Source: a virus (Duplodnaviria > Caudoviricetes). From it: a DNA stretch of 61,474 bases. The translations under genes were made by a program, and so were the position numbers. Positions 1 to 61,474 of the stretch are shown in pieces. The stretch is taken from positions 1 to 61,474 of IMG/VR virus record IMGVR_UViG_3300050132_000042; one strand, given 5' to 3'. A model generated the notes under the pieces. That model worked only from the letters and a program-made list of their open reading frames with translations. It was not told the origin of the DNA and ran no database searches. The first letter of the stretch is position 1. Each line of letters opens with the position of its first letter.

Positions 1-238
1 ACCGAGTCGTCTTATGACCACGATCCAGGCGCACCACCCATTCATGCGCTGCGTCTGCAATCACACTGTCGCCGGTGTTCGTTGTGACCTTATACAGATT
101 TCGATTCTTCCATGTTTCAGACACGGTGACGATCTTCGTGATTGACCCATCAACGGCGAACACACTATCGCCGACTCGCAGATCCGCCATGCGCTTGAAC
201 CCATCGGGGGTCGGAACCACCTCGTCGACCGACAACGC
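1..238 (-). mobile_element. Intein N-terminal splicing region (Ala1, probable class 3), truncated by the window edge
   Basis: After PPRHGK the protein reads ALSVDEVVPTPDGFKRMADLRVGDSVFAVDG (block A) ... VIADAAHEWVV (block B His followed by Trp). Confidence 0.85.
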
Positions 239-460
239 CTTCCCATGGCGGGGCGGGGCTTCGATGATCAGACGCGGGCTCTTGCCTGCGATGCAGTCGG
301 CCAGGAACTTCTCGATGACGCGACCCAGCTTCTTGTGGAACCAGCCCGCGAGATAGTCCTTCTTGATGTGCTGAATGGCCGAGATGAGATGCCGCCGCGC
401 ATACTCCTGCTTCATTGCCTTGAAGTCGGCAGCAGTGAGCTTCAGCGCGGCTGCCATCAT
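1..460 (-). CDS. terL: Terminase large subunit, N-terminal part (runs off window start), with an intein inserted in Walker A
   Basis: Own translation from ATG 460 (ATGA overlap with the terS stop): MMAAALK...PRLIIEAPPRHGK, a typical TerL Walker A. It is missing from the ORF track because there is no stop in the window. Confidence 0.9.
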   Translation of the reverse strand, partial: MMAAALKLTAADFKAMKQEYARRHLISAIQHIKKDYLAGWFHKKLGRVIEKFLADCIAGKSPRLIIEAPPRHGKALSVDEVVPTPDGFKRMADLRVGDSVFAVDGSITKIVTVSETWKNRNLYKVTTNTGDSVIADAAHEWVVRLDRGHKTTR

Positions 461-960
461 TCGCCCTCGCCTTTCGTCGCTTCGTTCATCAATGAAAGCA
501 ACTGCTCCAGCTTCTCGTCGCTCAGCTTAGACAGGTCGAGCTTCGCATCACCCATGTTCACGTTCTTGTTTATGTTCATCGCGTCGATCTTGATGGGGCT
601 GTCGAGCCCGCGATACTTCGCACGACGTTCCATGATGCGCAGCAGCGTATCGGCCACGCGGGGATCGTTGCGCTGAGCGAATAGCGAAACGGTCATCTTA
701 TCGAGGCGATTAAGCTCGTGGCGCACAAGCTGGTCGGCCTTCATGTCGAACAGCTTGTTCTCACGATCAAGCGCAGTGCAGACGATACGATGCACGCTGG
801 TATCACTGATCGGCATGCCGCGTTTCGTCATCTCCTCAGCAATAGCCGCTTCGCTCATACCTGCGATACGCAGATCAACGATCATCCTATTGCGTGGCGC
901 ATTCTTGGCCTGCACGAGCTTGTTACGCTTTTGAATGGCGGGAACGCGGTTCTGTTTCAT
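457..960 (-). CDS. terS: Terminase small subunit / HTH DNA-packaging protein
   Basis: HTH-like N-terminus (LRIAGMSEAAIAEEM), ERRAKYRGLDSPIK motif, DLSKLSDEKLEQL tail; lies directly upstream of terL. Confidence 0.75.
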   Translation of the reverse strand: MKQNRVPAIQKRNKLVQAKNAPRNRMIVDLRIAGMSEAAIAEEMTKRGMPISDTSVHRIVCTALDRENKLFDMKADQLVRHELNRLDKMTVSLFAQRNDPRVADTLLRIMERRAKYRGLDSPIKIDAMNINKNVNMGDAKLDLSKLSDEKLEQLLSLMNEATKGEGE

Positions 961-2558
961 CGCCTCACCTTCTTCCCATTGATGGGGAGGCGCAAGCAAA
1001 GAAAGTCCTCGAACGTTTTTTCACCGTGCTCGCTCAACTGTGGCCCGCGACCAATCACGTACTCGTCAAGCTGCTCGACAACTGCGCCGACTGACGACGC
1101 AATTTCAACTGCAATAGAACTGAGTGGGTACACACGATTGCCGACATTGAGTATGAACGCGCTACCCGGCTTCAAGGCGTGCAGCGTCTTGAGGACGAAC
1201 GGACGATAGAAACCATCGACCCACGCGTCGAACGTTTTGTATCGGTTCATGCTGTTCGTCTTTTCGCCTGAGTACTTCTCAGTGTCATAGTACGGCGGCG
1301 ACGTTAATGCGAAATCAAAACTGCCTGCGTCGAGGTCAGCATCCTCAAACGGCAGGCAGATTGATTCGGCAGTTCCGATGGCCGCGCTTTGCTTCAGAAA
1401 CTTGATCAGTTCAGCGACACCTTCATGGGTCTTCGTGGCTGGATCGTAGCCGACGTACTTCGCTGCAAGACCTGACGCCAAGAAGCCAATCACGCGCCCA
1501 CCCCACCCGTGGCAGGGGTCGAGCACCCGTGATGCGTGCTGCGCATACCGCAAGTACAGATCCCGCGCAATGGCCGGGCGAAACTCATACACGAGCTGTC
1601 CACTGCCCGCCCAACCGATGCTGCTGTACTTCACGAACATATTGGGATGCACATCACCTTCACACTGCTTCGCGATGAACTTCGATCCAGTCTCGATGAA
1701 CTTCGCGTCCTTGCACGCAGCAACGAACGACTGCCCAGCACTCGCGTCCGTCTCAAGCCGATGCGGGTTGAACAACGCTGAAATGTAGTAGCCCACGTCA
1801 CCGCCCCGCACAAGCGCGTTGAACTGCGCCATCGCCATCGCGGGAGTGATGACACCCTGAACAACTTCCATTGCCGTCTTCGGGTGGGGCCAATCACAGC
1901 CAATCTGCTTTGCGAGCTGCTCATCAGAAAACACGCTTGGTCGGCTGCTGAGATCTTCCCCAATGTGCTCTTTGCCGAGCAATGCATCAAGCCCCTTGTT
2001 CGAGCACTCGATGTCATGAAGCAACGCAGCGAGAATGTCGTTGTCAGTGTTCGCCATTGCACTGAGCGGGTCGAATGTCGCGAGCGCAATACGTTCTTCG
2101 TTCTCACTCAACTCAACGTACGACACCGGCACATGCTTTTCATTCTTGGCGAGTGCGCGCTCAACGCGCAGATGACCGTCGATCATGTGGCCCGTTGTCT
2201 TGTTCACGATCACGCGTTGAATCCAGCCGATCTCATCGAGCGCGGCATCGAGCGCGACCTGCTGCGTGTGCGGATGCTTGCGCCAGTTCTGCGGATTCGG
2301 GATCAGTGTGCGCGGGTCAACGTCGGCCTCGCCGACGATGCGCGAAGCCCAGCGCTGCGTCGCTTCGTGCCTTAACCCGGCGATCTGCGAACCTGCTCGC
2401 ACAGCGCTGGCGGAAGCGCTGCCGGTTGCATCGTGGGGCACGCTGGAGCCCTTGCGCGACGCTGAGCGCGTGGATGACTGGCTGGGGGCCGTCGTGCCCG
2501 CTGGCGGCGCACTGGGGCGCGGCTGGCGTTTGGGGGCGACTGGGGATGGGGTGGCCAT
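957..2558 (-). CDS. ParB-like N-terminal domain fused to a SAM-dependent DNA amino-methyltransferase
   Basis: ParB-like PNPQNWRKH...IDGHLRV; methyltransferase motifs VLDPCHGWGGR and FALTSPPYY. Confidence 0.8.
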   Translation of the reverse strand: MATPSPVAPKRQPRPSAPPAGTTAPSQSSTRSASRKGSSVPHDATGSASASAVRAGSQIAGLRHEATQRWASRIVGEADVDPRTLIPNPQNWRKHPHTQQVALDAALDEIGWIQRVIVNKTTGHMIDGHLRVERALAKNEKHVPVSYVELSENEERIALATFDPLSAMANTDNDILAALLHDIECSNKGLDALLGKEHIGEDLSSRPSVFSDEQLAKQIGCDWPHPKTAMEVVQGVITPAMAMAQFNALVRGGDVGYYISALFNPHRLETDASAGQSFVAACKDAKFIETGSKFIAKQCEGDVHPNMFVKYSSIGWAGSGQLVYEFRPAIARDLYLRYAQHASRVLDPCHGWGGRVIGFLASGLAAKYVGYDPATKTHEGVAELIKFLKQSAAIGTAESICLPFEDADLDAGSFDFALTSPPYYDTEKYSGEKTNSMNRYKTFDAWVDGFYRPFVLKTLHALKPGSAFILNVGNRVYPLSSIAVEIASSVGAVVEQLDEYVIGRGPQLSEHGEKTFEDFLCLRLPINGKKVRR

Positions 2559-2615
2559 AACAGAAGTGTGACCTATCAGCACAAGAAAATTTTCACTGAT
2601 TTGAGAAAATGATCT

Positions 2616-2986
2616 TGTAATAGCAGCATAATGGGGCTCAAACGCAATGGTGGCGCGGGTTTAAGCGATTTTTGTAATAGCAGTAGTAGCAATTAAAAAA
2701 AATGCTATTACATAAATTTTCCTTATTTTTCAATGAAGTTTTAAGATTGTAATAGCAGTAATAGCTTTTCTTCTAAGTATAGAAAGAAGAAGAAGAAGTA
2801 TAAGTATATACTATAATGTATGTATTGTTTTTTAGAGTGTAGTAATGAGAGAGTGTGTACTAGAGTTCAAACCTGCTATTACAAATTACTGCTATTACAA
2901 ACCCCGAAGACCCGCGCCACCACTATGTAGCAGCTTGTAATAGCAGCCCGCTGCGGACCCCTCAAAACGGCCGATTTGCTATTACA
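2616..2986. repeat. AT-rich iteron cluster, putative replication origin
   Basis: Eight copies of TGTAATAGCA in both orientations (2616, 2673, 2703r, 2748, 2873r, 2889r, 2936, 2977r). TGGTGGCGCGGGT (2648) and ACCCGCGCCACCA (2910) form an inverted pair around an AT-rich core. Adjacent to the primase-helicase. Confidence 0.75.
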
Positions 2987-3098
2987 AACCGACGCCGACC
3001 CCTCTCGTACATAACTATTTATGCGCGCCGTCAAAACGTGCCGCTTTTTTACTACCCTGTCCTTGACCCATTTGATAAAAACAAGACCAAAATATCTG

Positions 3099-3128
3099 TT
3101 TACTTTTTTAAATCTTCTGGTCTAAAAT
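3099..3128 (+). promoter_or_regulatory. Sigma70-like promoter for the replication operon
   Basis: TTTACT-N18-TAAAAT upstream of the ORF at 3190. Confidence 0.5.
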
Positions 3129-3189
3129 CTATATCCCACAGACCATCTACGGCTCACCCAGTTTTGCTTCTTATTCATGGAGATACCAA

Positions 3190-3579
3190 ATGACTGATCA
3201 GCGCGGCATCATCGATGCCCTCATCACTCTATTTGAAGATACGTTGGAGGTCGTGCCAGAGGGTTCGCGCGGGCTGATCTGCCGCCAGTTCACTCGCATC
3301 AAGGCCGAGTATGAGACCGCCCCGCCGCCCACGGCATTCCCGAAGGGTGGTGGGCCAGCCGCGTACTGGAAGCACTATCGCGAGAACCAGCAATTCAAGA
3401 TCGAGATTCGCGGCGGTGGCGAGTACGTCATGACCGGTGTGGACGCAGTCGCCGCGCACCTTGAAATGAAGCCCACCACATTCCGCCAGCGCATGTCCAC
3501 TGAGCGCGGCAAGTTTCACGTCATGCGGCACTGGGATGGTATCGACAAGGTGATCACTGTTACGCGCATCGCGGCGTGA
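3190..3579 (+). CDS. Hypothetical protein, possibly DNA-binding
   Basis: GGAGA RBS; HTH-like VDAVAAHLEMKPTTFRQRMS. Confidence 0.6.
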   Translation: MTDQRGIIDALITLFEDTLEVVPEGSRGLICRQFTRIKAEYETAPPPTAFPKGGGPAAYWKHYRENQQFKIEIRGGGEYVMTGVDAVAAHLEMKPTTFRQRMSTERGKFHVMRHWDGIDKVITVTRIAA

Positions 3580-5669
3580 CGCTCATGGCCAAGAAACCAT
3601 CCACCCCAGCAGAGCTATCTGCGCTCGCAGAACCAGCTTTGCAATCATCCGGTCTCACGCTCGACGATGCGAGCGCATTGCACATCGATATTCTCAGTGC
3701 GGACCAGACTCTCGCACTCAGCCCATCATTCAAGCGTGCCCCATCGCTCAAGTTCAACTACATTGACCCATGGCTTGCGCAGCCGCAGAAGTTCGCCCCG
3801 GACTGGCCTGACTTCTATCGTGTGCGCTACATGGGCACGCTCACAGACATCGCGTCCCTTTCCACAGACAAGCCACAGCGCTACGCGCAGCCACCCGGCC
3901 CCGGCTTATGCGCCTACTTCCCAGCGAACATCAACGGGCAGTGGTCTGGTATTCTCTCCGACAGCACTGCATCCATCATCATTACCGAAGGTGAGAAGAA
4001 GGCCGCGTGCGCATGCAAGCATGGGTTCCCCACCATCGGCATCGGCGGCGTGCATAACTTTCAGATCGGCAAGATGGGGCTCGTTCTGCTCCCCGATCTG
4101 GAGAAGATCAATTGGGTGCGTCGTCGTGTGTACTTGATCTTCGATGCGGACTTCCGTTCCAATCCGAACGTATGCAAGGCTGCGAACAAGCTCGCCGAGC
4201 GTCTTTATCAGCGTGGTGCGCTTGTTCATTTCGTGCCACTGCCTGATGTGGTGCAAGGCGGCAAGACCGGGTTGGACGACTTCATCATCACCGAGAAGAA
4301 CCCCAACGCGCTCGCGGAACTGATCAACGAGAAGGCCGAAGCGATGACCATCGCTCAGCCATTGTGGGGGTTGAACGATCAGATTGTCTACGTCAAGAAC
4401 CCCGGCATGATCATCGTCCAGGACACAGGCCAGAAGCTCGCCCCCAATGCGTTCACCAGTCACGCGTATGCCAATGTCATGGCTAGCGAGCGCATGCTCG
4501 ATGTCAATGGCCACATCAGCCTCAAGGATGTGAGCGCAGCCGTGAAGTGGTTGCAATGGCCATTCCGCGCCACGGTCAGCAGCATTACGTACGCTCCGGG
4601 GGTGCCCATGGGTATCACCGACGCGAACGAATGGAACACATGGCCGGGTTGGGGCTGCGCGCCGAAGAAATCCAAACTCGCCAACCTGTTCATCAAGTTG
4701 GTTGATCACCTGTTTGCAGGCACAGAGCCCGAAGCGAAGAAGTGGTTCCTGCAATGGTGCGCGTATCCACTTCAGCATCCAGGCGTGAAGATGTTTACAA
4801 GCGCAGTGCTATTCAGCAATACGCAAGGTGTCGGCAAGAGCCTCGTCTTCTCCATTCTTGGTGAGATCTATGGGGAGAATTATCACTCGATCAAGCAGGT
4901 AGACATCAACGGTAGTTTCAACGCGTGGGCCGAGAATAAGCAGTTCGTCCTGATCGACGACATCAGCGGCACCGACAAGCGGCACGAGGCAGATAGATGG
5001 AAGGGTCTGATCACGCAGCAGAAGATGGACATCAATATCAAGTACGTTCCCACCTACTCTGTGCGCGACTGCATCAACTACGGGCTGACCAGCAACCAGC
5101 CCGATAGCATCTATCTCGAAAACAACGACCGGCGTTTCTTCATTCACGAGGTCAAGGTCGATGCGCTCCCTGATAGTTTCTACAATGAGATCAAGGCAGT
5201 CACGAAAGACAGGGGTGATGGCACGCTCGCGCCAGCCGTGTTCGATTACCTTCTCCACATCGACCTGACTGGGTTCAACCCAACCGCTCAGGCATTCGTG
5301 ACGCAATCCAAGCTGCGCATGATCGAAGAAGTGAAATCAGACATAGCCGCATGGGTCAGCAGTCTTGTGAAAGACCCCGATGGTGTGCTGCGAGAGGGCC
5401 GCGCAGAGATCGTCGGTGACTTGTTCACCAGCAAGGAGCTTCTCAACTTCTACCACAGGGCTGGGCATACGCTCTGCACTGCGCAGACCATCGGCAAGGA
5501 ATTGCATAAGGCGGGCGTGCCTGAATTTCAGAATGGCACATCATTGCGCACCATCAAAGGGGTGGGAAAGTACTACATCATTCGCAATCAAGGGAAGTGG
5601 ATGAAAGCCAATCCAGCCGCAGCGACGGCACATGTCAATCAAATCTATGAAAAGGGAGGGTGGAAATGA
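3576..5669 (+). CDS. Primase-helicase (Toprim/DUF3854-like domain plus SF3/D5-like helicase)
   Basis: Toprim IITEGEKKA, LIFDAD, GLDDF; helicase Walker A TQGVGKS, Walker B LIDD, TSN motif, DRRFF. Confidence 0.9.
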   Translation: MTLMAKKPSTPAELSALAEPALQSSGLTLDDASALHIDILSADQTLALSPSFKRAPSLKFNYIDPWLAQPQKFAPDWPDFYRVRYMGTLTDIASLSTDKPQRYAQPPGPGLCAYFPANINGQWSGILSDSTASIIITEGEKKAACACKHGFPTIGIGGVHNFQIGKMGLVLLPDLEKINWVRRRVYLIFDADFRSNPNVCKAANKLAERLYQRGALVHFVPLPDVVQGGKTGLDDFIITEKNPNALAELINEKAEAMTIAQPLWGLNDQIVYVKNPGMIIVQDTGQKLAPNAFTSHAYANVMASERMLDVNGHISLKDVSAAVKWLQWPFRATVSSITYAPGVPMGITDANEWNTWPGWGCAPKKSKLANLFIKLVDHLFAGTEPEAKKWFLQWCAYPLQHPGVKMFTSAVLFSNTQGVGKSLVFSILGEIYGENYHSIKQVDINGSFNAWAENKQFVLIDDISGTDKRHEADRWKGLITQQKMDINIKYVPTYSVRDCINYGLTSNQPDSIYLENNDRRFFIHEVKVDALPDSFYNEIKAVTKDRGDGTLAPAVFDYLLHIDLTGFNPTAQAFVTQSKLRMIEEVKSDIAAWVSSLVKDPDGVLREGRAEIVGDLFTSKELLNFYHRAGHTLCTAQTIGKELHKAGVPEFQNGTSLRTIKGVGKYYIIRNQGKWMKANPAAATAHVNQIYEKGGWK

Positions 5670-5863
5670 AAGTGAGGGAGTTGCTGCATGAATTGATTGA
5701 TGCCGACCCCGACGCACAGGTTTGGATTGACCCACCTGATGACGTTTCGCAGCGGGGTATCAATTGCAGTTATCGAGAAGTACTATACGTAGAGCCTGGG
5801 CAACTAGAAGATATTTTTCTGAAGCCTGGGCCGAAACGCAAACATCGTTCAGAGGAGGTATGA
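5666..5863 (+). CDS. Small hypothetical protein
   Basis: Coupled start; MKVRELLHEL..DPDAQV is typical of small phage proteins. Confidence 0.6.
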   Translation: MKVRELLHELIDADPDAQVWIDPPDDVSQRGINCSYREVLYVEPGQLEDIFLKPGPKRKHRSEEV

Positions 5864-5864
5864 C

Positions 5865-6053
5865 ATGACACCCGAACAGGAAGTTCTCCAGAGCATCAAG
5901 ACAGCCATCATCGAGTTGCCTGCCGGTGATCAGTTGCAGATCCATCGCATCGCCAACAAGATTCGCATCGCCGTCGAGTTGAACCCCGACTATGGCAGAT
6001 GTGCGCTCGCGCTGGTCGGTGCCGAGTATGCCGCGAAGGAGGGTGCGGAATGA
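5865..6053 (+). CDS. Small hypothetical protein
   Basis: GGAGG RBS; operon packing. Confidence 0.6.
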   Translation: MTPEQEVLQSIKTAIIELPAGDQLQIHRIANKIRIAVELNPDYGRCALALVGAEYAAKEGAE

Positions 6054-6256
6054 AAGCGCTCACGTTCGATTCCTGGAAGCTGGCTGGCTTCCGTGTCATG
6101 CGCGGCGAGCACGCCACGGGTCACAATGACAAGGGCGAAGCGACCTTCACCCGCGATCAGGTCGAGGAAGGCTCAGAGCGGCAGTACTTCAATGACATGA
6201 ACATCACCGACATCGAGCGCGAGTCGACGGACCTTAAACCGAGAGGAGGCAGGTGA
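6050..6256 (+). CDS. Small hypothetical protein
   Basis: ATGA overlap; MKALTFDSWKLAGFRVMRGE. Confidence 0.6.
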   Translation: MKALTFDSWKLAGFRVMRGEHATGHNDKGEATFTRDQVEEGSERQYFNDMNITDIERESTDLKPRGGR

Positions 6257-6504
6257 TGAGCACGACGCAGCAGATGCTCGACGCCCCACCGCACGCGATC
6301 CTCGTGTGGTGCAATTCATCATTGACCTATCCGCGTAATCTCGCGCGGTACCTGAAGCGGCCTGATTTGATCATCGTGCCGCGCCACTGGCTTTGCAGTA
6401 TTGATGTGCATTCAACCAAAGGCCCGGTCGTGCTCGATCACTCGATCGCGCAACTGACCAGTGAAGAACGACAAGCACTTGACTACTTGAGGAGCAGAGC
6501 ATGA
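6253..6504 (+). CDS. Hypothetical protein
   Basis: Coupled start and RBS. Confidence 0.6.
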   Translation: MMSTTQQMLDAPPHAILVWCNSSLTYPRNLARYLKRPDLIIVPRHWLCSIDVHSTKGPVVLDHSIAQLTSEERQALDYLRSRA

Positions 6505-6776
6505 GTAACAACGTGTCTGAGATCGTGAGCAATCTGCGCGAGTGTGCGACCCAATTGGAGAGTGGTGATCTCGTCATTGATTCTGTCGCGATGGCTCGTG
6601 CGTTCGCCGAGATGGATTCCGAGGGGCAGGCTGCGTTTTTCGACGAACTGCATAGGATCGTCATGAATGAGTGGGAGTCCGGCATGGGCTCATTTCGTGT
6701 GCAGAAAGGTCAAATCCTGCGCAGGGTCAGCCCTGGTGGCAAGGAGATCATGCAGGCCATCGGCGAGGTGGAGTGA
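6501..6776 (+). CDS. Hypothetical protein
   Basis: ATGA overlap and GGAG RBS. Confidence 0.6.
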   Translation: MSNNVSEIVSNLRECATQLESGDLVIDSVAMARAFAEMDSEGQAAFFDELHRIVMNEWESGMGSFRVQKGQILRRVSPGGKEIMQAIGEVE

Positions 6777-6961
6777 TGCATTTCATCAATGTCGTCGAAG
6801 CCGAGAAGGAAGCGAAGCGGTTCCTGCTGCGCTGTGAGGAGTGGAAGCATCGGGCCAAGACCGAGCAGACGATGTACATGATGCAGACCGCCGAGGGTGG
6901 TGCGCTCACCCGCGCATCGTTGGACTTGTCGCGCAGTTTGGCGAAGCTGAGGAAACCGTGA
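6776..6961 (+). CDS. Hypothetical protein
   Basis: TGATG overlap; ends RASLDLSRSLAKLRKP. Confidence 0.6.
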   Translation: MHFINVVEAEKEAKRFLLRCEEWKHRAKTEQTMYMMQTAEGGALTRASLDLSRSLAKLRKP

Positions 6962-7455
6962 ACCCCATCATCGAAGCCGCCCAGGCATGGTACTTGTCCA
7001 AGCGCCCATCTCACTTCGACGCCGCTCAGCACAAGCAGCACCCGTGGGTGAACACCTTTGGCGACCAGGAGACCATGCTCGCAGTGGCCTGTGCGGGCGG
7101 GCCGGAAGACTGCATCATCGCCGCCGCGCGAGCATGGTATCGCAGTGAGCATCGCCCCGCCACAATCGAAGGCAAGCACCTCGATCAAGTTCTCTCAACC
7201 ATGTCATCCGATGATGACGACAACCAAGAAGGAGCAATCATGAATTGCTGGCTCGTATCACTTCCCGGCAGATGCCGTCGTTTCGTCGCATCGCAGGCCG
7301 ACGCTCGCGAGATGCGGGAACTATTCATGCAGGAGTACAGTGTCAAGAAAAAGGAAGTGGTAGTTGAGCCCGCAGACATTCCTACAAAGAAAGATGACTT
7401 GCTCGCGTACATGAACGAAGCCTATGCGACCATCGACGCGGTGGGGGTGCAGTAA
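6958..7455 (+). CDS. Hypothetical protein with an in-frame internal start at 7240
   Basis: GTGA overlap; internal AAGGAG-N5-ATG at 7240; duplicated IIxAAxAWY motif. Confidence 0.5.
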   Translation: MNPIIEAAQAWYLSKRPSHFDAAQHKQHPWVNTFGDQETMLAVACAGGPEDCIIAAARAWYRSEHRPATIEGKHLDQVLSTMSSDDDDNQEGAIMNCWLVSLPGRCRRFVASQADAREMRELFMQEYSVKKKEVVVEPADIPTKKDDLLAYMNEAYATIDAVGVQ

Positions 7456-7982
7456 TGAACGATGTCATGATCGATCTCGAAACAATGGGCACCGGCCCGC
7501 GCGCTGCCATCATCGCCATCGGCGCAGTGCTGTTCGATCTGAAGACCGGCGAGCTTAGTCAGACGTTTCTTCAGTCAGTCGATCTGGAAAGCTCGATGCT
7601 GATGGGTGGGGAAGTGACTGCCGGAACTATCGAGTGGTGGATGAAGCAGAGTGAAGAAGCCAAGCTCGTCTTCACCGACAGCCACAAGAGCAGCATCCAC
7701 CACGCACTGCTGTCATTCTCCAGGTTCATCGACAAGTATTCCGCCAGAGGTCTCAAGGTGTGGGGCAATGGCAGTGACTTCGACAACGTGATCCTGCGTG
7801 GTGCCTATGACCGCTGCGGTATGGAGACTCCGTGGGAGTTCCGCAACAGCCGCTGCTATCGCACCGTGAAGAACCTGTTCCCCGATATCAAGTTCGAGCC
7901 CAGCGGCGTCGCGCACAATGCACTCGACGACGCGACTGCCCAGGCGACTCATCTCATTCGCATGATCGGAGGCAAGTCATGA
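7455..7982 (+). CDS. DEDDh 3'-5' exonuclease (Rv2179c/ExoVIII-N-like)
   Basis: MIDLETMG, WGNGSDFD and HNALDDA motifs. Confidence 0.9.
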   Translation: MNDVMIDLETMGTGPRAAIIAIGAVLFDLKTGELSQTFLQSVDLESSMLMGGEVTAGTIEWWMKQSEEAKLVFTDSHKSSIHHALLSFSRFIDKYSARGLKVWGNGSDFDNVILRGAYDRCGMETPWEFRNSRCYRTVKNLFPDIKFEPSGVAHNALDDATAQATHLIRMIGGKS

Positions 7983-8269
7983 TTGAACGACGCAGTGAGA
8001 TCACGCCCGCATTGCGAGACGTAATTGTCGAGCGTTACCGGCAGGTCAACGACGAGCACTTCAGCGCTGATCATGACGACGAACATACCGACTGCTCCCT
8101 GGCCATCGCGGGGGCGTACTACGCAGCGTTCTCCACTGACGCCATTGTCGACCCCTGGCCGTGGGATGAGTCATGGCTGAAGATCACGACGCACCGGCAG
8201 AACTGCGTGAAAGCCGCCGCGCTGATCATCGCTGAGATCGAGCGGCTCGACCGCAGGGAGGTGAAATGA
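7979..8269 (+). CDS. Conserved phage hypothetical protein
   Basis: ERxRQ...HDDEH...WPW...KAAALIIAEIERLDR pattern common in phages. Confidence 0.75.
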   Translation: MIERRSEITPALRDVIVERYRQVNDEHFSADHDDEHTDCSLAIAGAYYAAFSTDAIVDPWPWDESWLKITTHRQNCVKAAALIIAEIERLDRREVK

Positions 8270-8592
8270 GACAGTGCTACATCAGCGGCCAGTACAGCAA
8301 CGCCGACCCAATGCTGCGCAACGGCAACATCATGCGGGCGATGGAGGCAGGTATCGCTCTGCTTCAGCGCAACTGGCTTCCCATTGTTCCGCATACCAGC
8401 ATGAACCACAGCACGCCCTGGTCGGTCGCGATCAGCCGCGACAAGATGGTGCTGCACTCGCTCGACCCCATGACCGACGTGCTGGTCGTGCTCTCAGGTT
8501 GGGGTGACTCCCCTGGGGCATGCGAAGAAGTGAAGGTTGCGCAGATGCTCGGCATTCGGGTGCTCACACTACATGAGGCAATTCGGCTATGA
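8266..8592 (+). CDS. DUF4406-like / nucleoside deoxyribosyltransferase-fold protein
   Basis: YISGQYS...PIVPH...LSGWGDSPGACEE. Confidence 0.7.
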   Translation: MRQCYISGQYSNADPMLRNGNIMRAMEAGIALLQRNWLPIVPHTSMNHSTPWSVAISRDKMVLHSLDPMTDVLVVLSGWGDSPGACEEVKVAQMLGIRVLTLHEAIRL

Positions 8593-8879
8593 CCATCCAT
8601 GACGACTTCGCATTCTTCGGCCTCGACATCAACGCGAGCCTGAACGACATCAAGGAGCGCTATCGCACCCACGCCTTCAGTGCCCACCCCGACCAGGGCG
8701 GCGACACTGCGCAGTTCACGAAGCTGAACGAAGCATACAAGTCCTGCATCGAGTTCGCCCGCAACGCGCCATGCGCACTCTGCAATGGCATGGGCATCTT
8801 CACGACGATCAGCGCGGCGATGAAGTTGACGAAGATCCCGTGCGTGAAGTGCGACGGCACCGGGAGGGCGCACCGATGA
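8589..8879 (+). CDS. Minimal J-domain protein with a DnaJ-type zinc finger
   Basis: HPDQGG J-domain motif; CALCNGMG and CVKCDGTG. Confidence 0.85.
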   Translation: MTIHDDFAFFGLDINASLNDIKERYRTHAFSAHPDQGGDTAQFTKLNEAYKSCIEFARNAPCALCNGMGIFTTISAAMKLTKIPCVKCDGTGRAHR

Positions 8880-9016
8880 ACGACGCACAGATGAAACTGC
8901 TCGATGAAGCGCTCGCGCTGGTCAGGGATCACAGGCTGGTCGCAATGGCCAAGCGCATGAACCGCCTGGAGATCATCCTGGTCGCACTGAAAGAGATGAA
9001 CTGCAATAAGTCGTAG
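8876..9016 (+). CDS. Small hypothetical protein
   Basis: ATGA overlap; last gene of the operon. Confidence 0.5.
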   Translation: MNDAQMKLLDEALALVRDHRLVAMAKRMNRLEIILVALKEMNCNKS

Positions 9017-9025
9017 CCCGACCTT

Positions 9026-9060
9026 GCGGCCAACTGCACATATTGCAGTTGGCCGTAAAA
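9026..9060. terminator. Stem-loop (terminator or operator)
   Basis: GCGGCCAACTGCA-catat-TGCAGTTGGCCGT followed by AAAA. Confidence 0.6.
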
Positions 9061-9097
9061 ATATTTACGTATATTGCAGTAAACGCAAACATATTTA

Positions 9098-9127
9098 TTT
9101 ACAGCACTATACAAATCATGTCAAAAT
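9098..9127 (+). promoter_or_regulatory. Sigma70-like early promoter
   Basis: TTTACA-N18-CAAAAT with a TG extended -10, in an AT-rich patch; same layout as the promoter at 3099. Confidence 0.5.
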
Positions 9128-9129
9128 TA

Positions 9130-9780
9130 AGTCCCCACGGGTCTAGGCTCAGGGGATTGGGTCAGAACCGAAGTGAATGTTCCTGAACCATTTGTCTTTG
9201 CGACACGGGCACCAGACGCAGGCGGCGCGAGGTGAGGTTGATCGAGTGCATGAAGGCACGATGATCAGCAGAGGCCCAAGTCAGACAGCAAGCGCGAACG
9301 GTGAACGCGCTCCATCTCCTCAGAGTGAGATGACATGATCCAGCGCGATCAAGTAGTCCGTAGGGTAACGCATGATGCGGATTCAAGAGAACGATGGGGC
9401 CGAGCAGGGCACGAGATGCACTGACTCAAGTGACGACCCCGAGCTTGTGATGAACGGTGACAACCACGCAAGCTCACAACCGAGGCGGGCGGCCTCAGCA
9501 GTACATGAAGCACTTGCCAGGGCGTTTCAGGACGCTCGCCCGGAACGAGACGGACGAAGAAGATCGAATGAGAAGGGCCGCTAGACTGCAAAAGCAGGTT
9601 TGGCCCGATGCGCTGGCAAACACTGATGATGCGCGAAGCGTGTTCTTGCGGACACCTGACATCAGTGAGTACTGAGCAACGAACTTGCGGCGGGCGATTA
9701 ACAACGCTCTGCGGGAAACACCCGCCGCGAATCGTTGCACAGAACCGAGCAGCGATACAGGCTGCTCGTTCCTGTGCAAT
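9130..9780 (+). ncRNA. Putative large structured non-coding RNA
   Basis: No convincing CDS in an otherwise gene-dense genome; more than 15 helices, including nested long-range pairings (see findings). Confidence 0.65.
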
Positions 9781-9885
9781 CAAGCATGGGCATCGCAATC
9801 AGAGGAGAACTTATGGCGCACTTCTAGCATCGCCCCTTCCATCCCGCGCATATTGTGCAGTGCTGACATCTGACAGGAGAACACC

Positions 9886-10092
9886 ATGAAGCCCACCACG
9901 ACCACATGCCCCGCTTGCGGGCGCAAGTCCATCCATCTCGGCGTGCTCACCAACGTCGCCACGACGATTCATCGTGTGGCATGCTCTGAGTGCAAGGTGA
10001 AATGGCAAGTGAAGAATACGCCGCTGCCCACCAAGTACGCGGGCGTATTCATGAACCAACTCGATTTCGTCAACATCTCATGGGGGCGCTGA
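9886..10092 (+). CDS. Small zinc-ribbon protein
   Basis: CPAC...CSEC; AGGAGA RBS. Confidence 0.65.
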   Translation: MKPTTTTCPACGRKSIHLGVLTNVATTIHRVACSECKVKWQVKNTPLPTKYAGVFMNQLDFVNISWGR

Positions 10093-10373
10093 TGATCAGC
10101 AACCGGCCCACTGGCTACCAGTGCATGCAGTACACCGCGAAAGAACTGATCGAGCGCTGGGGCAAGTTCCACGCCGACATCACGGTCAGCCCGCTCCCGA
10201 AGCACAAGTACACCATCGAGATCATGCGCCACGACGGCATGACGGAGACCTGGAACTTCTCCGAGGTTGGCGTGCTGCTCTATGCTGCCCGCAACGCCAA
10301 GCGGATGTACAAGGCTGCCTGCGTGCTGGTCATCAGCCGCGACGGGAACTTCTTCACGGCCAAGGAGGTCTGA
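10092..10373 (+). CDS. Hypothetical early protein
   Basis: TGATG overlap; phage-like codon usage. Confidence 0.6.
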   Translation: MISNRPTGYQCMQYTAKELIERWGKFHADITVSPLPKHKYTIEIMRHDGMTETWNFSEVGVLLYAARNAKRMYKAACVLVISRDGNFFTAKEV

Positions 10374-10487
10374 GATGGAACGCGAGTTCATCAGTCCGTG
10401 GATCAGCAGGCATTGTCTCAGGTATCTCGCGCGGCATCCTCGTGCAGTGTGGTCATTGTCATGGGTCAATCTTGAAACCAGGGAGAA

Positions 10488-10823
10488 GTGATGAAGCATC
10501 GAGTCTACGTCCAGCGTGATCAGTACGGTGCGCTCGTCAAGGCGAGCTTCAACAAGTTCGACGGCACGACCGGCGGCTCGTGGGCCAGCACGACGAGGCA
10601 GCTTGCGGGTATCTGCATGCACGGCGATACCACCATGCGCCTGTTCGAGTCGTGCTGGCGTGATGCTGCGCGCGATTGCATGGTCGGCCACAGCAAGCCG
10701 ATCACCAAGTACAGCGACGACCAGGACATCGAGTGTGCGCGGCAGGACGCCGAAATGCTTGATGCGTACGCGCGTGGCAAGGTGAACAACGAGCGCAGCA
10801 GCTTCTACATTCACGGGAGGTAA
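10488..10823 (+). CDS. Hypothetical early protein
   Basis: GGAG RBS; codon usage. Confidence 0.6.
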   Translation: MMKHRVYVQRDQYGALVKASFNKFDGTTGGSWASTTRQLAGICMHGDTTMRLFESCWRDAARDCMVGHSKPITKYSDDQDIECARQDAEMLDAYARGKVNNERSSFYIHGR

Positions 10824-10825
10824 AC

Positions 10826-11341
10826 ATGCAGATAGCATACATACGCCATGATGATGACTGTGCGTCGCCACGTGAGAACGACAATCTCGGCACGCTCTGC
10901 CTGTTCTCCCGGCGCTACCGGCTGCCCAACGAGTCGATCTTGACGCTCGAATCTCTGCATGAGTACTTGGCCAGTCCGCAGTTCTGTGGCGTGCAGTTGC
11001 CGGTGTGGGTTTATGATCATGGGCGAGTCGCGTACACGGCTGGCTCTCGTATGGGCTGCTTCGCTGATCGGTGGGACTCAGCACAGGCTGGTATGATCTA
11101 CATCGAGCAGAAGAAGATCATCGAGGAGTTCGGCACCGGCAGAACCGACGAGCAGATCGCTGAGTACTTGCGCAACGAGGTTGACGAGTTCAGCAAGTGG
11201 GCCGATGGAGAATGCTACGGCTACATTCTCATGGAAGACGGCGTCGAGGTTGACGCCTGCTGGGGGTTCATCGGCTATGACGAGGTCGTGGCCGCAGCGA
11301 AGGAAGCGGGCGCTGAACAGATCATCGACAAGGAGGACTGA
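10826..11341 (+). CDS. Conserved phage/mobile-element hypothetical protein
   Basis: SPRENDNLG...YDHG...WDS.Q.G...GECYGY...DACWGFIG pattern; GGAGG RBS. Confidence 0.75.
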   Translation: MQIAYIRHDDDCASPRENDNLGTLCLFSRRYRLPNESILTLESLHEYLASPQFCGVQLPVWVYDHGRVAYTAGSRMGCFADRWDSAQAGMIYIEQKKIIEEFGTGRTDEQIAEYLRNEVDEFSKWADGECYGYILMEDGVEVDACWGFIGYDEVVAAAKEAGAEQIIDKED

Positions 11342-11342
11342 T

Positions 11343-11660
11343 ATGACCAAGTACTTGCAATCCGGCACGCTGATCCACGGCACGATGCGCAGCGAGGATC
11401 TGATCCCCGCGTTCATCGAGGCACTCGAAGCCATCGAGTTGTCCCCCGATGAGAAGGATGAGGTGGAGCAGATCAAGACCGCGATGCAGCGGCCCGGCTT
11501 CTACGACAGCGAAGACGCCGACTGGTCGCTCAACGAAGTGCTGTTCTACCTGCTCAATGAGCACTGCCCCGAAGATCACTACTTCGGCAACATCGAGGGC
11601 GACGGCAGCGACTACGGCTGCTGGCCGTGCAGCGATGGAAGCGAGTGTGCCCCGTGCTGA
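11343..11660 (+). CDS. Conserved phage hypothetical protein
   Basis: GTLIHGTMRSEDLIPAF...YFGNIEGDGSDYGCW. Confidence 0.7.
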   Translation: MTKYLQSGTLIHGTMRSEDLIPAFIEALEAIELSPDEKDEVEQIKTAMQRPGFYDSEDADWSLNEVLFYLLNEHCPEDHYFGNIEGDGSDYGCWPCSDGSECAPC

Positions 11661-11977
11661 CCGAGAAGAAGATCTACCTGGAGCACTGCATGCAGGCCGA
11701 CCCGCAGTTCTTGCGCGAGTGCCTGGATGAACCCAGCAGGTTCATGCGCCCGATCCATCTGCTGCTGATCAGGCTCGCGCTGAGAAAGCGAGGACTGGCA
11801 TGAGGACGTACTACTTGTATCAGTACAGCGGCGTGTCGCATCGGCGCACGCTCAACGACATGATCATTGCCACTGTGCGGGCGTCGAACACCGACGACGC
11901 ATGGTGGTTGTTCCAGGATCGCAACCCCAAGGTCAAGCGGTTCGTGGGCATCTGACATCTGACATAGGAGGACCATC

Positions 11978-12358
11978 ATGGTCATCACCAGCAGCACTCG
12001 CAGCATCCTCTCCAGCGCGTTGATCGCGCTCACCGGCCCGCTGCCAATCCACAAGTCCAAGAGCGTGCTTCGCGCCGCATTCCTGGCCAAGCGCAAGGCC
12101 GAGCGCGAGCAGTGCATTCCGTTCGCGCACGGTGCTGAGGACTCGCACAAGTGGGAGAGCGAGAGCAACAAGCCGAAGTCGCAGCGCACCTACTATCTGG
12201 GCCTCGGCGGCCTCGTGAGTCAGCGCATCGCGCTGGTCGGCGACCTGCATGCGACCTGCCGCGCCCACGACACCGCCGAGGCGCTCGACAAGTTCACGCA
12301 GTCGTACCGGGCGCGCGAGTGCCAGCCGTTGTTCGCGCCGTTCGTGAAAGGACACTAA
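11978..12358 (+). CDS. Hypothetical early protein
   Basis: AGGAGG RBS preceded by a CATCTGA tandem repeat. Confidence 0.6.
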   Translation: MVITSSTRSILSSALIALTGPLPIHKSKSVLRAAFLAKRKAEREQCIPFAHGAEDSHKWESESNKPKSQRTYYLGLGGLVSQRIALVGDLHATCRAHDTAEALDKFTQSYRARECQPLFAPFVKGH

Positions 12359-12359
12359 G

Positions 12360-12686
12360 ATGATCGTCTACGCCATCAAGCACATTCCGACCGGCAAGTT
12401 CATGCCCGCGAGAATGGAAGGCTCTCGCAGTGGCTCGCGCGGCTGGAGCCACTGGGTTCCCGAGCATCAGTCTTCGCCCGAAGTTCTTCCACGTCTCTGG
12501 CAGACGCATCAGCGGGCCGCGCGGGCGCTCACCGCATGGCTCGAAGGCGTGTTCGTCTACGTCGTGGAACATTACGGAGAGTACGGCCAAGAGACAGATT
12601 GCGTACTGCAACCGACCAAGCCAATCATCGAACGTAAGCGTGAGGACATGGTCATCGTGCCCATGACGCTCACTTCTCACATCTGA
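12360..12686 (+). CDS. Hypothetical early protein
   Basis: MIVYAIKHIPTGKF-type N-terminus. Confidence 0.65.
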   Translation: MIVYAIKHIPTGKFMPARMEGSRSGSRGWSHWVPEHQSSPEVLPRLWQTHQRAARALTAWLEGVFVYVVEHYGEYGQETDCVLQPTKPIIERKREDMVIVPMTLTSHI

Positions 12687-12975
12687 CAGGAGAATCAAAT
12701 GACACCATCCGATATCGAAGTGCTGCTGCATTACAACACCATCGGCACCCCTCACCCGCGCATCCACGCTCCCGCTGTCCGTCAAGGCATCGAGTGGTTC
12801 GTTCGCATGGATGTGCTCGCGCCTACTGTCGACGAAGGCGCCTATGAACTGACACCGAGAGGCAAAGCACTACTCAGCTTGCTCTGCAATACGCTGATGC
12901 CGACGCCCGCGTGGCTCGACGCTGCTGGCAACATCATCACCAAGTAAATCGCACATCTGACAGGAGAATCAAATG
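12678..12975 (+). repeat. 24-bp direct repeats flanking one gene
   Basis: CACATCTGACAGGAGAATCAAATG is identical at 12678-12701 and 12952-12975. Confidence 0.95.
12699..12947 (+). CDS. Small winged-helix-like hypothetical protein
   Basis: YELTPRGKALL wing motif; strong RBS. Confidence 0.65.
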   Translation: MTPSDIEVLLHYNTIGTPHPRIHAPAVRQGIEWFVRMDVLAPTVDEGAYELTPRGKALLSLLCNTLMPTPAWLDAAGNIITK

Positions 12976-13962
12976 GCTCACAATCTGAAGAAGAACGCGC
13001 AGGGCGTCGAGGAAATGGCATTCAACGTCGAGGGCGGCGTGCCCTGGCACAAGCTGGGCACTCCGGTCGACGGCCCGATGACCGTCGAGACCGCCAAGCG
13101 GGTGCTGCCGTTCACCTACCGCAAGGAGAAGCTGCTGCGGCCCAACGGCGAAGTGATCGAGGGTTACGAGAGCATCGTGATCAGCGACACCAACAAGATC
13201 ATGGGCATCGGCGGCAGCACGGCCAGCATCTACCAGCCCGAGGACTGCGCTCGCTTCGTCGAAGCGCTCTGCGACGAGAAGCAGTTGGTCGAGACCGTGG
13301 GCGCACTCGGCAACGGTGAGCGCATCTGGTTCCTCGTCCACACGCCCGATTATAAGTACGAAGTGTTCAAGGGCGACGAGCATCGGATGTACACGCTGAT
13401 CACCAACGCGTACGACTTCACTGCCGCGCTCGAAGCCCGCTACACCGACATCAGGGCCGTCTGCGAGAACACGGTCAACGCCGCGACCAGCGGTTCGCCC
13501 GCGACCGTGAAGATCAAGCACACGTCGAACATGCACCAGCGGGCCAACATCGCCGCCGAGATCTTCAAGGGCTACGTGCGAGCCAACGCGAACTTCAAGG
13601 AGGCGATGAAGTACTTGGCCAAGCATCCGATCACCGATGCGCTGGTGAAGGAGTTCACGATCAGCATGTTCGGCGATCCCGAGAAGACCGAAGAAGGTCG
13701 TGCGCAGACGATCCTGGCGAACAAGCTGAACAAGTTCGGCGAGTTGCTGGTGTGTGGGCGCGGCACTGACATCAAGGGCGTGGCCGGTTCGATGTATGGC
13801 ATGTTCAACGCGTTCACCGAGTATCAGGACTACTACTCGACCGTGCGCAACGCGAAGGACGCGAGCGGTGCTGTGAACCGCACGAGCAGCATCCTGTTCG
13901 GGCAGGCCAACAAGGAGAAGTCCAAGGCGCTCGAAGTCGCGCTTGTGCTGAGCGGAAGGTGA
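12973..13962 (+). CDS. DUF932 / TIGR03299 phage-plasmid family protein
   Basis: MAHNL...VPWHKLG...ETVGALGNGERIW...IRAVCENT...NAFTEYQD. Confidence 0.85.
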   Translation: MAHNLKKNAQGVEEMAFNVEGGVPWHKLGTPVDGPMTVETAKRVLPFTYRKEKLLRPNGEVIEGYESIVISDTNKIMGIGGSTASIYQPEDCARFVEALCDEKQLVETVGALGNGERIWFLVHTPDYKYEVFKGDEHRMYTLITNAYDFTAALEARYTDIRAVCENTVNAATSGSPATVKIKHTSNMHQRANIAAEIFKGYVRANANFKEAMKYLAKHPITDALVKEFTISMFGDPEKTEEGRAQTILANKLNKFGELLVCGRGTDIKGVAGSMYGMFNAFTEYQDYYSTVRNAKDASGAVNRTSSILFGQANKEKSKALEVALVLSGR

Positions 13963-14244
13963 GTATGGCTCACATCATATTTAACAGGCAGCAGGTCGTC
14001 GCCGCGCTGCGCTGCGAAGCGATCAGCGCAGGCTGGGATGCCGATATGGATGTCCCGCCCGCAGACGAATGCAATGTAGATGTCACGCTCGACAACAAGG
14101 GCAGGCTGAAACACGCAACCCTTACTTGGGACTCGTGATCTTGTATTCATGCACGCACGAAAAATAATTATGGACGTGGGGCAGCATCGTGCTACCCTGC
14201 GTCTTGGTGATCCAGCATCTAGCATCTAGCATCGGAGTACTAAA

Positions 14245-15168
14245 ATGGCTTCTCTCTACCAGGACACCCAGGCCCGCATCGCCATCGTCATCACGGCCAA
14301 CGCGAACTTCATCGACTACGTGCAACATTCCGGCAAGAAGGTTGACACGTACCACGTTCCCACCAAGGACTTCAACAAGTTCTTCCACATCATCGAGGGC
14401 GGCAAGACCGGCCCCGTCGATGCTGCGAAGAAGCTGCTCGCTCTCGCCAACAGTGGCGTGAGCATTACGCCCGAAGCGAAGCAGGAGCTTCAGGGCATCG
14501 TTGCCAAGGCACCACTCATGGAGGCCCCCATGGCCATCCCCACCTCTCTCCCCAAGTCCAACGGCAAGACTGACAAGCCGAAGGGCAAGCCCGCTCCGCA
14601 GAAGCTCAGCGAACTGCCGGTCGCGAAGAACACCGACGACAAGATCAGCAAGCTCGCGCCCGTGGCCGAAGCCACTGCGCCGAAGGCCGCGCATGCTCCC
14701 CGCGCCGAGAAGCCCGAAGTCGAAGCCAGCGACCTCGTGAAGCAGGCCCAGGCCGATGCCGACGCGATGATCGCCGAGGCCGAGGCCATGCTGGAGGAAG
14801 CGAAGAAGAAGGCCGACGAGAAGAAGGCCGGTGACGCAGCCAAGGCCGAAGCGAAGAAGATCATCGAGAAGGCCAAGGCCGAAGTCGCCAAGATCAAGGC
14901 GGCAATCGCCAAGCTCGGCAAGAAGGGCGGGCGCAAGGCGAAGGCCGAAGGCGATGGCGGCGAGCGCGCCCCGCGCGATACCGAGGACATCAGCGCGAAG
15001 AAGATCGTCCAGGTCGAAGCTCCGGTCGTGCGCGAGGGCAGCGCTCGCGGTGAACTCATCGCCACGATCTACAAGTGCAAGACCGTGAAGAACGCGCTGA
15101 CCTACGAGGGCGTGCGCCCGCAGATGATCAAGCAGATGGTCACGAAGGGCTACATCACTTTGGAGTAG
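14245..15168 (+). CDS. Lys/Ala-rich (histone-like or coiled-coil) protein
   Basis: K/A/E-rich central helix; strongly biased codon usage. Confidence 0.75.
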   Translation: MASLYQDTQARIAIVITANANFIDYVQHSGKKVDTYHVPTKDFNKFFHIIEGGKTGPVDAAKKLLALANSGVSITPEAKQELQGIVAKAPLMEAPMAIPTSLPKSNGKTDKPKGKPAPQKLSELPVAKNTDDKISKLAPVAEATAPKAAHAPRAEKPEVEASDLVKQAQADADAMIAEAEAMLEEAKKKADEKKAGDAAKAEAKKIIEKAKAEVAKIKAAIAKLGKKGGRKAKAEGDGGERAPRDTEDISAKKIVQVEAPVVREGSARGELIATIYKCKTVKNALTYEGVRPQMIKQMVTKGYITLE

Positions 15169-15172
15169 TCTA

Positions 15173-15640
15173 ATGGGATACCCAGCAACTCCAGTGCAAG
15201 ATCGGATCATGGCAAAGATCAACACACGCAATCCAGATGCGTGCTGGAATTGGCTAGGCTGTAAATCTCTAGTTGGATACGGGTACATCAAAATTAAAAA
15301 GAAAATGGTGTACGCGCATCGAGCGGCGTACGAATCATTCGTTGGGCTCATACCATATGGGATGCACATTGATCATGTTTGCGAAAACAAGTCATGTGTT
15401 AATCCCAGCCATCTTCGTATCGCCACAATAAATGACAACATGCACCATAGGAGATTGCAGACTAACAATACGTCTGGGTACAAAGGCGTCCGTCATGTAT
15501 CTACATTCAAATGGGAGGCTCGCATTATGGTGAACAAAGTTTCAATCTGCATCGGCAGGTTTAACAGCCCTATCGATGCTCATACGGCTTACTGTGATGC
15601 TGCTCGCCAGTACCATGGTGAGTTCGCAAGCGGTGGTTAG
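15173..15640 (+). CDS. HNH homing endonuclease with an AP2-like domain
   Basis: CWNWLG...AHRAAY...IDHVCENKSCVNPSHL...N; NNTSGYKGV...WEARI; lower GC than neighbours. Confidence 0.9.
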   Translation: MGYPATPVQDRIMAKINTRNPDACWNWLGCKSLVGYGYIKIKKKMVYAHRAAYESFVGLIPYGMHIDHVCENKSCVNPSHLRIATINDNMHHRRLQTNNTSGYKGVRHVSTFKWEARIMVNKVSICIGRFNSPIDAHTAYCDAARQYHGEFASGG

Positions 15641-15641
15641 C

Positions 15642-16340
15642 ATGACCGCAGCGGCAGCAACCACACGAAAGAAGAAGCTGGCCAGCCCCAAGCAGCCCAC
15701 GGTCATGCAAGGTACCGAGGCATGGCGTCTGCTCCGGTGCGCGAAGGTGACAGCCTCGCGCATCTCTGATGTCATGAACTTCAAGAAGGACGGCAGCGAG
15801 TCGGCAGCACGCCGCGAGTACCGGCTCCAGGTCGTCACCGAGATGCTCACCGGCATCCCGTATGACTACGGCTTCGAGACTCCAGCCATGCGCTGGGGTC
15901 GAGAGACCGAGCCGCTCGCACGGATCGTCTACAGCGAGCTTGCCCAGGTAGCTGTGGACCAGATCGCATTCGTCGATCACCCCACCATCAAGAATGCAGG
16001 CGCATCGCCTGATGGTCTGGTCGGCAAGGACGGGCTGCTTGAATTGAAGTGTCCGACTTCGTTCACGCATCTGAATTACTTGCTCACCCCCGGCTCGATT
16101 GAGGGCGATTACATGGATCAGGTCCAGTGGCAGCTTGCCTGCACCAAGCGGCTGTGGTGCGATCTGGTTTCGTATGACCCGCGCATGCCTGAGAACCTGC
16201 GCGTGTATCGGATTCGCATCAAGCGAGACGAAGACCTGATCAAGAAGTACGAATTGAACGTGAACAAGTTCATCGACGAGTGCCGTGCGCTCGTCACCAC
16301 GTTGGCGTCCTACACGCCGACCCTTACAGCGAAAGGCTGA
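15642..16340 (+). CDS. YqaJ / lambda-exonuclease family nuclease
   Basis: QGTEAW...TASRI...MRWGRETEP...GASPDGL...LELKCP...QVQWQL. Confidence 0.9.
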   Translation: MTAAAATTRKKKLASPKQPTVMQGTEAWRLLRCAKVTASRISDVMNFKKDGSESAARREYRLQVVTEMLTGIPYDYGFETPAMRWGRETEPLARIVYSELAQVAVDQIAFVDHPTIKNAGASPDGLVGKDGLLELKCPTSFTHLNYLLTPGSIEGDYMDQVQWQLACTKRLWCDLVSYDPRMPENLRVYRIRIKRDEDLIKKYELNVNKFIDECRALVTTLASYTPTLTAKG

Positions 16341-16344
16341 CATC

Positions 16345-17163
16345 ATGGCAATCACCAAGAAGACCACCACGCAAGTCAACACCTGGGACGAGAAGCTCGC
16401 GAAGGAAGCCGACATCAGCGCTGGCCAGGAAGCCGGTGCCGCTGGCGGGCAGTTCTTCAGTCTGCGGGCGGGCATCCTCAAGTTCGACGGCGCTGCGATG
16501 CCGGGGAACCAGATCGCCTGCATCATCATCGACAACGTCCTGGAGAACGTGTACTACCCCGGTGCGTTCGACGCCGAGAACCCCACCCCGCCCAAGTGCT
16601 TCGCGTTCGGACGGGTCGACAACAACGGCGACCTGCCGCCCATGACCCCGCACGAGATCGTGCTGGAGAAGCAGAGCGAACTGTGCAGCAAGTGCCAGTG
16701 GGCGCAGTGGGGCACGAAGGTCCGCGCCGATGGCAGCAAGAGCAGGGGCAAGGCGTGCAGCGAGACGCGACGGCTGGCGATCATCATCGCTGGCAACTTC
16801 GTCGGCGGGCAGTTCCAGCCCATCGCCAAGGCCGATGCGTCTGACCACTTCGCCAACGCGAAGGTCGGCTACATGAAGCTGCCCGTCACCAGCGTCAAGA
16901 ACTTCTCCGGCTACGTTCGCTCCTGCAAGAGCGCGTTCGCCCGCCCGCCCTATGCGATGTATACCCGCATCTGGCTCACGCCGAACGCCGACAACCAGTT
17001 CGACGTGAACTTCGAGGCGTTGGGCAAGGTGCCCAGTGAACTCCAGAACGTGATCGAACTGCGGCATGATCAGGCCGTCGAGGAAATCATGTTCCCGTAC
17101 CAGCCCGCTGCTGAAGTCGAGAAGCCGAAGGCGGCAGTGCCACCGAAGCGCAAGAAGTACTAG
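16345..17163 (+). CDS. Probable single-stranded DNA-binding protein
   Basis: Y..PxCF...CxxCxWxQWG...GKAC...LPVTSVKNF pattern; sits upstream of polA and is followed by a terminator. Confidence 0.6.
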   Translation: MAITKKTTTQVNTWDEKLAKEADISAGQEAGAAGGQFFSLRAGILKFDGAAMPGNQIACIIIDNVLENVYYPGAFDAENPTPPKCFAFGRVDNNGDLPPMTPHEIVLEKQSELCSKCQWAQWGTKVRADGSKSRGKACSETRRLAIIIAGNFVGGQFQPIAKADASDHFANAKVGYMKLPVTSVKNFSGYVRSCKSAFARPPYAMYTRIWLTPNADNQFDVNFEALGKVPSELQNVIELRHDQAVEEIMFPYQPAAEVEKPKAAVPPKRKKY

Positions 17164-17178
17164 CCAGTCGTTTCAATC

Positions 17179-17215
17179 TGCGGGGCAGCGTTCAATTGCG
17201 CTGCCCCGCATTTCC
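17179..17215 (+). terminator. Rho-independent terminator
   Basis: TGCGGGGCAGCG-ttcaattg-CGCTGCCCCGCA followed by TTTC. Confidence 0.75.
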
Positions 17216-17229
17216 ATTCTGGAGCAAGC

Positions 17230-17421
17230 ATGAAGAACGCACTCGACAACTGGGTGGCCATCAACGAAGCGATGAAGAACTGCACAGAGAAGGAAGCACT
17301 CAAGCTGATGGAGAAGGAGCGCAGTGGTGAGAACCGGACCCGCGTGCTGCTGCGCATCCACTCTCGCATGAACAAGCTGCGGGCCGACCGGGAGCGTCGG
17401 GAGATCATGGGAGGAAAGTGA
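17230..17421 (+). CDS. Conserved small phage protein
   Basis: W..IN...E...R...LLRIHSRMNKLRADRER; GGAG RBS. Confidence 0.7.
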   Translation: MKNALDNWVAINEAMKNCTEKEALKLMEKERSGENRTRVLLRIHSRMNKLRADRERREIMGGK

Positions 17422-17560
17422 TGCTCAAGCCCAAGCGGTTGTTGACCGAGAGCCCGTACTACTGCCCGCTGCGCTCGCGCCAATCAGTCAAAAATATCGG
17501 CAGAAAGAAAAAGCGAGATTGCGCGCAAACGTGCAGCGCTTTACACGCACGAGGAAAGAA

Positions 17561-19627
17561 GTGAGATTGCAAAAAGAAGATGCGAGGCGGTACGTGCCAA
17601 GAAAAAGTGTTAGGCCGGTTTGCGTCGATTTCGAGACCGAACCAATTCGGCCTCGCCCGGATTACCCCCCTAAACCAGTGGGAGTGTCTATTGTGTACCC
17701 AGGTCAAAAGTCCAGATATTATTCCTGGGGCCACCCCACAAAGAACAACTGCACTGAGGACGACGCTAAGCGGGCGCTGAAGCTAGCGTGGTCATGGAAT
17801 GATGGTGTGCTGGGTCATAACATACAGTTTGATTATGAAGTGGCAACCGCGCACATGGGCATGCCAGAACTTCCGTGGGATAAACTTTTTGAAACCATGT
17901 TCCTGCTGTTCCTTGACAACCCGCACGCCAAGGAGCTTGCACTGAAGCCCGCATGCGAGAGTCTGCTGGGTATGCCACCCGAGGAGCGTGATGCAGTTGG
18001 TGACTGGCTGTTCGAGCATGAGAGTGAACTGCATGCTTATGGCCTGTTGCCATCCGACGTGAGCTTGTCGCGAGACAAGAAGGCCAAACCGAGCAAGAGT
18101 GGCTGGCCGCAGTACTTCTCCGCCTGGGTCTGCCTTGCTCCTGGTGACATCGCTGGCAAGTATGCGAACGGTGACACCATCAGGACCGGCAAGCTGTTCG
18201 ACAAGTTGATGCCTGAGATCAAGAAGCGCAAGATGATGGAGGCGTACGACCGTGAGCGCAAGCTGATCCCGATTCTGATCGCCATCGAGCGGCAGGGCAT
18301 CCGGGTCGACCTGCAACGGCTTGATCATGACGCGCAGATGTACGACCAGTGCATGATTGACAGCGAGAAGTGGCTGCGCAAGAAGATGAAGGTCGGCGCT
18401 GATTTCAACCTCAACGCTGATCAGCAAGTCGTGCGGGCCATGGCCGCTGCTGGGCTGATCGATCTGGACAAGCTGGGCACCACGCCCAAGAGCAAGCCCG
18501 AGAAGATCACGTACAAGTCCGATGCCGACTCAATCGCAAACGCAGTCATCGACAAGGTGTTCGCAGGCGTGCTGAAGTATCGCAATCAACTCACCACCTG
18601 TTTGAACACGTTCATGAAGCCATGGCTCAAGGTGGCGCAGAAGTCTGGTGGGCTGATCTTCACTCACTGGAATCAGATCAGAAGTGAGAAGGCGGGCGCT
18701 CGCACGGGCCGGTTCTCATCGAGTCCGAACTTTCAGAACATCCCCACGATGTTCAAGCACATCTTCAAGCACACAGCATTGCGTGCCGCTGATGCGTGCG
18801 AGGAGAAAGACGAACAGGTCAAGCTGCTCGCACTGGCCAAGACCCTGCCAGTGCTGCCCCATGGGCTGCCGCTTACTGACTTGCCATTGTGTCGGGGCTA
18901 CATCATCCCGTACTTGCCGGGTCATCTGCTGATCGACCGTGACTTCTCCCAGCAGGAGCCGCGCATCTTCGCGCACTTCGAGGATGGGCCGCTGACTGCC
19001 GCGTACAACGCAAATCCATGGCTTGACCTGCATGATCATGCCAGTGACGAAATATTCAAGCTGCTGGGCAAGCGCTTCCCGCGCAAGAAGACGAAGATCA
19101 TCAACCTGGGGCTGCTCTACGGCAAGGGAATCAAGCTGCTCGCATCAGAACTTGATGACACTGAGGAAGTGGCGGCTGAACTGAAGAAGGCCGTGCTAAA
19201 GATCTTCCCCGGTCTACAGGAATTGAACAAGGACATGAAGCGGCGGGCCATGAGCAACCTGCCGTTCCGCACTTGGGGCGGGCGCGAGTACTTCTGCGAG
19301 CCGCCGAAGATCGTCGATGGTCGCACGATGACGTTCGATTACAAGATGATCAACTGTCTCGTGCAGGGTTCAGCAGCGGACTACACGAAGCAGGCGATGA
19401 TCGACTACTGGGAAGTGAAAGAGAAGGAGGTGTACTTGCTGCTCACGGTGCATGATGAATTGCTGACCAGTGCTCCAAGGGGGCCATTATTCAGTTCATA
19501 CATGAACACATTGCGCGATGCGATGCAGAAGCCCGAGCTTGACGTGCCGATGCGCAGCGAGGGCACGATCTCAGAAACCGATTGGGGCCACATGGCTCCG
19601 TACGATAAGAAAGGAGTGCTGGTATGA
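17561..19627 (+). CDS. polA: Family A DNA polymerase with a 3'-5' exonuclease domain
   Basis: ExoI VDFET, HNIQFD, RTGRFSSSPNFQNIP, motif A DFSQQEPR, motif B KIINLGLLYG, motif C TVHDE. Start codon uncertain (17519, 17561 or 17594). Confidence 0.95.
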   Translation: MRLQKEDARRYVPRKSVRPVCVDFETEPIRPRPDYPPKPVGVSIVYPGQKSRYYSWGHPTKNNCTEDDAKRALKLAWSWNDGVLGHNIQFDYEVATAHMGMPELPWDKLFETMFLLFLDNPHAKELALKPACESLLGMPPEERDAVGDWLFEHESELHAYGLLPSDVSLSRDKKAKPSKSGWPQYFSAWVCLAPGDIAGKYANGDTIRTGKLFDKLMPEIKKRKMMEAYDRERKLIPILIAIERQGIRVDLQRLDHDAQMYDQCMIDSEKWLRKKMKVGADFNLNADQQVVRAMAAAGLIDLDKLGTTPKSKPEKITYKSDADSIANAVIDKVFAGVLKYRNQLTTCLNTFMKPWLKVAQKSGGLIFTHWNQIRSEKAGARTGRFSSSPNFQNIPTMFKHIFKHTALRAADACEEKDEQVKLLALAKTLPVLPHGLPLTDLPLCRGYIIPYLPGHLLIDRDFSQQEPRIFAHFEDGPLTAAYNANPWLDLHDHASDEIFKLLGKRFPRKKTKIINLGLLYGKGIKLLASELDDTEEVAAELKKAVLKIFPGLQELNKDMKRRAMSNLPFRTWGGREYFCEPPKIVDGRTMTFDYKMINCLVQGSAADYTKQAMIDYWEVKEKEVYLLLTVHDELLTSAPRGPLFSSYMNTLRDAMQKPELDVPMRSEGTISETDWGHMAPYDKKGVLV

Positions 19628-19809
19628 AAGACCAGCCGTGGGTTGAACACATTCACTTTTTAGATATGCGCTGCGATCTGTGTGGTGACAACATCGAGGA
19701 TGGTGTGACGTATTACAGTCAAGTGTGGAAAGAGTGCAAGGGCGCAGCGTGGCGGCATCAGGATTTTTGCCGCACTTGCTATAATAAAATAATGCAAAGG
19801 GAGAAGTAA
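19624..19809 (+). CDS. Small Cys-rich protein
   Basis: CDLC...CRTC; ATGA overlap. Confidence 0.55.
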   Translation: MKDQPWVEHIHFLDMRCDLCGDNIEDGVTYYSQVWKECKGAAWRHQDFCRTCYNKIMQREK

Positions 19810-20345
19810 TGCCGACTCGACTGAAGAACCTGAAGGAACGCGCGCAGGTCATCGCCAAGGGACTCAATCACGACATGGGCACTTTCAATCGCGTTGACGC
19901 GGACGGCAGCGTGTGGGTGTCGTTCTGCTATGGCTGCGGGAGACAGATGATGGTCGACCCGGTCGACGGTGCAGGCTGCTGGGGCATTGCGATGACCGAG
20001 TTCTGCGGGCCGGTGCAGCCGGAAGTGCCGAAAGAATGCCGCAGCATTGCTGAGCAGATGGAGATCATCGAACTGAAGTGCGAACCCGAGCCGACGCGGG
20101 AACAGATGACCGTCGCAATCGATGAACTGGCTGAGCATGAACTTGCCGCAGTCATGGGTGTTGACGCGGCGAGCGGACCGGACAGGACCGTCATGGTCAG
20201 CACTGGCCCTGATGGCAACATGATAACGCATGAGCATAAGCTGAAGCCGCAGGGCAAGCTCAAGGAGTTCCCCGATGGCTCGATCTACGAAATGCGCGGC
20301 GACGGCTGGCGACGGCGCGATGATCTGCGAAGGAGGTCGTCTTGA
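19809..20345 (+). CDS. Hypothetical protein
   Basis: TAATG overlap; GGAG RBS. Confidence 0.55.
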   Translation: MPTRLKNLKERAQVIAKGLNHDMGTFNRVDADGSVWVSFCYGCGRQMMVDPVDGAGCWGIAMTEFCGPVQPEVPKECRSIAEQMEIIELKCEPEPTREQMTVAIDELAEHELAAVMGVDAASGPDRTVMVSTGPDGNMITHEHKLKPQGKLKEFPDGSIYEMRGDGWRRRDDLRRRSS

Positions 20346-20998
20346 CTGACCGCTTCACCACATGGTCATACAGTGCGTACTCGCAGTGGCGCGAGTGCCC
20401 GCGCAAGGCGTACTACGCACGCATCCTCAAGCTGCCCCAGCCAAGCTCGCCGCAGATGGATCGCGGCACTGCGATCCATCAGCTTGCCCAGGATTTCGTC
20501 GAGGGCAAGCACGTCGACATTCCCAACGAGTTGCGGCCATTCAAGGCGCAGTTCACCATGCTGCGCGACTCGAAAGCAATGTGCGAGCAGAACTGGGGCT
20601 TCACGTCGACATGGCAGCCGTGCGGGTTCTTCTCGCCCGACGTGTGGCTGCGCGTGAAGTGCGATGCCACCTACTATCAGTCACCGACCATCGCCGTGAT
20701 CGTCGATCACAAGACTGGCAAGATCTACGACGAGCATCATGATCAGCTTGATCTGTACGCGACTGTGGGCTTCATCATGCTCCCCGATGCACGCAAGATC
20801 ATCGCACAGGACTGGTATCTCGATCAGGACGCAGTGGTCGAAGATGTGTTCGAGTCGAAGCAGTCACGAGCACTGCGGCAGAAGTGGGACAAGCTGGTCG
20901 AGCCGTACTTCAACGATGACATCTTCCCATGCAAGCCGTCACCGAAATGCAAGTGGTGCGCATTCAGCAAGGCCAACCTTGGGCCTTGCGACTTCTGA
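20342..20998 (+). CDS. PD-(D/E)XK (Cas4/RecB-like) exonuclease
   Basis: WSYS...CPRK...RGTAIH...KCDA...VDHKTGK...QLDLY...CKWC...C. Confidence 0.85.
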   Translation: MTDRFTTWSYSAYSQWRECPRKAYYARILKLPQPSSPQMDRGTAIHQLAQDFVEGKHVDIPNELRPFKAQFTMLRDSKAMCEQNWGFTSTWQPCGFFSPDVWLRVKCDATYYQSPTIAVIVDHKTGKIYDEHHDQLDLYATVGFIMLPDARKIIAQDWYLDQDAVVEDVFESKQSRALRQKWDKLVEPYFNDDIFPCKPSPKCKWCAFSKANLGPCDF

Positions 20999-21006
20999 GG
21001 TGAACC

Positions 21007-21231
21007 ATGCGAATACTTTGTCTGATTTCCGGCGGTTGTCACTTTCAGACCTTGCGCGAGGAGTGGCTACCGCCCGACAAGCACTATCAGTACTCCCGGC
21101 TGTATCGCGTCGATGAGTGCCCGTGGTGCCATGACACACGAGCTACGATCACATCACCAGAGCCGGATGAGACGCGCACCACGCTACCGCGTCGGTTCCT
21201 GGACAATGGTCGATCTGAGGTGAAGGCATGA
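21007..21231 (+). CDS. Hypothetical protein
   Basis: GAGGTG RBS. Confidence 0.5.
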   Translation: MRILCLISGGCHFQTLREEWLPPDKHYQYSRLYRVDECPWCHDTRATITSPEPDETRTTLPRRFLDNGRSEVKA

Positions 21232-21391
21232 GACAAATCATTGCTGATTTACGCGGGGGCATTCCTGACAAGTGCGACTGCTGCGGGCGTGTCACACCAC
21301 CAGACGATCTTGAGCCTGTGTCTGGCGGAGAGTGGATCTGCGTCAAGTGCTTAGAGGCTGAACTTGATGCCATTCGAGCAGAGCGCGATCT

Positions 21392-21751
21392 ATGACCGGC
21401 CCCGAAGCAACCATCGAGCAGCGCGTCAACGAACGCGCCGAGAACGAGCTTGGGCTGCTGAATAGCAAGCTGGGCAAGGACGGCATGCCTGATCGTTGCT
21501 ACTGGATGCCGCAGGGCAAGCCAATCCTCATCGAGTACAAGGCACCGGGCGAACAGCCGACCAAGCGGCAGTGGTACTGGATCAATTTTCTGAGAGGACT
21601 TTCGTATGATGTCCAATGGTTCGATGATGCAGACAGAGCTTTCGATTATCTCGCCGCAGCCGTGGCGTCCTACACCATACATGATAAGGGGAACCCGCTT
21701 CCTGCTGGAGCACGCCAACGCTGCCGTGCTGGCCAAGCCGGGAGGTCGTAA
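21392..21751 (+). CDS. VRR-NUC nuclease
   Basis: EATIE...GMPDR...IEYKAPG...Q. Confidence 0.85.
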   Translation: MTGPEATIEQRVNERAENELGLLNSKLGKDGMPDRCYWMPQGKPILIEYKAPGEQPTKRQWYWINFLRGLSYDVQWFDDADRAFDYLAAAVASYTIHDKGNPLPAGARQRCRAGQAGRS

Positions 21752-23138
21752 GACCAGCATCACGCTCGCCGCGCTAAAGATTCTGTTCGACAAGAAGATG
21801 ATCAACCGCGTGCTGATCGTCGCCCCTCGTCTGGTTTGTTATGACACTTGGCCCGGCGAGATGGAGAAGTGGCTCGACTTCAACGGCTTCACCTATGCCG
21901 TGCTGCACGAGGGCGGCAAGGACTTCGATCTCATCCCACGCGTGCAGGTCTGCCTGATCAACTACGAGGGGGTGGACTGGCTGTTGGGCACAGTGAAGGA
22001 GAAGTATCAGGCCAAGGTGCGCAACAAGTGGACCGGCGGCATGGTCGACAGCACGCGCGTACGAGTGACGACGAACATGAAGCGCTTCAAGAGCTTCGGC
22101 TTCGACGTGCTGGTGATCGACGAACTCAGCAAGTACAAGCACCAGGACACGATCAGGTTCAAGGCACTCAAGGAGGTGATTCATACCTTCCGCTATCGCT
22201 GGGGCCTCACTGGTTCGCCTGCGGCCAACGGGCTGATCGATCTGTTCGGCCAGTGCTGGATTCTCGATCAGGGCAATGCGTTGGGCAAGTTCGTGACCCA
22301 CTTCCGCAAGGAGTACTTCGACGAAGACCCGCACACGCTGGAGTACGCCCTGAAGGAAGGTGCCGAGGAGAAGATCTACGAACGCATCGCCCCGCTAGCG
22401 TTCGTGCCTACCGAGCAGGACTACGAGCAACTTCCCGAGATGGTGATCCAGGACATCATGATCGATCTGCCTGATGACGTTCGCCGCATCTACGACGAAC
22501 TTCAGGATGATCTGATCACCGGCATCAAGAATCACATCATCGTCGCCAAGAACGCAGGCGCAGCCGCTACGAAATGTCGCCAAGTTGCCAGCGGCGGGAT
22601 CTACGTCAAGGATGCCCCGGTCATCGGCCAGAAGGCTGGGGCGCGTGAGTGGGTGAACCTGCACACCGAGAAGGTCGACGCGCTGATGGACTTGTTCGAG
22701 GAGCTTCAGCATGACCCGTTGCTGATCGCGTACGACTTCGAGCATGATATGGATCGTCTGCGCAAGAAGTTCAAGGGCAAGAACATCGTGTTCGCCTGTG
22801 ACGTTGCGCCTGCTGATTTCCGCAGGTTGGTGCAGCGCTGGAACAACGGCGATATCGATGGGTTGTTCGGTCATCCGGCGTCTATCGGGCACGGCCTGAA
22901 CTTGCAGGACGCAGGGTGCCATGTCGCATGGCATACGATGATCTACGATTTCGATCTGTACGATCAGTACAACCGGCGCGTGCTACGCAGCGGCAACAAG
23001 AGCAAGCGCGTGTTCATTCACCATTTCATTGCGCGTGACACGATTGATGAGATCGAAGCAGGCATGATGAAGTCGAAGGATCACACGCAGACATCGCTGT
23101 TTGCGGGGCTGCAACGACTGGGCAGGATCAGAGCGTGA
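21606..23138 (+). CDS. SNF2-family (SF2) helicase
   Basis: KPGGRKT, IDELS, LTGSP, GHGLNLQ and QYNRRVLRSG motifs. Confidence 0.9.
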   Translation: MMSNGSMMQTELSIISPQPWRPTPYMIRGTRFLLEHANAAVLAKPGGRKTSITLAALKILFDKKMINRVLIVAPRLVCYDTWPGEMEKWLDFNGFTYAVLHEGGKDFDLIPRVQVCLINYEGVDWLLGTVKEKYQAKVRNKWTGGMVDSTRVRVTTNMKRFKSFGFDVLVIDELSKYKHQDTIRFKALKEVIHTFRYRWGLTGSPAANGLIDLFGQCWILDQGNALGKFVTHFRKEYFDEDPHTLEYALKEGAEEKIYERIAPLAFVPTEQDYEQLPEMVIQDIMIDLPDDVRRIYDELQDDLITGIKNHIIVAKNAGAAATKCRQVASGGIYVKDAPVIGQKAGAREWVNLHTEKVDALMDLFEELQHDPLLIAYDFEHDMDRLRKKFKGKNIVFACDVAPADFRRLVQRWNNGDIDGLFGHPASIGHGLNLQDAGCHVAWHTMIYDFDLYDQYNRRVLRSGNKSKRVFIHHFIARDTIDEIEAGMMKSKDHTQTSLFAGLQRLGRIRA

Positions 23139-23264
23139 TTTGCCTCCGAAGATTTTGCATTATCCGAACCAAGAAAATGAACAGCGACGCGGCTTCGAGC
23201 CGATTCCTAGAACTTGTGGTCGACAGGCAAATCCTGTCCATCTGCACCATCCCAAGGAGAAGTC

Positions 23265-23477
23265 ATGGAAATGACCCCCGAGAACCTGGAAATAGTGAAG
23301 GGCTATCACAAAGAAATCCGCGATCTCAAGGCTGATCGCGACCACTGGCTGGATCGGCACACGGTTGCCGCCACCGCACTCGACGCCGCCAATACGAAAC
23401 TGACCCAGATGGTTGTTTGGCTCGAAGCGAACCAGCCGGATGTGTTTAAGCGCGGCATCTGGGGTTCCCTCAAGTAG
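23265..23477 (+). CDS. Cassette gene 1, coiled-coil hypothetical protein
   Basis: AAGGAGA RBS; MEMTPENLEIV. Confidence 0.65.
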   Translation: MEMTPENLEIVKGYHKEIRDLKADRDHWLDRHTVAATALDAANTKLTQMVVWLEANQPDVFKRGIWGSLK

Positions 23478-23497
23478 CGCCTGTCCAGGAGAACACC

Positions 23498-23635
23498 GTG
23501 CCCAAGAGCCGAAAGAACCCCAAGCGCAAGTTGACCCGGTGCGGGAACTGCCGGAAAGGGATGGTTTACCGGGGATCCTTGCCCCTCCGCATTTGTTCGC
23601 TATGCCACGGGACCGGCATGGTCCCTGAGAAATAG
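23498..23635 (+). CDS. Cassette gene 2, 45-aa zinc-finger peptide
   Basis: Own translation MPKSRKNPKRKLTRCGNCRKG...CSLCHGTGMVPEK; AGGAGA RBS. Confidence 0.65.
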   Translation: MPKSRKNPKRKLTRCGNCRKGMVYRGSLPLRICSLCHGTGMVPEK

Positions 23636-23660
23636 CACCTGTCCAGATGCGGGAGGCATC

Positions 23661-23801
23661 GTGAAACTCGCATGGCGCAAGCCTGACAATCCAACACTCT
23701 GGATCTTTGGGTTCATTTCCCTGATCTACCCCGGTACCGGAGAGCGCACTTACTCCATTTCCCTGGGGCGCTGGACCATCGTTTTGTTCCCCAAATCCTA
23801 A
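23661..23801 (+). CDS. Cassette gene 3, 46-aa hydrophobic peptide
   Basis: Own translation MKLAWRKPDNPTLWIFGFISLIYPG...LFPKS; GGGAGG RBS. Confidence 0.55.
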   Translation: MKLAWRKPDNPTLWIFGFISLIYPGTGERTYSISLGRWTIVLFPKS

Positions 23802-23824
23802 TCTGTCCAGATGCGGGAGGCATC

Positions 23825-24121
23825 GTGATCGAAGAACCCAACCCCTACAACCCGAAATACCGCATCCAATCGCATGGCTATGAAGCCTACGCAAAAGACC
23901 TTCGTGCCTGGGGTGATTCGCTCAAAGCCAGGGTCGCGGAACTGGAGCGTGACAAGGAGATCCTTGGCGAGCGGATTCGGGAAGTAGAGGTGAAGTGGCA
24001 GCGCACGGATGATGCGTTGGTCCGATATGGGGTGGCGTTGGCGCGGATCGTTGAGCGCCACACCGAAGGAACCCTGTTCCCTCAGACTGCCGCAAACATT
24101 GCCGCCGAAGCCCTCAAGTAG
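23825..24121 (+). CDS. Cassette gene 4, coiled-coil hypothetical protein
   Basis: GGGAGG RBS; LKARVAELERDK. Confidence 0.65.
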   Translation: MIEEPNPYNPKYRIQSHGYEAYAKDLRAWGDSLKARVAELERDKEILGERIREVEVKWQRTDDALVRYGVALARIVERHTEGTLFPQTAANIAAEALK

Positions 24122-24142
24122 CACCTGTCCAGGAGACTGCCG

Positions 24143-24475
24143 ATGAAAACCGCGAACATTGCTCCCGCCTACGCCGGTCTTTACGCTGGGCTATGCGAGG
24201 TGGCCCGAGAGAACGGCTACGCCCTGGCGATCCACGGCTCCCTCGCCAACGACATGGATCTGGTGGCCGTTCCCTGGATTGATGAGGCCGTGGCTCCCGA
24301 GGTTCTGGCCGAGGCCATATGGAAGCGCGTCCAATGGCTCAACCACCAGAACCAGTTCCCCTACCAGCCCAGTGCCATGCCCCATGGTCGCCTTGCGTGG
24401 TTCTTCCCGCTGCTCCAGGCCCCGCCAAACGAGGGCCGCTCTGGGATCGACCTTTCCATTACCCCGCGCACCTAG
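24143..24475 (+). CDS. Cassette gene 5, minimal nucleotidyltransferase-like protein
   Basis: GYALAIHGSLANDMDLVAVPW (GS...DxD). Confidence 0.65.
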   Translation: MKTANIAPAYAGLYAGLCEVARENGYALAIHGSLANDMDLVAVPWIDEAVAPEVLAEAIWKRVQWLNHQNQFPYQPSAMPHGRLAWFFPLLQAPPNEGRSGIDLSITPRT

Positions 24476-24517
24476 CGCACCTGTCCATTATCAGCCGTCT
24501 AACTAAAGGAGAACAGC

Positions 24518-24757
24518 ATGAAGAAGAAACTGCTCAGAGCAATCATCAACCTGATCGAAGACCTGAAAAGCAGTCAGCGTGAAGACGCGATTCGTGCCGA
24601 CGAACGCAAGCGCATCTTCAAGTTCTTCGACGGCAGCGAATCACTGACTGACTATCCGTTCGTCGTTACTCACTTCAATGATCGAAACAAGGACGGCGAC
24701 CCGTCGTTATACAGTGGCGACGACCTGCGCAAGATCCTGAAGGATGGTGTGCTGTGA
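24518..24757 (+). CDS. Hypothetical protein
   Basis: AAAGGAGA RBS. Confidence 0.6.
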   Translation: MKKKLLRAIINLIEDLKSSQREDAIRADERKRIFKFFDGSESLTDYPFVVTHFNDRNKDGDPSLYSGDDLRKILKDGVL

Positions 24758-24911
24758 TCAAGCGGGCGAGCTTCCTGGACATCACATCCATTGCAGTCCT
24801 ATCCACGGCCATTACGGTGGGTGCCCAGGCCACGCCGATCAAGTGGGGTGTGCTTGCATTCATCGCGGCCATCGCGATGCTGCATCTCTTGGACAGCATC
24901 AGGAGGAAAGT

Positions 24912-25064
24912 ATGAACTCGCTCATGTTGGTCATGGTGCTGCTGATGTCGCTCACGATCACGCTCGCGTTCTTCTGCCCGCTCGAATACAAGTACGCGGC
25001 AGTGATCCCGCTGATCGCCATGGCGTTCCTGGCCCGACTGTTCATCTGGGGACGACGCACATGA
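24912..25064 (+). CDS. Small two-TM membrane protein
   Basis: AGGAGG RBS; MNSLMLVMVLLMSLTITLAFF. Confidence 0.55.
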   Translation: MNSLMLVMVLLMSLTITLAFFCPLEYKYAAVIPLIAMAFLARLFIWGRRT

Positions 25065-25243
25065 ACAAGCTGAAGTGGAATCTTCTGATGCTCAAGCTCG
25101 ATGTCGATATCGGCTTGGTATCGATGATAGTGTTTCTGATCGTCCTGCTGATCATCTGCTTCTCGGTCAGCTACGGCATGACACGCTGGCAGGATCATGA
25201 AGCGGTGAAGTGGAATGTGGAACATCACAGGAGCAACTCATGA
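25061..25243 (+). CDS. Small membrane protein
   Basis: ATGA overlap; one hydrophobic segment. Confidence 0.5.
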   Translation: MNKLKWNLLMLKLDVDIGLVSMIVFLIVLLIICFSVSYGMTRWQDHEAVKWNVEHHRSNS

Positions 25244-25761
25244 GATCATCCGATCTTTGTCATGGCGATGTGCTGCTGTTCAACTGGCAAGCGCACCAGA
25301 GCATCTACGAGCGCGGTATCCGACTGATCACCGGCAGTCGGTTCGTGCATTGCGCCATCGTGCAGGAAGTTATTCTTGGGCCATACGTAAGAACCATTCT
25401 CGTGCTGGAACAGCTTCAGGAACGCCGCTGTGAGCCGGTCGAACTGTACAAGCCAGATCCGCAGTGCTCGATCATCTGCATGCGCCCCAAGTTCACGCCG
25501 CTGCCGTTCAACGCTGCTTTCGTGAATCACGCAGGATACAACTACTGGTCCATCGCTGACTCGCTGATCAATCACTTGCTGCACAGGCTCACGCTGAAGC
25601 GCTGGCAGTTCAGGCCCATGCTCACCAAGCTGAAGCCCGACCTGTATGACTGCTCGCAGCTTGTTGCGAAGCTGCTGAATGACAAGCTGTGGCAGACGCA
25701 GGAGCCCGACGACTTCTTCAACAATTCTGCATTCGACAATCTCGGAATCATCGAGTGGTGA
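25240..25761 (+). CDS. Permuted papain-like NlpC/P60 (YiiX-like) enzyme
   Basis: GDVLL...SRFVHCAIV (His first) ... YDCSQLVA (Cys later). Confidence 0.7.
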   Translation: MRSSDLCHGDVLLFNWQAHQSIYERGIRLITGSRFVHCAIVQEVILGPYVRTILVLEQLQERRCEPVELYKPDPQCSIICMRPKFTPLPFNAAFVNHAGYNYWSIADSLINHLLHRLTLKRWQFRPMLTKLKPDLYDCSQLVAKLLNDKLWQTQEPDDFFNNSAFDNLGIIEW

Positions 25762-25781
25762 AATCCTTCAAGGAGGAACTC

Positions 25782-26114
25782 ATGTCCGCAATCTCTGCAA
25801 TCGGCGGCTCAGCCGCTCCTGCATCACCCCACGCAGTCTCTCCTGCTGCTCATGCGCCTCATGGTGGTCACAAGCATGGCGGGCAGAACGACGACGTGCT
25901 GATCATCAGCCAGGATGGCATGGACGCACTCGCTGCATCGTCCGGCACAGTTGATCTGGTCGATCACAAGCATCATAAGCACCATCATGATCTTGCCCTG
26001 CTGGTCTACACGGACCCACGCATGGGTCATGGCCATGCGCAGTCATCAGGCGCAGTCGCCGCAGTGGGCACGGCTGGCTCTGCTGCTCCATCAGGCGGGG
26101 GCGCGGCGAAATGA
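25782..26114 (+). CDS. His-rich low-complexity protein
   Basis: AAGGAGG RBS; HKHHKHHH tract. Confidence 0.55.
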   Translation: MSAISAIGGSAAPASPHAVSPAAHAPHGGHKHGGQNDDVLIISQDGMDALAASSGTVDLVDHKHHKHHHDLALLVYTDPRMGHGHAQSSGAVAAVGTAGSAAPSGGGAAK

Positions 26115-26262
26115 AACGTGACAGCGCATGGGATGCATCTCGCGTTCCTGATGTGCTGATTGGGTGCAGTCGGCTCATACGGGAACTGATCGTCGAGCGG
26201 GAACAACTCAAGAAACAGGTCAAAGCATTGCGGGAAGAACTGCTGTCATGCAAGGAGCATCG

Positions 26263-27339
26263 ATGAAAATCATATCGATCACCGTATCATCCGATACGAA
26301 AGAAGCAATCATCGGTGACGCACTGCGTTCAGTCATTGACTGGGTCGACATCGCGTTGCTGGTGCATATTCCCGGCTTCGGTGACGACCGTACGCAGAAA
26401 ATATTCAATCATATTGCCGGAAGCAAGATGCGCATGATCGCGGTGGGCCACGACGACCCGTTCGCTGAGATGCGCAACGCTGGACTGCGCTTCTGCGATG
26501 ATCAGTATGAGGATGTGTGGTCGTGCCAGCTTGACACTGATGAGCGCATGATGCTCAACAACGTGAACATTCGTGCCACGTTGGCCAAGCTCGACAAGAG
26601 CGTGCAGGCTGTCACGGTGTTCGATGACACTGGTGCGTACGATAAGGTGCGCTTCATCCGGCATCCCACTGGGCTGCGATACTTCCAGAACTTTCACGAG
26701 GAACTGGTACCCGAGCCCGTGACTCGCTCGATCACCGGGGTCCGCTTCCATGAACTGTCGAAGACACCCGAGCAGATCGTCGAGCGCGTGAAGCGGCAAG
26801 TGATCGAAGCGCAAGCGCAGATCGAGATTGAGCCCGACAACCCACGCTGGCATTACTACCGAGCATCAGCGCTGGAGAAGCTAGGTCAGACTCAGGAAGC
26901 GATTGCGGCATACATGGGCGCAATCGAACGATTCAAGAACGATGAGCCGAGGGCGTGGTGCTGCTTCCGCATTGCCTGCTGCTATGCGGGCATCGGCGAT
27001 TCAGTGCGGGCAATCGGCACAGCACTGCATGGCATGGTGTACCAGCCGAACTACCCTGAACTGCCGTGGCTGATCGCGTCGATCTGCATGTCACAGAACA
27101 AACCGTACGATGCGCTGCACTGGGCCAGGATCGCCGCGCTGAACAACTGGTCGCGCAAGCGGGCCACAGAGATCAACCGCATCGGCTTCAAGGAGCCGCT
27201 CGCGCTGTACGAGGGACCGTACCAGATCATGATGACTGCGAACAACATGATCGGCAGATCATTCGATGCAGCGTGGGCTGCGGGCGAGATGAGGCAGGCG
27301 ATCAAGGCGCGCAAGCAATTCTTCGAGCAAGGTAGATAG
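26263..27339 (+). CDS. GT2-like glycosyltransferase with TPR repeats
   Basis: DDRT, FAEMRNAGL, LDTDER (DxD), FHEEL; TPR-like NPRWHYYRA...EAIAAY. Confidence 0.8.
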   Translation: MKIISITVSSDTKEAIIGDALRSVIDWVDIALLVHIPGFGDDRTQKIFNHIAGSKMRMIAVGHDDPFAEMRNAGLRFCDDQYEDVWSCQLDTDERMMLNNVNIRATLAKLDKSVQAVTVFDDTGAYDKVRFIRHPTGLRYFQNFHEELVPEPVTRSITGVRFHELSKTPEQIVERVKRQVIEAQAQIEIEPDNPRWHYYRASALEKLGQTQEAIAAYMGAIERFKNDEPRAWCCFRIACCYAGIGDSVRAIGTALHGMVYQPNYPELPWLIASICMSQNKPYDALHWARIAALNNWSRKRATEINRIGFKEPLALYEGPYQIMMTANNMIGRSFDAAWAAGEMRQAIKARKQFFEQGR

Positions 27340-27340
27340 C

Positions 27341-27370
27341 AATGCCCCGGTGCTGAACCGGGGCATTTTC
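27341..27370. terminator. Terminator at the convergence of the two genome arms
   Basis: AATGCCCCGGT-gctga-ACCGGGGCATT followed by TT. Confidence 0.75.
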
Positions 27371-27376
27371 ATGTAC

Positions 27377-27970
27377 TCAGAACCGGATCATCAGACTGAC
27401 TGCGACCTCGCCGCCATGCAGCACGCCCCCCGCTGGTGTCGTCATGGATACGAAACCAACCCTGCCGCCCAGCCGGAACGGGCCGATATCCCGCTGCGCC
27501 AGGACGCTCCTGGTGTTGCCCCACGGGTTGACTGCGTATTCCAGGCCCGCCGCCCAGTTCAACGTCTTGGGGGCCTGCCCAGCGTTGACCACGACCGTAT
27601 CCTGACCCGAGACGACCGTGCCGTTCGGGCTGCTGGTGATGATTCGCTCGCCGCCATCGGGTTCCTTGACCAGTGACCAGTCGATAATGACCGGCGTGTG
27701 GGGCAGTTCGTCGGGCTGGATCGTAGCCTCGCCCGTGCGTTCGACGACATCACCTTTCGGGATGATCTGCTTCGGCTTGGCCTTCGGATTCTCCTTGCGC
27801 TCCAGAACCAGCGAGTTGTCGGTCTGCCGAACTTCCGGCTTCGGCGCGACTGCACTCGGCGGCAGCGGCTTCGGTTGGTACAACTTCCAACCGAGTCCAA
27901 GCCCCGAGGCGAACCCGGCAAGGACCAGCACCGAGCCCAGGATCACATACGACTTCGTTGTCATCGTCAT
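27377..27970 (-). CDS. Lysis accessory (spanin-like) protein with an N-terminal TM and C-terminal amphipathic beta-strands ending in Phe
   Basis: Last gene of the lysis cluster; TM YVILGSVLVLAGFASGLGLGW; ends VAVSLMIRF. Confidence 0.5.
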   Translation of the reverse strand: MTMTTKSYVILGSVLVLAGFASGLGLGWKLYQPKPLPPSAVAPKPEVRQTDNSLVLERKENPKAKPKQIIPKGDVVERTGEATIQPDELPHTPVIIDWSLVKEPDGGERIITSSPNGTVVSGQDTVVVNAGQAPKTLNWAAGLEYAVNPWGNTRSVLAQRDIGPFRLGGRVGFVSMTTPAGGVLHGGEVAVSLMIRF

Positions 27971-28245
27971 TGAGGATCACCCGCTTTCTGTGCATCATTC
28001 TTCTCCCTCGCACGAGTGGCCCATGTGCTGTTGACTTTGGTGACGGTCACAAGCCCAGCGAGCACCAAGAAGTTCTGATTCCAGCCATCAGTGAAGCCAG
28101 CCCCCTTGTACACACCATGACTGAGCCAGAACAGATCGCAGAGCACCGTCAATGAGTACGCGGCAAGCACGACATCGGCGGTGTGGTCTCCTGCATCCAT
28201 GAATTTCTGAAACCACATGATCAACCACCTCAGAATCGAGTTCAT
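27967..28245 (-). CDS. Putative holin
   Basis: 92 aa, two hydrophobic segments, charged C-tail, GGAGG RBS, next to the endolysin. Confidence 0.6.
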   Translation of the reverse strand: MNSILRWLIMWFQKFMDAGDHTADVVLAAYSLTVLCDLFWLSHGVYKGAGFTDGWNQNFLVLAGLVTVTKVNSTWATRAREKNDAQKAGDPQ

Positions 28246-28308
28246 CAGTCACCTCCATGTCGTAATCAAGTTCACCCAAGTACGGATCGGGCCAGTACGG
28301 GTCAGGCA

Positions 28309-28743
28309 TCAGGTCGGTGTGACAGTCAGCGTGTCCGGCTTCATGCCTGCGAGCATGACGCGATAACCGTGCAGCGTGACAATGCAGCCTTCGCTCTCCT
28401 GCCCATACTTGGCCGAGTCGCTGCTTGGCCCATGCACATAGATGCCGTTGCGCCCGTACGTCTCGCCGCCGATCTGCTCCAGATGGCAGATGATCAGGCC
28501 GAGATGCGCGGGATATCCTAGTCGCGCAATGTCATCAGGAGTCATCGCCCACTCGTTGAATCGCCACAATCCATGCGGCAATGGGCCAATGCAATGATCG
28601 GCCTCGCACAGCGGATTGTTCTTCCCCTGGATGCCAGTGGGGTTGCTATCGTTGCCTGACCACGAACAGTTGAGCGGCACGATCACAATGCCGTTGTCCT
28701 TGGTCCACACTCCGTTGATCTGCGTATAATTGAGGTTGAGCAT
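28309..28743 (-). CDS. Putative endolysin, DUF2778/Tlde1 (L,D-transpeptidase-like) fold
   Basis: WSG...NNP...IGPLPHG.W...GRNGIYVHG...SEGCIV. Confidence 0.75.
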   Translation of the reverse strand: MLNLNYTQINGVWTKDNGIVIVPLNCSWSGNDSNPTGIQGKNNPLCEADHCIGPLPHGLWRFNEWAMTPDDIARLGYPAHLGLIICHLEQIGGETYGRNGIYVHGPSSDSAKYGQESEGCIVTLHGYRVMLAGMKPDTLTVTPT

Positions 28744-29084
28744 CAGTGGGCTCCGTCGCTGTGAGTTTCTATCGGGCTGGTTCTGCGTATCGGCATTGGT
28801 GAACGAGCGATGTGCTGCATCAACGATTCCTTGATCTGCTGAACATCCACCTGAAGCTGGCCGATAGCGCGCTCGTCCAGCGTGCGTCGATCACGGTCAT
28901 TGGTCTGATTCGCCTCGACTGCGGCCAGCTTGCCTGACAAGTCTCGTACTTCAGTGGTCAGGTCATGCAGTGCGTTGATGATACCCGCGCCGATCACGCC
29001 AATTAGCACAGTGACGATGCCCACCAGCGTAGGCACCATGATGTCGAATAGTGATTTCCTTCTGCGGTCAGTCATCGGCATCAT
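28743..29084 (-). CDS. Single-TM coiled-coil protein (lysis-associated)
   Basis: N-terminal TM followed by a heptad coiled coil. Confidence 0.55.
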   Translation of the reverse strand: MMPMTDRRRKSLFDIMVPTLVGIVTVLIGVIGAGIINALHDLTTEVRDLSGKLAAVEANQTNDRDRRTLDERAIGQLQVDVQQIKESLMQHIARSPMPIRRTSPIETHSDGAH

Positions 29085-29089
29085 TGCCC

Positions 29090-30235
29090 CTACGTCTTGA
29101 TGATGAAGTTGACGGTGACATACGGAGGAAGCGACGTGGCAGTAGTGGCTGTACCACTCACGGCCCCGGTATTACCCGTTGAACTCGGAGTGGCATGGCC
29201 ATTCTCGAAGACGTACCCAGGAGCCCCTTCAGCGCTTGCATCGGCTGTTTCAATACTTGGCCCGACGTGGACGTGAGCGATCAGGGCTTGTGCCGAACCG
29301 CCTGAAGCGCCGAGTGCGTACGACCCATTGTGGCCGATGGGGAAGTTGCCGCCCATGTTGGGCACATTGAAGGTCAACGAGCCATCGCCTGCGCCATATG
29401 TCGTGCTGATTGCAGTGAACAATGCCGCATAGGTTGCACGGCTCACGGCTGAGCCATCGCAGAGCAGGAACCCGGAGGGCGCGGACGATCCGCCGAATGG
29501 CAGAATAGCTGCCACAGGGACAGATGATGCCGGAGTGACGGAATATTGGGATGGGACTGGATTCACCAGTACAAACGATGTCGTTGCAGCATCCCAGAAG
29601 CATTCGTAAATGACACCGCTTACGATGTCACCAGCTTGTACTGCTGACCCATCATTTCGCACAAGCGGATGAGTGCCTGAACCCACATCAAGAGTGCCAG
29701 CAGTCGTGCTGGTCGTACTGGCCTTGAACGCAAATCTCATACCTCTATAGAGTTGCGCGGTGCCGGGGATGGTGGCAATAACAAATGCATTCGTGCCCCC
29801 TGTATCAATCGCATAGTTACCTGCACATGCTGTATTGCCGCCGCCCCACACGGCCCAATCCACGTTATCGACATTGGCGAACGTGTTCGGGTCACTACTT
29901 GCCCCAGCAGTCAAGCACTGGAATGAGTGAGAGAAATCATTAGATGCGATCACAGCGCCGATAGGATAACCCACAGCGGACGCAAAGGAACTATCCCACT
30001 TAAAGCGACCCCCTGCGTTGCTGTAGACGAGCACCGAACTCAACTCATAATATATGCCATTGAAGTCCTGCCCCGCAGGGGGGACGCCACCGGAACTGAT
30101 TGGCTCCATGGTGACAGGTGGAAATCCATCATGCCACGATGCGTTAGGCGATGCTGATGGATACGAAATGATATTCTTCAGCCCAGCATATGCAAAGGGC
30201 TGCTGGAGGATGGTGGGGTATGCTGGACCGCTCAT
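29090..30235 (-). CDS. Tail fibre with collar domain
   Basis: ASW.DGFPPVTM.P...GG.PP.GQDFNG N-terminus; collar APSGFLLCDGSAVSRATYAALF...PPYVTVNFIIKT. Confidence 0.9.
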   Translation of the reverse strand: MSGPAYPTILQQPFAYAGLKNIISYPSASPNASWHDGFPPVTMEPISSGGVPPAGQDFNGIYYELSSVLVYSNAGGRFKWDSSFASAVGYPIGAVIASNDFSHSFQCLTAGASSDPNTFANVDNVDWAVWGGGNTACAGNYAIDTGGTNAFVIATIPGTAQLYRGMRFAFKASTTSTTAGTLDVGSGTHPLVRNDGSAVQAGDIVSGVIYECFWDAATTSFVLVNPVPSQYSVTPASSVPVAAILPFGGSSAPSGFLLCDGSAVSRATYAALFTAISTTYGAGDGSLTFNVPNMGGNFPIGHNGSYALGASGGSAQALIAHVHVGPSIETADASAEGAPGYVFENGHATPSSTGNTGAVSGTATTATSLPPYVTVNFIIKT

Positions 30236-30256
30236 GCTGATGCTCCTGTTGGTTAG

Positions 30257-30934
30257 TTAAGATTGAACCGTGTGCTTGATAGTGGCACCGAACGTGCCTT
30301 GACCGAATGGTTGTAGACCCGTTCCAGCAAACCCAAAACAAGTGGCCGTGTCAATGGTAAGAATGTACGAGAGAACGCCAACGGGTCGTTGAAGCGCGCC
30401 AGACGTTGTGAGAATGGCCAGATCTGTATCTGTGAGTACAAATCCGAAGAAGTACTGCATTTCCATATTACCGATATCTATAACGTATGCCTTGAGTCCT
30501 GCGTATGGCCTACCCGGAGCCAGGAACAAGTTATAGAGAATCAGATTAATCACAGGCGCAGAGCAGTCATTGATATTGGAAAGCGCCTTGGCAAGAAGCA
30601 ATGTTCGGTAGTCGTCGTCACTAAGATCAAATGGGACTGACACGAAGTAGCCATCATAAAATGGTGCTTGATCAAACGGCTGATAGCCGCCCCCCTCGCT
30701 GAAACCAAAATAAGTCACGCTTGGGTCAGGCACATCTATCGCGCGAGACACACCAACTCGTCTGCCCCACATATCGAGACCGTAGCCCTCTGCTGTGCTG
30801 ATATTCCATACCTTAGTAATGAAATCCTGAAGATTGGAACGTGGGTCGATATCATCATTCCAATCTGCCAAGATCTGCATGATGATTGGGCTATTTGCGT
30901 ACTGGCTTGCTATCGCCTGAATTGGATTGATCAT
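30257..30934 (-). CDS. Baseplate wedge protein (DUF2612-like)
   Basis: SQYANSP...A.GYGLDMWGRRVGVSR...FDQAPFY. Confidence 0.85.
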   Translation of the reverse strand: MINPIQAIASQYANSPIIMQILADWNDDIDPRSNLQDFITKVWNISTAEGYGLDMWGRRVGVSRAIDVPDPSVTYFGFSEGGGYQPFDQAPFYDGYFVSVPFDLSDDDYRTLLLAKALSNINDCSAPVINLILYNLFLAPGRPYAGLKAYVIDIGNMEMQYFFGFVLTDTDLAILTTSGALQRPVGVLSYILTIDTATCFGFAGTGLQPFGQGTFGATIKHTVQS

Positions 30935-32172
30935 ACGATCCCCACCTGAATAGTGCTGCCATCAATGGGCACATGAGGATATTGATCAATATTAGTCGGT
31001 AAATCGAGACCGCTGGGGTTGGGTGCAGCGCCCACCCCGATACTGATAACCTGAACGTTTGGCGACACGCCACTGACTGGGCCGTACAATGACCCCGCAT
31101 AAACTGTGCTACCAATAGCCCCAAATGTATTGTTGGGGGTGCTGAATAAACTTAATATTTCCGACTTGATCAGATCTGCAAGATTCGCGGGTAGCCCCGG
31201 TATGAATTTGATCACGATGTTGATGTAGATATTTACAGCAGATGGTTGCTCGTATGTCACCGAGTATTGGGGGTACGGGGGCGACAATAACGATCTATCC
31301 TCAACTGTCAATGTAGTGTTTCCATTGTAGTCGCATCCCACACTTTTCTTTGACCAAATTGCATTGGCGATGGACTGAGGGTCTCCACCCAGAGCGGCCA
31401 CGTACACCGAGTGCGCCGCGAGTGCTACGCCGCCGATGACTGCTACAGTATTAGTAAAGTTTTCAGTGACATAGACATTGCTGGGAGTATTTGGTACGGG
31501 CAGATCAGCACCGCTAGAAATGACAGCAGCACGGATTGACTGCAAGTTAGCTACTGCATTCGCTGCAACCGATGCCTGTCTGCGCAACTCAAAATCTTGT
31601 GACGACTCGACGTTTGTACCTTCGATCAAATCATCAGGGTTCACAATGCCAGACCACCCCGGCACAGCCAAGTAGATCTGATTAAGCTTGCCAGATACAC
31701 ATGGGATCGGGCCAGTTTTCTGATTGGCGAAATTCAGAATGATCGAACCAGAAGGGGGGATCGTTCCGCCATCCTGACAGAGATAAATATTCTGATTGTT
31801 GTCGCTGGCCTGCGCATTCACAGGAATGACCGTTCCCGGAAGTCCAGTACAGACACACGGCCCATTCGTGGCAGTGGCCGGGAACCGAGTCTGAAAGTAG
31901 AGCAGCCCTATGGCATCCTGCATCGACCCCTGTGCGAACTGCGGATCGACCTGAGATACGAAATATGCAAACAGATCATTCTTATCCGCGATGTACGCGG
32001 ACACAGAAGTAGCAAGCTGCCCCTGCGGCGTCGACAGCGCTTCAGGAGATGACGCGTTGAGCGTGCCGCCGAACGCCGAATTTATATCTGCCATAACGGC
32101 ACTGAGAACGTCGGCATCTGCCGGTTCTATATACCCGGTAGGGCCAAGGACGGGTTCCGGAACAGTTGACAT
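30931..32172 (-). CDS. Baseplate J-like wedge protein
   Basis: TPQGQLA...DP..AQG.MQDAIG...G.NVES..DFELRR. Confidence 0.9.
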   Translation of the reverse strand: MSTVPEPVLGPTGYIEPADADVLSAVMADINSAFGGTLNASSPEALSTPQGQLATSVSAYIADKNDLFAYFVSQVDPQFAQGSMQDAIGLLYFQTRFPATATNGPCVCTGLPGTVIPVNAQASDNNQNIYLCQDGGTIPPSGSIILNFANQKTGPIPCVSGKLNQIYLAVPGWSGIVNPDDLIEGTNVESSQDFELRRQASVAANAVANLQSIRAAVISSGADLPVPNTPSNVYVTENFTNTVAVIGGVALAAHSVYVAALGGDPQSIANAIWSKKSVGCDYNGNTTLTVEDRSLLSPPYPQYSVTYEQPSAVNIYINIVIKFIPGLPANLADLIKSEILSLFSTPNNTFGAIGSTVYAGSLYGPVSGVSPNVQVISIGVGAAPNPSGLDLPTNIDQYPHVPIDGSTIQVGIV

Positions 32173-32181
32173 AATCGACCC

Positions 32182-32535
32182 CTAGAATGTGACGCTCAAT
32201 GCTTGCCCGTTAGTGTCGATCACTTTCACCGAGCCGGTGAGAGTACGATTGCTAGTGAGTGGGTTCAGCGTGGTCTGCGCTTTCACCACACCGGGAACCA
32301 TCAGTGCAGCTTTGTTGAAATAATTCCTGATCAACGATAGCGATACTCGCTGACCAAGGATGTTCGTGAAGTACGGCACGCCCTGTTCTGTGTCGTACCA
32401 CAGTTCGCCGAGCACAGTGCGAATGGCGGACGCAACATCTTGCGCAATGGCGTAACCATTGGTCGCCATCGCGATGTTCTTAGAGGCGTCAGCAGTGAGA
32501 TCCCAATTTGAAGTGAGCATCAGCGTGTTCATCAC
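32182..32535 (-). CDS. Baseplate gp25/W-like sheath initiator
   Basis: WDL...IAQDVASAIRT.LGELWYD..QGVPY. Confidence 0.8.
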   Translation of the reverse strand: MMNTLMLTSNWDLTADASKNIAMATNGYAIAQDVASAIRTVLGELWYDTEQGVPYFTNILGQRVSLSLIRNYFNKAALMVPGVVKAQTTLNPLTSNRTLTGSVKVIDTNGQALSVTF

Positions 32536-32906
32536 ATCCCCAATTCAGCCATGAGGTCGGGCACTGTGCAGGGCATCGGGCCGCAGGATGAGAAGTCCAG
32601 CAGCGCAGCATTCCATTGGGGCGTGACCTGCGGCTTGCGCGTGTAGTAAAGCGCCCATACCGAATTTACCCACGCCATGACCGAGAGCGCCTTGGGCTTC
32701 TGCTGAAGAACTCCCATCGTGACGAGCCCATATGCAGCCCCACTGATCTGTGCCTCCTGGTAATCGGTGGCGGCTTGCCAAAGCGCCTGGACGTTCTGTG
32801 CCTGCAATGCGGCAAGCCCTGCGTTGAACTCATCCTGCGTGAGATCGGGGTTCTGAACGGGACCGTTACCGTTGTCGACCCAGAGGGGGGTGGGCATGTT
32901 TACCAT
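32532..32906 (-). CDS. Putative fibre assembly protein
   Basis: Follows a fibre-like gene; LWQAA..YQ...DFSSCGPMP. Confidence 0.5.
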   Translation of the reverse strand: MVNMPTPLWVDNGNGPVQNPDLTQDEFNAGLAALQAQNVQALWQAATDYQEAQISGAAYGLVTMGVLQQKPKALSVMAWVNSVWALYYTRKPQVTPQWNAALLDFSSCGPMPCTVPDLMAELGM

Positions 32907-33811
32907 GTTGGAATCTCCGTGATGGTGAAGAACGTGTACGCAGGAACGTATGCCGCATAGAAGTTGAAGCACGCAGACGAAAAGTTTCCAGCGGAGTAGT
33001 TGCCATCTATCTCCATCACGGCACCAGCAGCCAAGGTCAGAACTGCATTGATGGTCTGATTGTTGTTCTGAGATGACGTGTAGTACTTGTTCCCAGCCCC
33101 CATGACAACAGGACCAGTGGTGTTCTTTATGAATATCTGAACACTACACGCAGATCCGTTGTTTAAACTCCAGTCGAGCGCAGCACCCACAATGTATTCA
33201 CCGGGCCTGAAAATAATGATCTGGGAATTGGATGACGTAGCCATTCGATTTGTATTATCCGTATCGAGCGTGCCGAATGTGATCTTGGTCATCGCACCAG
33301 CGGAGAACGTCTGGCTGGCGTTCGCATAGACTGTGCAGCGCATCGGGATGGTTTTCCCGGCCATCTTGGTCCACGTCACGCCATCGCAGTAGAGCACAGC
33401 TGATTCATTGGCCCACATGACACGAGTGTTCAAGCCATCAATTAATTCTGCCGCATTGCCTTTTATCGTGACAAACTTGGTGAGCCCTGGTGCCATGCGC
33501 ACACCCACGAACTTGCCCGTGTTAGCACCAACCGCCGGAAGCGTGACAGTATAGTCGGAACTCGTTCCCGAACAGACATGCATAGTGCTGATCGTCAAGT
33601 TTGCAGTAGTGCCTATCGCTATCTCGGCATTGGCCAGAGTTGACAGGAAGTCGTAAGCTTGCGAAGTGCCCGTGGCAATCATTGCAGGGGAACCAGATGT
33701 CCCACCCACCGCTGGCAGCGCGAAATACTGATCAGCAGCGATGTCGGTAGCCATGAGTCGAGCCTTGCCGCCACCGCCAGTCAGTGCTCTGAAAAATTCA
33801 GTGAACGGCAT
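32900..33811 (-). CDS. Fibre/receptor-binding protein with a C1q/TNF-like C-terminus
   Basis: TVTLPA...GAE.IDG...LYCDG..W module, then a beta-sandwich (IFRPGEYIV). Confidence 0.65.
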   Translation of the reverse strand: MPFTEFFRALTGGGGKARLMATDIAADQYFALPAVGGTSGSPAMIATGTSQAYDFLSTLANAEIAIGTTANLTISTMHVCSGTSSDYTVTLPAVGANTGKFVGVRMAPGLTKFVTIKGNAAELIDGLNTRVMWANESAVLYCDGVTWTKMAGKTIPMRCTVYANASQTFSAGAMTKITFGTLDTDNTNRMATSSNSQIIIFRPGEYIVGAALDWSLNNGSACSVQIFIKNTTGPVVMGAGNKYYTSSQNNNQTINAVLTLAAGAVMEIDGNYSAGNFSSACFNFYAAYVPAYTFFTITEIPTW

Positions 33812-34110
33812 CAGATCACCCCCACCAGACCACCATCAGTTTCAAGAATGTGACCATTCGTTTCCAGTGGCCCGCACACGACATACGAATACCCGGATGC
33901 GATGGTCAAATTTCCAGACAGCACTCGCTGGACAGAGCCATTGGCTGGGGCACTCACCACAACCCACGCAGCATTATTTCGCCCATACGTACTGCCATTC
34001 GATGGGGCATCAGAAAGGAATGGGCCATCGCTCAGATCCGAAGATGCAAGCTGGACTTCCTGGAGACCCACTCCACTCGCATTGCGAATTGTCGGCTTGC
34101 GTGCGGTCAT
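33811..34110 (-). CDS. Small virion fibre-associated protein
   Basis: DAPSNGSTYGRNNAAWV, a fibritin/foldon-like motif. Confidence 0.55.
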   Translation of the reverse strand: MTARKPTIRNASGVGLQEVQLASSDLSDGPFLSDAPSNGSTYGRNNAAWVVVSAPANGSVQRVLSGNLTIASGYSYVVCGPLETNGHILETDGGLVGVI

Positions 34111-34662
34111 TTAAGCCACCGTGATCCCAAGCATGCATGAGAAGTTCGCCGACACAGTCGTCCCGACAGAATCGATGAACCCAAGCTGCTGATCGAAGTT
34201 CCCAGTAGTGCTTACGCGCGTGGTCGTCACACCACCAGCAGTCCCCAGGTACAGCGGCTTGCCCACATCAGCAGCAACATACGCTCCGACAGGGATCAAG
34301 TTGTTCACTGACCCGTTCGTGTAGACGGTGACGGTCTGCCCAACGGTGAACCCAGCGAGAACGAACCCATGCGCTGGCTTGGTATTGTCGGTGGAGTCAG
34401 CAGGGCGCACAGTCTTGACACCAGCGACATTGTAGAAGTTGACAAACATGCCAGCAGTTAGAGCAGTGGCGCTACATATGCCGGTACTGTCGGTGTCAGC
34501 ACCGATGCCGACAGGCATCATGTTCACATTAAGCAGGCCGGTCGTCCCATCGAGAGCCGGAATCTGCCCAGCGTAGGATGACCCACCATTCGTGGTCGCA
34601 GTGATCTCGGTCAGGCCAAGGTTGGCAGCAACACGAGTGAGAAACTTTTGAATCGACGCCAT
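34111..34662 (-). CDS. Virion structural protein (DUF2190-like trimeric domain)
   Basis: ALTAGMFVN...ADS...PAHGFV...LYLGTAGG...QQLG. Confidence 0.6.
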   Translation of the reverse strand: MASIQKFLTRVAANLGLTEITATTNGGSSYAGQIPALDGTTGLLNVNMMPVGIGADTDSTGICSATALTAGMFVNFYNVAGVKTVRPADSTDNTKPAHGFVLAGFTVGQTVTVYTNGSVNNLIPVGAYVAADVGKPLYLGTAGGVTTTRVSTTGNFDQQLGFIDSVGTTVSANFSCMLGITVA

Positions 34663-34671
34663 GACAGGCTC

Positions 34672-35295
34672 CTATGCCAGTTTGATTGGGGTTTGAGGTG
34701 CATAAACAAAAGTGGTTGACGTTACACGACGAACAAGAGGCGCAGCCCACACATCACCGGCAGCAGATGACGGAACTGTTGCGGTAAGCACCCCTGTCTG
34801 ACTAAGATACAACATGGCTCCATCTGATCCAGGAAGTGCGAGCAGGGTGGGGTAGATCGCAGTTTCGCCATTAGCCACAGGAACGATCTGAGTTGATGCG
34901 CCGGACTCAAGCGTGATGCCATCGACGAATGGGAATGACGCTGACGTTGATGTGACGGGCTGCGCGATTCCAGAAACGATCTGATATGGCTGATTGGTGG
35001 CGAACGTCGCACCAAGTTCGACAGTGATCGTGGTCGGGCCACCACCACTGGTGATATCAACCCAGTCAGCATTGGTGATGCCGCCCTGAAGCTGCCACTG
35101 ATGATAGTCGCTGAGCGTCGTGGCGATGGAGCCTGCACGCCTGCGTTGAGTCGGGATCGCGTCACGCACGGTCGAATCGGTGACCTGCCACGGCCCGCCC
35201 AGACTGAACTGAGTATCCGTGACTGGGTACGTGTCGCTCGTGTCCGTGGGTGAGAACGGGCCACCAATCGGGACATAACCAGGATATCCGCTCAT
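34672..35295 (-). CDS. Virion structural/fibre protein
   Basis: RDAIP..RRR.G...WQLQGGITNADW module typical of phage fibre genes. Confidence 0.6.
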   Translation of the reverse strand: MSGYPGYVPIGGPFSPTDTSDTYPVTDTQFSLGGPWQVTDSTVRDAIPTQRRRAGSIATTLSDYHQWQLQGGITNADWVDITSGGGPTTITVELGATFATNQPYQIVSGIAQPVTSTSASFPFVDGITLESGASTQIVPVANGETAIYPTLLALPGSDGAMLYLSQTGVLTATVPSSAAGDVWAAPLVRRVTSTTFVYAPQTPIKLA

Positions 35296-36824
35296 GATAT
35301 CGCGATGGTGATCGCGCCTCCCAGCATGTTCGATGATTGATGCACATTGTAATTGGTCGTCACGCCGAAGCTATTCGTGACCGAGACGACGTATGGCGCA
35401 TTGAACGGCACAGCGAACCCGGTCGACGTATCCTTGAATGTGCTGGCAGTGCCGAACGATGACGGATATGCGAAGATCTTATACTCGCTCGCGCCCGCTG
35501 GGAACGAATACGTGCCTGCGAACCCTGTCTGTAATGCGCTCGACACGAGCCCCAGGACATCGGACGAAATAAGCGCAGTGCTGGCGCTGTCACCCCAATG
35601 CACGCGCCACTCCCAATGGATCGTGAACGTGCCATTGAACACATCGCTGTTCGTGTCAGTGCCCGAGATCGTGAACACATTCTGAGTCGCTACGGTCTTC
35701 GTGATGCCAGCATAGGTTGCGGCGTATGGTGATGTTGCCGAGTGACCAGAGACGAGCGTGACTGATGCAGTCGTGTCCTTGATGCTGATCGTGTTCGATG
35801 ATATGTTCGATGGGTTGCTCACTGACCATGTGAATATAGGATTGACCAAGCTGGTATCGCCCACCTCCAGCACGCCTGTCTGACCCGTGATGGAGAAGCT
35901 GGTGAACACCGGGAACTGGTATGGGTAGAGCAATCGATTCCACATCTGCGTCATGGTCTGCGCCACGAACGTTGACCCGGCAGGAATGCCGCCGATGGGC
36001 GATGGGGTGGGATTGATATTGGTGTACTGATCGCCGGGTCCGAGTTCGGCAATATCGATGACCGTAAACGGCGCACCGGGCTCAAGCTGGGCGACTACCA
36101 TGTTTGGCCCGCCAGTACCGCTGAGATCAGCGCCAGTGCCGCCGTAGCCGACCGCGATGTTCGTGCCTTCCCAGGTGCAATGCACGATGCCGTCGACGTG
36201 CAGGTTGCCGATGACGTGGAACTCAGGCACCGTGATATCGCAAGTTTCGTAGGTAGCCTTGAGCGAAGCGACGAGCTGGTTCCAGGTATCCTGGATCGTC
36301 GTGCTCATCTCCTTGGCTGCTTCATTCAGCGTGCCATCAGGACCGGCCTGGATGTCGACGCCATCTTCGTCAATGATGACCCACTGCTTGGGCGTCTGCT
36401 TGATGCCCCAGCCGCCGATATAGACGCCATCAGCCATGTCGAACTTGCGGAACGTGGGCGGCACGCCTGCCGCGCCCGTGTCCTTCACACTGCTGATGTC
36501 GCTGTCAGCGAACAGGCAGAACCCCAAGTCGCCCTCATGTGGATCGACGATCAGCGCAGACGAGCCTCCCTGCAATCGAATGAATGGGACGCCGAAGATC
36601 GTCGTGTGAGGGATCGATTCGCCCAGCACAGTCTGCTGATTCACCAGTGGCGTAACATCGACCGTGCCTACGACGCCGTTGCGACCATTACTGTGAACGG
36701 CCACGACCTTGACGGGCGTGCAGACATTCACGCGAGCCATCATCTGCTCGACGAGGAACTCCAGCGCGGCCTCGATGCTGTTCTGAGTCGAGTAGTCCTG
36801 TTGCCCAAATACGAGGCCCATCAT
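35292..36824 (-). CDS. Baseplate central spike (Gp138/GpV-like) with a long C-terminal extension
   Basis: VDVTPLV...PF.RLQGG...DP..GDLG.C.FADSDIS...RKFDMADGVY; about 280 extra Thr/Ser-rich residues. Confidence 0.8.
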   Translation of the reverse strand: MMGLVFGQQDYSTQNSIEAALEFLVEQMMARVNVCTPVKVVAVHSNGRNGVVGTVDVTPLVNQQTVLGESIPHTTIFGVPFIRLQGGSSALIVDPHEGDLGFCLFADSDISSVKDTGAAGVPPTFRKFDMADGVYIGGWGIKQTPKQWVIIDEDGVDIQAGPDGTLNEAAKEMSTTIQDTWNQLVASLKATYETCDITVPEFHVIGNLHVDGIVHCTWEGTNIAVGYGGTGADLSGTGGPNMVVAQLEPGAPFTVIDIAELGPGDQYTNINPTPSPIGGIPAGSTFVAQTMTQMWNRLLYPYQFPVFTSFSITGQTGVLEVGDTSLVNPIFTWSVSNPSNISSNTISIKDTTASVTLVSGHSATSPYAATYAGITKTVATQNVFTISGTDTNSDVFNGTFTIHWEWRVHWGDSASTALISSDVLGLVSSALQTGFAGTYSFPAGASEYKIFAYPSSFGTASTFKDTSTGFAVPFNAPYVVSVTNSFGVTTNYNVHQSSNMLGGAITIAIS

Positions 36825-37702
36825 GCACCTCGCAGGAAGTCGGCAGTGACGTGGGATATCCACTGACCGCTGGGGTTGTTGGATTCGAGATGATGATGCA
36901 GACCGTTCACGCGCCAGTAGCCGTTGGCGGGCCGCACATCAGACTGCACGAAGATCTGCCCACCCTGCACGATGCCAGGATTGAACAGCGTATCGAGCTT
37001 GAGCCCATGCTTACCGAAGATGGGATACTCCTTCATGCCGGTCTCTGCTGATACGAGTGGAACCTGCCCGACCTGCTTGCGCGGCACGTTCTTCGGCGAG
37101 ATATAGATGATCATGTCGTCGATCTGAATCTCCATCTTCGCAGCACGGGCGATCTGATTGATCTGTTGGATGGCCGTGCCGGTCAGGTATGGGTTCTGGA
37201 TGATCGCAGTGAAGCCGTTGTTCTCGAAACCGTAGCCGATGGACGAAGCAATGTCGCTGATGATCGTCGCAGCGTCAACCCCGCCCTGATACCCACGAGG
37301 GGCGGCAGGCAGCAGCACAGGATAGTACCCAGTCATCGACTCGATGTGGAAGTACATATTCGGTGGCGACTGGTAGCTCGTCCATGCTTCGGAAATCTCG
37401 CCCTGGTACACGAGCACGAGCCCATTCACATCTCCAGCTTCCACTTTCAGGAACACCTTCTTCGCGCCAGGATACTTCAGTGCTGCCTGCTGGTTCGGAA
37501 TCACGGTAGCCGCGTTCATGTGGTCCTGTGTCATGCCGTAGATCTTGCACGTACAGACATTCTTGGCAGGATGACCTGCCTTCTTCACGTCGCACACTGC
37601 ACGCAGACCTTCGAGGATCAGCGTATTGTTCTTGTCAGAGAACGACGCTCCGTCTGCCAGCGTGATGCTGATGCGCAGGATCTTCTGAGTGAATGATGTC
37701 AT
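36821..37702 (-). CDS. Baseplate hub protein
   Basis: MTSFTQK...IYGM...VEAGD...S.ETGM..YP; position in the tail module. Confidence 0.8.
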   Translation of the reverse strand: MTSFTQKILRISITLADGASFSDKNNTLILEGLRAVCDVKKAGHPAKNVCTCKIYGMTQDHMNAATVIPNQQAALKYPGAKKVFLKVEAGDVNGLVLVYQGEISEAWTSYQSPPNMYFHIESMTGYYPVLLPAAPRGYQGGVDAATIISDIASSIGYGFENNGFTAIIQNPYLTGTAIQQINQIARAAKMEIQIDDMIIYISPKNVPRKQVGQVPLVSAETGMKEYPIFGKHGLKLDTLFNPGIVQGGQIFVQSDVRPANGYWRVNGLHHHLESNNPSGQWISHVTADFLRGA

Positions 37703-38022
37703 GACGTGGCCAGAGTGGCGGTGCGGGTGTACAGATTGATCGAACAGTTCTGATCGCCGAGTGCGACCGAGACCTGCTGATTGGGCACGGCCTGGAGCGG
37801 AACCTGCTGCGCATCGGCTACGTCGCCGCCCGCAGGAATCCAGAGCAGCACATAGCGATCATTCAGGCCCGTGTAGTCGGGGTCGTTGCCGCCCTGCGTA
37901 TCGTTGAAGTACAGCGTGCCGCTGAACGCGAGATATGGCGCACCGTTGATCTGCATCAGGTTCAGGCACAGTGCGCCCGACCAGATATTGATGCCGTTGA
38001 TGTCCAGATCGCAGTACAGCAT
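37699..38022 (-). CDS. Small baseplate (plug-like) protein, apparently circularly permuted
   Basis: DTQG..DP.YTGL..RY core, with VPLQAVPNQ at the C-terminus. Confidence 0.7.
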   Translation of the reverse strand: MLYCDLDINGINIWSGALCLNLMQINGAPYLAFSGTLYFNDTQGGNDPDYTGLNDRYVLLWIPAGGDVADAQQVPLQAVPNQQVSVALGDQNCSINLYTRTATLATS

Positions 38023-38029
38023 ACGTGCC

Positions 38030-38656
38030 TCAGAATGAATGCCCGACGAGCGGGTTGATGGGCGGATCGATCTTGACTGCGGGGGGCTTTGAAGTATGGC
38101 ACGGCACGGTCGGGGCCTTGGGCACTGCCTTCGCCTTCTTCGCTGATGGGATGATGGTCGCAGCCACGGTCTGCGACGTGACCTCAACAACCTCCTCGAA
38201 TGAACATTCGACCTGCACCATGTCAGCACTCTTGCTATCGCGCTTGTATGGAACCTTCACCAGCGTCATGTTCTCGTATGTCTGTTCAGGCGTGATGATC
38301 GTGTACTGATTGATCGACATCAACTCAGTTTCAAGCTGATCGAAGAACGCAGCCACTCGAATGCCGCCATGCACCGCCATCTTGACGCGGATCTTGCGTG
38401 GTTCATTCACCTTGTTGTAGGTGGCGAAACCGCCGCGCTCGACCGGAAACGACGAGAGCTTCTGCGCGTGCTCGTATGGGATCGACACGATGGTATCAAT
38501 GTCGAACACAGGAGCGCCGAATGCGTCTCCCTTGTAGAACACCCCCCAGGTATTCAGGAAATCAGCCGACACCGGGAACTGCTTCGGTGGTACCGGCTGA
38601 TTCAGGAACGGAAGCCTGATGGTGGGGATCTGGAATGGCGGAAGGAAATCGATCAT
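38030..38656 (-). CDS. Tail tube initiator / baseplate protein
   Basis: SFPVERGGFATYNKV.EP...I.TPE..Y.NMT; follows the tape measure gene. Confidence 0.75.
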   Translation of the reverse strand: MIDFLPPFQIPTIRLPFLNQPVPPKQFPVSADFLNTWGVFYKGDAFGAPVFDIDTIVSIPYEHAQKLSSFPVERGGFATYNKVNEPRKIRVKMAVHGGIRVAAFFDQLETELMSINQYTIITPEQTYENMTLVKVPYKRDSKSADMVQVECSFEEVVEVTSQTVAATIIPSAKKAKAVPKAPTVPCHTSKPPAVKIDPPINPLVGHSF

Positions 38657-38657
38657 G

Positions 38658-40244
38658 TCAGTGCCCCGTGTTCGCGTGTGCTGCTATGCGGCTGGCCCAC
38701 TCGCTGTTCATCGCGTCTGAGAACGCCGCAGCATGTTCGGCGGGATCAGTGCTTGGCGTGTGGATGTGAACCTGCTCGACTCGGAATGATGGCAAGCCAC
38801 CCATGCCGAGACTGGCGGGAATCTGCTGAGTGCGCTCAAGATTGTAATCAGCCGTGAAGAACTGTTCCTGAAGCTGCTGCTGTTTGGGGCTGATCGCGGT
38901 CATGTTGAACGGCGATGCTGCTGGCACAGTAAGCGCTTTCATCGTGTCGGGCGTGATCGCGCGAGCAATATCATTGGCCAGCAGATGAGCGCCGCCGATC
39001 ATGTTCTTCAGGAAGTGGACGATCTTGTACGGGATGTCGAACACCTCCCATAGCAGTTGGCGGAAGAATCGCATAAGCGCATCTTTGAATAGCTCCATCA
39101 CCTTGTTAGCGTGATGCTCAGCTTCCAGTTCATTGCCAGCGAAGAACGCCTTATACATCAAGGTCAGTTCCGAGAGCCCCTCCTTGGCTACCTGGAGTGT
39201 GCCTCTGCTGCCTGGGATCAGTGCTTCAGCCAGTGGCAACCACTTGTCCCATTCGACGTACATCTCGTATGCGCCTGCGCCAAGCAACCCAATGGCCACA
39301 GACGCAGCCGCAACTGTGGCCATGACCGGCGACAACGTGAGCGTGAGGCCAGCGGCGGCAATCGCAGCGGCAGTGAGCCCAGTCGCCATGCCGATGAATG
39401 CGGCTTTCATTCCATCGGGGTGCTGCTTAGCCCACAAGCCGATCTTCTCCAGCACGTCTGAGATCACCTTGAGCGCTGGCATGACGATCCCCATGATCGT
39501 GTCACGGGCGAGGCTCTTGCCCATCAGCCCCAGCGCGTTCCACTGCTCCTTCAGTTGCTCTGATGCGTTCGCTTCCTGCTGCGTGAACATGCCGAGTGAT
39601 GCCGCCTTGTTCTTCAGTTCTTCGATGCCTTCAGACCCCTTGCGAAGAACACGGATGAACGCTTCGTCCAAACCAATGCGCGAGCCGAGCCGGTTCGCTT
39701 CCATCAGCGGCATCTCTTTCATCTTCGTCGAAAGCTGATCGAGCACTTCGAGGATGTCTGCCTTCTTGCCCTTGGCTAGTCCGGTGATGCCCGCAGCCTG
39801 AAGCACCTTCAACGCGCGCTCGGCACGCGGCAGGTTCTTCTCGATATCGACGAGCGAGCCGCCGAGACCCTTCATGCTCTGCTGGAAACCTTCGACTGTG
39901 CCATCAGCCAGAACGACTGCGCCCTGCCACTTCTGCACTTCCTCGATGTTGAGCCCAAGCATCTCGGTGAGACGGCTGGTGCTGATTTCTGCTTCCATCG
40001 TGCCCTTGACGAACTCCTTCATCTCCATGCCGCCTGCGATGAACGCGAAGAACGTCGCAGCCTTCTCAAGCATGTGATCGTAGAACTCGCCTGCGACAGC
40101 ACCTTGCTCGCTGATCTCCCGTGCTGATTCCTTGGCCTGCACTTCGAGATGCTTGAGGCTGGTCGTGGCTTCAGCCTCACCCTGCTTCACAGCCTTGGTG
40201 TCGAGCCCGAGAGTGAGCAGAAGCGATTCTATGATTGTCGGCAT
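38658..40244 (-). CDS. Tail tape measure protein
   Basis: MPTIIESLLLTLGLD; helical, Ala/Leu-rich with hydrophobic segments; follows the chaperone genes. Confidence 0.85.
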   Translation of the reverse strand: MPTIIESLLLTLGLDTKAVKQGEAEATTSLKHLEVQAKESAREISEQGAVAGEFYDHMLEKAATFFAFIAGGMEMKEFVKGTMEAEISTSRLTEMLGLNIEEVQKWQGAVVLADGTVEGFQQSMKGLGGSLVDIEKNLPRAERALKVLQAAGITGLAKGKKADILEVLDQLSTKMKEMPLMEANRLGSRIGLDEAFIRVLRKGSEGIEELKNKAASLGMFTQQEANASEQLKEQWNALGLMGKSLARDTIMGIVMPALKVISDVLEKIGLWAKQHPDGMKAAFIGMATGLTAAAIAAAGLTLTLSPVMATVAAASVAIGLLGAGAYEMYVEWDKWLPLAEALIPGSRGTLQVAKEGLSELTLMYKAFFAGNELEAEHHANKVMELFKDALMRFFRQLLWEVFDIPYKIVHFLKNMIGGAHLLANDIARAITPDTMKALTVPAASPFNMTAISPKQQQLQEQFFTADYNLERTQQIPASLGMGGLPSFRVEQVHIHTPSTDPAEHAAAFSDAMNSEWASRIAAHANTGH

Positions 40245-40247
40245 GTG

Positions 40248-40484
40248 CTACCTCATTTTCTTTCGTGCTCGCTTGATCGACTCACGTTCGTTCGCATTGT
40301 CGACCAGCATGATCTCAAGCATGTCGTACGCGTCCTGCACCCCATAGACGGTCTGAAGCTCGTGGAGTGTCGCCATCCCTTCGCCAACGAGCCACCCGAT
40401 GAGGGGCGGCACGTTGACGTACTTGTACTTTACTGGCTCTCCTTTTGGGCCGAGGTTGGGAAACTCTCGGCCATGGAAAAACCC
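40248..40484 (-). CDS. Tail assembly chaperone, frameshift extension (gpGT-like)
   Basis: ATLHELQTVYGVQDAYDMLEI; reached by -1 slip at G GGT TTT (40484-40478). Confidence 0.75.
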   Translation of the reverse strand, partial: GFFHGREFPNLGPKGEPVKYKYVNVPPLIGWLVGEGMATLHELQTVYGVQDAYDMLEIMLVDNANERESIKRARKKMR

Positions 40485-40873
40485 AGTTGCAGTCCAAGCC
40501 ACCCCCTGCGAATGGTGAGCAGTGTTTTCACTTCTTCGATGGCTTCAGAGTTCGCAGACAGCGGAAGGATCACGAGCGGGTTGCTGGGAGTGGGTACGTA
40601 CTGCACGCAGCCCATCATCTCGTCGAGCAGAGGCTCCAGCGTTTCCCACTTCGCTTTGGCGATGGCAAGCATGACGAGCGGTGCGAGCTTGGCCGATGAC
40701 GCGGTTTTGAAATCGAATCCTTCAGGCACTTCCATGCCACCTTCAGCAGCGGCGAGCAGCAGACGCGTGGCCCACTTCTCTCCCTGGAATGGGGGCATCT
40801 CAGTGATGAGGTATCCCTTGCCCTTGTCGCGCCCTTCATCGACTATCGTAACCAGCTTCGTGTTGCGTGCCAT
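40430..40873 (-). CDS. Tail assembly chaperone (gpG-like)
   Basis: GRDKGK.YLITEM...LLDEMMGCV...IEEVKTL; lies between tube and tape measure genes. Confidence 0.8.
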   Translation of the reverse strand: MARNTKLVTIVDEGRDKGKGYLITEMPPFQGEKWATRLLLAAAEGGMEVPEGFDFKTASSAKLAPLVMLAIAKAKWETLEPLLDEMMGCVQYVPTPSNPLVILPLSANSEAIEEVKTLLTIRRGWLGLQLGFSMAESFPTSAQKESQ

Positions 40874-40884
40874 CGCCTAGCTCC

Positions 40885-41331
40885 TTATGAAAGCGGGTTG
40901 ACCTGAACGATCTGCCATGTGATCTCGAACTCCTGCGGGCTGAGGATCTTCTTGGCAGACGGGATCGGCGTGTAGTTGGTGAGCCAGCCGGTCGTGCAGA
41001 TGAAGCTCTTGCCGATGCCGGGGAGCGCGATCACAGCGGACGCGGAGTATGACTTGCGCGAAAGCTGCTGCGCAGTGTACCACGCGTCGAAGATCGGGAT
41101 CGACGGGCTATCAGGTGACAGGTGGATCTTCTGCACGACGGCAGCATAGACCATGCCGCCGCTCAGCGTGCCATCGGCACCCATCACCACTTCGGTCGGC
41201 TTGACCGCGTCGGTGTCGAACATATCATCGGGCGCGAAGCCCTTGATGGCGATGGGCGGGCCGAACAGATCGGAGATCGTGAGGATGAAACTCGCGCTCG
41301 CGGCTTCAATCGTCTTGTTGAATAGCGACAT
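40885..41331 (-). CDS. Tail tube protein
   Basis: GFAPDD...MGADG.LSGG...LSPDSPS...ITWQ. Confidence 0.85.
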   Translation of the reverse strand: MSLFNKTIEAASASFILTISDLFGPPIAIKGFAPDDMFDTDAVKPTEVVMGADGTLSGGMVYAAVVQKIHLSPDSPSIPIFDAWYTAQQLSRKSYSASAVIALPGIGKSFICTTGWLTNYTPIPSAKKILSPQEFEITWQIVQVNPLS

Positions 41332-41334
41332 GGC

Positions 41335-41475
41335 CTATCCTTTCTTCATGGCCGCAAGTGCGGCATTGGCGGCATCGAGATCGGCATTGATCTTGGTGCT
41401 GTTCTTCTTCTCGATCAGGACGCCTGCGATGACGCCAACAAGCACACCCACAAGAAAAACGTAGACATAACTCAT
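41335..41475 (-). CDS. 46-aa single-TM protein between sheath and tube
   Basis: Own translation MSYVYVFLVGVLVGVIAGVLIEKKNSTKINADLDAANAALAAMKKG; GGGGG RBS. Confidence 0.6.
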   Translation of the reverse strand: MSYVYVFLVGVLVGVIAGVLIEKKNSTKINADLDAANAALAAMKKG

Positions 41476-41486
41476 GACGACCCCCT

Positions 41487-42992
41487 TCACTGAATGTCAA
41501 TTGAGTTGAGGACGATCTGCTGAATGCTGCCGCCATCGGTGTACCAGAGATTGCATGCCGGTGATAGTCTCTGCCCCCGCACCGTGGGATCAGTGACAGG
41601 AACAACCTGGAAGAAGTAGCCGTTGTTCTGGAGCGGCGAACTGATGTCTAAGCCAGCCTGAGAATTGACTAGAGAAAGTTGAAGGGGGGAAAGAGCAACG
41701 CCAGTACGGATAACGCCATTCTGAAGCGCCTGAGTGATTGGGCCCTGAGCCGCCGCCGCAATCATGGAGTACCCCTCAGTGTTGTATGGCAGAGAATTGA
41801 CCTGGGCGAACAACTCCATAAGAGAAAGCTGGAGCGCATTGTTCAACCAAATAGCATCGACATATTCATCAATCCACAGATTGTTGCCACTGATTTGTCC
41901 GTTGTAGAATAGCAAGAACTGCTGATCAGCAGTGGCGTAGTCACCATAAAAGCTGTAGCCGTTGTCTTGAAGATTAGCAGCAGTAACGGGGTCAGTGACC
42001 TTCAAGAGAAGATTGGGGTTCCCCTTGAACGCATAACTAATACGACCATTAAGCGCGTTGAAGTTAATCGCCGCAGTGACACCAAGCACGAAGGCGGCAA
42101 GCTCAGGGCCATCAATTACATTAGGCGCCGCGCCAGCCCATACAGCAGCAGTTCCATTGGGCTGATTATCAGCGAGCCACTTGCCAAACCCAGTGAACGT
42201 TCCAGACGTTTCAGCAGCAGTCGGATCATTGTCCCACCCCACGTACATATATCGGCCCCTACTACCTGATGCCCACTCGGAGAATGCTTCCATATCAGCG
42301 GAATCAGGGAGGAACGTCGTAGCGAAGCTCACCCAGTTCTGAGTGTAGTTCACCAACGCATTCATGAACGTGGTGGGGTCGGTCATTGCTGCTCCCTGTG
42401 AGAGTGTCCCTCCGGTGTCCTGAGTGAAGCCTAGAGCAGCGGCCATCGTGCCCGTGGCGAAGGTGATCGTGCTGAGTGCGCCGGTCGTGTTGCTGGTGCA
42501 GATGAACGCATTGATCGTGCTGTCGTAGGAGATCGTCGCGAGAGGCAACGAGAGTGCAGTAGTCAGGTCAGTCGCGATGCTGGCAAGACTCGCTTCAGTG
42601 CTGAGATCGATGGAAGAAATAGCCGATACACTACCATCAACGGTAATAGATAGGCTACCAGATGTGAACGTCTTCAGAGTAGCGAGTGTTGCAGCTGGGC
42701 CACCAAGTAGAAATGCCGCAATGGCGACTTCAGGGTACCGCGCAAACAACAACGACGCTGGGACTTGAGTGGCACCATTATACCCCAAGAAATAGATCTG
42801 CGCCATCTTCGCCTCGATGCTATTCGAGCCAAAGAATGCGGCGACTGACGCGTAGTTGGGGAACGAGATGGGCGGGCCAGCCGCGACATCGGGATTAGTA
42901 CTCAAGATCACACCAGTAAACTTGAGTGGGTTTCCCCCAGCACCAACTACTCCGGGGATGACGTTAACGAGATTTGAAGCTGGGATCGACAC
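41487..42992 (-). CDS. Tail sheath protein (DUF3383-like)
   Basis: MSIPASNLVNVIPGV...QNW.SF...NGYSFYG.YATA...WYTDGGSIQ. Confidence 0.9.
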   Translation of the reverse strand: MSIPASNLVNVIPGVVGAGGNPLKFTGVILSTNPDVAAGPPISFPNYASVAAFFGSNSIEAKMAQIYFLGYNGATQVPASLLFARYPEVAIAAFLLGGPAATLATLKTFTSGSLSITVDGSVSAISSIDLSTEASLASIATDLTTALSLPLATISYDSTINAFICTSNTTGALSTITFATGTMAAALGFTQDTGGTLSQGAAMTDPTTFMNALVNYTQNWVSFATTFLPDSADMEAFSEWASGSRGRYMYVGWDNDPTAAETSGTFTGFGKWLADNQPNGTAAVWAGAAPNVIDGPELAAFVLGVTAAINFNALNGRISYAFKGNPNLLLKVTDPVTAANLQDNGYSFYGDYATADQQFLLFYNGQISGNNLWIDEYVDAIWLNNALQLSLMELFAQVNSLPYNTEGYSMIAAAAQGPITQALQNGVIRTGVALSPLQLSLVNSQAGLDISSPLQNNGYFFQVVPVTDPTVRGQRLSPACNLWYTDGGSIQQIVLNSIDIQ

Positions 42993-43047
42993 GGTTTAGC
43001 TCCTGTGTGATTGGTTGGACTGCTGCTCTTGCATCATGCTGAGTACC

Positions 43048-44925
43048 CTATCCGACTGCTATGTTTCCATCAGGCGCGTTGAAGTTGTAGACATTGATGA
43101 CGATGTACTGGTACGCCAGCGTCACGACAATCGAGTCACCCGGATTGGCATCTTCATTAACAGAGAACGTAAGCACGTCGGTATTCTGCCCGCTGGTGAT
43201 CGTGCAATTTGGAGAAATGCCCCAAGTCATGAATGTCGGCTGCGTGCCATTCATGGTGCCCCCTGGATGGCCGCAATTCTGCCCCGTGACAGTGACCCCT
43301 GTCTCTCCGGGGACAGGACTCGGGTTAGAAAAATTCATTGCGAAGTCAGACGCCGGGTTCCAGCACGCCCCCGAGCACGAGAATGATTGCCCCGTGTAGA
43401 CGCCCCCCGTGACGTCCAGTTGAACTGAATACGGAGCGCCACTGCTATACCCGACCTGCGGCTCAAGCATCGCTTCGGTCGTGCCCTGGCCAGAAACCAC
43501 TACCGCGCTGCCATCGGGACTTGACCATGTCCCCGTGTCAGAATGATTGAGCGGAGCAAGACACATGGCCATCCCGCCCATTCCGGAGAACAGAAGTTCT
43601 GGAAATGCTAGTCCCCCTGGGATTGGTGGTGCGTTGCCGAACGTTGAACTGTGCAGGATAGAGCCATCGGGTAGCATCTCGCCGATCCCAGTACCGGGGC
43701 TGCCAAGCCAGCCGGATGGTAGCGTGTTCACGTCGACACCTTGGTACTGCAAGACGCCCGTGACGGGGTTCACATTGAGTTCGTACGAGAAGACTTCGCC
43801 ACCATCAGTAACGAGCCCGTACTGAGGCCCCTGGAACTCTACCTGCGACACCAACATCGCTCGACCACCTGTCGGGAAACAAGTACCCTGCTGCTGATTC
43901 GGGGCGAAGTCGAACAGCCCAGTGTACGCTTCGGCCTGCCACACATCACCGATGTTTTCCAGAATCCCCGTGGAGCCTGGGGTGGCGTCCATGCCCCATA
44001 GGTCAGAACCGGCAAAGCTGAAGAACCCCGAGATAGATACTCCTTCAGGGTTGCTTTGCAATGGGTTCCACACATCTCCAATGAGTGCGTAGTTGTTTCC
44101 GGCGTGTCGATCATAGACGACGAGAGCACTTCTGCCATCTGCCGCCCATACGAAACAAGGTTGCGGGCTGAATGATCCTTCACCACCTTGATAAAGAACG
44201 AGGATGGGGCTCCATGATCCGCTGGTGCCGGTCCAATACGCGAACGAGTGGTTGTTGATTCCAAGAATGGAGACGATGTCGTTCAGATCAACGGCCACCC
44301 ACGGGAACCCGCCGAAGTTCCACGTCTCAGTTTCAAACGTGGTGTCAGTCGGCAGCACAATCTCGTCCCATGCACCGCCCCCCACTGATGCATCGGTGGC
44401 GCGCATCCAGATATGCGGCACACCGCTGACGAACCCGAACACGTAAACGAACGCAGCGGTCGCAATGATGCCCGCATTGCGGTCAGTCGTCGAATCCAAC
44501 GTGAGCGGCAACGCAGCCCACAGTACATCAGTGGCCGCTCCATCCCATCTGTTCACGGTTGCCAGATCGGGATTCAGATGGAAGATGTGCGAGTGGTCTA
44601 CTGCTGATGCACGATCAGAAAGATAATAGTACGTCGACGTTTCAGGAGGCGGCGGACCACCCCCACCATAAAATGCGAAAAACAATGTGCTGGGGGTCTT
44701 GCTCGCATTCGTGAATGCGTCGAAGTACACTCTGGCCATTCTTGCTTCTTTGCTGTTCGCACCGAAGAACGTGGCCACCGCGTCATAGCTGGTGAACTTC
44801 GTCGGCGCACCCGCAGGGCAGGCGATGTTGTTGGTCAAGATCATGCCGTTCATGTCGAGAGGGTTGCCGCCCGCACCGAGCACGCTTGGAATGACGTTGA
44901 CCAGATTCGATGCTGGAATGCTCAT
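43048..44925 (-). CDS. Sheath N-terminal domain fused to beta-rich/Ig-like domains
   Basis: First ~86 aa are paralogous to the sheath, then GGGGPPPP and an unrelated aromatic, beta-rich region. Confidence 0.75.
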   Translation of the reverse strand: MSIPASNLVNVIPSVLGAGGNPLDMNGMILTNNIACPAGAPTKFTSYDAVATFFGANSKEARMARVYFDAFTNASKTPSTLFFAFYGGGGPPPPETSTYYYLSDRASAVDHSHIFHLNPDLATVNRWDGAATDVLWAALPLTLDSTTDRNAGIIATAAFVYVFGFVSGVPHIWMRATDASVGGGAWDEIVLPTDTTFETETWNFGGFPWVAVDLNDIVSILGINNHSFAYWTGTSGSWSPILVLYQGGEGSFSPQPCFVWAADGRSALVVYDRHAGNNYALIGDVWNPLQSNPEGVSISGFFSFAGSDLWGMDATPGSTGILENIGDVWQAEAYTGLFDFAPNQQQGTCFPTGGRAMLVSQVEFQGPQYGLVTDGGEVFSYELNVNPVTGVLQYQGVDVNTLPSGWLGSPGTGIGEMLPDGSILHSSTFGNAPPIPGGLAFPELLFSGMGGMAMCLAPLNHSDTGTWSSPDGSAVVVSGQGTTEAMLEPQVGYSSGAPYSVQLDVTGGVYTGQSFSCSGACWNPASDFAMNFSNPSPVPGETGVTVTGQNCGHPGGTMNGTQPTFMTWGISPNCTITSGQNTDVLTFSVNEDANPGDSIVVTLAYQYIVINVYNFNAPDGNIAVG

Positions 44926-45479
44926 GCGTCTATCTCCACATCAATGATGCCGACTTCGATGGTGTCGGTCGCGAACGACGGCACATTGAACTCAAGGACT
45001 GGGTTGACCTGCATGTACACATTCACGATCCAGCGAGACTCCCACTGCTGCTCACCATTCACCCATGGCGAGTGCTTGGGGTCGTCGGCATAGAGCGGGA
45101 AGATGTTGTACGCTGCGAGGAAGTCAGTCGACACGTCACTGAACCAGAGCGTGCTGAGCGCCTGGGACCAATCACCAGCAGTAGGGCCGACACAGTCAAG
45201 CTGGAGCCCATACTTGGTCGGCTGCATCGTCGAGCGAACTGTGGTGGTCGTCGAGCCGATCATGCTCACGCTGACCTCGTCGCGGTACGCGTCAATATTA
45301 GTTGCGATGCGCGGCTTGGCCAGATGGTTCATCACGATGTACGGCGGCTTGGGCATTGACACGCGATTATCCACGTCGCCGACAACCTCGCCGCCTGGAT
45401 CAATGATGTACGCAAGCAGAAACGCGCGTACTCCCGCGAGAATGTCTTCATCAGTGAGTGACGGAACGATCTGAGTCAT
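44922..45479 (-). CDS. Neck / tail terminator protein
   Basis: NRVSMP...QLDCVG...PLYADDP...EQQWESRW...QVNP. Confidence 0.75.
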   Translation of the reverse strand: MTQIVPSLTDEDILAGVRAFLLAYIIDPGGEVVGDVDNRVSMPKPPYIVMNHLAKPRIATNIDAYRDEVSVSMIGSTTTTVRSTMQPTKYGLQLDCVGPTAGDWSQALSTLWFSDVSTDFLAAYNIFPLYADDPKHSPWVNGEQQWESRWIVNVYMQVNPVLEFNVPSFATDTIEVGIIDVEIDA

Positions 45480-45850
45480 CAGTCCACCTGCTGCTGAATG
45501 ATGACGCTGCACCAGTCGGGCCACTGTTCCATGACCTGCACGAGCAGCCACGTCACACCATTGATCACGAAGATGTCGCCACCCTGACCAGTGCGGCGAA
45601 CGAGACTGCTGAGTTGCCCATCACCATAGACCTTGCGCAGAATGCCGCCGATATTCAGGGAGTTCATGTGCTTGATCAGAGACTCGCTCATGCCCTGAAG
45701 CTGGATACTGATCGTAATGTCGCCCGCGTATGTGGGGGTGCGCGTGCCAGATGCGGCAGTGCTATAGCCAAGCGACTGCCGGTACGTGACCTGGATGGGC
45801 GGGTTCACCGACGCGATGCATGGGCCTGCGATGTCGTGGAGGTTCATCAT
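45479..45850 (-). CDS. Head-tail connector / head closure protein
   Basis: MNLH.I...VNP...GGD...WL.VQV.EQWPDWC. Confidence 0.75.
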   Translation of the reverse strand: MMNLHDIAGPCIASVNPPIQVTYRQSLGYSTAASGTRTPTYAGDITISIQLQGMSESLIKHMNSLNIGGILRKVYGDGQLSSLVRRTGQGGDIFVINGVTWLLVQVMEQWPDWCSVIIQQQVD

Positions 45851-46446
45851 GCACCTTCGTTCGCGTGGAACCGCTGGTTGTCATCAACCTGATATTCGAC
45901 TGAGCGCAGCATGTTATGCGAGTCGATCAGCGGACTGCTGGTGTCCTTGCGATCAATCGTACTCTGCGCGTTGGGCGGGTCGTTGAAATCAATGATGCTT
46001 TTCTGAAGCTGTTCGGCGATGCGCAGCCCCATGATCTCAAGTGACTTCTGAGCACTGTAGTTCGTCATCTTCAGCGATGCCTGAGCAAGACGACCCCAAG
46101 TGGGCGACTGCTTGTCGATCATCGTGCGGAAGAATGGGCGAGGCGGAATGTGCTCATCTCGGGGCGCTTCCTCGCCATACAAACTGCTGGCCATCGATAC
46201 GGTGTTGCGCGTCGTGCCGTACTCATTCCAGAATGCGACCTGGGCAGCGGGAGCTTGATGCCCCGCTGCGTCAGCCTTCTTCGCTGATTCCTTCCTGCCG
46301 TGCAGGAAGCGCGGGCCACTGAAGCCCGCCATGCTGCCTTCCATGAAGCCAATCTTGACGACAGAACCCGGCCCAAGCGACTCGACGATCTTGCGAACCG
46401 CCTGCATCGCTTGGTCTGCGCTCTTGTTCATGCCGAGATTGGCCAC
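45847..46446 (-). CDS. Neck / tail completion protein
   Basis: AFWNEYGT...IPPRPFFR...PPNA.STI.RK...PLIDS..M..SV.Y. Confidence 0.8.
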   Translation of the reverse strand: MANLGMNKSADQAMQAVRKIVESLGPGSVVKIGFMEGSMAGFSGPRFLHGRKESAKKADAAGHQAPAAQVAFWNEYGTTRNTVSMASSLYGEEAPRDEHIPPRPFFRTMIDKQSPTWGRLAQASLKMTNYSAQKSLEIMGLRIAEQLQKSIIDFNDPPNAQSTIDRKDTSSPLIDSHNMLRSVEYQVDDNQRFHANEGA

Positions 46447-46450
46447 TGGT

Positions 46451-46888
46451 CTAGCTCCTGGGAATGAAGTCGTACGCGTTGCGGAAAGGCGGCATGTAAC
46501 GCATCATGCGGTATTGCGCTGATGCCTGCCAGAAGGCAGCACCATATTTGGTTTGCATGAACCACGCCGCGAAATCGGAAACCTTGCCCATGTCAGCGGT
46601 AACACCTACCGAGCCTTCATGTGCATTGCTCACGCGACCCACTAGCTGCGAAGGTGCTTGACCGTTCACTCCGAAATTGAGTGCGACGATATGAGCGGTG
46701 AGCATGTTCAGGAACAGGGTGCGAGTCGGTATATCGCTCACCGGACTCCCGTTCGTGTTGTTGCAGTACGCCTGGGCTTCGACGAAGCACTCGGGCGCAA
46801 CGACCGTCGGGTCCACACTGTTGTACAGTGTGGTGAACTCTGGGTACCTTGCGATCCAGTTTGCGTAGTTGAAGACCACGACGGCCAT
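46451..46888 (-). CDS. Head-tail adaptor (DUF4054-like)
   Basis: YPEF...LTAH...VGRVS.A.EGSV...WF.QTKYG.AFWQA. Confidence 0.85.
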   Translation of the reverse strand: MAVVVFNYANWIARYPEFTTLYNSVDPTVVAPECFVEAQAYCNNTNGSPVSDIPTRTLFLNMLTAHIVALNFGVNGQAPSQLVGRVSNAHEGSVGVTADMGKVSDFAAWFMQTKYGAAFWQASAQYRMMRYMPPFRNAYDFIPRS

Positions 46889-46897
46889 GTTGACTCC

Positions 46898-47431
46898 TTA
46901 CTCGGTGACGCGAGGAACACTGCCGGTGGCGGGCGCGTCGTCGTCGCGCTTGACGCCATGTTCTTCCGGGTTGAGTTGCTCGAAGCCCGACTTCACGCGC
47001 TCGGTTTCCCGGCGAATGAGAGTGGCTTCGGACTGATGCTGATGCCAGATGATCTGCCCGTTGGTGATGGGCGCATAGCCGGAAGGGTACGCCTCCCGGT
47101 CGGTCATCTTCGCGACCCACTTGTCCCAGAAGTCGCGGTCGACAAAATTCATCGACGCACCGAAGATGGCTTCCTGGGGCATCAGCCCCTTGAACTTGCG
47201 CGTCTTGCTGGGCATGATGTAATTCGCGCTGCCCTTCAGCTTGATGCGCTTGTCATCGACCACGCAGATCAGCCCATGCGGCAGGTTGCAGAGCACGCAG
47301 TAGTGGTTGCCGTTGTCAGGCTTGACCTGCGGGGCGTTGATGACTTTGGAAAGAACCGGAAGATCCGGCTTCGTGAACTGTCGCGAGGACGAGTACTTGG
47401 AAGCGGGTATTTTTTCGGGTTCGTTGGCCAT
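46898..47431 (-). CDS. Conserved virion-associated protein
   Basis: VLCNLPHGL...VD.DFW.KW...KSGFEQL.P; follows the MCP. Confidence 0.7.
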   Translation of the reverse strand: MANEPEKIPASKYSSSRQFTKPDLPVLSKVINAPQVKPDNGNHYCVLCNLPHGLICVVDDKRIKLKGSANYIMPSKTRKFKGLMPQEAIFGASMNFVDRDFWDKWVAKMTDREAYPSGYAPITNGQIIWHQHQSEATLIRRETERVKSGFEQLNPEEHGVKRDDDAPATGSVPRVTE

Positions 47432-47442
47432 GGTGCTTCTCC

Positions 47443-48546
47443 TTAGACGCCGAGCTTCTGGCTGATGCCAGCGGGGAACTTGATGATCGAGCCGAAGGTG
47501 CCGCCCGACTTCTTCTGATGCGTGCTGGAGGTGTCGCGCACGATGGCATGCGCGCGCATCTTCTCGGTGAAGCAGGCGAAGCCGGTGGTCTGGCCCTGGA
47601 TCTTCGGGGCCATCATCTGCACGAGGTTGCCGGAACTGGTGGCGAACTGAGCAGCGGTCTTGATGACCATCTTCGGAAACGCTTCGGCCAGGTACGCCTT
47701 GACGCTGGGCGTGCCATAGACGTTCTGCATCGGGGTCAGCAGATACGGCTGCACACTGGGGGCCAGCGTGAGCACGAGCGGGTCTTCCATCTCGATGTTG
47801 TCGACGACCTGGGACTGAAGCTGGACGAACATATCCAGCACGTCGTTGACGATCTTGACGCCGGTACCGGCGACGCTCGCGGCCTTCCAGGTGCCGTCCA
47901 GCGGAGCCAGCGCTGCGGACAGCGCTGGGTCGTTGAGCAGCCCGTAGTTGTCGAGGCCGGACACGCCGTAGAAGTAGCTGTAGTTCTGGAACGTGTTCAT
48001 GACGTGCGCGCTGGCGAGGTTCAGTTCGGCAGCGCGGTCGATCTTGGCAAGACCGGCGCGGGCGAGTTCCTTGTCACCCCATTCGGTGAAGACCTGATAG
48101 TGGTAGGCCTGCCGGGGCTCCCAGTTCACGTTGGAGCCAGCGCGACCGTTGTTGTTGAAGTCGCCATAGCTGCTGGTCTCACCCGTGTACTCGGTGAGCG
48201 GGAACTGGATCGACTCGGTCGTCCAATCGCCCTTCTTCACTTCGCCCTTGCCGCCTGCGGCCAGCCAGATCTCGACGGCCTTGAGCGGAACGGTGAGCAC
48301 ATGAACCAACTCGGGGTCGAGGAAGTTCGTCAACTGCGCAGGGATGCCCGCGTTGGCCTGCGTGACAAGCTGCGGCTGCGACGCGTAGGTCGGCGCTGCG
48401 TCCATCGCCATGATCTTGTCCATGGCGTCGATTCCGGCCTGCGAGTTGCGCAGATCGACGGACGGGAACAGGTGCGACCCGCCGCTGTCGATACCGATGC
48501 CGAAGCGTTCGGCAAGCATTTTGGTTTCTTGGGTGTATCGAGGCAT
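47443..48546 (-). CDS. Major capsid protein (DUF2184-like)
   Basis: NAGIPA.LT.F.DP...EVKKGDW...YGD...YGLLNDP...FTEKMRAH; strong codon bias. Confidence 0.9.
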   Translation of the reverse strand: MPRYTQETKMLAERFGIGIDSGGSHLFPSVDLRNSQAGIDAMDKIMAMDAAPTYASQPQLVTQANAGIPAQLTNFLDPELVHVLTVPLKAVEIWLAAGGKGEVKKGDWTTESIQFPLTEYTGETSSYGDFNNNGRAGSNVNWEPRQAYHYQVFTEWGDKELARAGLAKIDRAAELNLASAHVMNTFQNYSYFYGVSGLDNYGLLNDPALSAALAPLDGTWKAASVAGTGVKIVNDVLDMFVQLQSQVVDNIEMEDPLVLTLAPSVQPYLLTPMQNVYGTPSVKAYLAEAFPKMVIKTAAQFATSSGNLVQMMAPKIQGQTTGFACFTEKMRAHAIVRDTSSTHQKKSGGTFGSIIKFPAGISQKLGV

Positions 48547-48556
48547 GGTCTATCTC

Positions 48557-49552
48557 CTAGTAGCGAATGCCGATTTTGACGATGTCCCCGACATTGGCTG
48601 CCGAGAGAATCTTCCACGGGGTTTCGATGAACGCGCTGAGGCTCATGCTGGTCAGGCCCGAGACAGCGCTGGTCGCAGCCGCGCTGAGAATGACCGTGCC
48701 GCTGGTGCCGTCGAAGGTGCCGAAGCTGGCGATGTACGCGCCCGCCGGAATGCCGGTGCCGGAAGCGGGCTGGCCGACCTTGACCTGCCCGTTGGTAACG
48801 GAACTGATCGTGATCGTGGTCGAGCCGTTGGTGCCGGTCGCAGCCACGACGCCGCCGCCCGTGCCCACAGGAGCAAGAGTGGTGAGCCCCACGGTGGTCT
48901 GCGTGGTCACGGCGTACTGAGTGAGGAACACAGTGCCGGACGAGCCGTTGAACGTGCCGAACGCTTCGATGAACACCGGGCCGGGAATGTTCAGGCCGAA
49001 GACCTGATCACCGACTTCAGGCACGCCGCTGGAGAGCGTGATGATGTTCAGCGAGTTCGAGCCCGCAGCGATGGTCGCCGAAGCGATCACGGCAGCGTTG
49101 CCGACCTCGTCGGTGATGAACGCACCAGCGGCACCGCCGACGACATCGCCACTGAACAGGTTGACGAACACCTTCTGGCCGATATTGGCATCGGCGTACG
49201 GGTTCTTGGCCCAGAAGTCGCCTTCGTCCATCTCGGTGACAGGGTACCCGGCAGGGATGACCATGCCATATTCCTGAAGCCAGATGGTGTTCGTGGCCTG
49301 CTGGTTGTTGGCCACGAAGCCATCAGGGATCGTGGGCAGGGTGGGCGAGTAGTTATTCGCCTGTCCGGGGTTGCCCTGCGCGGTCGCAGAGTTCGGATAG
49401 CTGTTCCAGGCGAACTTGCCGACGACGAGGCCGTTGGCACCAGCCACGAGGCCAGCCTGACCGGCCACGACGGTCTTGATGGGGTTCTGGCTTGCGCGAG
49501 CGCCCACCACGCCAGGAGCGGGATAAATGTTGACGTGAGTTTGGAAGGTCAT
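48557..49552 (-). CDS. Head decoration/cement protein with inserted repeat domains
   Basis: MTFQ..VN..PAPGV.G...GDFWA; two V.VGQ/D...G..IP modules. Confidence 0.75.
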   Translation of the reverse strand: MTFQTHVNIYPAPGVVGARASQNPIKTVVAGQAGLVAGANGLVVGKFAWNSYPNSATAQGNPGQANNYSPTLPTIPDGFVANNQQATNTIWLQEYGMVIPAGYPVTEMDEGDFWAKNPYADANIGQKVFVNLFSGDVVGGAAGAFITDEVGNAAVIASATIAAGSNSLNIITLSSGVPEVGDQVFGLNIPGPVFIEAFGTFNGSSGTVFLTQYAVTTQTTVGLTTLAPVGTGGGVVAATGTNGSTTITISSVTNGQVKVGQPASGTGIPAGAYIASFGTFDGTSGTVILSAAATSAVSGLTSMSLSAFIETPWKILSAANVGDIVKIGIRY

Positions 49553-49564
49553 GAGTGTGTCTCC

Positions 49565-50581
<1,017 letters not shown>

Positions 50582-50604
50582 TACGGGCCTCCGGTGTTGA
50601 GGGT

Positions 50605-51192
50605 TTACTTGCTTCCGATCTTGAACTTCTTCTTTGCGGCGTTGATACGCCCTTGGATTGTCTTCTGCTCCTCCTCTGAGTAGAGAGCACGGTTCTTCGC
50701 CATGCCAAAGTAGCTCGCGGCGGCACGCACATGAGCCTCGGTGTCCAACGGGTATTTCTTGTTGATCGGGTCTGCGAACTTCACACTACCATACTTCGTC
50801 ACGCCTTCCTTGGGGCTGACATCCTCGCGCTGCTCGATGTCCTGCACGACCGACATGCCGCAGTCATCATGCGCCTTGTGACCTTCGATGCGGGCCATGG
50901 CTGCTCCTGCCTGCTTGTTGTTCTTGCCAGACCATATGACCTTGCCGCTCGTCTCGCCCTTGATCACGACCGGGGCGGGCTTGCCCTTGCTGTCCTTGTG
51001 GCCAGGGGCATGCATGACGACATCCTGCGTGACACTCTGATCTTCCTCATCCAGTTCAGGATCTTCGGCTGCGGCATCATTGCCATGCCAGTCGATTTCA
51101 GCGTCCAGGTTGCCCTTGCCATCGGACCAGTGAGTTGTCTCGAAGAACTCCTTGGCCTGTTTTTCCAGTTCAGCAACAGAGAAGTTTCTCAT
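50605..51192 (-). CDS. Modular head-associated protein (C-terminal DUF6582-like domain)
   Basis: KYGSVKFADP.NKKYPLDTEAHVRAA.SYF; small domains separated by x-x-D motifs. Confidence 0.65.
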   Translation of the reverse strand: MRNFSVAELEKQAKEFFETTHWSDGKGNLDAEIDWHGNDAAAEDPELDEEDQSVTQDVVMHAPGHKDSKGKPAPVVIKGETSGKVIWSGKNNKQAGAAMARIEGHKAHDDCGMSVVQDIEQREDVSPKEGVTKYGSVKFADPINKKYPLDTEAHVRAAASYFGMAKNRALYSEEEQKTIQGRINAAKKKFKIGSK

Positions 51193-52730
51193 GCGATCCT
51201 CCTGACCTTGCCCCACACTGCCGGATCGATGTACGCCTTCAACGCCATATCAGGAGAGTTGTGCAGATGCTCGCTGACTTTGGTAGCGACTTCCTTCTGA
51301 TACTTCTTGAACTCGGCTTCACCCTTGATCTGTGCGTGATTGCCGATGACAGCGCGTGCGGTCATCGTGCCGTGCCACGTCCTGAAATCCTTGGTGGTCA
51401 TCTCTTTGTCGCCGGTCGTGCGCTTGATGTACGCAGCAGTCTTTGCTGGAGTCGTCTCGAACATCTTGCCGCGCGCGCCGACTTCGGATTTGCGATCAGT
51501 CAGGAACTTGGCCAGGGCCGGATCACTGATACGATGCTCGATGTCGACGCCATGCTTGCCGACGAACTTGAACTTGATGTCGTTACCCTTGATGATCACA
51601 TTCTTGCCGAGAATCGTGGTCGCGCCGAACGTGGCTACCTTGCCCAGTTCCCCGCGTGCGCTTTTCTCATTGCCAACACGGAAGCCAGTGGCATTAATCA
51701 GACAGATGGCGGCGGCAGTGTTGTCACCATTCTTCATGTCTGCTGTCGCCTGTTTGACCAGCGCAGGCCGAGCCTTGTCGAAATCTTTCAGCCGTGCAAA
51801 CTTCTCGGCGGCACTTCGCTGATCGTGCTCCTTCGAGTAGATCGACTGCTTCTTGCCACTCTTGTCGATGCCGGTGGCCTGCACATCAGCTTTAGGGTCA
51901 CGCGCAATATGCACGTCCTTCCATGCGGGCGGGACACCGAGCTTGTTCATGCGCTCAGTCTCTTTTGCACTGAGCGGCTTGCCCTTGGCATCGATACGAG
52001 TGACAACGCGGTCCTTGCCCTTGCCTGTTTCCTTGCTCGACGCACCAACCGTGCTCCACTGATTGCCGTGGAAGTCATGGCCGGGGAGATCACCATCGAG
52101 CCCAAGTGCGACGCGTATCGGGTCAGGCTGCAAGGCACGGCGCAGCGCGTCGGCGAAGCTGGGCCGCTTGAGTGCGGCATCACGCACCATCACATCGGGG
52201 CCTGCACGACCTTCTTCGACGAGCGCGACATGGTTGAAACGAATGTTCATCATGCAGCCGTCGTACTGCTGACCCTCGTACACGCCAGGAGTCATCACGA
52301 CATCGTGGCGATACGCGCAGGACAGTTCGCAGACTTCCTTGCTGTTCACGCCTTCGATTGCACCGGCCTTCTGGATGACCAGATCGTTGATCAAGTACGG
52401 GGCCTTGAACTCACCGGCCTGCCCGGTGTTGCCGACCTGATGCTTGGCGATGTCGGGGTTCTCCAAATCCATCGCGCTGACTTCGATATGCGCATCCATG
52501 AGAGGGATCATGTTGCAGGTCAGCGCAGCCTTGGCCAGTTCCTCGGCGGGACGAAGAATGTAGTAGATCCGCTTCGGGTCGAGATTCAACTGCTCCCAGG
52601 CCGGGATCTCCGCACCCATGTATGGGTTCACGCACGCTTTTGAAATGTTCGTACCTGACACATGGAGAAAACCATTTTCATCATAGTGACGGGCTGATGC
52701 AACTTTGTCGAATGCGAGCGCGTCACTCAT
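51189..52730 (-). CDS. DUF2213 prohead protease fused to DNA topoisomerase IB
   Basis: N-terminal ISKACVNPY.G.EIP...ELSCAY...NHVALVEEGRAGPDV. C-terminal VPPAW...QATGID..GKKQ.IY, FRVGN, FVGKHG, KDFRTW, LHNSP...AYIDP. Confidence 0.9.
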   Translation of the reverse strand: MSDALAFDKVASARHYDENGFLHVSGTNISKACVNPYMGAEIPAWEQLNLDPKRIYYILRPAEELAKAALTCNMIPLMDAHIEVSAMDLENPDIAKHQVGNTGQAGEFKAPYLINDLVIQKAGAIEGVNSKEVCELSCAYRHDVVMTPGVYEGQQYDGCMMNIRFNHVALVEEGRAGPDVMVRDAALKRPSFADALRRALQPDPIRVALGLDGDLPGHDFHGNQWSTVGASSKETGKGKDRVVTRIDAKGKPLSAKETERMNKLGVPPAWKDVHIARDPKADVQATGIDKSGKKQSIYSKEHDQRSAAEKFARLKDFDKARPALVKQATADMKNGDNTAAAICLINATGFRVGNEKSARGELGKVATFGATTILGKNVIIKGNDIKFKFVGKHGVDIEHRISDPALAKFLTDRKSEVGARGKMFETTPAKTAAYIKRTTGDKEMTTKDFRTWHGTMTARAVIGNHAQIKGEAEFKKYQKEVATKVSEHLHNSPDMALKAYIDPAVWGKVRRIA

Positions 52731-52732
52731 GA

Positions 52733-53017
52733 TCACTTCCTCCCCACGCTCAACTGCTTGACTGCGGCATTGTGCGCTGCGGCCTGCTTCATGTGGCCCG
52801 CAGCCTTCTGCACGTTCGGCACGACGGCCCACAGTTCTCCTGCTGTCGTGTGCGCCTGGGCAGCGTTGCGGTGCGCAGGCATGCTGCCGACCCGATTGGC
52901 GACAGCGCTGAGCCTCGCAGCCTGCTCGCTGAGTTGCGTGGCCTTCGCCTCGAACGCGGGCGACTTGCCACGATTGATGACGACTGGCTTCTGAACCTTG
53001 ATGGGCGGCTTGGCCAT
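52733..53017 (-). CDS. Small basic Ala/His-rich helical protein
   Basis: AHRNAAQAH..A...H..QAAAH; RBS present. Confidence 0.6.
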   Translation of the reverse strand: MAKPPIKVQKPVVINRGKSPAFEAKATQLSEQAARLSAVANRVGSMPAHRNAAQAHTTAGELWAVVPNVQKAAGHMKQAAAHNAAVKQLSVGRK

Positions 53018-53018
53018 G

Positions 53019-53252
53019 TCAGTTCCCTTCTGCGGAAGCTGGCGCGTCACTGGGCTCGACTGCGATGATGGCATCGGGGTCGACTGCGATCACAGTGTTG
53101 ACTCGTGCCACGCCCATCTGGCCATTCGGCATGACGTTGACGAGCACGGTGGTCGTCTCATCGCAGGCCAGTGCGAACTGACCGGGACCTTTGGAGACGA
53201 GCACATTGAGGAGATTGAGAAAGCCCTGCGCGTCGTTCTTGTTGATGTTCAT
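53019..53252 (-). CDS. Hypothetical protein
   Basis: AGGAG RBS. Confidence 0.5.
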   Translation of the reverse strand: MNINKNDAQGFLNLLNVLVSKGPGQFALACDETTTVLVNVMPNGQMGVARVNTVIAVDPDAIIAVEPSDAPASAEGN

Positions 53253-53269
53253 TCTTGCTCCTGTTGGAT

Positions 53270-53578
53270 TCATTGCACACCGCCATTCTGCACGAGCAAT
53301 TGGCCGCTTAGCACGATTGTATTTCCCTGGTCTGTTACTGCGATGGCCGATAGAAGATATGTAACACCGCTCAGACCACCCTCGATTCGCTGTGAACTGA
53401 TATTTCCGGTCACAGTCGTCGGCCCCGTGATCATGTCTCCGGCGTTGGGGTCGCTGCTGATGACTGCCGCGCTGGTCGTGGATGCGCTCGTGATTGACTC
53501 GCCAGCCGAAAGGAGCTTGGTGAAATCCATGCTCACGATAATGGACTCTCGGGGGTCTTTCGCACTGAACGACTTCAT
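53270..53578 (-). CDS. Fibre-adaptor-like virion protein
   Basis: KDP.E...DF...L..GE.I...GG..G.TY pattern. Confidence 0.65.
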   Translation of the reverse strand: MKSFSAKDPRESIIVSMDFTKLLSAGESITSASTTSAAVISSDPNAGDMITGPTTVTGNISSQRIEGGLSGVTYLLSAIAVTDQGNTIVLSGQLLVQNGGVQ

Positions 53579-54918
53579 GCGGCTACCTCTCTGATTCTTG
53601 GCTGTCCGCTGATGCTGTGCATGACTGAATAATTCACAGCGATAACGTAGACTCTTGGTTGCGCTGAGATTATAGATTGTCTTGGGTCGCCGCTGACAAC
53701 ATACACCCGCGCGTCACCCGCCACCAGATATTTTAAATTTACCAGCAACGGGGTGTAGCCCTTGACGAAGTCGGCCAACCCGCCCGCTGTAATCACACCC
53801 GAACCGACGACGCCTCGTCCCAGGTTGATAGATGCAGCCCCCAGCGCGAGTACGCCGTCTGCGCCTGTGATAGACAGGGACTTCTGCCATGCGGCTGAAC
53901 TGAGCACCAGGACGCCGCCTGCTCCTACATAGCCGACTCTGACATTCAACTGCGCCGACGATCCAGTGACCACTCCACCGTTCGCATCTGCCACCAAGCT
54001 GAGCTTCGCGAGTGCTGACCCATCTGCGTCAACCCCGCCTGAAGCTACAGGTCGCGCAGACAAGCGGAATGCGCCGATCCCACTCAACGTCGCGCCACCC
54101 GTGCCAGTCCACTCCAGATGAAGTGCGCTCTGTGACTTGCTGAAGATGGCTGCGCCAGATGCAGTGATACCGCCAACTCCTGCGTGAATCAGCCCGAAGT
54201 TATACGCAGCCAGCCCACTCAGGGTGGCCCCGCCGATTGACGTGGCTGCGAGCCCCTTGCTCGTGATGGCGGCACTGCTGCTCACTATGCCACCAGCCCC
54301 GATGCTATGACTCGCACAGATGAACGCGGCGTTGCCTGTGGCAGCAGCACCGCCCATGCTCACGTTGTTCAGCGCTTGATAGGAACTGGCCGATGACGAC
54401 GTGACAACGCCGCCTGAGCCGGTCGATGCTGCAATGAAGTTGCCGAAGAACTGCGCTCGACTGACGTTGCGTATGGTTGACCCAGCCGCCTTGTCCATGT
54501 TTTTGCGAGTGAGACGAAGATCATGAGTGATGTTGCGATATTTCCACCGGGTCGTCTGCATTCTCGACACGACAGCGGAACTGCTTGCTGCAACACCGCT
54601 GAGTGCTGGCTGCTTGTCAGCAGTCTTGGAGAAGAATCGATCAGTCGTGAGTCTGAACACGACCCCACTGCCCCGCATGTTGACACAGGTAAGACGCAGA
54701 TCATTGGTGATGTTCTTGCGCGTGAATCTGCTGGTCTGCGCTCTTGCGACGATGGCAGTGCTGCCTGATGCTGAACCTGAAAGCGCAGGCTGCTTATCGT
54801 TCATGTGACCAAAGAACTCACGCGTCGACACGCGGAACACGACGCCATTGCCCTGACCCAGATTGGTTCGGGTCAGGCGCGGGTCGCGCGTGAGATTCTT
54901 ATAGCCCCAGTTGCTCAT
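53575..54918 (-). CDS. Repetitive fibre-like protein
   Basis: Three ~60-aa N-terminal repeats, then ~20-aa G/A/S-rich repeats. Confidence 0.65.
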   Translation of the reverse strand: MSNWGYKNLTRDPRLTRTNLGQGNGVVFRVSTREFFGHMNDKQPALSGSASGSTAIVARAQTSRFTRKNITNDLRLTCVNMRGSGVVFRLTTDRFFSKTADKQPALSGVAASSSAVVSRMQTTRWKYRNITHDLRLTRKNMDKAAGSTIRNVSRAQFFGNFIAASTGSGGVVTSSSASSYQALNNVSMGGAAATGNAAFICASHSIGAGGIVSSSAAITSKGLAATSIGGATLSGLAAYNFGLIHAGVGGITASGAAIFSKSQSALHLEWTGTGGATLSGIGAFRLSARPVASGGVDADGSALAKLSLVADANGGVVTGSSAQLNVRVGYVGAGGVLVLSSAAWQKSLSITGADGVLALGAASINLGRGVVGSGVITAGGLADFVKGYTPLLVNLKYLVAGDARVYVVSGDPRQSIISAQPRVYVIAVNYSVMHSISGQPRIREVAA

Positions 54919-55721
54919 TTGTCGATGATGTCCAGAGTTCCGGCGATGGCGGCACCATTGGCGGTGCCCGCTAGATATGCCCACATGAGACAGGCGTTGG
55001 CGTTGTCGATCTGCGGCAAGCCGATGGATGCCCAATCGAATGACTGCCCCGCGCCCAGAACGGGAATGGGGATCTCCAGCAAGCGCTTGGCCAGCAGGAT
55101 GCCGAAGCTGCCCGAGGTCCAGGTCTGGTTGGTGGCGGCGCTGACCACCTGGGACACGCCGAGAGACGATGGGTCAAGCGGGATGGGCTGAAGCTGCGCG
55201 AGGGCAGGGGCCGACACGACTGCACCGATAACGCCGCTCTTGGCTGCTCCGAGCGTATCGAGATAGTTCAGGGTCAACGTGCCGGATGCTGCACCATTCG
55301 CAGCAAGCGTGTCGACCCACGCTTCAACGCCGACACCACCATCAGTGATGCGGGCAGGCAGCGAGCCAGGGGTGGTGACGGTGTAGGTGTTCGCTGCGAA
55401 GCCCATGCCGCCGCAGCACCAGAGCCGATCCAACAGGATCAGCGTTCCAGGCTGTGCGCAGCCCAGCGTCAATCTGGCCAGCCACGCCTGCACTGAGCAT
55501 GGCGGGTAGTATTGCGCGCCAGGAGTGGCGGCGCTGCATTGATAGCCTGAACCGGAGTTGTACGCTGGGGCTGCACCGCCCGCGCCTGGGAATCCAGCGG
55601 CAGACCATCCACTCACGAATGAACCAGCCGCTTTTGGTGCAGCGATGGTCTTCAGGAACCGAGACGACTTGCGGTTGTTGGCAAGTGCGGACGCGATATC
55701 GTCGACAGTGGAAATGCTCAT
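54915..55721 (-). CDS. Virion-associated protein
   Basis: L.DRLW...Y.D..G..K...G.FG..L...LP.I...ACL pattern seen in phage fibre clusters. Confidence 0.6.
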   Translation of the reverse strand: MSISTVDDIASALANNRKSSRFLKTIAAPKAAGSFVSGWSAAGFPGAGGAAPAYNSGSGYQCSAATPGAQYYPPCSVQAWLARLTLGCAQPGTLILLDRLWCCGGMGFAANTYTVTTPGSLPARITDGGVGVEAWVDTLAANGAASGTLTLNYLDTLGAAKSGVIGAVVSAPALAQLQPIPLDPSSLGVSQVVSAATNQTWTSGSFGILLAKRLLEIPIPVLGAGQSFDWASIGLPQIDNANACLMWAYLAGTANGAAIAGTLDIIDK

Positions 55722-55729
55722 GTCTGCTC

Positions 55730-56131
55730 CTACGTCAACGAGATCTTGGGGGTGATGGTGAGCGAGTCGCCGTTGTTGAACACCTGCCCGCCTGGGTAGA
55801 TCTGCTCAGCCCAGTAGAGCGTGCCGCTGCTCGCACCGACCAGGAAGTAGCCATACACAGTGCCAGTGTTGGTCCAGTTGATGACCTGCCCCGCGCTGTA
55901 CTGAATGTACGACGGCGTGCCGACGACTGGGTTGCTCCAGCCCGCACGAGGCAGAGCGATGGCCGCATAGCCAAGCCCCGCGCCGACTTCGGTATAGTTT
56001 GATGCAGTGTCGCCCGCTACGGGCGCGTGCGCATTGCTGTAGAGTTTCAGGATGAGCGCCTCTGGGCTTGCGGCCTGAAGTGCGTTCGCCAACATCTGAG
56101 CTTCGCCAACTGACAGACAAAGCAGGCTCAT
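55730..56131 (-). CDS. Virion-associated fibre-base protein
   Basis: LKLYSN...D....TE...GYA...VYGY.L...L.WAE...GD.L.ITP. Confidence 0.65.
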   Translation of the reverse strand: MSLLCLSVGEAQMLANALQAASPEALILKLYSNAHAPVAGDTASNYTEVGAGLGYAAIALPRAGWSNPVVGTPSYIQYSAGQVINWTNTGTVYGYFLVGASSGTLYWAEQIYPGGQVFNNGDSLTITPKISLT

Positions 56132-56943
56132 GATTGCTCCTCATTGGGGTTGGTTTCTTCAGTGTCGTAGCCTGGAATGATGGACTCACCTACGCATCCG
56201 CAATTGATGTCCTCGCCTGGAAGCACTGGGCCTTCGCCATCATCGAAGTCGTGCCCTATCGCGATGTCGTACTCTTGCCCATCGAACTCCTGATGCTCGA
56301 TGCGCGGCTGTAGACTCGCGCCCGAGTGCAGCCAACGCCCGGTCGTGATGCCCAGTTCAAGCTGGCGAAGCTGATGGATCGCAGCGGTCGCCTTGTTGTT
56401 CTGGTCACGCGCGATGAGTGACGCCCGCCTGCGCGTGACGCCATACTCATGATGCAGGTGCTCGGTAAGCTCGCCGATGGCACGGCCTGCACGCACACTC
56501 TCGAAGACCTTGGTGTGGATAGCGCCGAAGAACTCTTGCGGGATGCTCTTGATCAGGTTGACGTTGTCGCGCGTGATGTTGATCATCTTCATCTGGATCT
56601 TCGGCGTGATCTTGAACGGCACACTGAAGCCGCCCTTGCTGAGCGAGGCACTGAACGCGAGATCGTGATGGCGCAGCACGTTGTTCGTGAATGACTCGCT
56701 GATCGTGCCTTGCATGTGATCGAAGTTCTTCGTCCAGCGCTTGCGCAGTGAACGCAGCGTGGACTGGATAGTGCGGTCCATCGCCATGCGACTGCGATAC
56801 GCAGGAACGATCTGCGCATCGCAGTCGTCACACATCTCGTTGATCATGTTGAGCAGCGCACGCCGATACGCAGCCGTCACGCCCGCGTTGGGGAACGTGG
56901 CGGCAATGCGTATGGGCTCGCGGCCCGGTGCGCGAAGTTTCAC
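56128..56943 (-). CDS. MuF / SPP1 gp7-like minor head protein
   Basis: NV.LIKSIP...RA.LIARDQNNK...W.HS...PR..H...PG..INCGC. Confidence 0.9.
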   Translation of the reverse strand: MKLRAPGREPIRIAATFPNAGVTAAYRRALLNMINEMCDDCDAQIVPAYRSRMAMDRTIQSTLRSLRKRWTKNFDHMQGTISESFTNNVLRHHDLAFSASLSKGGFSVPFKITPKIQMKMINITRDNVNLIKSIPQEFFGAIHTKVFESVRAGRAIGELTEHLHHEYGVTRRRASLIARDQNNKATAAIHQLRQLELGITTGRWLHSGASLQPRIEHQEFDGQEYDIAIGHDFDDGEGPVLPGEDINCGCVGESIIPGYDTEETNPNEEQS

Positions 56944-57143
56944 TTCCTGGCTCCCTTGATTGCTATGACGATATCGATGATGATCACGACGGCTGCGAGG
57001 AACCAGAAGATCATCGCGGTCAGTTCCGCGCCCAGCCCGCCATCACCCTCATGCGTTGCGGCAGTGAAAAAATACCAACTCGCATACGCGAAAATGATCG
57101 CGAGAAGCGTGCAGAAGGTGATGGTGAGATAGTGAGCAGTCAT
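56940..57143 (-). CDS. Small two-TM protein
   Basis: Coupled start and stop; two hydrophobic segments. Confidence 0.55.
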   Translation of the reverse strand: MTAHYLTITFCTLLAIIFAYASWYFFTAATHEGDGGLGAELTAMIFWFLAAVVIIIDIVIAIKGARK

Positions 57144-57346
57144 CGCACGTAATGCCCATGGCCGATACGATAGCCGGTGCCCAGGTCGAAGATCCCGAAC
57201 ACGTTGAGCAGCCAGAAAATGATGGCCACGATCACGATGATGTTGATGATGCGCTTGATCGGTTCGGCCATCGGGATGTACGTGTTCACGAGCCAGAGCA
57301 GCAGGCCGATGACTGCGAGAATGACGATCAACTGGATGATGGGCAT
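57140..57346 (-). CDS. Small two-TM membrane protein (Thivi_2564-like)
   Basis: LIVILAVIGLLLWLVNTYIPM..PIKRIINIIV; AGGAGG RBS. Confidence 0.7.
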   Translation of the reverse strand: MPIIQLIVILAVIGLLLWLVNTYIPMAEPIKRIINIIVIVAIIFWLLNVFGIFDLGTGYRIGHGHYVR

Positions 57347-57355
57347 GGTGTCCTC

Positions 57356-57715
57356 CTAATCGGCTGCGGGCGGCGCAGCGACAACCGCGAGCGGCGTCGG
57401 CGCGGAGAAGGTGAACACGACGCTGGCGGCATTGGCATCGGTGACAGCGACGGCCTGCGAGCCGCTCACGCTGGAGCCATCCGCGTTGATTGCGCTGACA
57501 TCCAGAGTGAAGCTGCCATCGACGCCGGTGCTGGCGAGATTGACGACGACGCTGGCCACGGGGCCGACCGGCACTACGGGCACAGTGAGCACGCACAGAG
57601 TCGGATCGCTGACAGTGATCTGCGGAGCAGTCACGGTGGTCGGCTTGCCGTCTGCGTCGAGGAACGTGATGGTGCAGTCTACCTGCTGGGTGTGGGAGAT
57701 GACTTCAGTAGCCAT
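57356..57715 (-). CDS. Ig-like domain protein
   Basis: Beta-rich; ITFLDADGKP...VSDP. Confidence 0.6.
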   Translation of the reverse strand: MATEVISHTQQVDCTITFLDADGKPTTVTAPQITVSDPTLCVLTVPVVPVGPVASVVVNLASTGVDGSFTLDVSAINADGSSVSGSQAVAVTDANAASVVFTFSAPTPLAVVAAPPAAD

Positions 57716-57869
57716 TGGATAGCTCCTTGGGTTTGGCGAATTTGAAATTGACTTCGGTTGCAGGGTGCTCGTGACGGATCTCGTCAACGATGATGCGAAC
57801 TGTGCAAAGCTGATGTTCGGTGCCGTCGTCTTCGATGAACGTGACTTTGATCTTGCCGAGTCGGGCCAT
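57705..57869 (-). CDS. Small hypothetical protein
   Basis: AGAGGA RBS. Confidence 0.5.
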   Translation of the reverse strand: MARLGKIKVTFIEDDGTEHQLCTVRIIVDEIRHEHPATEVNFKFAKPKELSNGY

Positions 57870-57877
57870 GTCATCCT

Positions 57878-59041
57878 CTACGAGAACGTGTTGCCGGAGA
57901 CGGTGCAGGACGAACCTGCCGAATTGGAGACGCCTGCTGCATTGCCGGTGCCGGTGTTGCTGAGCACCTTGACTGTGCCGTTGCGCGTGCTGCGCACAGT
58001 CACCGCAGGCCCCTTGTTGCTGTTGATGCGATTGTTCTGGATGACGACGTTCGCGCTGTTCTGGCTCTCGACGCCGCCCCATGACGACAAGCCGCCGTAG
58101 ATCCCGCCGCTGGTACCGTTGTTGTTGATGTCGTTGTTCTGAATCATGACGCCATTGACGACGCCAGGGCCAGTATCATCGGGGCCGGACTGAATGCCGC
58201 CGCCCAGGTTGCCGGTGATGGTGCATTGTTCGATCAGGACATTGGAGACAGACTGCGTCGACTGGTCAGGCTCGATGTCAATGCCGCAGGCGGGGCTGGT
58301 GCCGTTGGTATTGATGAAGCTCGATGCGAAGACATGCAGCCCGTTCACGCTGTCGATGGTCATGCCCTGGCGGCGGTTGCCGTTGGATATGACGCCCGTG
58401 ACGACGAACGTATGGGCAGGAGCGCCGGGGCCGATGTAGATGCCATCGCCACAGCACCCGCTGATGGTCAGGCCGGTCGTCTTGCCGTCACCCGTGCCTT
58501 CGATGGAGCAGTTCGTGCAGGCGTCGGCGCCGATGCCCATGCCCCACTCGGACGGGCTGGACTTGCTCGCGCGGTCGCCGACGACGCTGCCGCCGCCCGT
58601 GACGTGCGCGTTCGTGACGCCTGCGGGGAAGTAGACTGTGTAGTAGGTCTGCAAGCTGCTGGGCGTGGTGACGGTGCCGAGCGTCGCGCCCGAGTCGATC
58701 TGCAAGGTCACGTTGCTGGCCAGGATGAGACCGTACTCACCATGGAACGTGGGGTTGATCAGGTATGGCTTGCTGGCTGCGGGCACGCGCACGATGTACG
58801 GAGCAGTGCTGGTCGCTTTCATCGCTGCGGTGTTGATGAGTGACTGGATCTGACTAGTGGCGTCGCTTCCTGCGAGCGTGACATCGACGACCAGCGTGGT
58901 CGAAGATGTCGGCGGCGGGGGAGTGACGACGGGAGGAGGCACTGGCGCGGCGATGAACGCCGCGAAATCAGTGTTCAGGGTATTGAGCGCAGTCTGAACG
59001 GCTGCGATGTCTGCTTGGATTTGTGTGGCTGTGATAGCCAT
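57878..59041 (-). CDS. Right-handed beta-helix (pectin-lyase-like) protein
   Basis: EWGMGI...GDGIYI...NRRQG...GIDIEP; Asn/Gly ladder; N-terminal helix and Pro linker. Confidence 0.8.
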   Translation of the reverse strand: MAITATQIQADIAAVQTALNTLNTDFAAFIAAPVPPPVVTPPPPTSSTTLVVDVTLAGSDATSQIQSLINTAAMKATSTAPYIVRVPAASKPYLINPTFHGEYGLILASNVTLQIDSGATLGTVTTPSSLQTYYTVYFPAGVTNAHVTGGGSVVGDRASKSSPSEWGMGIGADACTNCSIEGTGDGKTTGLTISGCCGDGIYIGPGAPAHTFVVTGVISNGNRRQGMTIDSVNGLHVFASSFINTNGTSPACGIDIEPDQSTQSVSNVLIEQCTITGNLGGGIQSGPDDTGPGVVNGVMIQNNDINNNGTSGGIYGGLSSWGGVESQNSANVVIQNNRINSNKGPAVTVRSTRNGTVKVLSNTGTGNAAGVSNSAGSSCTVSGNTFS

Positions 59042-59055
59042 GATGTACTCCACGA

Positions 59056-60693
59056 TTACGAGTTGAACTCCGCGTTAGTGGCTTGCGCATTCTCTGCCTT
59101 CATCGAGTTGCCGCCCGCTGCACCGCCCTTCTGCTGCGCTGCACTGGGATCAAGCAATTCGCCTTCGGGCTTGTCGACATCGAGATTGCCCCACCCGCTG
59201 TCGGGGTCGGCGGCGATCTTCTCTCGCACTTCGGTATTGGTGACGACGCCATTCGCGATGAAGATCTGCGCTTCTTCGGCGTTCGACTTGCGGATCAGCG
59301 CATGCTCCTTCTCGGTCATGCTCATCAGGCTCACGAAGTCAAATGCGATGTCTTCGTAGATCTCACCGAACTTGCTCAACTGGATCACGCGAATGATCTT
59401 CTCCAGGTTCACGCGGAACAGCCGTTCCTGCTGGTCGTTGACGTAGTCATAGAAGATGCGTAGACCTTGCTCATCGCTCGCGTTCAGGCCGCTGGGCGTG
59501 ATGCCGAGCAGGATGACGAGTGGCGTCTTCGCGACTGCGGCCATGTGCTCCTGTGCCTGCGCCTGGAGCTTGTCGAGGCCACTCAGCGAAGTCTCGTGCT
59601 TCTCGAACTCCTCGGTCTCCTTGTCGAGCAGCAGAATGCCCTGATTGTCGCGCAGCGCGTTGTACATCTGCGCACGAGCAAGGAACGCATCATTGTTCTG
59701 GCCTTGCAGCACGCCCTCCATGTTGGTCTTCAGGACTGATGCGCTGAAGTTCTTCAGCAGTCGACCCACGCTGTCGCGCGTGTTCAGCCAGTAATTCACG
59801 TACGGCTCGGCAAGCTGGCTGAGCGAGATGCCGCTGAAGTTGAACACGGGCTTGAGCAGATCGGGCAGCGGGCGAGATACGAACGTGAGCAGGCGCGATG
59901 CACTGACTTCCTGGCCATACACCCACCAGGAACTCGGCACATAGTAGTCCTGCTTGAGCGGCCACGACGAGTTGTACACAGCAGGGTAGGTCGTGATCGG
60001 CTCGATGATCTTCAATGCACGCAGACTGTCCTTGCGCACACTGTACGGATTGAGCAGGATCGGGTAGCCCAGTTCCTTGCCGTCTGTCTGGCCGAAGTCC
60101 ATGAAGATCTGACAGCGACCGAAGAAGCCATCCTTCTCTGCGGCTTCGAGGAACTTCTCGCGCACGCCCAGGCGCTTCATCTCGGCCTTGATGATCGCGA
60201 TCTGCTTGTCGCGCTTCTTGCTGCCGCCCTCAGTGCGGAACTCGATCCACTTGCGGCACATCTCTGCGGCCACACGGCAGGACATATCGCGGTATTCGGT
60301 GATCTCGGTCAACTCGGTGAGATACGGGAAGCCGGGGAACCCCATGCCGGTGAAGAACGCAGGCCCGCCGCCTTCGCTGGTGAACGCGCCACTGAACATC
60401 GAGTCCTTGGCAATCGTTTTCGACACATGCAGATCTTGGCAGATGAGATTCTTGACGGGCGGCACATATGGCGTGCGCTTGTACTCGGGCACGGGCATGA
60501 TGCCCGCAACCGACTTGCCGGTGCCGATGGCTTCGGCCATGCGCTCGACGAGGATGGGGCTGATCTCCATCATCTTCTTGAATTTCTTCTGCGCCTGCAC
60601 GTTGTCGACGATGCGCTCATGACGCAAGCGCTCGCAGTCGCGCTCGGCTTTGCGGACTGCCCACTTGTGCTCTGCCCAGGTGATGATGCTCAT
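59056..60693 (-). CDS. Portal protein (DUF1073-like)
   Basis: FPGFPYL.EL...SRLL.F..RP.PD.LKP.FNF.G.SL.QL...LSGLD.LQAQ.QE...LLGITP.GLNAS. Confidence 0.9.
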   Translation of the reverse strand: MSIITWAEHKWAVRKAERDCERLRHERIVDNVQAQKKFKKMMEISPILVERMAEAIGTGKSVAGIMPVPEYKRTPYVPPVKNLICQDLHVSKTIAKDSMFSGAFTSEGGGPAFFTGMGFPGFPYLTELTEITEYRDMSCRVAAEMCRKWIEFRTEGGSKKRDKQIAIIKAEMKRLGVREKFLEAAEKDGFFGRCQIFMDFGQTDGKELGYPILLNPYSVRKDSLRALKIIEPITTYPAVYNSSWPLKQDYYVPSSWWVYGQEVSASRLLTFVSRPLPDLLKPVFNFSGISLSQLAEPYVNYWLNTRDSVGRLLKNFSASVLKTNMEGVLQGQNNDAFLARAQMYNALRDNQGILLLDKETEEFEKHETSLSGLDKLQAQAQEHMAAVAKTPLVILLGITPSGLNASDEQGLRIFYDYVNDQQERLFRVNLEKIIRVIQLSKFGEIYEDIAFDFVSLMSMTEKEHALIRKSNAEEAQIFIANGVVTNTEVREKIAADPDSGWGNLDVDKPEGELLDPSAAQQKGGAAGGNSMKAENAQATNAEFNS

Positions 60694-61474
60694 CGTCTCA
60701 CTCCTGCTGCGGTCAGAATGCTATTGGCGATCTGCATCGGCTTGCGCCCGGTCGTCGCTTCTTCAAGCGCGCCAATGAACGCATCGACATCGTCGTCGTT
60801 CTTGATGTTCGGGAAGTCGGCACAGTGATCGACGAACTTCGATACCCACGGGCAGCCCTCGAAGAAGTAGACCAGCCCGCTCTCGACGTTGGGTGACACC
60901 GCCTCGGCCCGCAGCGTCTTGTCGGTCGTGGTCACTGTCTCGAACAGCGGCACCAGCGTCGTGCGCTTCATGGCCTGCACAGTGGCCTTGCCGCTCGCGC
61001 TGCCGCCGCCCTCGATGCAGACCTTGGTGGGATGCCAGTCATCGAAGCGAAGCTCGACGGTGCGGCTCACATCGGGGAACTGGAGCTTGTCCTGCCATAC
61101 GTCGAGCACGTAATAGCGGCTGCCTGCGATGCCGAGCGTGCAGCATGCGGTATAGTCGTTCTGCTTCTTCTCGCCGAGCGCGGTGTCCCAGCGCTGGATG
61201 ATGCGCCGAATGCCAATCTCCTTGAAGTAGGCTGCGCGCTCGTCGTTCTGCATCTCGTGGATGGGGCGAGGCGGCTTCAGGAACTTCCACCACTCACGCT
61301 TGAAGATGCCGCCTTCGAGTGCGGTTGGGCGCTGCTGGTAGAGTGACGCCCACACACGCGAGCCGACGCCTGGATCGTCGCTCGTGCCGAGTTTGATCTT
61401 CATGAGCAGATCGAGCGGGTATCGCTCGGGGTGCAGCGCGTCGCCTTCACTGCGCAGCAGTTCGCCGGTCTCGT
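60690..61474 (-). CDS. terL: Terminase large subunit, C-terminal nuclease part (5' end off window)
   Basis: ALHPERYP...WASLYQQRP...GGIFKREW...WDTA...NDY...FPN..NDDDVDA. Confidence 0.9.
   Translation of the reverse strand, partial: ETGELLRSEGDALHPERYPLDLLMKIKLGTSDDPGVGSRVWASLYQQRPTALEGGIFKREWWKFLKPPRPIHEMQNDERAAYFKEIGIRRIIQRWDTALGEKKQNDYTACCTLGIAGSRYYVLDVWQDKLQFPDVSRTVELRFDDWHPTKVCIEGGGSASGKATVQAMKRTTLVPLFETVTTTDKTLRAEAVSPNVESGLVYFFEGCPWVSKFVDHCADFPNIKNDDDVDAFIGALEEATTGRKPMQIANSILTAAGVRR

What the first reader, a model, noticed from the sequence alone, without database searches (positions are those of the whole stretch)
9130..9780. Candidate novel ~650-nt structured RNA at the head of the early operon
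Seen: the largest gap without a credible CDS, starting just after a promoter-like TTTACA/CAAAAT and almost fully foldable. Local helices: TCCCC/GGGGA (9132/9152), GTTGATC/GATCAGC (9237/9263), AGCGCG/CGCGCT (9291/9306), CATCTC/GAGATG (9313/9327), GAGCTTG/CAAGCTC (9441/9469). One domain is nested: CAGTAC(9499)/GTACTG(9669) encloses TTGCCAG(9514)/CTGGCAA(9613), which holds hairpins at 9520 and 9575, and also encloses CACTGATG(9621)/CATCAGTG(9660). Then come GCAACGA/TCGTTGC (9676/9732) around TTGCGGCGGG/CCCGCCGCGA (9685/9721), and a long hairpin at 9735-9779 that competes for 9735-9738. Linkers are purine-rich and G-U pairs favour the + strand. I do not recognise a tRNA, tmRNA or group I/II core. 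Inference: a large phage ncRNA in the size class of GOLLD/ROOL, possibly an antiterminator, scaffold, ribozyme or anti-defence decoy.
Basis: partly seen in the sequence, partly recalled or inferred. Interest (0 to 1): 0.85.

Follow-up and report, generated by a model that had tools for sequence, protein, structure and literature searches.

The report
New large structured phage RNA
A 660-base gene-free stretch in an uncultured environmental phage encodes a heavily folded RNA that matches no known family. Related phages keep its fold through compensating mutations, but what it does is unknown.

Summary
Window 9017-9885 is the largest stretch of this 61-kb phage record without coding signal. It begins with a sigma-70-type promoter (9098-9127).

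Three metagenome contigs from a sister lineage (L005-L007) carry the same element in the same place. It is 80.6% identical over 756 columns, while the flanking genes are about 74% identical.

The evidence against coding:
- Substitutions show no codon periodicity.
- 12 of 14 indels are not multiples of three.

The evidence for RNA structure:
- A fold predicted from the window alone keeps all 17 of 17 doubly substituted pairs in L005. The null mean is 2.2.
- The consensus-fold z-score is -7.3, against -2.3 for a coding control.
- Wobble pairs and A-rich loops favour the + strand.

There is no Rfam match. There is no homolog in GenBank phages, IMG/VR or GTDB genomes.

My verdict is a real RNA of about 660 nt from a new family. 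It sits next to the promoter at the head of the second rightward operon. Its function is unproven. Most likely it is an autonomous "ornate" RNA module rather than a gene-specific leader.

The scan has noted other large phage RNAs on other DNA, but none shares sequence with this one.

The parts
9024..9058 (+). Palindromic hairpin at the end of the upstream operon. It has no U tract. The relatives keep the same 8-nt arms (TGCAGTTG/CAACTGCA) in swapped order around a longer loop.
   Evidence: (I3); no terminator call
9040..9097 (+). Two direct repeat units about 30 bp apart (ATATTGCAGT ... AAA.ATATTTA), A/T-rich, abutting the -35. Possible UP element or operator sites. Partly conserved in relatives.
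   Evidence: (D2, D9)
9098..9127 (+). Sigma-70-type promoter TTTACA-18-CAAAAT with an extended -10 TG. Both hexamers are invariant in L005-L007. In the variant of run X4 the -10 reads GATAAT.
9130..9333 (+). 5' domain of the RNA. It comprises hairpins 9139-9150 and 9158-9190, a multibranch 9192-9288 enclosing hairpins 9211-9233 and 9237-9269, hairpin 9291-9311 (loop AACGGUGAA) and hairpin 9313-9332 (covarying stem, invariant UCAGA loop). This is the most conserved part of the locus (95% and 89% in 80-nt windows). The transcription start is inferred, not mapped (about 9130-9137).
   Evidence: compensatory 9241/9265
9340..9616 (+). Central domain. It is closed by 9340-9346/9610-9616 (invariant) and 9356-9361/9550-9555 (2 compensatory pairs). 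Inside lie variable sub-hairpins (9363-9419, 9425-9489 with 9441-9475, 9491-9540) plus hairpin 9575-9606 (3 compensatory pairs). Most indels fall here and the inner fold is poorly resolved.
9621..9790 (+). 3' domain. It comprises hairpin 9621-9667 with inner 9637-9657, branched stem 9669-9745 enclosing 9685-9730, hairpin 9746-9768 and hairpin 9771-9790. An alternative long hairpin 9735-9779 competes with two of these. Identity to the relatives is 88-89%.
9791..9885 (+). Window-specific junction. It holds a relic Shine-Dalgarno and 4-codon mini-ORF (about 9802-9825), then the shared translation-initiation motif CTGACATCTGACAGGAGAAC. It is absent from L005-L007 and replaced by 261 other letters in the variant of run X2. 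It is not structured (z +1.8 for 9760-9905).
9886..10092 (+). 68-aa zinc-ribbon-like gene. It is inserted here relative to L005-L007 and is not part of the RNA.
10092..10373 (+). 93-aa gene of unknown function. It is the conserved downstream neighbour (64% aa identity in L005-L007). In the relatives its ribosome-binding site follows the RNA within about 25 nt.
17179..17210 (+). Strong intrinsic terminator (13-bp stem, T-rich tail). It is the likely end of the transcription unit that the RNA heads.

Best explanation
**What it is (my odds about 0.9).** Window about 9130-9790 (+ strand) encodes a genuine, evolutionarily constrained, multi-domain structured non-coding RNA of about 660 nt. It belongs to a family that is not in Rfam.

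**How it is made (inferred).**
- Host sigma-70 RNA polymerase starts at the conserved extended -10 promoter at 9098-9127.
- No intrinsic terminator follows, so the RNA is synthesised as the first 660 nt of a transcript of about 8 kb. That transcript continues through small genes, a DUF932 gene, an HNH gene and a YqaJ-type exonuclease gene to the terminator at 17179-17210.
- Dense helices and A-rich, C-poor linkers would make this untranslated stretch a poor Rho substrate.

**How it most likely works (inferred, my odds about 0.45).** It is an autonomous folded RNA module of the 'ornate large phage RNA' kind. It would act as a self-contained tertiary structure (scaffold, assembly, decoy or catalyst), possibly after nucleolytic release at its 3' hairpins. 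It would not act as a sensor tuned to the gene that follows. The reasons are these:
- Its 3' boundary at about 9790 is joined to three different downstream sequences in three variants.
- Its unpaired nucleotides are as conserved as its stems.
- No known cis-regulatory leader approaches this size.
For: **Conservation**
- Window 9056-9790 matches L005 and L006 at 80.6% over 756 columns (L007: 79.6%). Flanking coding DNA matches at 74-76%.
- In 80-nt windows identity is 95% and 89% at 9120-9279 and 88-89% at 9600-9759. These are the highest values in the 2.4-kb locus.

**Not coding**
- Codon log-odds are below zero in six frames.
- The 113 substitutions split 41/35/37 by phase. In the flanks the third position takes 40 of 81 and 33 of 74.
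- 12 of 14 indels are not multiples of three.
- In the one ORF that survives in both lineages (9177-9338), 12 of 13 changed codons are nonsynonymous.
- Seven gap ORFs have no Pfam hit. None of the four looked up is a called gene in the protein collection.

**Structure**
- Single-sequence z = -3.53, against a mean of -0.02 for ten coding windows.
- The fold predicted from the window alone has 210 pairs. In L005, 151 are unchanged, 16 are kept after a one-sided change, 19 are broken, 7 are gapped, and 17 of 17 doubly changed pairs are kept. The null mean is 2.2 kept and 3.7 broken, with a maximum of 9 kept in 1000 draws.
- RNAalifold finds 204 pairs, 18 of them compensatory across 14 helices. 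Slid partners give 0-1.
- The two-sequence consensus energy is -214.9, against -156.4 +/- 8.0 for shuffled alignments. The structure conservation index (SCI) is 0.83, against 0.665 (maximum 0.714). The coding control gives SCI 0.60 and z -2.3.
- An independent variant (run X4) adds the compensatory change 9241 A>G with 9265 T>C.

**Strand**
- The + strand has lower consensus energy and higher SCI than the - strand (0.83 against 0.75).
- The + strand keeps 33 of 52 changed pairs, the - strand 23 of 52.
- Unpaired bases are 44% A and 17% C.
- The promoter and all neighbouring genes are on the + strand.

**Module boundary**
- The relatives join the RNA directly to the 93-aa gene's ribosome-binding site.
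- The window inserts 69 nt plus a 68-aa gene at the same point.
- Run X2 has 261 other letters there.
- Structure stops at about 9790.
Against: - There is no transcript evidence: no RNA run was listed, and the start and end are not mapped.
- Only two diverged lineages are in hand. L005, L006 and L007 are 98.5-99.5% alike. The covariation therefore rests on one deep split plus a few strain variants and cannot be tested with R-scape-type statistics.
- When the fold is predicted from L005 and read in the window, 12 doubly changed pairs are kept but 4 are broken.
- The - strand also scores well: z -7.3, with 13 doubly changed pairs kept and 4 broken.
- The central domain is poorly resolved (helix probabilities 0.2-0.7).
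- There is no terminator at the 3' end, and in the relatives a ribosome-binding site lies directly behind it. That is what a plain 5' leader looks like.
- The autonomous-module reading rests on analogy and on the variable junction. It does not rest on any functional test.
Confidence: 0.7

Rival explanations
1. It is a cis-acting regulatory leader. The folded nascent RNA would modify the polymerase that makes it (processive antitermination or anti-Rho protection, as HK022 put does). Alternatively it would switch conformation to control translation or stability of the operon it heads.
For: - It lies directly behind a conserved promoter at the head of a unit of about 8 kb.
- No terminator separates it from the genes.
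- In the relatives the next ribosome-binding site is about 25 nt behind it.
- Mutually exclusive, sequence-conserved pairings exist at the 3' end: 9735-9779 against 9669-9745 plus 9771-9790.
Against: - At about 660 nt with three domains it is far larger than put, which by my recall is two stem-loops of about 70 nt (PMC9378689, search listing and abstract start only), or any riboswitch or T-box known to me.
- No strong intrinsic terminator lies inside the unit that would need suppressing.
- Complementarity between the RNA and the translation-initiation regions is no better than for shuffled sequences (fractions 0.085, 0.23, 0.945, 0.855).
- The junction to the next gene differs in three variants.
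Confidence: 0.3
2. It is a replication-origin transcript. A structured pre-primer RNA (ColE1 RNA II-like) or an origin-activating transcript would form an R-loop in the replication module.
For: - It lies between the primase, exonuclease and DnaJ-like genes and the recombination and DNA polymerase genes.
- An A/T-rich segment with two repeats of about 30 bp and a palindrome lies just upstream.
- It has a strong promoter.
Against: - The repeats lie upstream of the promoter, not at the RNA's 3' end.
- A ribosome-binding site and gene follow directly in the relatives.
- No antisense promoter was found in 8500-10500.
- A much better origin or partition candidate exists at 2617-2985: 8 copies of GTAATAGCA where 0.05 are expected.
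Confidence: 0.06
3. It is not an RNA. It would be either decayed or unrecognised small protein genes, or DNA-level palindromes bound by proteins.
For: - ORFs of 53-149 aa exist in the gap.
- One of them (9177-9338, 53 aa) is intact in both lineages.
- The - strand fold is almost as stable as the + strand fold.
Against: - There is no codon signal, no third-position bias, and the indels shift the frame.
- 12 of 13 changed codons in the shared ORF are nonsynonymous.
- Decayed DNA would not be better conserved than the functional genes on both sides.
- Long-range helices with compensatory and wobble changes, and A-rich loops, are RNA signatures.
Confidence: 0.04

Closest known systems
GOLLD and ROOL RNAs (large ornate RNAs of phages and prophages; PMC12286853, passages read)
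   Same: - Phage-encoded.
- 600-800 nt size class.
- Elaborate multi-helix fold supported by covariation.
- No protein partner and no function known.
- A conserved part next to a variable part. [quoted passage not shown]
   Different: - No match to either Rfam model at gathering or at E <= 10.
- Not near tRNA genes; the whole record has none.
- It lies next to the promoter in front of protein genes and has no terminator of its own.
- It is known from only two narrow lineages.
- Oligomeric cage formation is untested.
HK022 put RNAs (PMC9378689: search listing and abstract start only; the details are recalled)
   Same: A phage RNA element directly behind an early promoter, transcribed by host polymerase, independent of the identity of the downstream genes.
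   Different: By my recall put is about a tenth of this size, with two stem-loops. No sequence or structural similarity was tested or seen. No internal terminators that would need suppression were found.
ColE1 RNA II pre-primer (recalled, no call)
   Same: An untranslated structured transcript of about 550-650 nt from a sigma-70 promoter in a replication region.
   Different: - A gene follows directly.
- No antisense RNA I-type promoter was found.
- Iteron-like repeats lie elsewhere in the genome.

Membership tests
GOLLD RNA (Rfam) | Scores at or above the family's covariance-model gathering threshold | tested here: not met
   The whole window gave 0 matches at gathering. At E <= 10 there was no GOLLD row over 8900-10000 or over L005 2650-3480.
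GOLLD RNA (Rfam) | Usually adjacent to tRNA genes or islands in phages and prophages (PMC12286853) | tested here: not met
   ARAGORN finds 0 tRNA genes in the 61,474-bp record. The phage origin itself is met.
ROOL RNA (Rfam) | Scores at or above the family's covariance-model gathering threshold | tested here: not met
   no ROOL row
GOLLD/ROOL kind (RNA-only nanocages) | Homo-oligomeric closed assembly seen by cryo-EM | not testable with these tools
   Needs in vitro transcription and cryo-EM or mass photometry.
Large structured non-coding RNA (generic kind) | Non-coding, conserved, with helices maintained by compensatory substitutions | tested here: met
HK022 put-type antiterminator RNA | Two-stem-loop element of about 70 nt that suppresses downstream terminators in cis (recalled) | tested here: not met
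   The size and architecture differ (660 nt, 28 helices). Only one strong terminator was found, at the end of the unit. Antitermination activity was not tested.
Riboswitch, T-box or ribosomal-protein leader families | Match to a curated Rfam aptamer or leader model | tested here: not met
Group I / group II intron, RNase P RNA, tmRNA | Match to the Rfam model or ARAGORN; for introns, interruption of a host gene | tested here: not met
   The element lies between genes, not within one.

The most novel reading that the evidence does not exclude
This is the founding member of a new class of large 'ornate' phage RNA that acts on its own. It could be a ribozyme, an RNA-only assembly or an anti-defence decoy. 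It would be made early in infection as the head of an operon and released from it. That would extend the GOLLD/ROOL type of biology to Gram-negative-type environmental myoviruses and to a promoter-proximal, tRNA-independent setting.
Probability: 0.4. Interest if true: 0.85.

Novelty: new variant of a known kind. Interest (0 to 1): 0.7.

Why it matters
Structured RNAs above about 500 nt are rare, with only a handful of classes known. Each one that has been characterised proved to be a ribozyme, a core RNP component or, recently, an RNA-only nanocage.

This element adds a candidate class with several useful properties:
- A defined promoter.
- Clean boundaries.
- A very conserved 5' core of 200 nt.
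- A natural 'variable domain'.

These make it directly usable for in vitro folding, cryo-EM and reporter assays, even though the host is unknown.

It also shows that gene-free gaps inside phage early operons can be under stronger constraint than the genes around them. Such gaps should therefore not be dismissed as spacers in annotation.

Tried and rejected
**Searches for more homologs that found nothing**
- blastn against GenBank phages: no match.
- IMG/VR scans with flanking proteins.
- IMG/VR scans with translated gap ORFs used as a degenerate DNA probe.
- IMG/VR scan with a conserved-motif pattern.
- GTDB genome contigs.
- First metagenome scan.
- nhmmer with the four-sequence profile, and covariance model R1 of the 5' core, against PW916, AXL3, MW202621 (39 kb of 55.7 kb), L003 and the rest of the window. 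The only significant hits were the sequences R1 was built from; everything else had E > 2.

**Nearest named phages.** By primase identity (43-46%) these are PW916, AXL3, MW202621 and L003. AXL3 and PW916 show no comparable gap after their DnaJ-like gene.

**Expression.** No RNA holder was listed among the 24 runs, so I could not address expression.

**Ideas tested and dropped**
- An anti-Shine-Dalgarno or anti-TIR pairing between the RNA and the shared initiation motif is no better than shuffled.
- CATCTGA, CTGACATC and ACGGTGA are not enriched genome-wide.
- ATATTGCAGT is not enriched.
- No tandem repeats.
- The 93-aa neighbour has no informative family.
- Alternative genetic codes were not tried. 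The lack of periodicity and the frame-shifting indels argue against any code.

**Limits.** Paper supplements were not consulted. They could hold unreleased RNA motif lists that I could not check.

Full report
**What the window is.** The 61,474-base window is one complete IMG/VR virus record.
- Genes run rightward from 3190 to 27339 and leftward elsewhere.
- The rightward block holds a primase/helicase, an exonuclease, a deoxyribosyltransferase-like gene and a DnaJ-domain gene. Then comes the gap. After it come small unknown genes, DUF932, HNH, a YqaJ exonuclease, family A DNA polymerase and a PD-(D/E)XK nuclease.
- The nearest named phages, by primase at 43-44% identity, are Pseudoxanthomonas phage PW916 and Stenotrophomonas phage AXL3.

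**The observation.**
- A codon-usage log-odds score trained on 21 long ORFs is +0.5 to +0.7 in the flanking genes. It is below zero in all six frames from about 9020 to 9880.
- In a greedy gene map, 9017-9779 is the largest true gap. The larger 30935-32181 interval is a 413-aa ORF with atypical codon usage. With the 68-aa gene starting at 9886, the untranslated interval is 869 nt.
- A sigma-70-type promoter with an extended -10 (TTTACA, 18 nt, TG-n-CAAAAT) lies at 9098-9127. It is the only promoter call in 8500-10500. No intrinsic terminator is called there.
- Upstream lie a 15-bp-arm palindrome (9024-9058) and two direct repeat units about 30 bp apart.
- Rfam 15 gives nothing at gathering over the whole window, and only chance-level rows at E <= 10. 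ARAGORN finds no tRNA or tmRNA.
- The region folds at -254.7 kcal/mol, against -232.8 +/- 6.2 for 100 dinucleotide shuffles. That is z = -3.53 with none as low. The tool's own run with 20 shuffles gave -2.9 for the + strand and -3.5 for the - strand.
- Ten coding windows of equal length from the same strand give z between -1.84 and +1.64. The stability is therefore unusual for this genome.

**Relatives.**
- GenBank phages, IMG/VR and GTDB genomes hold nothing similar.
- Public runs do. 24 metagenome runs hold part of the 31-mers of 9017-9885.
- I laid four of them (labelled peat, freshwater and lake water). All four yield contig pieces 90-100% identical. One is a 1071-nt contig (run X4) spanning 8607-9677 with 49 substitutions and no gaps.
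- In that variant, 13 of the listed changes fall in the 115-nt promoter-upstream spacer (9017-9131) and 12 in the next 359 nt.
- The -10 hexamer changes from CAAAAT to GATAAT.
- The downstream 93-aa protein has only two homolog clusters among 5.8 billion proteins.
A metagenome scan with the 97%-identical homolog returned three contigs (L005, L006, L007) from a sister lineage. Their copy of that protein is 64% identical.

**Conservation.**
- blastn aligns window 9056-9790 to L005 and L006 at 80.6% over 756 columns (L007: 79.6%). Coding DNA on the left (8000-8920) aligns at 74.3% and on the right (10092-10385) at 74.4%.
- In 80-nt windows, identity is 95% at 9120-9199, 89% at 9200-9279, 55% at 9360-9439 and 88-89% at 9600-9759. 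No coding window exceeds 89%.
- Both promoter hexamers, the TG and the next 20 nt are invariant.
- Synteny is kept: DnaJ-like gene, small gene, element, 93-aa gene.
- The relatives lack 9791-9862 and the 68-aa gene. There the element is followed within about 25 nt by the ribosome-binding site of the 93-aa gene.
- Run X2 carries a third junction, with 261 other letters in place of 9794-9862.
- The element therefore has a sharp 3' boundary near 9790 that is reused in three arrangements. The sequence beyond it in the window is not structured (z +1.8).

**It is not coding.**
- Between the window and L005 there are 113 substitutions, split 41/35/37 by codon phase. In the two flanking genes the third position takes 40 of 81 and 33 of 74.
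- Of 14 indels, only two (6 and 3 nt) are multiples of three.
- The ORFs in the gap are not the same in the two lineages. The exception is a 53-aa frame at 9177-9338, which survives because that stretch has no indels. There, 18 nucleotide changes alter 13 codons, 12 of them nonsynonymously.
- None of seven gap ORFs hits Pfam. None of the four looked up exists as a called gene in the protein collection.

**It is structured, and on the + strand.**
- RNAalifold on the four sequences (A2, 684 columns) gives 204 pairs, 18 with both sides changed and the pair kept.
- The pair count confirms 18 such pairs in 14 of 28 helices, with 97.9% of cells paired. Partners slid by 1-3 columns give 0-1 such pairs, and column shuffles give 4.6 +/- 1.9.
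- That structure was fitted to the alignment, so I repeated the test with a fold predicted from the window alone. Of 210 pairs, 151 are unchanged in L005, 16 survive a one-sided change, 19 are broken by one, 7 are gapped, and all 17 doubly changed pairs remain standard pairs.
- Random canonical column pairs give 2.2 kept and 3.7 broken doubly changed pairs, with at most 9 kept in 1000 draws.
- Predicting from L005 and reading in the window gives 12 kept and 4 broken.
- On the - strand the corresponding figures are 13/4 and 10/3. Overall the - strand keeps 23 of 52 changed pairs, against 33 of 52 on the + strand.
- For the pair window+L005, the consensus energy is -214.9 on the + strand (SCI 0.83) and -190.9 on the - strand (SCI 0.75). 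40 column-shuffled alignments give -156.4 +/- 8.0 on the + strand, with SCI 0.665 and maximum 0.714.
- A coding control of the same length gives SCI 0.60 and z -2.3.
- Unpaired positions are 44% A, 25% G and 17% C. That is the usual bias of folded RNAs, and it would be U-rich on the other strand.
- Unpaired columns are as conserved as paired ones (82% against 83%).

**Architecture.**
- The 5' domain (9130-9333) is made of hairpins and one multibranch. It includes a hairpin with an invariant AACGGUGAA loop and a hairpin whose stem covaries twice around an invariant UCAGA loop.
- The central domain is closed by 9340-9346/9610-9616 and 9356-9361/9550-9555 (two compensatory pairs). It contains the variable, indel-rich sub-hairpins and the 9575-9606 hairpin (three compensatory pairs).
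- The 3' domain (9621-9790) has four stems.
Both alternatives are sequence-conserved, so a conformational switch is possible but unproven.

**Function.**
- The only strong + strand terminator after the promoter is at 17179-17210. The RNA is therefore made as the head of a unit of about 8 kb.
- I tested one concrete cis mechanism, pairing with the shared initiation motif ACATCTGACAGGAGAA of several early genes. The duplex energies are no better than for shuffled motifs.
- An origin role is made less likely by a far better candidate at 2617-2985. Eight copies of GTAATAGCA occur there, where 0.05 are expected, next to the ParB-like gene.
- Three observations remain: a size and complexity unknown among cis-regulators, conserved single-stranded nucleotides, and a portable 3' boundary.
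- I therefore favour an autonomous folded RNA of the GOLLD/ROOL kind at about 0.45. Those RNAs are phage RNAs of unknown function that form RNA-only cages (PMC12286853, passages read).
- A cis-acting leader gets about 0.3, an origin transcript about 0.06 and 'not an RNA' about 0.04. The remainder is left to mechanisms I have not thought of.
- Membership in GOLLD or ROOL themselves is excluded by the model searches and by the absence of tRNAs.

**Novelty.**
- No Rfam family matches, and no GenBank phage, IMG/VR or GTDB match was found.
- My two literature searches on large phage RNAs list only the known classes. I searched papers by words, not by this sequence, so they cannot show that the element is unpublished.
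- The scan's own notebook lists other large phage RNAs on other DNA. A sequence look-up finds look-alikes of this one only in its own genome.
- The family is at present narrow, with two lineages and environmental samples only. Its function is open.

Noticed in passing
window 2617-2985: Eight copies of GTAATAGCA (core of TGTAATAGCAG), four on each strand, where 0.05 are expected. They lie in the A/T-rich divergent region between the ParB-like/methyltransferase gene and the first rightward gene. This is a likely iteron array or parS-type site, and a better origin candidate than the 9-kb gap.
   Followed up: partly
window 9863-9888, 11949-11980, 12678-12700, 12952-12975: Several early genes share an almost identical translation-initiation region, ACATCTGACAGGAGAA(T/C)..ATG. 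The 68-aa gene appears to have been inserted between two such motifs, leaving a relic Shine-Dalgarno and a 4-codon ORF at about 9802-9825. This suggests gene shuffling by recombination at the motif. The heptamer alone is not enriched genome-wide.
   Followed up: partly
window 9298-9304 and 9454-9460: Two hairpin loops of the RNA display the same ACGGUGA motif. In L005-L007 the first loop is invariant and the second keeps GGUGACAA. This is a possible pair of protein-binding or tertiary-contact sites. The motif is not enriched elsewhere in the genome.
   Followed up: partly
window 9024-9058; L005 about 2683-2713: The palindrome ending the upstream operon keeps the same 8-nt arms in the sister lineage, but in swapped order and around a 15-nt loop. 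It has no U tract. It may be a protein-binding site or a non-canonical terminator.
   Followed up: no
L009 (MW202621.1) locus 27347-28133: A distantly related phage has a 787-nt interval with no annotated CDS upstream of its DNA polymerase gene. It does not match this RNA by nhmmer or by the 5'-core covariance model.
   Followed up: partly
window 15173-15640: An HNH endonuclease gene sits in what my gene map showed as a 425-nt gap between 15169 and 15593.
   Followed up: no

Follow-up and report, generated by a model that had tools for sequence, protein, structure and literature searches.

Whether phages gain and lose small genes through linker-guided exchange, or through random joins followed by selection, is an old question, and defined linkers have been hard to find beyond the T4-type phages. 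In the latter, intergenic modules called PeSL (promoter-early stem-loop) lie immediately upstream of ORFans in hyperplastic regions (PMC2839356; Comeau et al. 2014, PMC4122927). The cited passages describe them as about 100 bp long, each carrying a sigma-70 promoter together with a stem-loop terminator (Arbiol et al. 2010, PMC2839356; PMC4122927), and report that exchange between close relatives and mini-circles have both been shown (PMC2839356; PMC4122927). In lambdoid phages, short conserved sequences at module boundaries have been proposed as homologous recombination sites that make mosaicism (cited in PMC3029335). Two repeats of mycobacteriophages are also relevant: the SAS/ESAS of Cluster K, which are 13 bp long, contain the Shine-Dalgarno (SD) sequence, and precede the start codon at a distance of 3-7 bp (Pope et al. 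2011, PMC3203893), and the stoperators of Cluster A, asymmetric 13-bp sites to which a monomeric protein binds and which, in these temperate phages, occur throughout the genome as targets of the immunity repressor (PMC9283540; PMC3203893). Our literature search on short-homology cassettes in phages returned PeSL as the closest system. Stoperators occupy short spaces between genes and all point the same way with respect to transcription. Integron cassettes are promoterless single-gene units in one orientation, with diverse, mostly unknown cargo and a short conserved boundary word; integrons have IntI, attI, and folded attC of 57-141 nt.

Here, we analyzed the virus record IMGVR_UViG_3300050132_000042 (Caudoviricetes, a phage from peat; 61,474 nt, hereafter the window), in which the word TGTCCA separates the small genes of an array. 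An earlier note on this DNA had proposed an integron-like but integrase-less system of gene capture. The literature search found no paper pairing TGTCCA with phage intergenic sites in a relevant sense.

The array and its junction site

The earlier note had listed five small genes and five junctions, each made of a stop codon, the motif, a ribosome binding site, and a start codon. All five junctions are where it placed them (Table 1), but the genes preceded by the motif number six, since g6 has to be included. The inverted repeat ahead of g1 and the 26-nt identity of J2 and J3 (23639-23664 and 23803-23828) were found as claimed, as were the GTGA/ATGA overlaps between the genes 3' of the array and an early-region look-alike of the motif, CACATCTGACAGGAG, at 9863, 11952, 12676, and 12950. 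J4 and J1 agree at 25 of 26 nt, a stretch that takes in the final three codons of the gene upstream. The claim of a codon style unlike that of the flanks was not confirmed: the G+C content of the array is 0.578 against 0.575 for the rest, and the GC3 values of g1, g2, g3, g5, and g6 (0.66-0.80) overlap those of flanking genes (0.70-0.79). Searches of IMG/VR found no relatives of the helicase or of g4.

Table 1. Features of the array and of the gene ahead of it, in window positions
Feature	Position	Strand	Remarks
SNF2-family DNA helicase	21606..23138	+	phrog_62 (E 1.8e-108), PF00176 (E 2.7e-11); last conserved gene ahead of the array
Inverted repeat GACAGG-caaat-CCTGTC	23222..23238	+	from the sequence; 3' arm overlaps the first TGTCCA copy
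J0, first TGTCCA	23235..23240	+	97 nt past the helicase stop, 24 nt ahead of the g1 start; without G at -5
g1, 70 aa	23265..23477	+	ORF with AAGGAG before ATG; no PHROG/Pfam match
J1	23482..23487	+	TAGcgcc-TGTCCA-GGAGaacaccGTG; stop ends 4 nt ahead of the motif; TAG supplies the G at -5
g2, 45 aa	23498..23635	+	CxxC...CxxC, zinc-ribbon-like; GC3 0.80 vs GC2 0.53
J2	23640..23660	+	TGTCCA and leader GATGCGGGAGGCATC, GATGC/GCATC hairpin with SD in the loop; then GTG
g3, 46 aa	23661..23801	+	hydrophobic; no PHROG/Pfam family
J3	23804..23824	+	TAAtc-TGTCCA...; second copy of the J2 21-mer
g4, 98 aa	23825..24121	+	coiled-coil-like; no PHROG/Pfam family
J4	24126..24131	+	TAGcacc-TGTCCA-GGAGactgccgATG
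g5, 110 aa	24143..24475	+	viral family phrog_35913 (E 9.8e-18); exchanged cassette
J5	24482..24487	+	TAGcgcacc-TGTCCA, then a 30-nt leader
g6, 79 aa	24518..24757	+	last gene with the motif in front; GTGA overlap with the next gene

The motif is not enriched in the window as a whole, where both strands together have 9 matches to CTGTCCA for 10.06 expected, but its placement is far from chance. On the + strand, 6 of the 15 copies of TGTCCA are within 1250 nt, which only 16 of 200,000 random placements reached. The word is present, always on the + strand, in all six inter-ORF gaps of the array (126, 20, 25, 23, 21, and 42 nt), and at J1-J5 it is located 2-6 nt past the upstream stop, ahead of the SD and the start. 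Junction-type sites are found only within 23235-24487 of the window.

To assess whether this arrangement is found elsewhere, we used 62 collected sequences, all of them metagenome assemblies. These were retrieved with motif-bearing query words, so that one motif copy per locus is guaranteed by construction; among their distinct + strand copies of TGTCCA, 197 of 417 are 0-7 nt past the stop of an open frame of at least 30 codons, against 7.5% of random positions (377 of 5000) and 3.5-14% for eight one-mismatch hexamers. From 39 sequences we obtained 205 distinct junctions, in which position -1 never has a G and position -5 has one in 76%. This base depends on the spacing between stop and motif: it is G in 51 of 53 junctions with spacing 3 (TGA) and in 27 of 30 with spacing 4 (TAG), whereas at spacing 1 the base preceding the stop is G in 26 of 29. 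Hence, the choice of stop codon tracks the register such that a G lands at -5. The motif of the earlier note is thus real, with TGTCCA as its core, but the full site is longer, G-N3-H-TGTCCA. In the collected arrays, the stop is 0-7 nt from the motif, and the motif is 10-95 nt from the start. Outside arrays, TGTCCA is not avoided (148 observed vs 167 expected on the array strand, 134 vs 143 on the other), which suggests that the bare hexamer alone is neither harmful nor a strong hotspot.

The sequences on the two sides of the site assort independently. The exact 21-mer of J2 and J3 was found in 10 viral contigs, 45 metagenome loci, and 3 MAG contigs. It precedes 33 distinct gene bodies, and the 34 junctions with this leader have 33 different upstream sequences. 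The tail CCGAAAGGCTGA is present at 7 junctions with 7 different leaders. An identical leader before 33 unrelated genes requires joins at the start codon, and a crossover at TGTCCA cannot make these. The MAG labels of the three contigs with the 21-mer disagree.

We looked for known signals at the junctions. Folds of J1-J5 with RNA parameters show no extra stability relative to shuffled sequences (z of +1.45, +1.66, +0.36, +0.82, and -0.13), and the inverted repeat ahead of g1 has a 6-bp stem whose 71-nt context is not significant (z -1.52); some leaders of other phages hold 5-7-bp hairpins, e.g., GTCCAGG...CCTGGAC. No promoter-like site was found in 23139-24757, the single one in 20500-27800 being at 26263, outside the array, and no + strand terminator-like site was found in the window's array. 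We therefore rejected a host sigma-70 promoter, for which leaders of 10-14 nt would be too short, or an intrinsic terminator at each junction. A promoter of a phage RNA polymerase was discarded because only 6-12 nt are conserved and leaders of 10-14 nt include the SD; PF00940 was found in 0 of 5 genomes, in a search without a working control. A conserved RNA structure or known RNA family fits neither the folds nor the Rfam search, which gave a chance match only (E 0.58); no tRNAs were found. A general host translation signal was rejected because the two MAGs with a motif contig show no enrichment of TGTCCAGGAG (7 and 9 occurrences vs 14 and 17 for the control) and because, by reasoning, the motif is on the wrong side of the SD for extending the pairing with 16S rRNA. 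TGTCCA and TATCCA are the cores of DnaA box consensuses, but T at -1 and C at +6 are found in only 23% and 8% of the junctions, which argues against a DnaA box.

Cassettes common to unrelated phages

The same architecture of stop, TGTCCA, and SD punctuates small-gene arrays in phage contigs of 48-65% G+C from peat, permafrost, and freshwater communities. The most widely common protein family covers 5 of 11 genomes (BLAST at 1e-8 or 1e-4), and, by these comparisons, the phages have almost no proteins in common. When the window was compared by blastn with five other records, one 102-nt match and the g5 cassette were found and nothing more; the window's other junction word, CACATCTGACAGGAGAA, has 0 matches in IMG/VR. 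The 96 called cassettes have a median of 75 aa, are all co-oriented, and have few families in common. The large ones within arrays (DUF5131, a D12 methylase fragment, Nmad5) are not recombinases. The G+C content of the arrays is 0.55-0.63 and that of the remainder of the genomes 0.48-0.645, and one genome, G010, has 0.585 in the array against 0.482 elsewhere. Such uniform arrays amid varied genomes suggest a common cassette pool.

The genes of the arrays behave as the motif-delimited cassettes that the earlier note had supposed. Six gene families are common to arrays of different phages, each time at another array position and with other neighbors. From motif to motif (24124-24487), the g5 cassette is 88-89% identical to four other records (G002-G005), with which the window has no other DNA in common; it is also the sole DNA common to the window phage and two other phages. 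Its similarity to G003 stops with the final motif base (24487). In other phages, close g5 homologs of 91% amino-acid identity are flanked by the motif on both sides, with three different neighbors upstream and two downstream. Distant homologs of g5 and g1 are without the motif, which suggests that it belongs to a phage community and not to the genes. In another pair of loci (L068 and L090), one 135-nt unit is common from motif to motif at 97.8% identity, and the flanks differ on both sides.

Recent joints are also found at the site. G004 is 99.97-100% identical to G005, G003, and G002 over 3264, 3997, and 1414 nt from 1 nt ahead of TGTCCA, and the sequence upstream of that joint is unrelated; the G003-type joint was assembled identically in three records and the G004-type joint in one assembly. 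In three pairs that are 99.6-100% identical, the identity ends on the left 8, 1, and 0 nt ahead of the motif start. More broadly, eight array-linked ends from pairs at least 93% identical have offsets from the motif start of -8, -1, -1, 0, +9, +14, +25, and +35. The last two delimit a 1.5-kb deletion between L075 and L094, with 9 foreign bases, which indicates that not every rearrangement uses the motif. We also compared the window with contigs (not raw reads) of four runs, which leave 23492-23565 and 23714-24083 without cover. In two of the runs, g5 is present at about 99% identity with other upstream DNA joined at 24121 and 24124, i.e., 5 and 2 nt before the motif. A relative's contig in run X3 continues through J0 but has a different leader and gene from 23241 on, and the similarity of g1 homologs in runs X2-X4 starts at the ATG, with other leaders in front.

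Possible roles of the site

We favor, with a little more than even confidence, the explanation that the site is a conserved junction signal doubling as a short linker for the exchange of single-gene cassettes. The array would be a hyperplastic block in which small, promoterless genes, non-structural and putatively early, form a single operon read from upstream; the phage is probably virulent since it has no integrase. Each gene unit would open with the 12-nt asymmetric site G-N3-H-TGTCCA, in whose degenerate part the upstream stop codon sits, followed by a private leader with the SD, often in or beside a small hairpin, and by the start codon. The site would be a specific recognition signal, on DNA or on the polycistronic RNA, for a host factor or an unrecognised, fast-evolving phage protein, and may have a role in expression. 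As it is kept identical in many otherwise unrelated phages, every junction offers an identical stretch of short homology, in register. Recombination between these junctions, either across co-infecting phages or inside a single genome, could thus swap, insert, or delete leader-gene units while leaving genes unbroken, and may build a common cassette pool. We infer that the site itself guides the crossover. However, selection on random illegitimate joins would also leave joints at gene boundaries, the intergenic space barely exceeds motif and leader, and 6-7 common bases are very short for homologous recombination.

The searches for proteins that might act on the site found no reader. In the five complete motif-bearing genomes, window included, we found no match to PF00589 (tyrosine recombinase; the control matched 14 of 14 genomes), no serine recombinase or resolvase, and no recombinase common to these phages, in agreement with the earlier description of the locus as integrase-less. 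The phage's YqaJ/annealing machinery had been suggested as the driver: a YqaJ-type exonuclease is encoded at 15723-16148, but YqaJ is present in 1 of the 5 complete genomes, and no annealing protein was identified; a PD-(D/E)XK nuclease is found in 2 of the 5. A common phage protein was rejected as reader, since BLAST at 1e-8 or 1e-4 gave none across the motif phages, and so was a zinc-ribbon cassette, which a crude pattern found in 9 of 12 arrays and hence not in all.

The site may instead be purely regulatory, an operator or RNA signal, with the mosaicism produced by ordinary illegitimate recombination and selection in which the motif takes no part. Candidates would be a translational operator, a processing site that frees cistrons with a hairpin-capped 5' end, a coupling signal for terminating ribosomes, or a stoperator-like roadblock. 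In its favor, conservation of the hexamer is strict, one-mismatch forms being hardly used, the G at -5 is imposed even on the choice of stop codon, and the orientation is single, always between stop and SD. Against it, the motif is anchored to the upstream stop and not to the SD or the start. Many leaders have a hairpin that includes or directly follows the motif (GTCCAGG...CCTGGAC, GATGC...GCATC), and there are parallels with the regulatory roles proposed or shown for SAS (PMC3203893) and stoperators (PMC9283540) in the cited passages, but this explanation gives no reason for the same site in phages without a common detectable regulator, and the lack of enrichment of TGTCCAGGAG in the two MAGs also speaks against it. 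Some joints are away from the motif, which fits it; the left ends at 8, 1, and 0 nt in nearly identical pairs are less in line with it, and the foreign G+C of the arrays in G010 and G011 points to import. We regard this explanation as possible, though unlikely. A site that is only regulatory, yet common to unrelated phages, would imply a shared host factor.

The presence of exactly one copy of a 12-nt, asymmetric, sequence-specific site per junction, with units in register, would be expected if a putative recombinase or nuclease of phage or host acted at G-N3-H-TGTCCA, by cutting or strand exchange, to excise and insert leader-gene units, possibly via circles. The motif-to-motif homology, the independent assortment of the two sides, and joints that, for three pairs with 97.8-100% identity, come within 0-1 nt of the motif's edge are consistent with such a dedicated system. 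We hold it to be quite improbable given that tyrosine and serine recombinases are absent from all five complete genomes, that no protein family was found in all motif phages, and that the large cassettes are of other kinds. Moreover, attC-like folding is absent (z from +0.36 to +1.66 for J1-J4 and -0.13 for J5), joints range from -8 to +35, the hexamer is not avoided elsewhere, and the contigs of the four runs contain no circle or deletion joint. There is a small chance that integrase-less phages have a true cassette system with its crossovers at G-N3-H-TGTCCA. A putative enzyme of host or phage would excise and insert single leader-gene units there, and unrelated phages of the same hosts would draw on one mobile pool of small host-takeover or anti-defence genes. 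Finally, the whole-window count of CTGTCCA and the origin of all comparison sequences in metagenome assemblies might suggest a chance word in short spacers or chimeric assembly at a repeat. This has next to no probability and is refuted as far as computation allows: the clustering and the presence in every gap are far from random, the same architecture is found in 39 independent sequences, the G003-type joint is identical in three records, and the words common at joints have 7-20 nt, shorter than the k-mers that current assemblers usually use.

In phages that share almost nothing else, one 12-nt word is thus found at essentially every junction of small-gene arrays, and single genes occur in different phages bounded exactly by the TGTCCA word. 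The same word between different tiny genes of unrelated phages looks like a shared joint for swapping single genes. If it guides exchange, it would define a cross-lineage gene-sharing community in peat and freshwater and provide a handle for finding an accessory, possibly anti-defence, gene pool in metagenomes, for predicting which phages trade genes, and for a direct test of the linker hypothesis.

Comparison with known systems

As in PeSL, which the cited passages describe as a repeated module that reaches from the stop of one gene to the SD and start of the following one and as a proposed single-gene exchange point that avoids broken genes, TGTCCA precedes ORFans in a plastic region, where it marks the boundaries of indels and replacements between phages. 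It differs in that its constant part has 6-12 nt, the window's array has no promoter-like or + strand terminator-like site, the window's junctions are unstructured, and the site is common to phages with almost no common genes. Relative to the boundary sequences of lambdoid phages, it is one defined word at essentially every junction of the array, across lineages, and the unit is a single small gene. Like SAS, as described in the cited passages, it is a short asymmetric repeat in one orientation, confined to the non-structural region, and ahead of varied gene families; unlike SAS, it is upstream of the SD and keeps its place relative to the upstream stop, the start being 10-95 nt away, and is not confined to one phage cluster. 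Stoperators, too, are asymmetric sites of one orientation in short intergenic spaces, but the junction-type TGTCCA sites of the window all lie in a single array, and no integrase was found in the complete genomes. A Chi-like hotspot, the target of RecBCD/AddAB, would be a short oriented word in excess and with a strand skew in the host genome; the two MAGs searched show no enrichment of TGTCCAGGAG.

The integron analogy is only partly supported. The cassettes of the array are promoterless and co-oriented, with diverse cargo, and they behave as cassettes, but the array is without IntI, attI, and folded attC: the J1-J5 gaps have 20-42 nt and are unstructured in RNA-parameter folds, there is no common recombinase, and the joints are not at one phosphodiester. 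If a true cassette system were nevertheless at work, it would resemble integrons in function while having neither IntI nor attC.

The TGTCCA array of the window phage

The IMG/VR record of the window is a complete phage genome of 61,474 bases, with replication functions encoded on the + strand (~3.2-27.3 kb) and late genes on the - strand; no tRNA genes were found in it. All the junctions quoted in the earlier note for its run of small genes are present at the positions given there, and their constant word is TGTCCA, which occurs in the six inter-gene gaps of the array (J0-J5, 257 nt summed). The motif is not enriched in the window as a whole (CTGTCCA is observed 9 times for 10.06 expected). 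Its copies are clustered locally: 6 of the 15 + strand copies of TGTCCA lie inside 1250 nt, a clustering matched by 16 of 200,000 random placements. Hence, the placement of TGTCCA in the window is far from chance. Other hexamers are also clustered on the + strand within 1250 nt (GCCCTT with 9 copies, CACTTC with 8). The array genes were thought to differ in codon style, which was not borne out. Within the array we found neither promoter-like sites nor + strand terminator-like sites, and the junction RNAs fold into no more structure than shuffled sequences.

Features of the window
Feature	Position	Strand	Remarks
Primase-helicase	3576-5669	+	
3'-5' exonuclease	7455-7982	+	
YqaJ-type exonuclease	15723-16148	+	
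Family A DNA polymerase	17519-19627	+	
PD-(D/E)XK nuclease	20342-20998	+	
SNF2 helicase	21606-23138	+	
TGTCCA copies (J0-J5)	23235, 23482, 23640, 23804, 24126, 24482	+	each precedes one of six genes
g1	23265-23477	+	70 aa
g2	23498-23635	+	45 aa, CxxC...CxxC
g3	23661-23801	+	46 aa
g4	23825-24121	+	98 aa
g5	24143-24475	+	110 aa, phrog_35913
g6	24518-24757	+	79 aa

In the protein atlas, g5 lies among viral hypothetical clusters (score 0.96); the closest ones with a name, nucleotidyltransferase-fold proteins, score only 0.76-0.78 and are a lead rather than an assignment. Elsewhere in the window (9863-12991), four + strand genes have another junction word, CACATCTGACA, immediately 5' of their Shine-Dalgarno sequence (SD), with copies at 9863, 11952, 12676, and 12950; the leader of the 9863 copy, GGAGAACACC, is also that of J1. 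This word, a 17-mer, has no match in IMG/VR; hence, unlike TGTCCA, it seems private to the window phage. The - strand region 457-2582 encodes a 541-aa protein matching ParB-like nuclease and DNA methyltransferase PHROGs; its 180-aa neighbour matches a PHROG with the label RNase E (E 5.7e-14). By BLAST, neither protein has a counterpart in the other motif phages. A long + strand (CGT)n run (50098-50238) within a - strand gene (49565-50581) would encode an acidic homopolymer stretch.

Distribution and register of the motif

An 18-nt junction word matched one further viral contig, G001, whose nine motif copies (on one strand, within 2.3 kb) likewise follow the stop of one small gene and precede the SD of the next. 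The 21-mer shared by J2 and J3 consists of TGTCCA and a GATGC/GCATC hairpin whose loop carries the SD. Exact copies of it were found in 10 viral contigs, in 45 metagenome loci, and in 3 MAG contigs with conflicting labels (Methanomicrobiales, Myxococcales, Bryobacteraceae). In these loci, extra TGTCCA copies outside the search word separate same-strand small genes. Taking all 45 metagenome loci together, the array strand holds 307 copies of T[GA]TCCA and the opposite strand 124, with one copy per locus present by construction; TATCCA is a rare variant. We catalogued 12 arrays with 96 called cassettes (a leader and one small gene each, median 75 aa), and collected 205 distinct junctions from 39 sequences, the comparison sequences being metagenome assemblies throughout. 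Among 417 distinct + strand TGTCCA, 197 sit 0-7 nt 3' of a stop closing an open frame of at least 30 codons, compared with 7.5% of random positions, 3.5-14% for eight one-mismatch hexamers, and 5.9% for the reverse complement.

The motif is anchored to the upstream stop (0-7 nt away), and its distance to the start is variable (10-95 nt). Counting from the first base of TGTCCA, G is absent from -1 in all 205 distinct junctions and present at -5 in 76%. At a spacing of 3 nt between stop and motif, G occupies -5 in 51/53 cases (TGA); at 4 nt, in 27/30 (TAG); and at 1 nt, G stands directly before the stop in 26/29. The -5 G is therefore not a by-product of stop codons. Rather, the register dictates the choice of stop, which accounts for the many TAG stops noticed earlier and argues for a specific reader of a candidate site, G-N3-H-TGTCCA, that would span about one helical turn.

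The carriers are unrelated phages. The G+C of motif-bearing genomes ranges from 0.48 to 0.645, the widest-shared protein family reaches no more than 5 of 11 genomes (E 1e-8 or 1e-4), and the only blastn matches of the window to five other records are one of 102 nt to G001 and the g5 cassette. In agreement with the description of the system as integrase-less, five records at 99-100% completeness (CheckV), the window among them, had no tyrosine or serine recombinases; two encode a PD-(D/E)XK nuclease and one a YqaJ. T7-type RNA polymerase had no match in them, in a search whose control was unable to register. TGTCCAGGAG was not enriched in two MAGs holding a motif contig. Gene content gives no support to a dedicated recombinase; a host enzyme might act at the motif.

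The larger cassettes in the arrays of G006, G008, and G012 (loci L035, L040, L049) are of DNA- or nucleotide-modification types, namely DUF5131 (E 1.4e-95), Nmad5 (E 1.2e-16), and the N-terminal part of a D12 adenine methylase (E 1.4e-15), which suggests accessory or anti-restriction cargo. In G008 (oriented, ~29700-30340), an array gene behind the TATCCA variant encodes an extended run of ADLRR/ADLRG five-residue repeats, resembling pentapeptide repeats.

Cassettes and recent joints

Close homologs of g5 (L003-L006, at 91% amino-acid identity) are flanked by TGTCCA on either side and have changed neighbours: those upstream differ between G003 and G004 and from the window, and the downstream one differs from the window's. 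DNA similarity to these records is limited to 24124-24487, i.e., from 2 nt before one motif through the last base of the next. The flanking motif was absent from distant homologs of g5 (32-52%; L007-L012) and of g1 (62-63%; L099, L100), so the motif belongs to a set of phages and not to gene families. No relatives of g4 were found. Six families are common to arrays of different phages, with different position and neighbours each time, and the sole conserved cassette order is a block identical between G003 and G004. The tail CCGAAAGGCTGA (last residues and stop) closes 7 different genes, each time with a different leader after it, and the 21-mer leader stands before 33 different gene bodies, in loci ascertained by this same 21-mer. 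Hence, the sequences before and after the motif assort independently. Array G+C is confined to 0.55-0.63, vs 0.48-0.645 in the surrounding genomes; in G010, it is 0.585 in the array, 0.482 in the rest, and 0.459 in the flanks. This fits import from a common pool.

The shared tails cover the last 10-20 nt before the stop, so that unrelated cassette proteins end in the same residues: ...PKG* from CCGAAAGGCTGA, ...PKP* from CCGAAACCGTAA, ...AQATA*, and ...LK* in window g1 and g4. They are seen across arrays (e.g., G004, G006, G007, G008, G012; window J1 and J4), and some form small hairpins such as AGCC-GAAA-GGCT. "Empty" units, in which a motif and leader lead after 20-50 nt to a tail and then to another motif, no gene intervening (G008, oriented, 30921-30969; G001, oriented, 8449-8553), may be footprints of cassette loss.

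One recent joint, whose G004 form comes from a single record, sets G004 against one other phage with three overlapping records: G004 matches G005, G003, and G002 at 99.97-100% identity over 3264, 3997, and 1414 nt, respectively, and this identity begins 1 nt before TGTCCA, with nothing in common upstream. Pairs at least 93% identical gave 8 distinct array-linked ends, at -8, -1, -1, 0, +9, +14, +25, and +35 from the motif start, and one further end outside any array. Looser thresholds gave 41 distinct ends in arrays (24 left, 17 right): 7 of the left ones fall at -8..0 and 4 of the right ones coincide with the motif's final base, the remainder being in leaders or within genes. Four other public runs, whose labels are peat, freshwater, and permafrost metagenomes, supply independent cases in their contigs: g5 (~99% identity) is attached to other DNA, the breaks falling at 24121 and 24124; a helicase-end relative continues through J0 and diverges at 23241 into a different leader and gene; and g1 homologs are similar from the ATG on, with different leaders.

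Possible roles of the site and known systems

The site is best regarded as a conserved junction signal, which would also supply in-register micro-homology when whole leader-gene units are exchanged. Alternatively, the motif might merely survive at junctions favoured by selection anyway, rather than guide the crossover. Intergenic space barely exceeds motif and leader, the hexamer is not avoided outside arrays, the deletion distinguishing loci L075 and L094 did not use the motif, and joins at the start codon are required since identical leaders precede unrelated genes.

Of the known systems, the PeSL of T4-type phages comes closest: its promoter/stem-loop modules of ~100 bp flank ORFans, whose shuffling they mediate (PMC2839356; PMC4122927). 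The differences are considerable, as the constant part of the TGTCCA site is only 6-12 nt, lacks a promoter or terminator, and recurs in phages that have hardly any genes in common. Under a regulatory reading, SAS and stoperators offer formal parallels. The older idea of short boundary sequences, in the form cited in PMC3029335, agrees in spirit with the TGTCCA junctions.

What the first reader, a model, noticed from the sequence alone, without database searches (positions are those of the whole stretch)
51189..52730. Prohead protease fused to a complete topoisomerase IB: candidate capsid-loaded enzyme delivery system
Seen: one ORF with DUF2213 (first ~185 aa), a linker ending LGLD|GDLPGHDFHGNQW (52094-52056), then a bacterial/poxvirus-type Topo IB with all catalytic positions recognisable: R (FRVGN), K (FVGKHG), R (KDFRTW), N in place of His (LHNSP) and Tyr (AYIDP, 51231-51233). 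Known: Topo IB relaxes supercoils without ATP, poxviruses package it to support early transcription, and it is uncommon in tailed phages. I recall GHxFHGNQW-like peptides preceding variable domains in phage head proteins. Inference: the fusion targets Topo IB into the prohead, the protease releases it at the Asp, and it either relieves torsion during packaging or ejection, or is injected to aid early transcription or counter host defence. The peptide may be a general cargo tag.
Basis: partly seen in the sequence, partly recalled or inferred. Interest (0 to 1): 0.9.

Follow-up and report, generated by a model that had tools for sequence, protein, structure and literature searches.

The report
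Phage head protease carrying topoisomerase IB
An uncultured 61-kb contractile-tailed phage has joined its only recognisable capsid-maturation protease to a complete, apparently active DNA-relaxing enzyme through a cut-site-like motif and a widespread short peptide, which suggests but does not prove that the enzyme travels inside the virus head.

Summary
ORF 51189-52730(-) encodes 513 aa: DUF2213 (14-184), a low-confidence linker, the peptide GDLPGHDFHGNQW (213-225), then a bacterial/poxvirus-type topoisomerase IB with R351, K392, R450, N491 and Y500 in place.

Contigs from three other studies bridge the junction. Five further DUF2213-TopIB proteins exist. One relative, 43% identical, keeps the same gene order and the same ATGA stop/start overlap.

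DUF2213 has the T4 gp21/herpesvirus assemblin fold (Z 10.5) with invariant H81, S137 and H167. It is the only head-protease family I found in this genome.

The fusion arose by insertion of a peptide-plus-TopIB cassette directly after a conserved hydrophobic-small-x-Asp motif (LGLD212) in an ancestral DUF2213-DUF6582 gene. The same kind of motif is invariant in the capsid protein, two residues before the first visible residue of phage E217's capsid protein.

The peptide heads modules in many phage polyproteins. Related DUF2213 genes carry another cargo behind the same junction.

Capsid loading, cleavage and injection remain inferred. I found no paper describing phage-packaged TopIB. Earlier reports of this scan noted similar TopIB cargo fusions on other DNA. 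I class it as a new variant of phage polyvalent, head-protein-fused effectors.

The parts
51189..52730 (-). Whole fusion gene, 513 aa plus stop: DUF2213 protease domain, linker, header peptide, topoisomerase IB
   Evidence: start context
52179..52691 (-). DUF2213 domain (residues 14-184), T4 gp21/assemblin-like fold. Invariant H81 (52488-52490), S137 (52320-52322), H167 (52230-52232)
   Evidence: Pfam; own-genome match at the same coordinates; invariant columns in 40 sequences; fold
52095..52178 (-). Linker, residues 185-212, low model confidence. It ends in I205-R-V-A-L-G-L-D212, the cut-site-like motif
   Evidence: pLDDT 39-54 for blocks 181-220; I205, G210, D212 invariant in 5 of 5 fusions
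52056..52094 (-). Header peptide GDLPGHDFHGNQW (residues 213-225)
   Evidence: single copy in the window; 133 copies in 20 viral loci
51834..52055 (-). TopIB N-terminal beta-sheet domain (about residues 226-299; Pfam Top1B_N_bact 247-289)
51192..51833 (-). TopIB catalytic domain (residues 300-513) with R351, K392, R450, N491, Y500 (Tyr codon 51231-51233)
   Evidence: same columns invariant or at least 90% conserved in 150 relatives
51189..51203 (-). AGGAGG (51198-51203) and ATGA stop/start overlap (51189-51192), coupling the fusion gene to the next gene
   Evidence: the same ATGA overlap in relative L025
50605..51192 (-). Downstream gene, 195 aa from the ATG: new acidic leader ending SVTQD, then the DUF6582 module that in relatives is fused directly to DUF2213
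   Evidence: Pfam DUF6582 E 9.2e-26; P0007/P0011 and loci L001, L026, L027, L029 show the unsplit form
49565..50581 (-). Scaffold-like protein with a long poly-Asp run. Matches the C-terminal part of the PHROG 2229 'head maturation protease' profile
   Evidence: profile positions 207-421, E 1.3e-25; repeat
47443..48546 (-). Major capsid protein (DUF2184 family) with K-I-M-A-M-D49|A-A-P, the same kind of motif as at the fusion junction (Asp codon 48400-48402)
   Evidence: PHROG 264; D49 invariant in 118 of 118 homologues
59056..60693 (-). Portal protein (Phage_portal_3), upstream boundary of the head module
56128..56943 (-). MuF-like head morphogenesis protein
   Evidence: Pfam Phage_Mu_F E 1.2e-08

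Best explanation
This is one gene for the phage's head-maturation protease with a DNA topoisomerase IB riding on its C-terminus.

Shown:
- The N-terminal 185 residues have the T4 gp21/herpesvirus assemblin fold, with an invariant His-Ser-His set.
- The C-terminal 290 residues are a complete bacterial/poxvirus-type TopIB with the R-K-R-N-Y pentad.
- The two are joined by a flexible linker ending in a conserved hydrophobic-small-x-Asp motif (LGLD212), followed by a widespread 13-residue header peptide.
- The cassette 'header peptide + TopIB' was inserted exactly at that motif into an older DUF2213-DUF6582 gene.

Inferred:
- The protease domain takes the whole protein into the assembling procapsid.
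- After assembly the protease cuts after D212 (or D214), as it is inferred to cut the capsid protein after the invariant AMD49. This would free a TopIB of about 34 kDa that cannot leave the closed shell.
- The enzyme stays with the packaged DNA and leaves through the tail at infection. It would then relax or otherwise rework DNA without ATP in the first minutes, as the virion TopIB of poxviruses is recalled to do.
For: Domains and catalytic residues. The catalytic columns are invariant or at least 90% conserved in the 150 nearest cluster representatives.

Folds. The whole model has pLDDT 87.7 with two confident domains and a low-confidence linker. It matches TopIB 2f4q at E 1.4e-15 and variola TopIB at TMt 0.68. 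For DUF2213 alone the matches are T4 gp21 Z 10.5 (rmsd 2.9 A, 128 residues), VZV protease Z 9.8 and HCMV protease Z 7.1, and the first unrelated row scores 5.4. Foldseek's top rows are almost all gp21 or herpes proteases.

Protease status. H81, S137 and H167 are invariant in 40 sequences. DUF2213 occurs once in the genome. Peptidase_S78, ClpP, S49 and S78_2 gave 0 matches in this record, which CheckV estimates as 100% complete.

Capsid residence of the family. In phage Pa193, gp24 has a DUF2213 N-terminus. It was found in virions by LC-MS, and its residues 286-326 bind the capsid interior (PMC11456595, passages).

Cut site.
- D212 is invariant in 5 of 5 fusions.
- Relatives with other downstream modules end the same unit with GMD, AMD, AQD or ASD.
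- Capsid protein D49 in L/M-A-M/Q-D|A is invariant in 118 of 118 homologues.
- E217 gp25 reads SAMD64-S-N66, and the paper says that the first 65 residues are not visible (PMC10329688, passage).
- The motif [VILM][AGT]xD lies within 14 residues upstream of 23 of 61 header peptides in the DUF2213-linked set, against 196 of 1700 control windows.

Modularity.
- L038 and L041 carry DUF2213-ALGID-GDVPGHEFHGNQH followed by an unrelated module of about 160 aa.
- Orthologous fusions P0005, P0008 and L025 carry an RDxxGRW peptide at the same place.
- Of the 150 nearest TopIB relatives, 107 are 400 aa or longer. Among the 150, 15 carry MuF, 18 match a portal family, 1 carries DUF2213 and 1 Peptidase_S78_2. 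Others carry InPase (7), ART-PolyVal (5), Acb1 (5) or 2H (5).

Conservation of the arrangement. L025, 43% identical, keeps MuF, the fusion, DUF6582, scaffold, decoration protein and capsid protein in the same order, and keeps the ATGA overlap.
Against: - No virion proteomics, cleavage data or enzyme assay exists for this uncultured phage.
- The fusion lacks the scaffold-like C-terminal part through which Pa193 gp24 is seen bound to the capsid. How the protease domain enters the prohead here is therefore unknown.
- The catalytic triad is inferred from invariance and residue order only. I could not inspect coordinates.
- The cut-site regex was written after looking at these sequences, and the sequences are related, so the p-value is inflated.
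- In the broader TopIB set the motif is not enriched (6 of 82 against 85 of 1410).
- E217's first visible residue is N66, not S65, and its authors leave open whether the propeptide is cleaved or disordered.
- AlphaFold places the end of the peptide (from W225) in the first strand of the TopIB N-domain. The peptide may therefore be partly structural rather than a signal.
- The peptide occurs once in this genome.
Confidence: 0.55

Rival explanations
1. TopIB works inside the head or at the portal during DNA packaging or ejection, relieving twist or knots. It is not meant to act in the host cytoplasm.
For: The fusion to a head-internal protein places it next to the DNA. Of the 150 nearest TopIB relatives, 18 match a portal family, which would put the enzyme at the DNA channel. 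TopIB needs no ATP (established knowledge, recalled).
Against: The same TopIB clade is fused to ADP-ribosyltransferases, Acb1, InPase, 2H phosphoesterase and GNAT modules. These only make sense in the host cell. Portal and MuF fusions are a general loading route for such effectors (PMC5512222, passages). Nothing here distinguishes the two sites of action.
Confidence: 0.15
2. The fusion only co-expresses TopIB with late genes. The protease cuts it off in the cytoplasm (or it acts uncut), and TopIB serves replication, recombination or concatemer processing and is never packaged.
For: Phage genes for DNA metabolism are sometimes displaced into late operons. No packaging evidence exists for this protein. 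The fusion lacks a scaffold-like capsid-binding tail.
Against: - Independent TopIB fusions to portal, MuF, DUF2213 and S78_2 head proteins (at least 35 matches among 150 relatives) are hard to explain by co-expression alone.
- Close stand-alone TopIB genes keep a leader, the Asp motif and the header peptide (P0004, P0006).
- Prohead proteases are, as far as I recall, active only after assembly.
Confidence: 0.15
3. The TopIB domain has become a non-catalytic internal head or DNA-binding protein.
For: Internal head proteins are often basic DNA binders. No activity has been measured.
Against: All five catalytic positions are kept here and are invariant or at least 90% conserved in 150 relatives at 35-66% identity. 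This argues for selection on catalysis.
Confidence: 0.05
4. The junction is an assembly chimera of a protease gene and an unrelated TopIB gene.
For: The record is a metagenome assembly. Run X1, which holds the whole stretch, may be its own source.
Against: Contigs from three other studies bridge the junction. Five further fusion proteins from other sources have the same architecture. Gene order and the ATGA overlap are conserved at 43% identity.
Confidence: 0.02

Closest known systems
Phage-type polyvalent proteins and portal- or MuF-fused effectors (Iyer, Burroughs, Anand, de Souza, Aravind 2017, PMC5512222; passages read)
   Same: An enzymatic effector sits on the same polypeptide as a head-associated domain, in a phage with a portal-terminase system, and is proposed to be packaged and injected. 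The nearest TopIB relatives share partners named in that paper (ART-PolyVal, InPase, MuF, portal).
   Different: In the main text of that paper 'topoisomerase' occurs once, in a reference title. TopIB is therefore not described there as a cargo; its supplementary files could not be read. Here the carrier is the head-maturation protease itself (DUF2213), and the junction is a cut-site-like motif plus a short header peptide.
Pbunavirus DUF2213-scaffold proteins: Pa193 gp24 (PDB 9b40) and E217 gp23
   Same: Same N-terminal DUF2213 domain (E 1.6e-10 and profile E 1.8e-24), same place between MuF and the decoration/capsid genes, same capsid protein family, and the same A-x-D motifs.
   Different: Those proteins continue into an acidic linker and a scaffold domain whose helix-turn-helix stays bound inside the capsid. 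Here the scaffold is a separate gene and the passenger is an enzyme. The word 'protease' does not occur in either paper's main text.
T4 gp21 prohead protease with internal proteins IPI-III and Alt (capsid targeting sequence, cleavage at L/I-x-E); recalled, not read here
   Same: An assemblin-fold protease (structural match Z 10.5) that would cut cargo free inside the head after an acidic residue. The cargo would then be injected with the DNA.
   Different: T4 cargo carries a short N-terminal targeting peptide and is encoded separately from the protease. Here the cargo is fused to the protease, the P1 residue would be Asp, and a conserved peptide stays on the cargo side of the cut.
Poxvirus virion topoisomerase IB (vaccinia/variola; PDB 2h7f, 3igc, 1a41)
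   Same: Same fold and catalytic layout (TMt 0.68, E 4.4e-13). It is a DNA-relaxing enzyme carried in a virus particle (packaging recalled from general knowledge).
   Different: The poxvirus enzyme has His where this one has Asn (N491, as in D. radiodurans TopIB). It is a free core protein of a eukaryotic virus, not a passenger on a capsid protease.
Deinococcus radiodurans TopIB (PDB 2f4q, 3m4a)
   Same: Closest solved relative by sequence (E 7.5e-27) and by fold (E 1.4e-15). It has the R-K-R-N-Y pentad and a two-domain architecture.
   Different: It is a cellular, stand-alone enzyme. The match starts at chain residue 36, and the header peptide and protease have no counterpart in it.

Membership tests
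Type IB topoisomerase, bacterial/poxvirus type | N-terminal beta-sheet domain plus C-terminal catalytic domain | tested here: met
   PF21338 at 247-289 (E 1.3e-13) and PF01028 at 304-491 (E 1.8e-16), both over their curated cut-offs. Fold matches to 2f4q, 3m4a and 2h7f.
Type IB topoisomerase, bacterial/poxvirus type | Catalytic pentad Arg-Lys-Arg-(His/Asn)-Tyr | tested here: met
   R351, K392, R450, N491 and Y500 sit in the conserved motifs shared with 2f4q. That these motifs hold the D. radiodurans catalytic residues is recalled. The residues are invariant in 5 of 5 fusions and invariant or at least 90% conserved in 150 relatives.
Type IB topoisomerase, bacterial/poxvirus type | ATP-independent relaxation of supercoiled DNA through a 3'-phosphotyrosyl intermediate | not testable with these tools
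   Needs a plasmid relaxation assay with a Tyr500-to-Phe control.
Assemblin / T4 gp21-type prohead serine protease (here Pfam DUF2213) | The assemblin/gp21 fold | tested here: met
   VIA-align: 5jbl_A Z 10.5 (rmsd 2.9 A, 128 of 165 residues), VZV protease Z 9.8, HCMV protease Z 7.1, first unrelated row 5.4. Foldseek's top rows are gp21 and herpes proteases, prob 0.93-0.99 but E only about 7e-3.
Assemblin / T4 gp21-type prohead serine protease (here Pfam DUF2213) | Catalytic Ser and His residues brought together in the active site | tested here: inconclusive
   H81, S137 and H167 are invariant in 40 sequences and stand in the His-Ser-His order of herpes assemblins (the order in assemblins is recalled). 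Coordinates could not be inspected, so spatial clustering is unverified.
Assemblin / T4 gp21-type prohead serine protease (here Pfam DUF2213) | Gene placed between portal and major capsid protein, as the phage's head protease | tested here: met
   Order: portal, MuF, fusion, DUF6582, scaffold, decoration protein, capsid protein. There are no matches to S78, ClpP, S49 or S78_2 in the record. The S77 search was uninformative because its control matched nothing.
Assemblin / T4 gp21-type prohead serine protease (here Pfam DUF2213) | Demonstrated cleavage of capsid or scaffold proteins | not testable with these tools
   Only indirect evidence: the invariant AMD motif in the capsid protein, and E217's capsid protein being visible from residue 66, after SAMD64.
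Phage polyvalent protein (Iyer et al. 2017) | Two or more unrelated domains in one polypeptide of a phage, including a virion-associated domain and an enzymatic effector | tested here: met
   DUF2213 plus TopIB. Long DUF2213 relatives: 44 of the 50 listed carry DUF2213, and among these 15 also carry NUDIX, 7 LPD3, 3 an ADP-ribosyltransferase and 1 a zeta toxin domain.
Phage polyvalent protein (Iyer et al. 2017) | Packaging in the virion and delivery to the host | not testable with these tools
   Needs virion proteomics and infection experiments.
T4-type capsid targeting sequence cargo | Short N-terminal targeting peptide on a separately encoded cargo, removed by the head protease | tested here: not met
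   Here the sequence upstream of the putative cut is the 212-residue protease unit itself, not a short leader. Close stand-alone TopIB genes (P0004, P0006) do have short leaders before the same motif.

The most novel reading that the evidence does not exclude
Phages with DUF2213 proteases may use a two-part junction code. The first part is hydrophobic-small-x-Asp as the protease's 'cut here'. The second is a header peptide that stays on the cargo: GDxPGHxFHGNQ[WY], interchangeable with the HPRD..GKF and NPEGINQY types. Under this reading the header is not a spacer. It would be the signal that keeps or positions the freed enzyme for exit with the DNA, so that any enzyme bolted on behind it becomes an injected protein. 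Topoisomerase IB would then be the first enzyme to meet the incoming genome, or the host chromosome. It would be a phage counterpart of the poxvirus core topoisomerase, possibly capping or rejoining DNA ends as well as relaxing supercoils.
Probability: 0.3. Interest if true: 0.85.

Novelty: new variant of a known kind. Interest (0 to 1): 0.6.

Why it matters
If the enzyme is loaded and injected, tailed phages would have a virion-borne topoisomerase, which is otherwise known for poxviruses. DNA topology would then join ADP-ribosylation, nucleotide hydrolysis and RNA cleavage among the things a phage can change in the first moments of infection.

The locus is also a compact natural example of how cargo is attached. 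There is one essential carrier (the head protease), one conserved cut-site-like motif shared with the capsid protein, and one short header peptide. Relatives show the empty site, the same site with another cargo, and the same cargo with another header.

That makes the 'address and cut' idea directly testable with a handful of cloned genes. If it holds, it gives a simple handle for loading chosen proteins into phage heads.

It would also assign a function and a likely cleavage specificity (P1 Asp) to DUF2213. This very common phage domain is still listed as unknown, and two recent structural papers on therapeutic Pseudomonas phages treat it only as a scaffold.

Tried and rejected
- Nucleotide search of the gene against 50,697 phage records: no match.
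- Protein search with the whole fusion: 693 records matched, 0 covering 80% or more of the query. All 40 listed rows match only the DUF2213 part.
- TopIB part alone: 1 of 50,697 records, Bacteroides phage BS162P1 top1E. There it is a stand-alone gene among small hypothetical genes at the record's start, not in a head module.
The contigs of P0002, P0003, P0008 and P0015/P0020 could therefore not be read by that route. I used the search for related loci instead.
- A degenerate HPRD-type peptide in the leader of the downstream gene (FFETTHWSDGKGNL): dropped. The orthologous leader in L025 lacks the His, and BLASTP aligns only the DUF6582 part.
- CCCTT, the poxvirus TopIB site as I recall it: 72 matches against 67.6 +/- 8.7 expected. 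No signal.
- Terminal or long direct repeats: none, apart from the GTC run that encodes poly-Asp and one 42-nt pair.
- DUF2213 profile against the peptide-bearing viral loci: it matched only L001, the relative without the peptide, and 0 of the 20 loci L002-L021. Those loci reach only 8 kb either side, so this says little about which protease those phages use.
- The cut-like motif is not enriched upstream of header peptides in the broad TopIB set: 6 of 82 against 85 of 1410, p 0.38. A looser regex gave 15-26% against 11%.
- Pfam on the alternative cargo of L041/L038: nothing below E 0.01.
- A sequence profile of DUF2213 against PDB found only Pa193 gp24, not gp21 or the assemblins. The link to those is by fold only.
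- The Peptidase_S77 search is uninformative because its control matched nowhere.
- Literature searches that found nothing relevant: GNQY + phage; FHGNQ/FRGNQ/GHPFRG/GHPFHG/HGNQW/RGNQY; 'topoisomerase IB' + bacteriophage + virion; 'type IB topoisomerase' + phage + capsid. For DUF2213, 7 papers were listed and none treats it as a protease carrier.
The Pa193 LC-MS tables and the domain lists of Iyer et al. 2017 could bear on whether the DUF2213 domain stays in virions and on whether TopIB was ever listed.
- Stretches of the laid contigs without cover are not evidence of anything.
- Complex prediction and the protein-atlas search were not used. I had no specific partner to test.
Full report
THE OBSERVATION

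The window is a whole IMG/VR virus record of 61,474 bases that CheckV rates 100% complete. On the minus strand a single ORF runs from the ATG at 52730 to the stop at 51189-51191 and encodes 513 residues. The ATG is preceded by GGGAGGA and lies two bases after the stop of the upstream gene. The longer GTG-initiated reading (547 aa) is therefore unlikely.

Pfam finds three domains, all above their curated cut-offs:
- DUF2213 at residues 14-184 (E 2.9e-44);
- the bacterial TopIB N-terminal domain at 247-289 (E 1.3e-13);
- the TopIB catalytic core at 304-491 (E 1.8e-16).

PHROGs calls the N-terminal part 'head maturation protease' (phrog_2229, E 1.3e-74).

The best solved relative of the C-terminal part is Deinococcus radiodurans TopIB (2f4q, E 7.5e-27). 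In that alignment the conserved motifs holding the five catalytic positions line up: FRVG, GKHG, KDFRTW, LHNSP against LGNTP, and AYIDP against SYICP. The residues are R351, K392, R450, N491 and Y500. The peptide GDLPGHDFHGNQW is residues 213-225 (52094-52056).

IS THE JUNCTION REAL?

Contigs assembled from runs of three other studies bridge it:
- X2, 51941-52211, one difference;
- X3, 51784-52732, about 91% identical, covering the whole DUF2213 domain, the linker and the TopIB N-domain;
- X6, 52028-52134.

Independent proteins with both domains exist:
- P0002 (75% identical), P0003 (48%), P0005 and P0008, which are 4 of the 120 listed hits;
- P0385, 1088 aa;
- the fusion in metagenome locus L025, 43% identical.

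A misassembly is excluded for practical purposes.

WHAT THE TWO HALVES ARE

AlphaFold2 on a 50-sequence alignment gives a mean pLDDT of 87.7. It shows two confident domains (11-175 and about 225-510) and a low-confidence connection (pLDDT 39-54 for residues 181-220).

The C-terminal domain matches D. radiodurans TopIB (E 1.4e-15) and variola TopIB (TMt 0.68).

DUF2213 modelled alone has pLDDT 89.6 and pTM 0.81. By an all-against-representatives structural search it matches the T4 prohead protease gp21 at Z 10.5 (rmsd 2.9 A over 128 residues). It also matches the VZV (Z 9.8), HCMV (7.1) and KSHV (5.6) assemblins, and the first unrelated row scores 5.4. Foldseek agrees in ranking but with weak E-values (about 7e-3).

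In 40 aligned DUF2213 sequences H81, S137 and H167 are invariant. Their His-Ser-His order is that of herpesvirus assemblins as I recall it. I could not inspect coordinates, so the triad is an inference.

DUF2213 occurs once in the genome. Peptidase_S78, ClpP, S49 and S78_2 are not found, and the S77 search was uninformative. The carrier is therefore the phage's only recognisable head protease, which makes it an essential gene.

CONTEXT AND HISTORY

The gene order on the minus strand is:
- portal (59056-60693);
- a beta-helix protein;
- MuF (56128-56943);
- several unknown genes;
- the fusion;
- a DUF6582 protein (50605-51192);
- a poly-Asp scaffold-like protein (49565-50581);
- a decoration or minor head protein;
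- the major capsid protein (47443-48546).

The fusion's stop and the next gene's start overlap as ATGA, with AGGAGG five bases upstream.

The closest relatives lack TopIB and have one DUF2213-DUF6582 gene, followed by a separate scaffold gene. These are L001/P0011, P0007, L026, L027 and L029. Comparing them with the window locates the event:
- The left breakpoint is directly after ...PDPIRVALG(L/M)D.
- The right breakpoint is directly before (I/V)V..PGHKDSKGK.
- The inserted material is the header peptide, TopIB, a stop, and a new start with an acidic leader of about 65 residues that ends SVTQD.

Locus L025 is only 43% identical in the fusion. It nevertheless has the same order (MuF, fusion, DUF6582 protein, scaffold, decoration protein, capsid protein) and the same ATGA overlap. 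The arrangement is therefore old and maintained.

THE ASP MOTIF

In all five aligned fusions I205, G210 and D212 are invariant. Relatives with other downstream modules end the same unit with GMD, AMD, AQD or ASD.

The capsid protein of this phage reads K-I-M-A-M-D49-A-A-P. In 118 of 118 homologues of at least 330 aa the Asp is invariant, within an L/M-A-M/Q-D-A consensus.

The capsid protein family is shared with Pbunaviruses. E217 gp25 reads ...S-A-M-D64-S-N66. Its structure paper states that the first 65 residues are not visible and may be cleaved or disordered (PMC10329688, passage). The E217 DUF2213-scaffold protein contains NAQD-AA, RAMD-SA and KAQD-SA.

Within the DUF2213-linked protein set, [VILM][AGT]xD lies within 14 residues upstream of 23 of 61 header peptides, against 196 of 1700 random windows (odds 4.6). 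I wrote that regex after seeing these sequences and the sequences are related, so the test only illustrates the pattern. In the wider TopIB set, which mostly comes from phages with other head genes, there is no enrichment (6 of 82 against 85 of 1410).

I read this as a lineage-specific protease site with Asp at P1. No cut has been measured.

THE HEADER PEPTIDE

It occurs once in the six frames of the window. A scan of IMG/VR with peptide patterns from the protein brought 20 loci that match only residues around 211-264. In those loci G[HNDS]x[FYW]xGN[QH][WYF] occurs 133 times in 75 distinct contexts:
- 68 of the 75 are preceded by GD;
- 21 of the 75 lie within the first 60 residues of an open frame;
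- 54 of the 75 are internal, with up to five per protein of more than 2000 residues.

Where Pfam recognises anything in five of these proteins, it is of the polyvalent kind. A GNAT hit at 888-937 follows the peptide at 843, an ADP-ribosyltransferase hit at 1470-1503 follows the peptide at 1437, one protein ends in MuF, and another ends in pentapeptide repeats.

Loci L038 and L041 encode DUF2213-...ALGID-GDVPGHEFHGNQH followed by an unrelated module of about 160 residues with no Pfam match. That is the same carrier, junction and header with different cargo.

Conversely, the orthologous fusions P0005, P0008 and L025 carry ...ALGMD-Y..Q.RD..GRW at the same place, so two header types are interchangeable.

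Close stand-alone TopIB genes (P0004, P0006) keep a short leader, S-[VI]-T-L-D and the header.

AlphaFold places W225 and the following residues in the first strand of the TopIB N-domain. Part of the peptide may therefore pack on the cargo.

THE TOPIB CLADE

The TopIB part, searched against 1.84 billion cluster representatives, gives 5540 hits at E up to 1e-3 and 841 at E up to 1e-30. Of the best 150, 107 are 400 aa or longer. Pfam on all 150 gives these counts of members:
- Phage_Mu_F 15;
- portal families 18 matches (Portal_Mu 8, Phage_portal_3 8, Phage_portal 2);
- InPase 7;
- ART-PolyVal 5;
- Acb1 5;
- 2H-type phosphoesterase 5;
- GNAT about 4;
- DUF2213 1;
- Peptidase_S78_2 1.

The catalytic columns are invariant or at least 90% conserved.

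A header of one of three types lies within 75 residues upstream of the TopIB N-domain in 38 of the 114 proteins where I could place the domain start. There was none in 76, and the start could not be placed in 36.

Deposited phage genomes almost lack this enzyme: 1 of 50,697 records matches.

Long DUF2213 proteins are common carriers. Of the 50 listed, 44 hold DUF2213. Among these, 15 also hold NUDIX, 7 LPD3, 3 an ADP-ribosyltransferase and 1 a zeta toxin domain. Pfam architectures of DUF2213 with NUDIX, LPD3 and DUF1073 are mentioned in PMC8770471 without interpretation (passages).

MECHANISM

What is shown:
- a real, conserved gene fusion;
- an assemblin-fold domain with invariant His, Ser and His;
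- an intact TopIB;
- a flexible linker;
- a conserved Asp motif shared with the capsid protein;
- a widespread header peptide;
- swappable cargo at this exact site.

What comes from the literature: a DUF2213 protein is present in Pa193 virions by LC-MS, and part of it binds the capsid interior (PMC11456595, passages).

What is inferred: the protease domain brings the fusion into the procapsid, the protease cuts after D212 or D214, the 34-kDa TopIB remains inside and leaves with the DNA, and it then acts on DNA without ATP.

I put about 0.55 on this chain as a whole. The fusion being real and the enzyme being active rate higher, and injection rates lower.

Open points are how the protease enters the shell without a scaffold tail in cis, and what the header peptide does.

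COMPARISON AND NOVELTY

The closest framework is the polyvalent protein concept of Iyer et al. 2017. In its main text 'topoisomerase' appears only in a reference. My four literature searches on phage TopIB and on the peptide found nothing relevant.

Earlier reports of this scan describe TopIB cargo fusions and cut-site-plus-tag junctions on other DNA. First-reader notes on this same window proposed the A-x-D code and the variable cargo locus. I tested the A-x-D idea here and it held as far as sequence can show.

I class the finding as a new variant of a known kind, with interest 0.6. The phenomenon is striking and apparently not in print, and this locus is an unusually clean, experimentally tractable example. 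Every functional step beyond domain identity is still inference.

Noticed in passing
L038:1541-2821 and L041:5884-7182: DUF2213 genes with the same ALGID-GDVPGHEFHGNQH junction but a different C-terminal module of about 160 residues that has no Pfam match. It is an unknown cargo family.
   Followed up: partly
window 49565-50581 (-), repeat at 50107-50238: The scaffold-like protein contains an uninterrupted run of about 30 Asp residues encoded by a GTC/GAC repeat. Relative L001 has a similar but shorter run.
   Followed up: no
window 57878-59053 (-): A right-handed beta-helix, tailspike-like protein (Pfam Beta_helix E 4.4e-12) sits directly after the portal gene, inside the head module. The relative L001 goes from portal straight to MuF.
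   Followed up: no
window 52733-55721 (-): Four to five ORFs between MuF and the fusion (113, 102, 486 and 268 aa) have no Pfam or PHROG match. They are absent or different in L001 and L025, so this is a variable block in the head module.
   Followed up: no
L023 (phage E217): 4291-5439 and 2209-3642: E217's capsid protein has SAMD64 two residues before its first visible residue. Its DUF2213-scaffold protein has three A-[QM]-D-[AS] motifs. The main texts of the E217 and Pa193 structure papers never use the word protease for this gene.
   Followed up: partly
L008:4353-10562: A 2070-residue protein with five header peptides ends in pentapeptide repeats (Pfam E 2e-28). As I recall, that fold is known from DNA-mimicking gyrase protectors.
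   Followed up: no
L022 (Bacteroides phage BS162P1): 1827-2591: This is the only deposited phage record of 50,697 with a match to this TopIB. There it is a short stand-alone gene among small hypothetical genes at the start of the record, not in a head module.
   Followed up: partly
P0013, P0022, L029, L037: A third header type, NPEG[IA]NQ[YW], follows S-V-T-x-D-like motifs in DUF2213 proteins, sometimes twice per protein. It shares the G-x-N-Q-aromatic ending with the GNQW type.
   Followed up: partly
window 50605-51192 and relatives: DUF6582 is always the last module of these proteins and is 71% identical between the window and L025, while everything before it varies. Its role is unknown.
   Followed up: no
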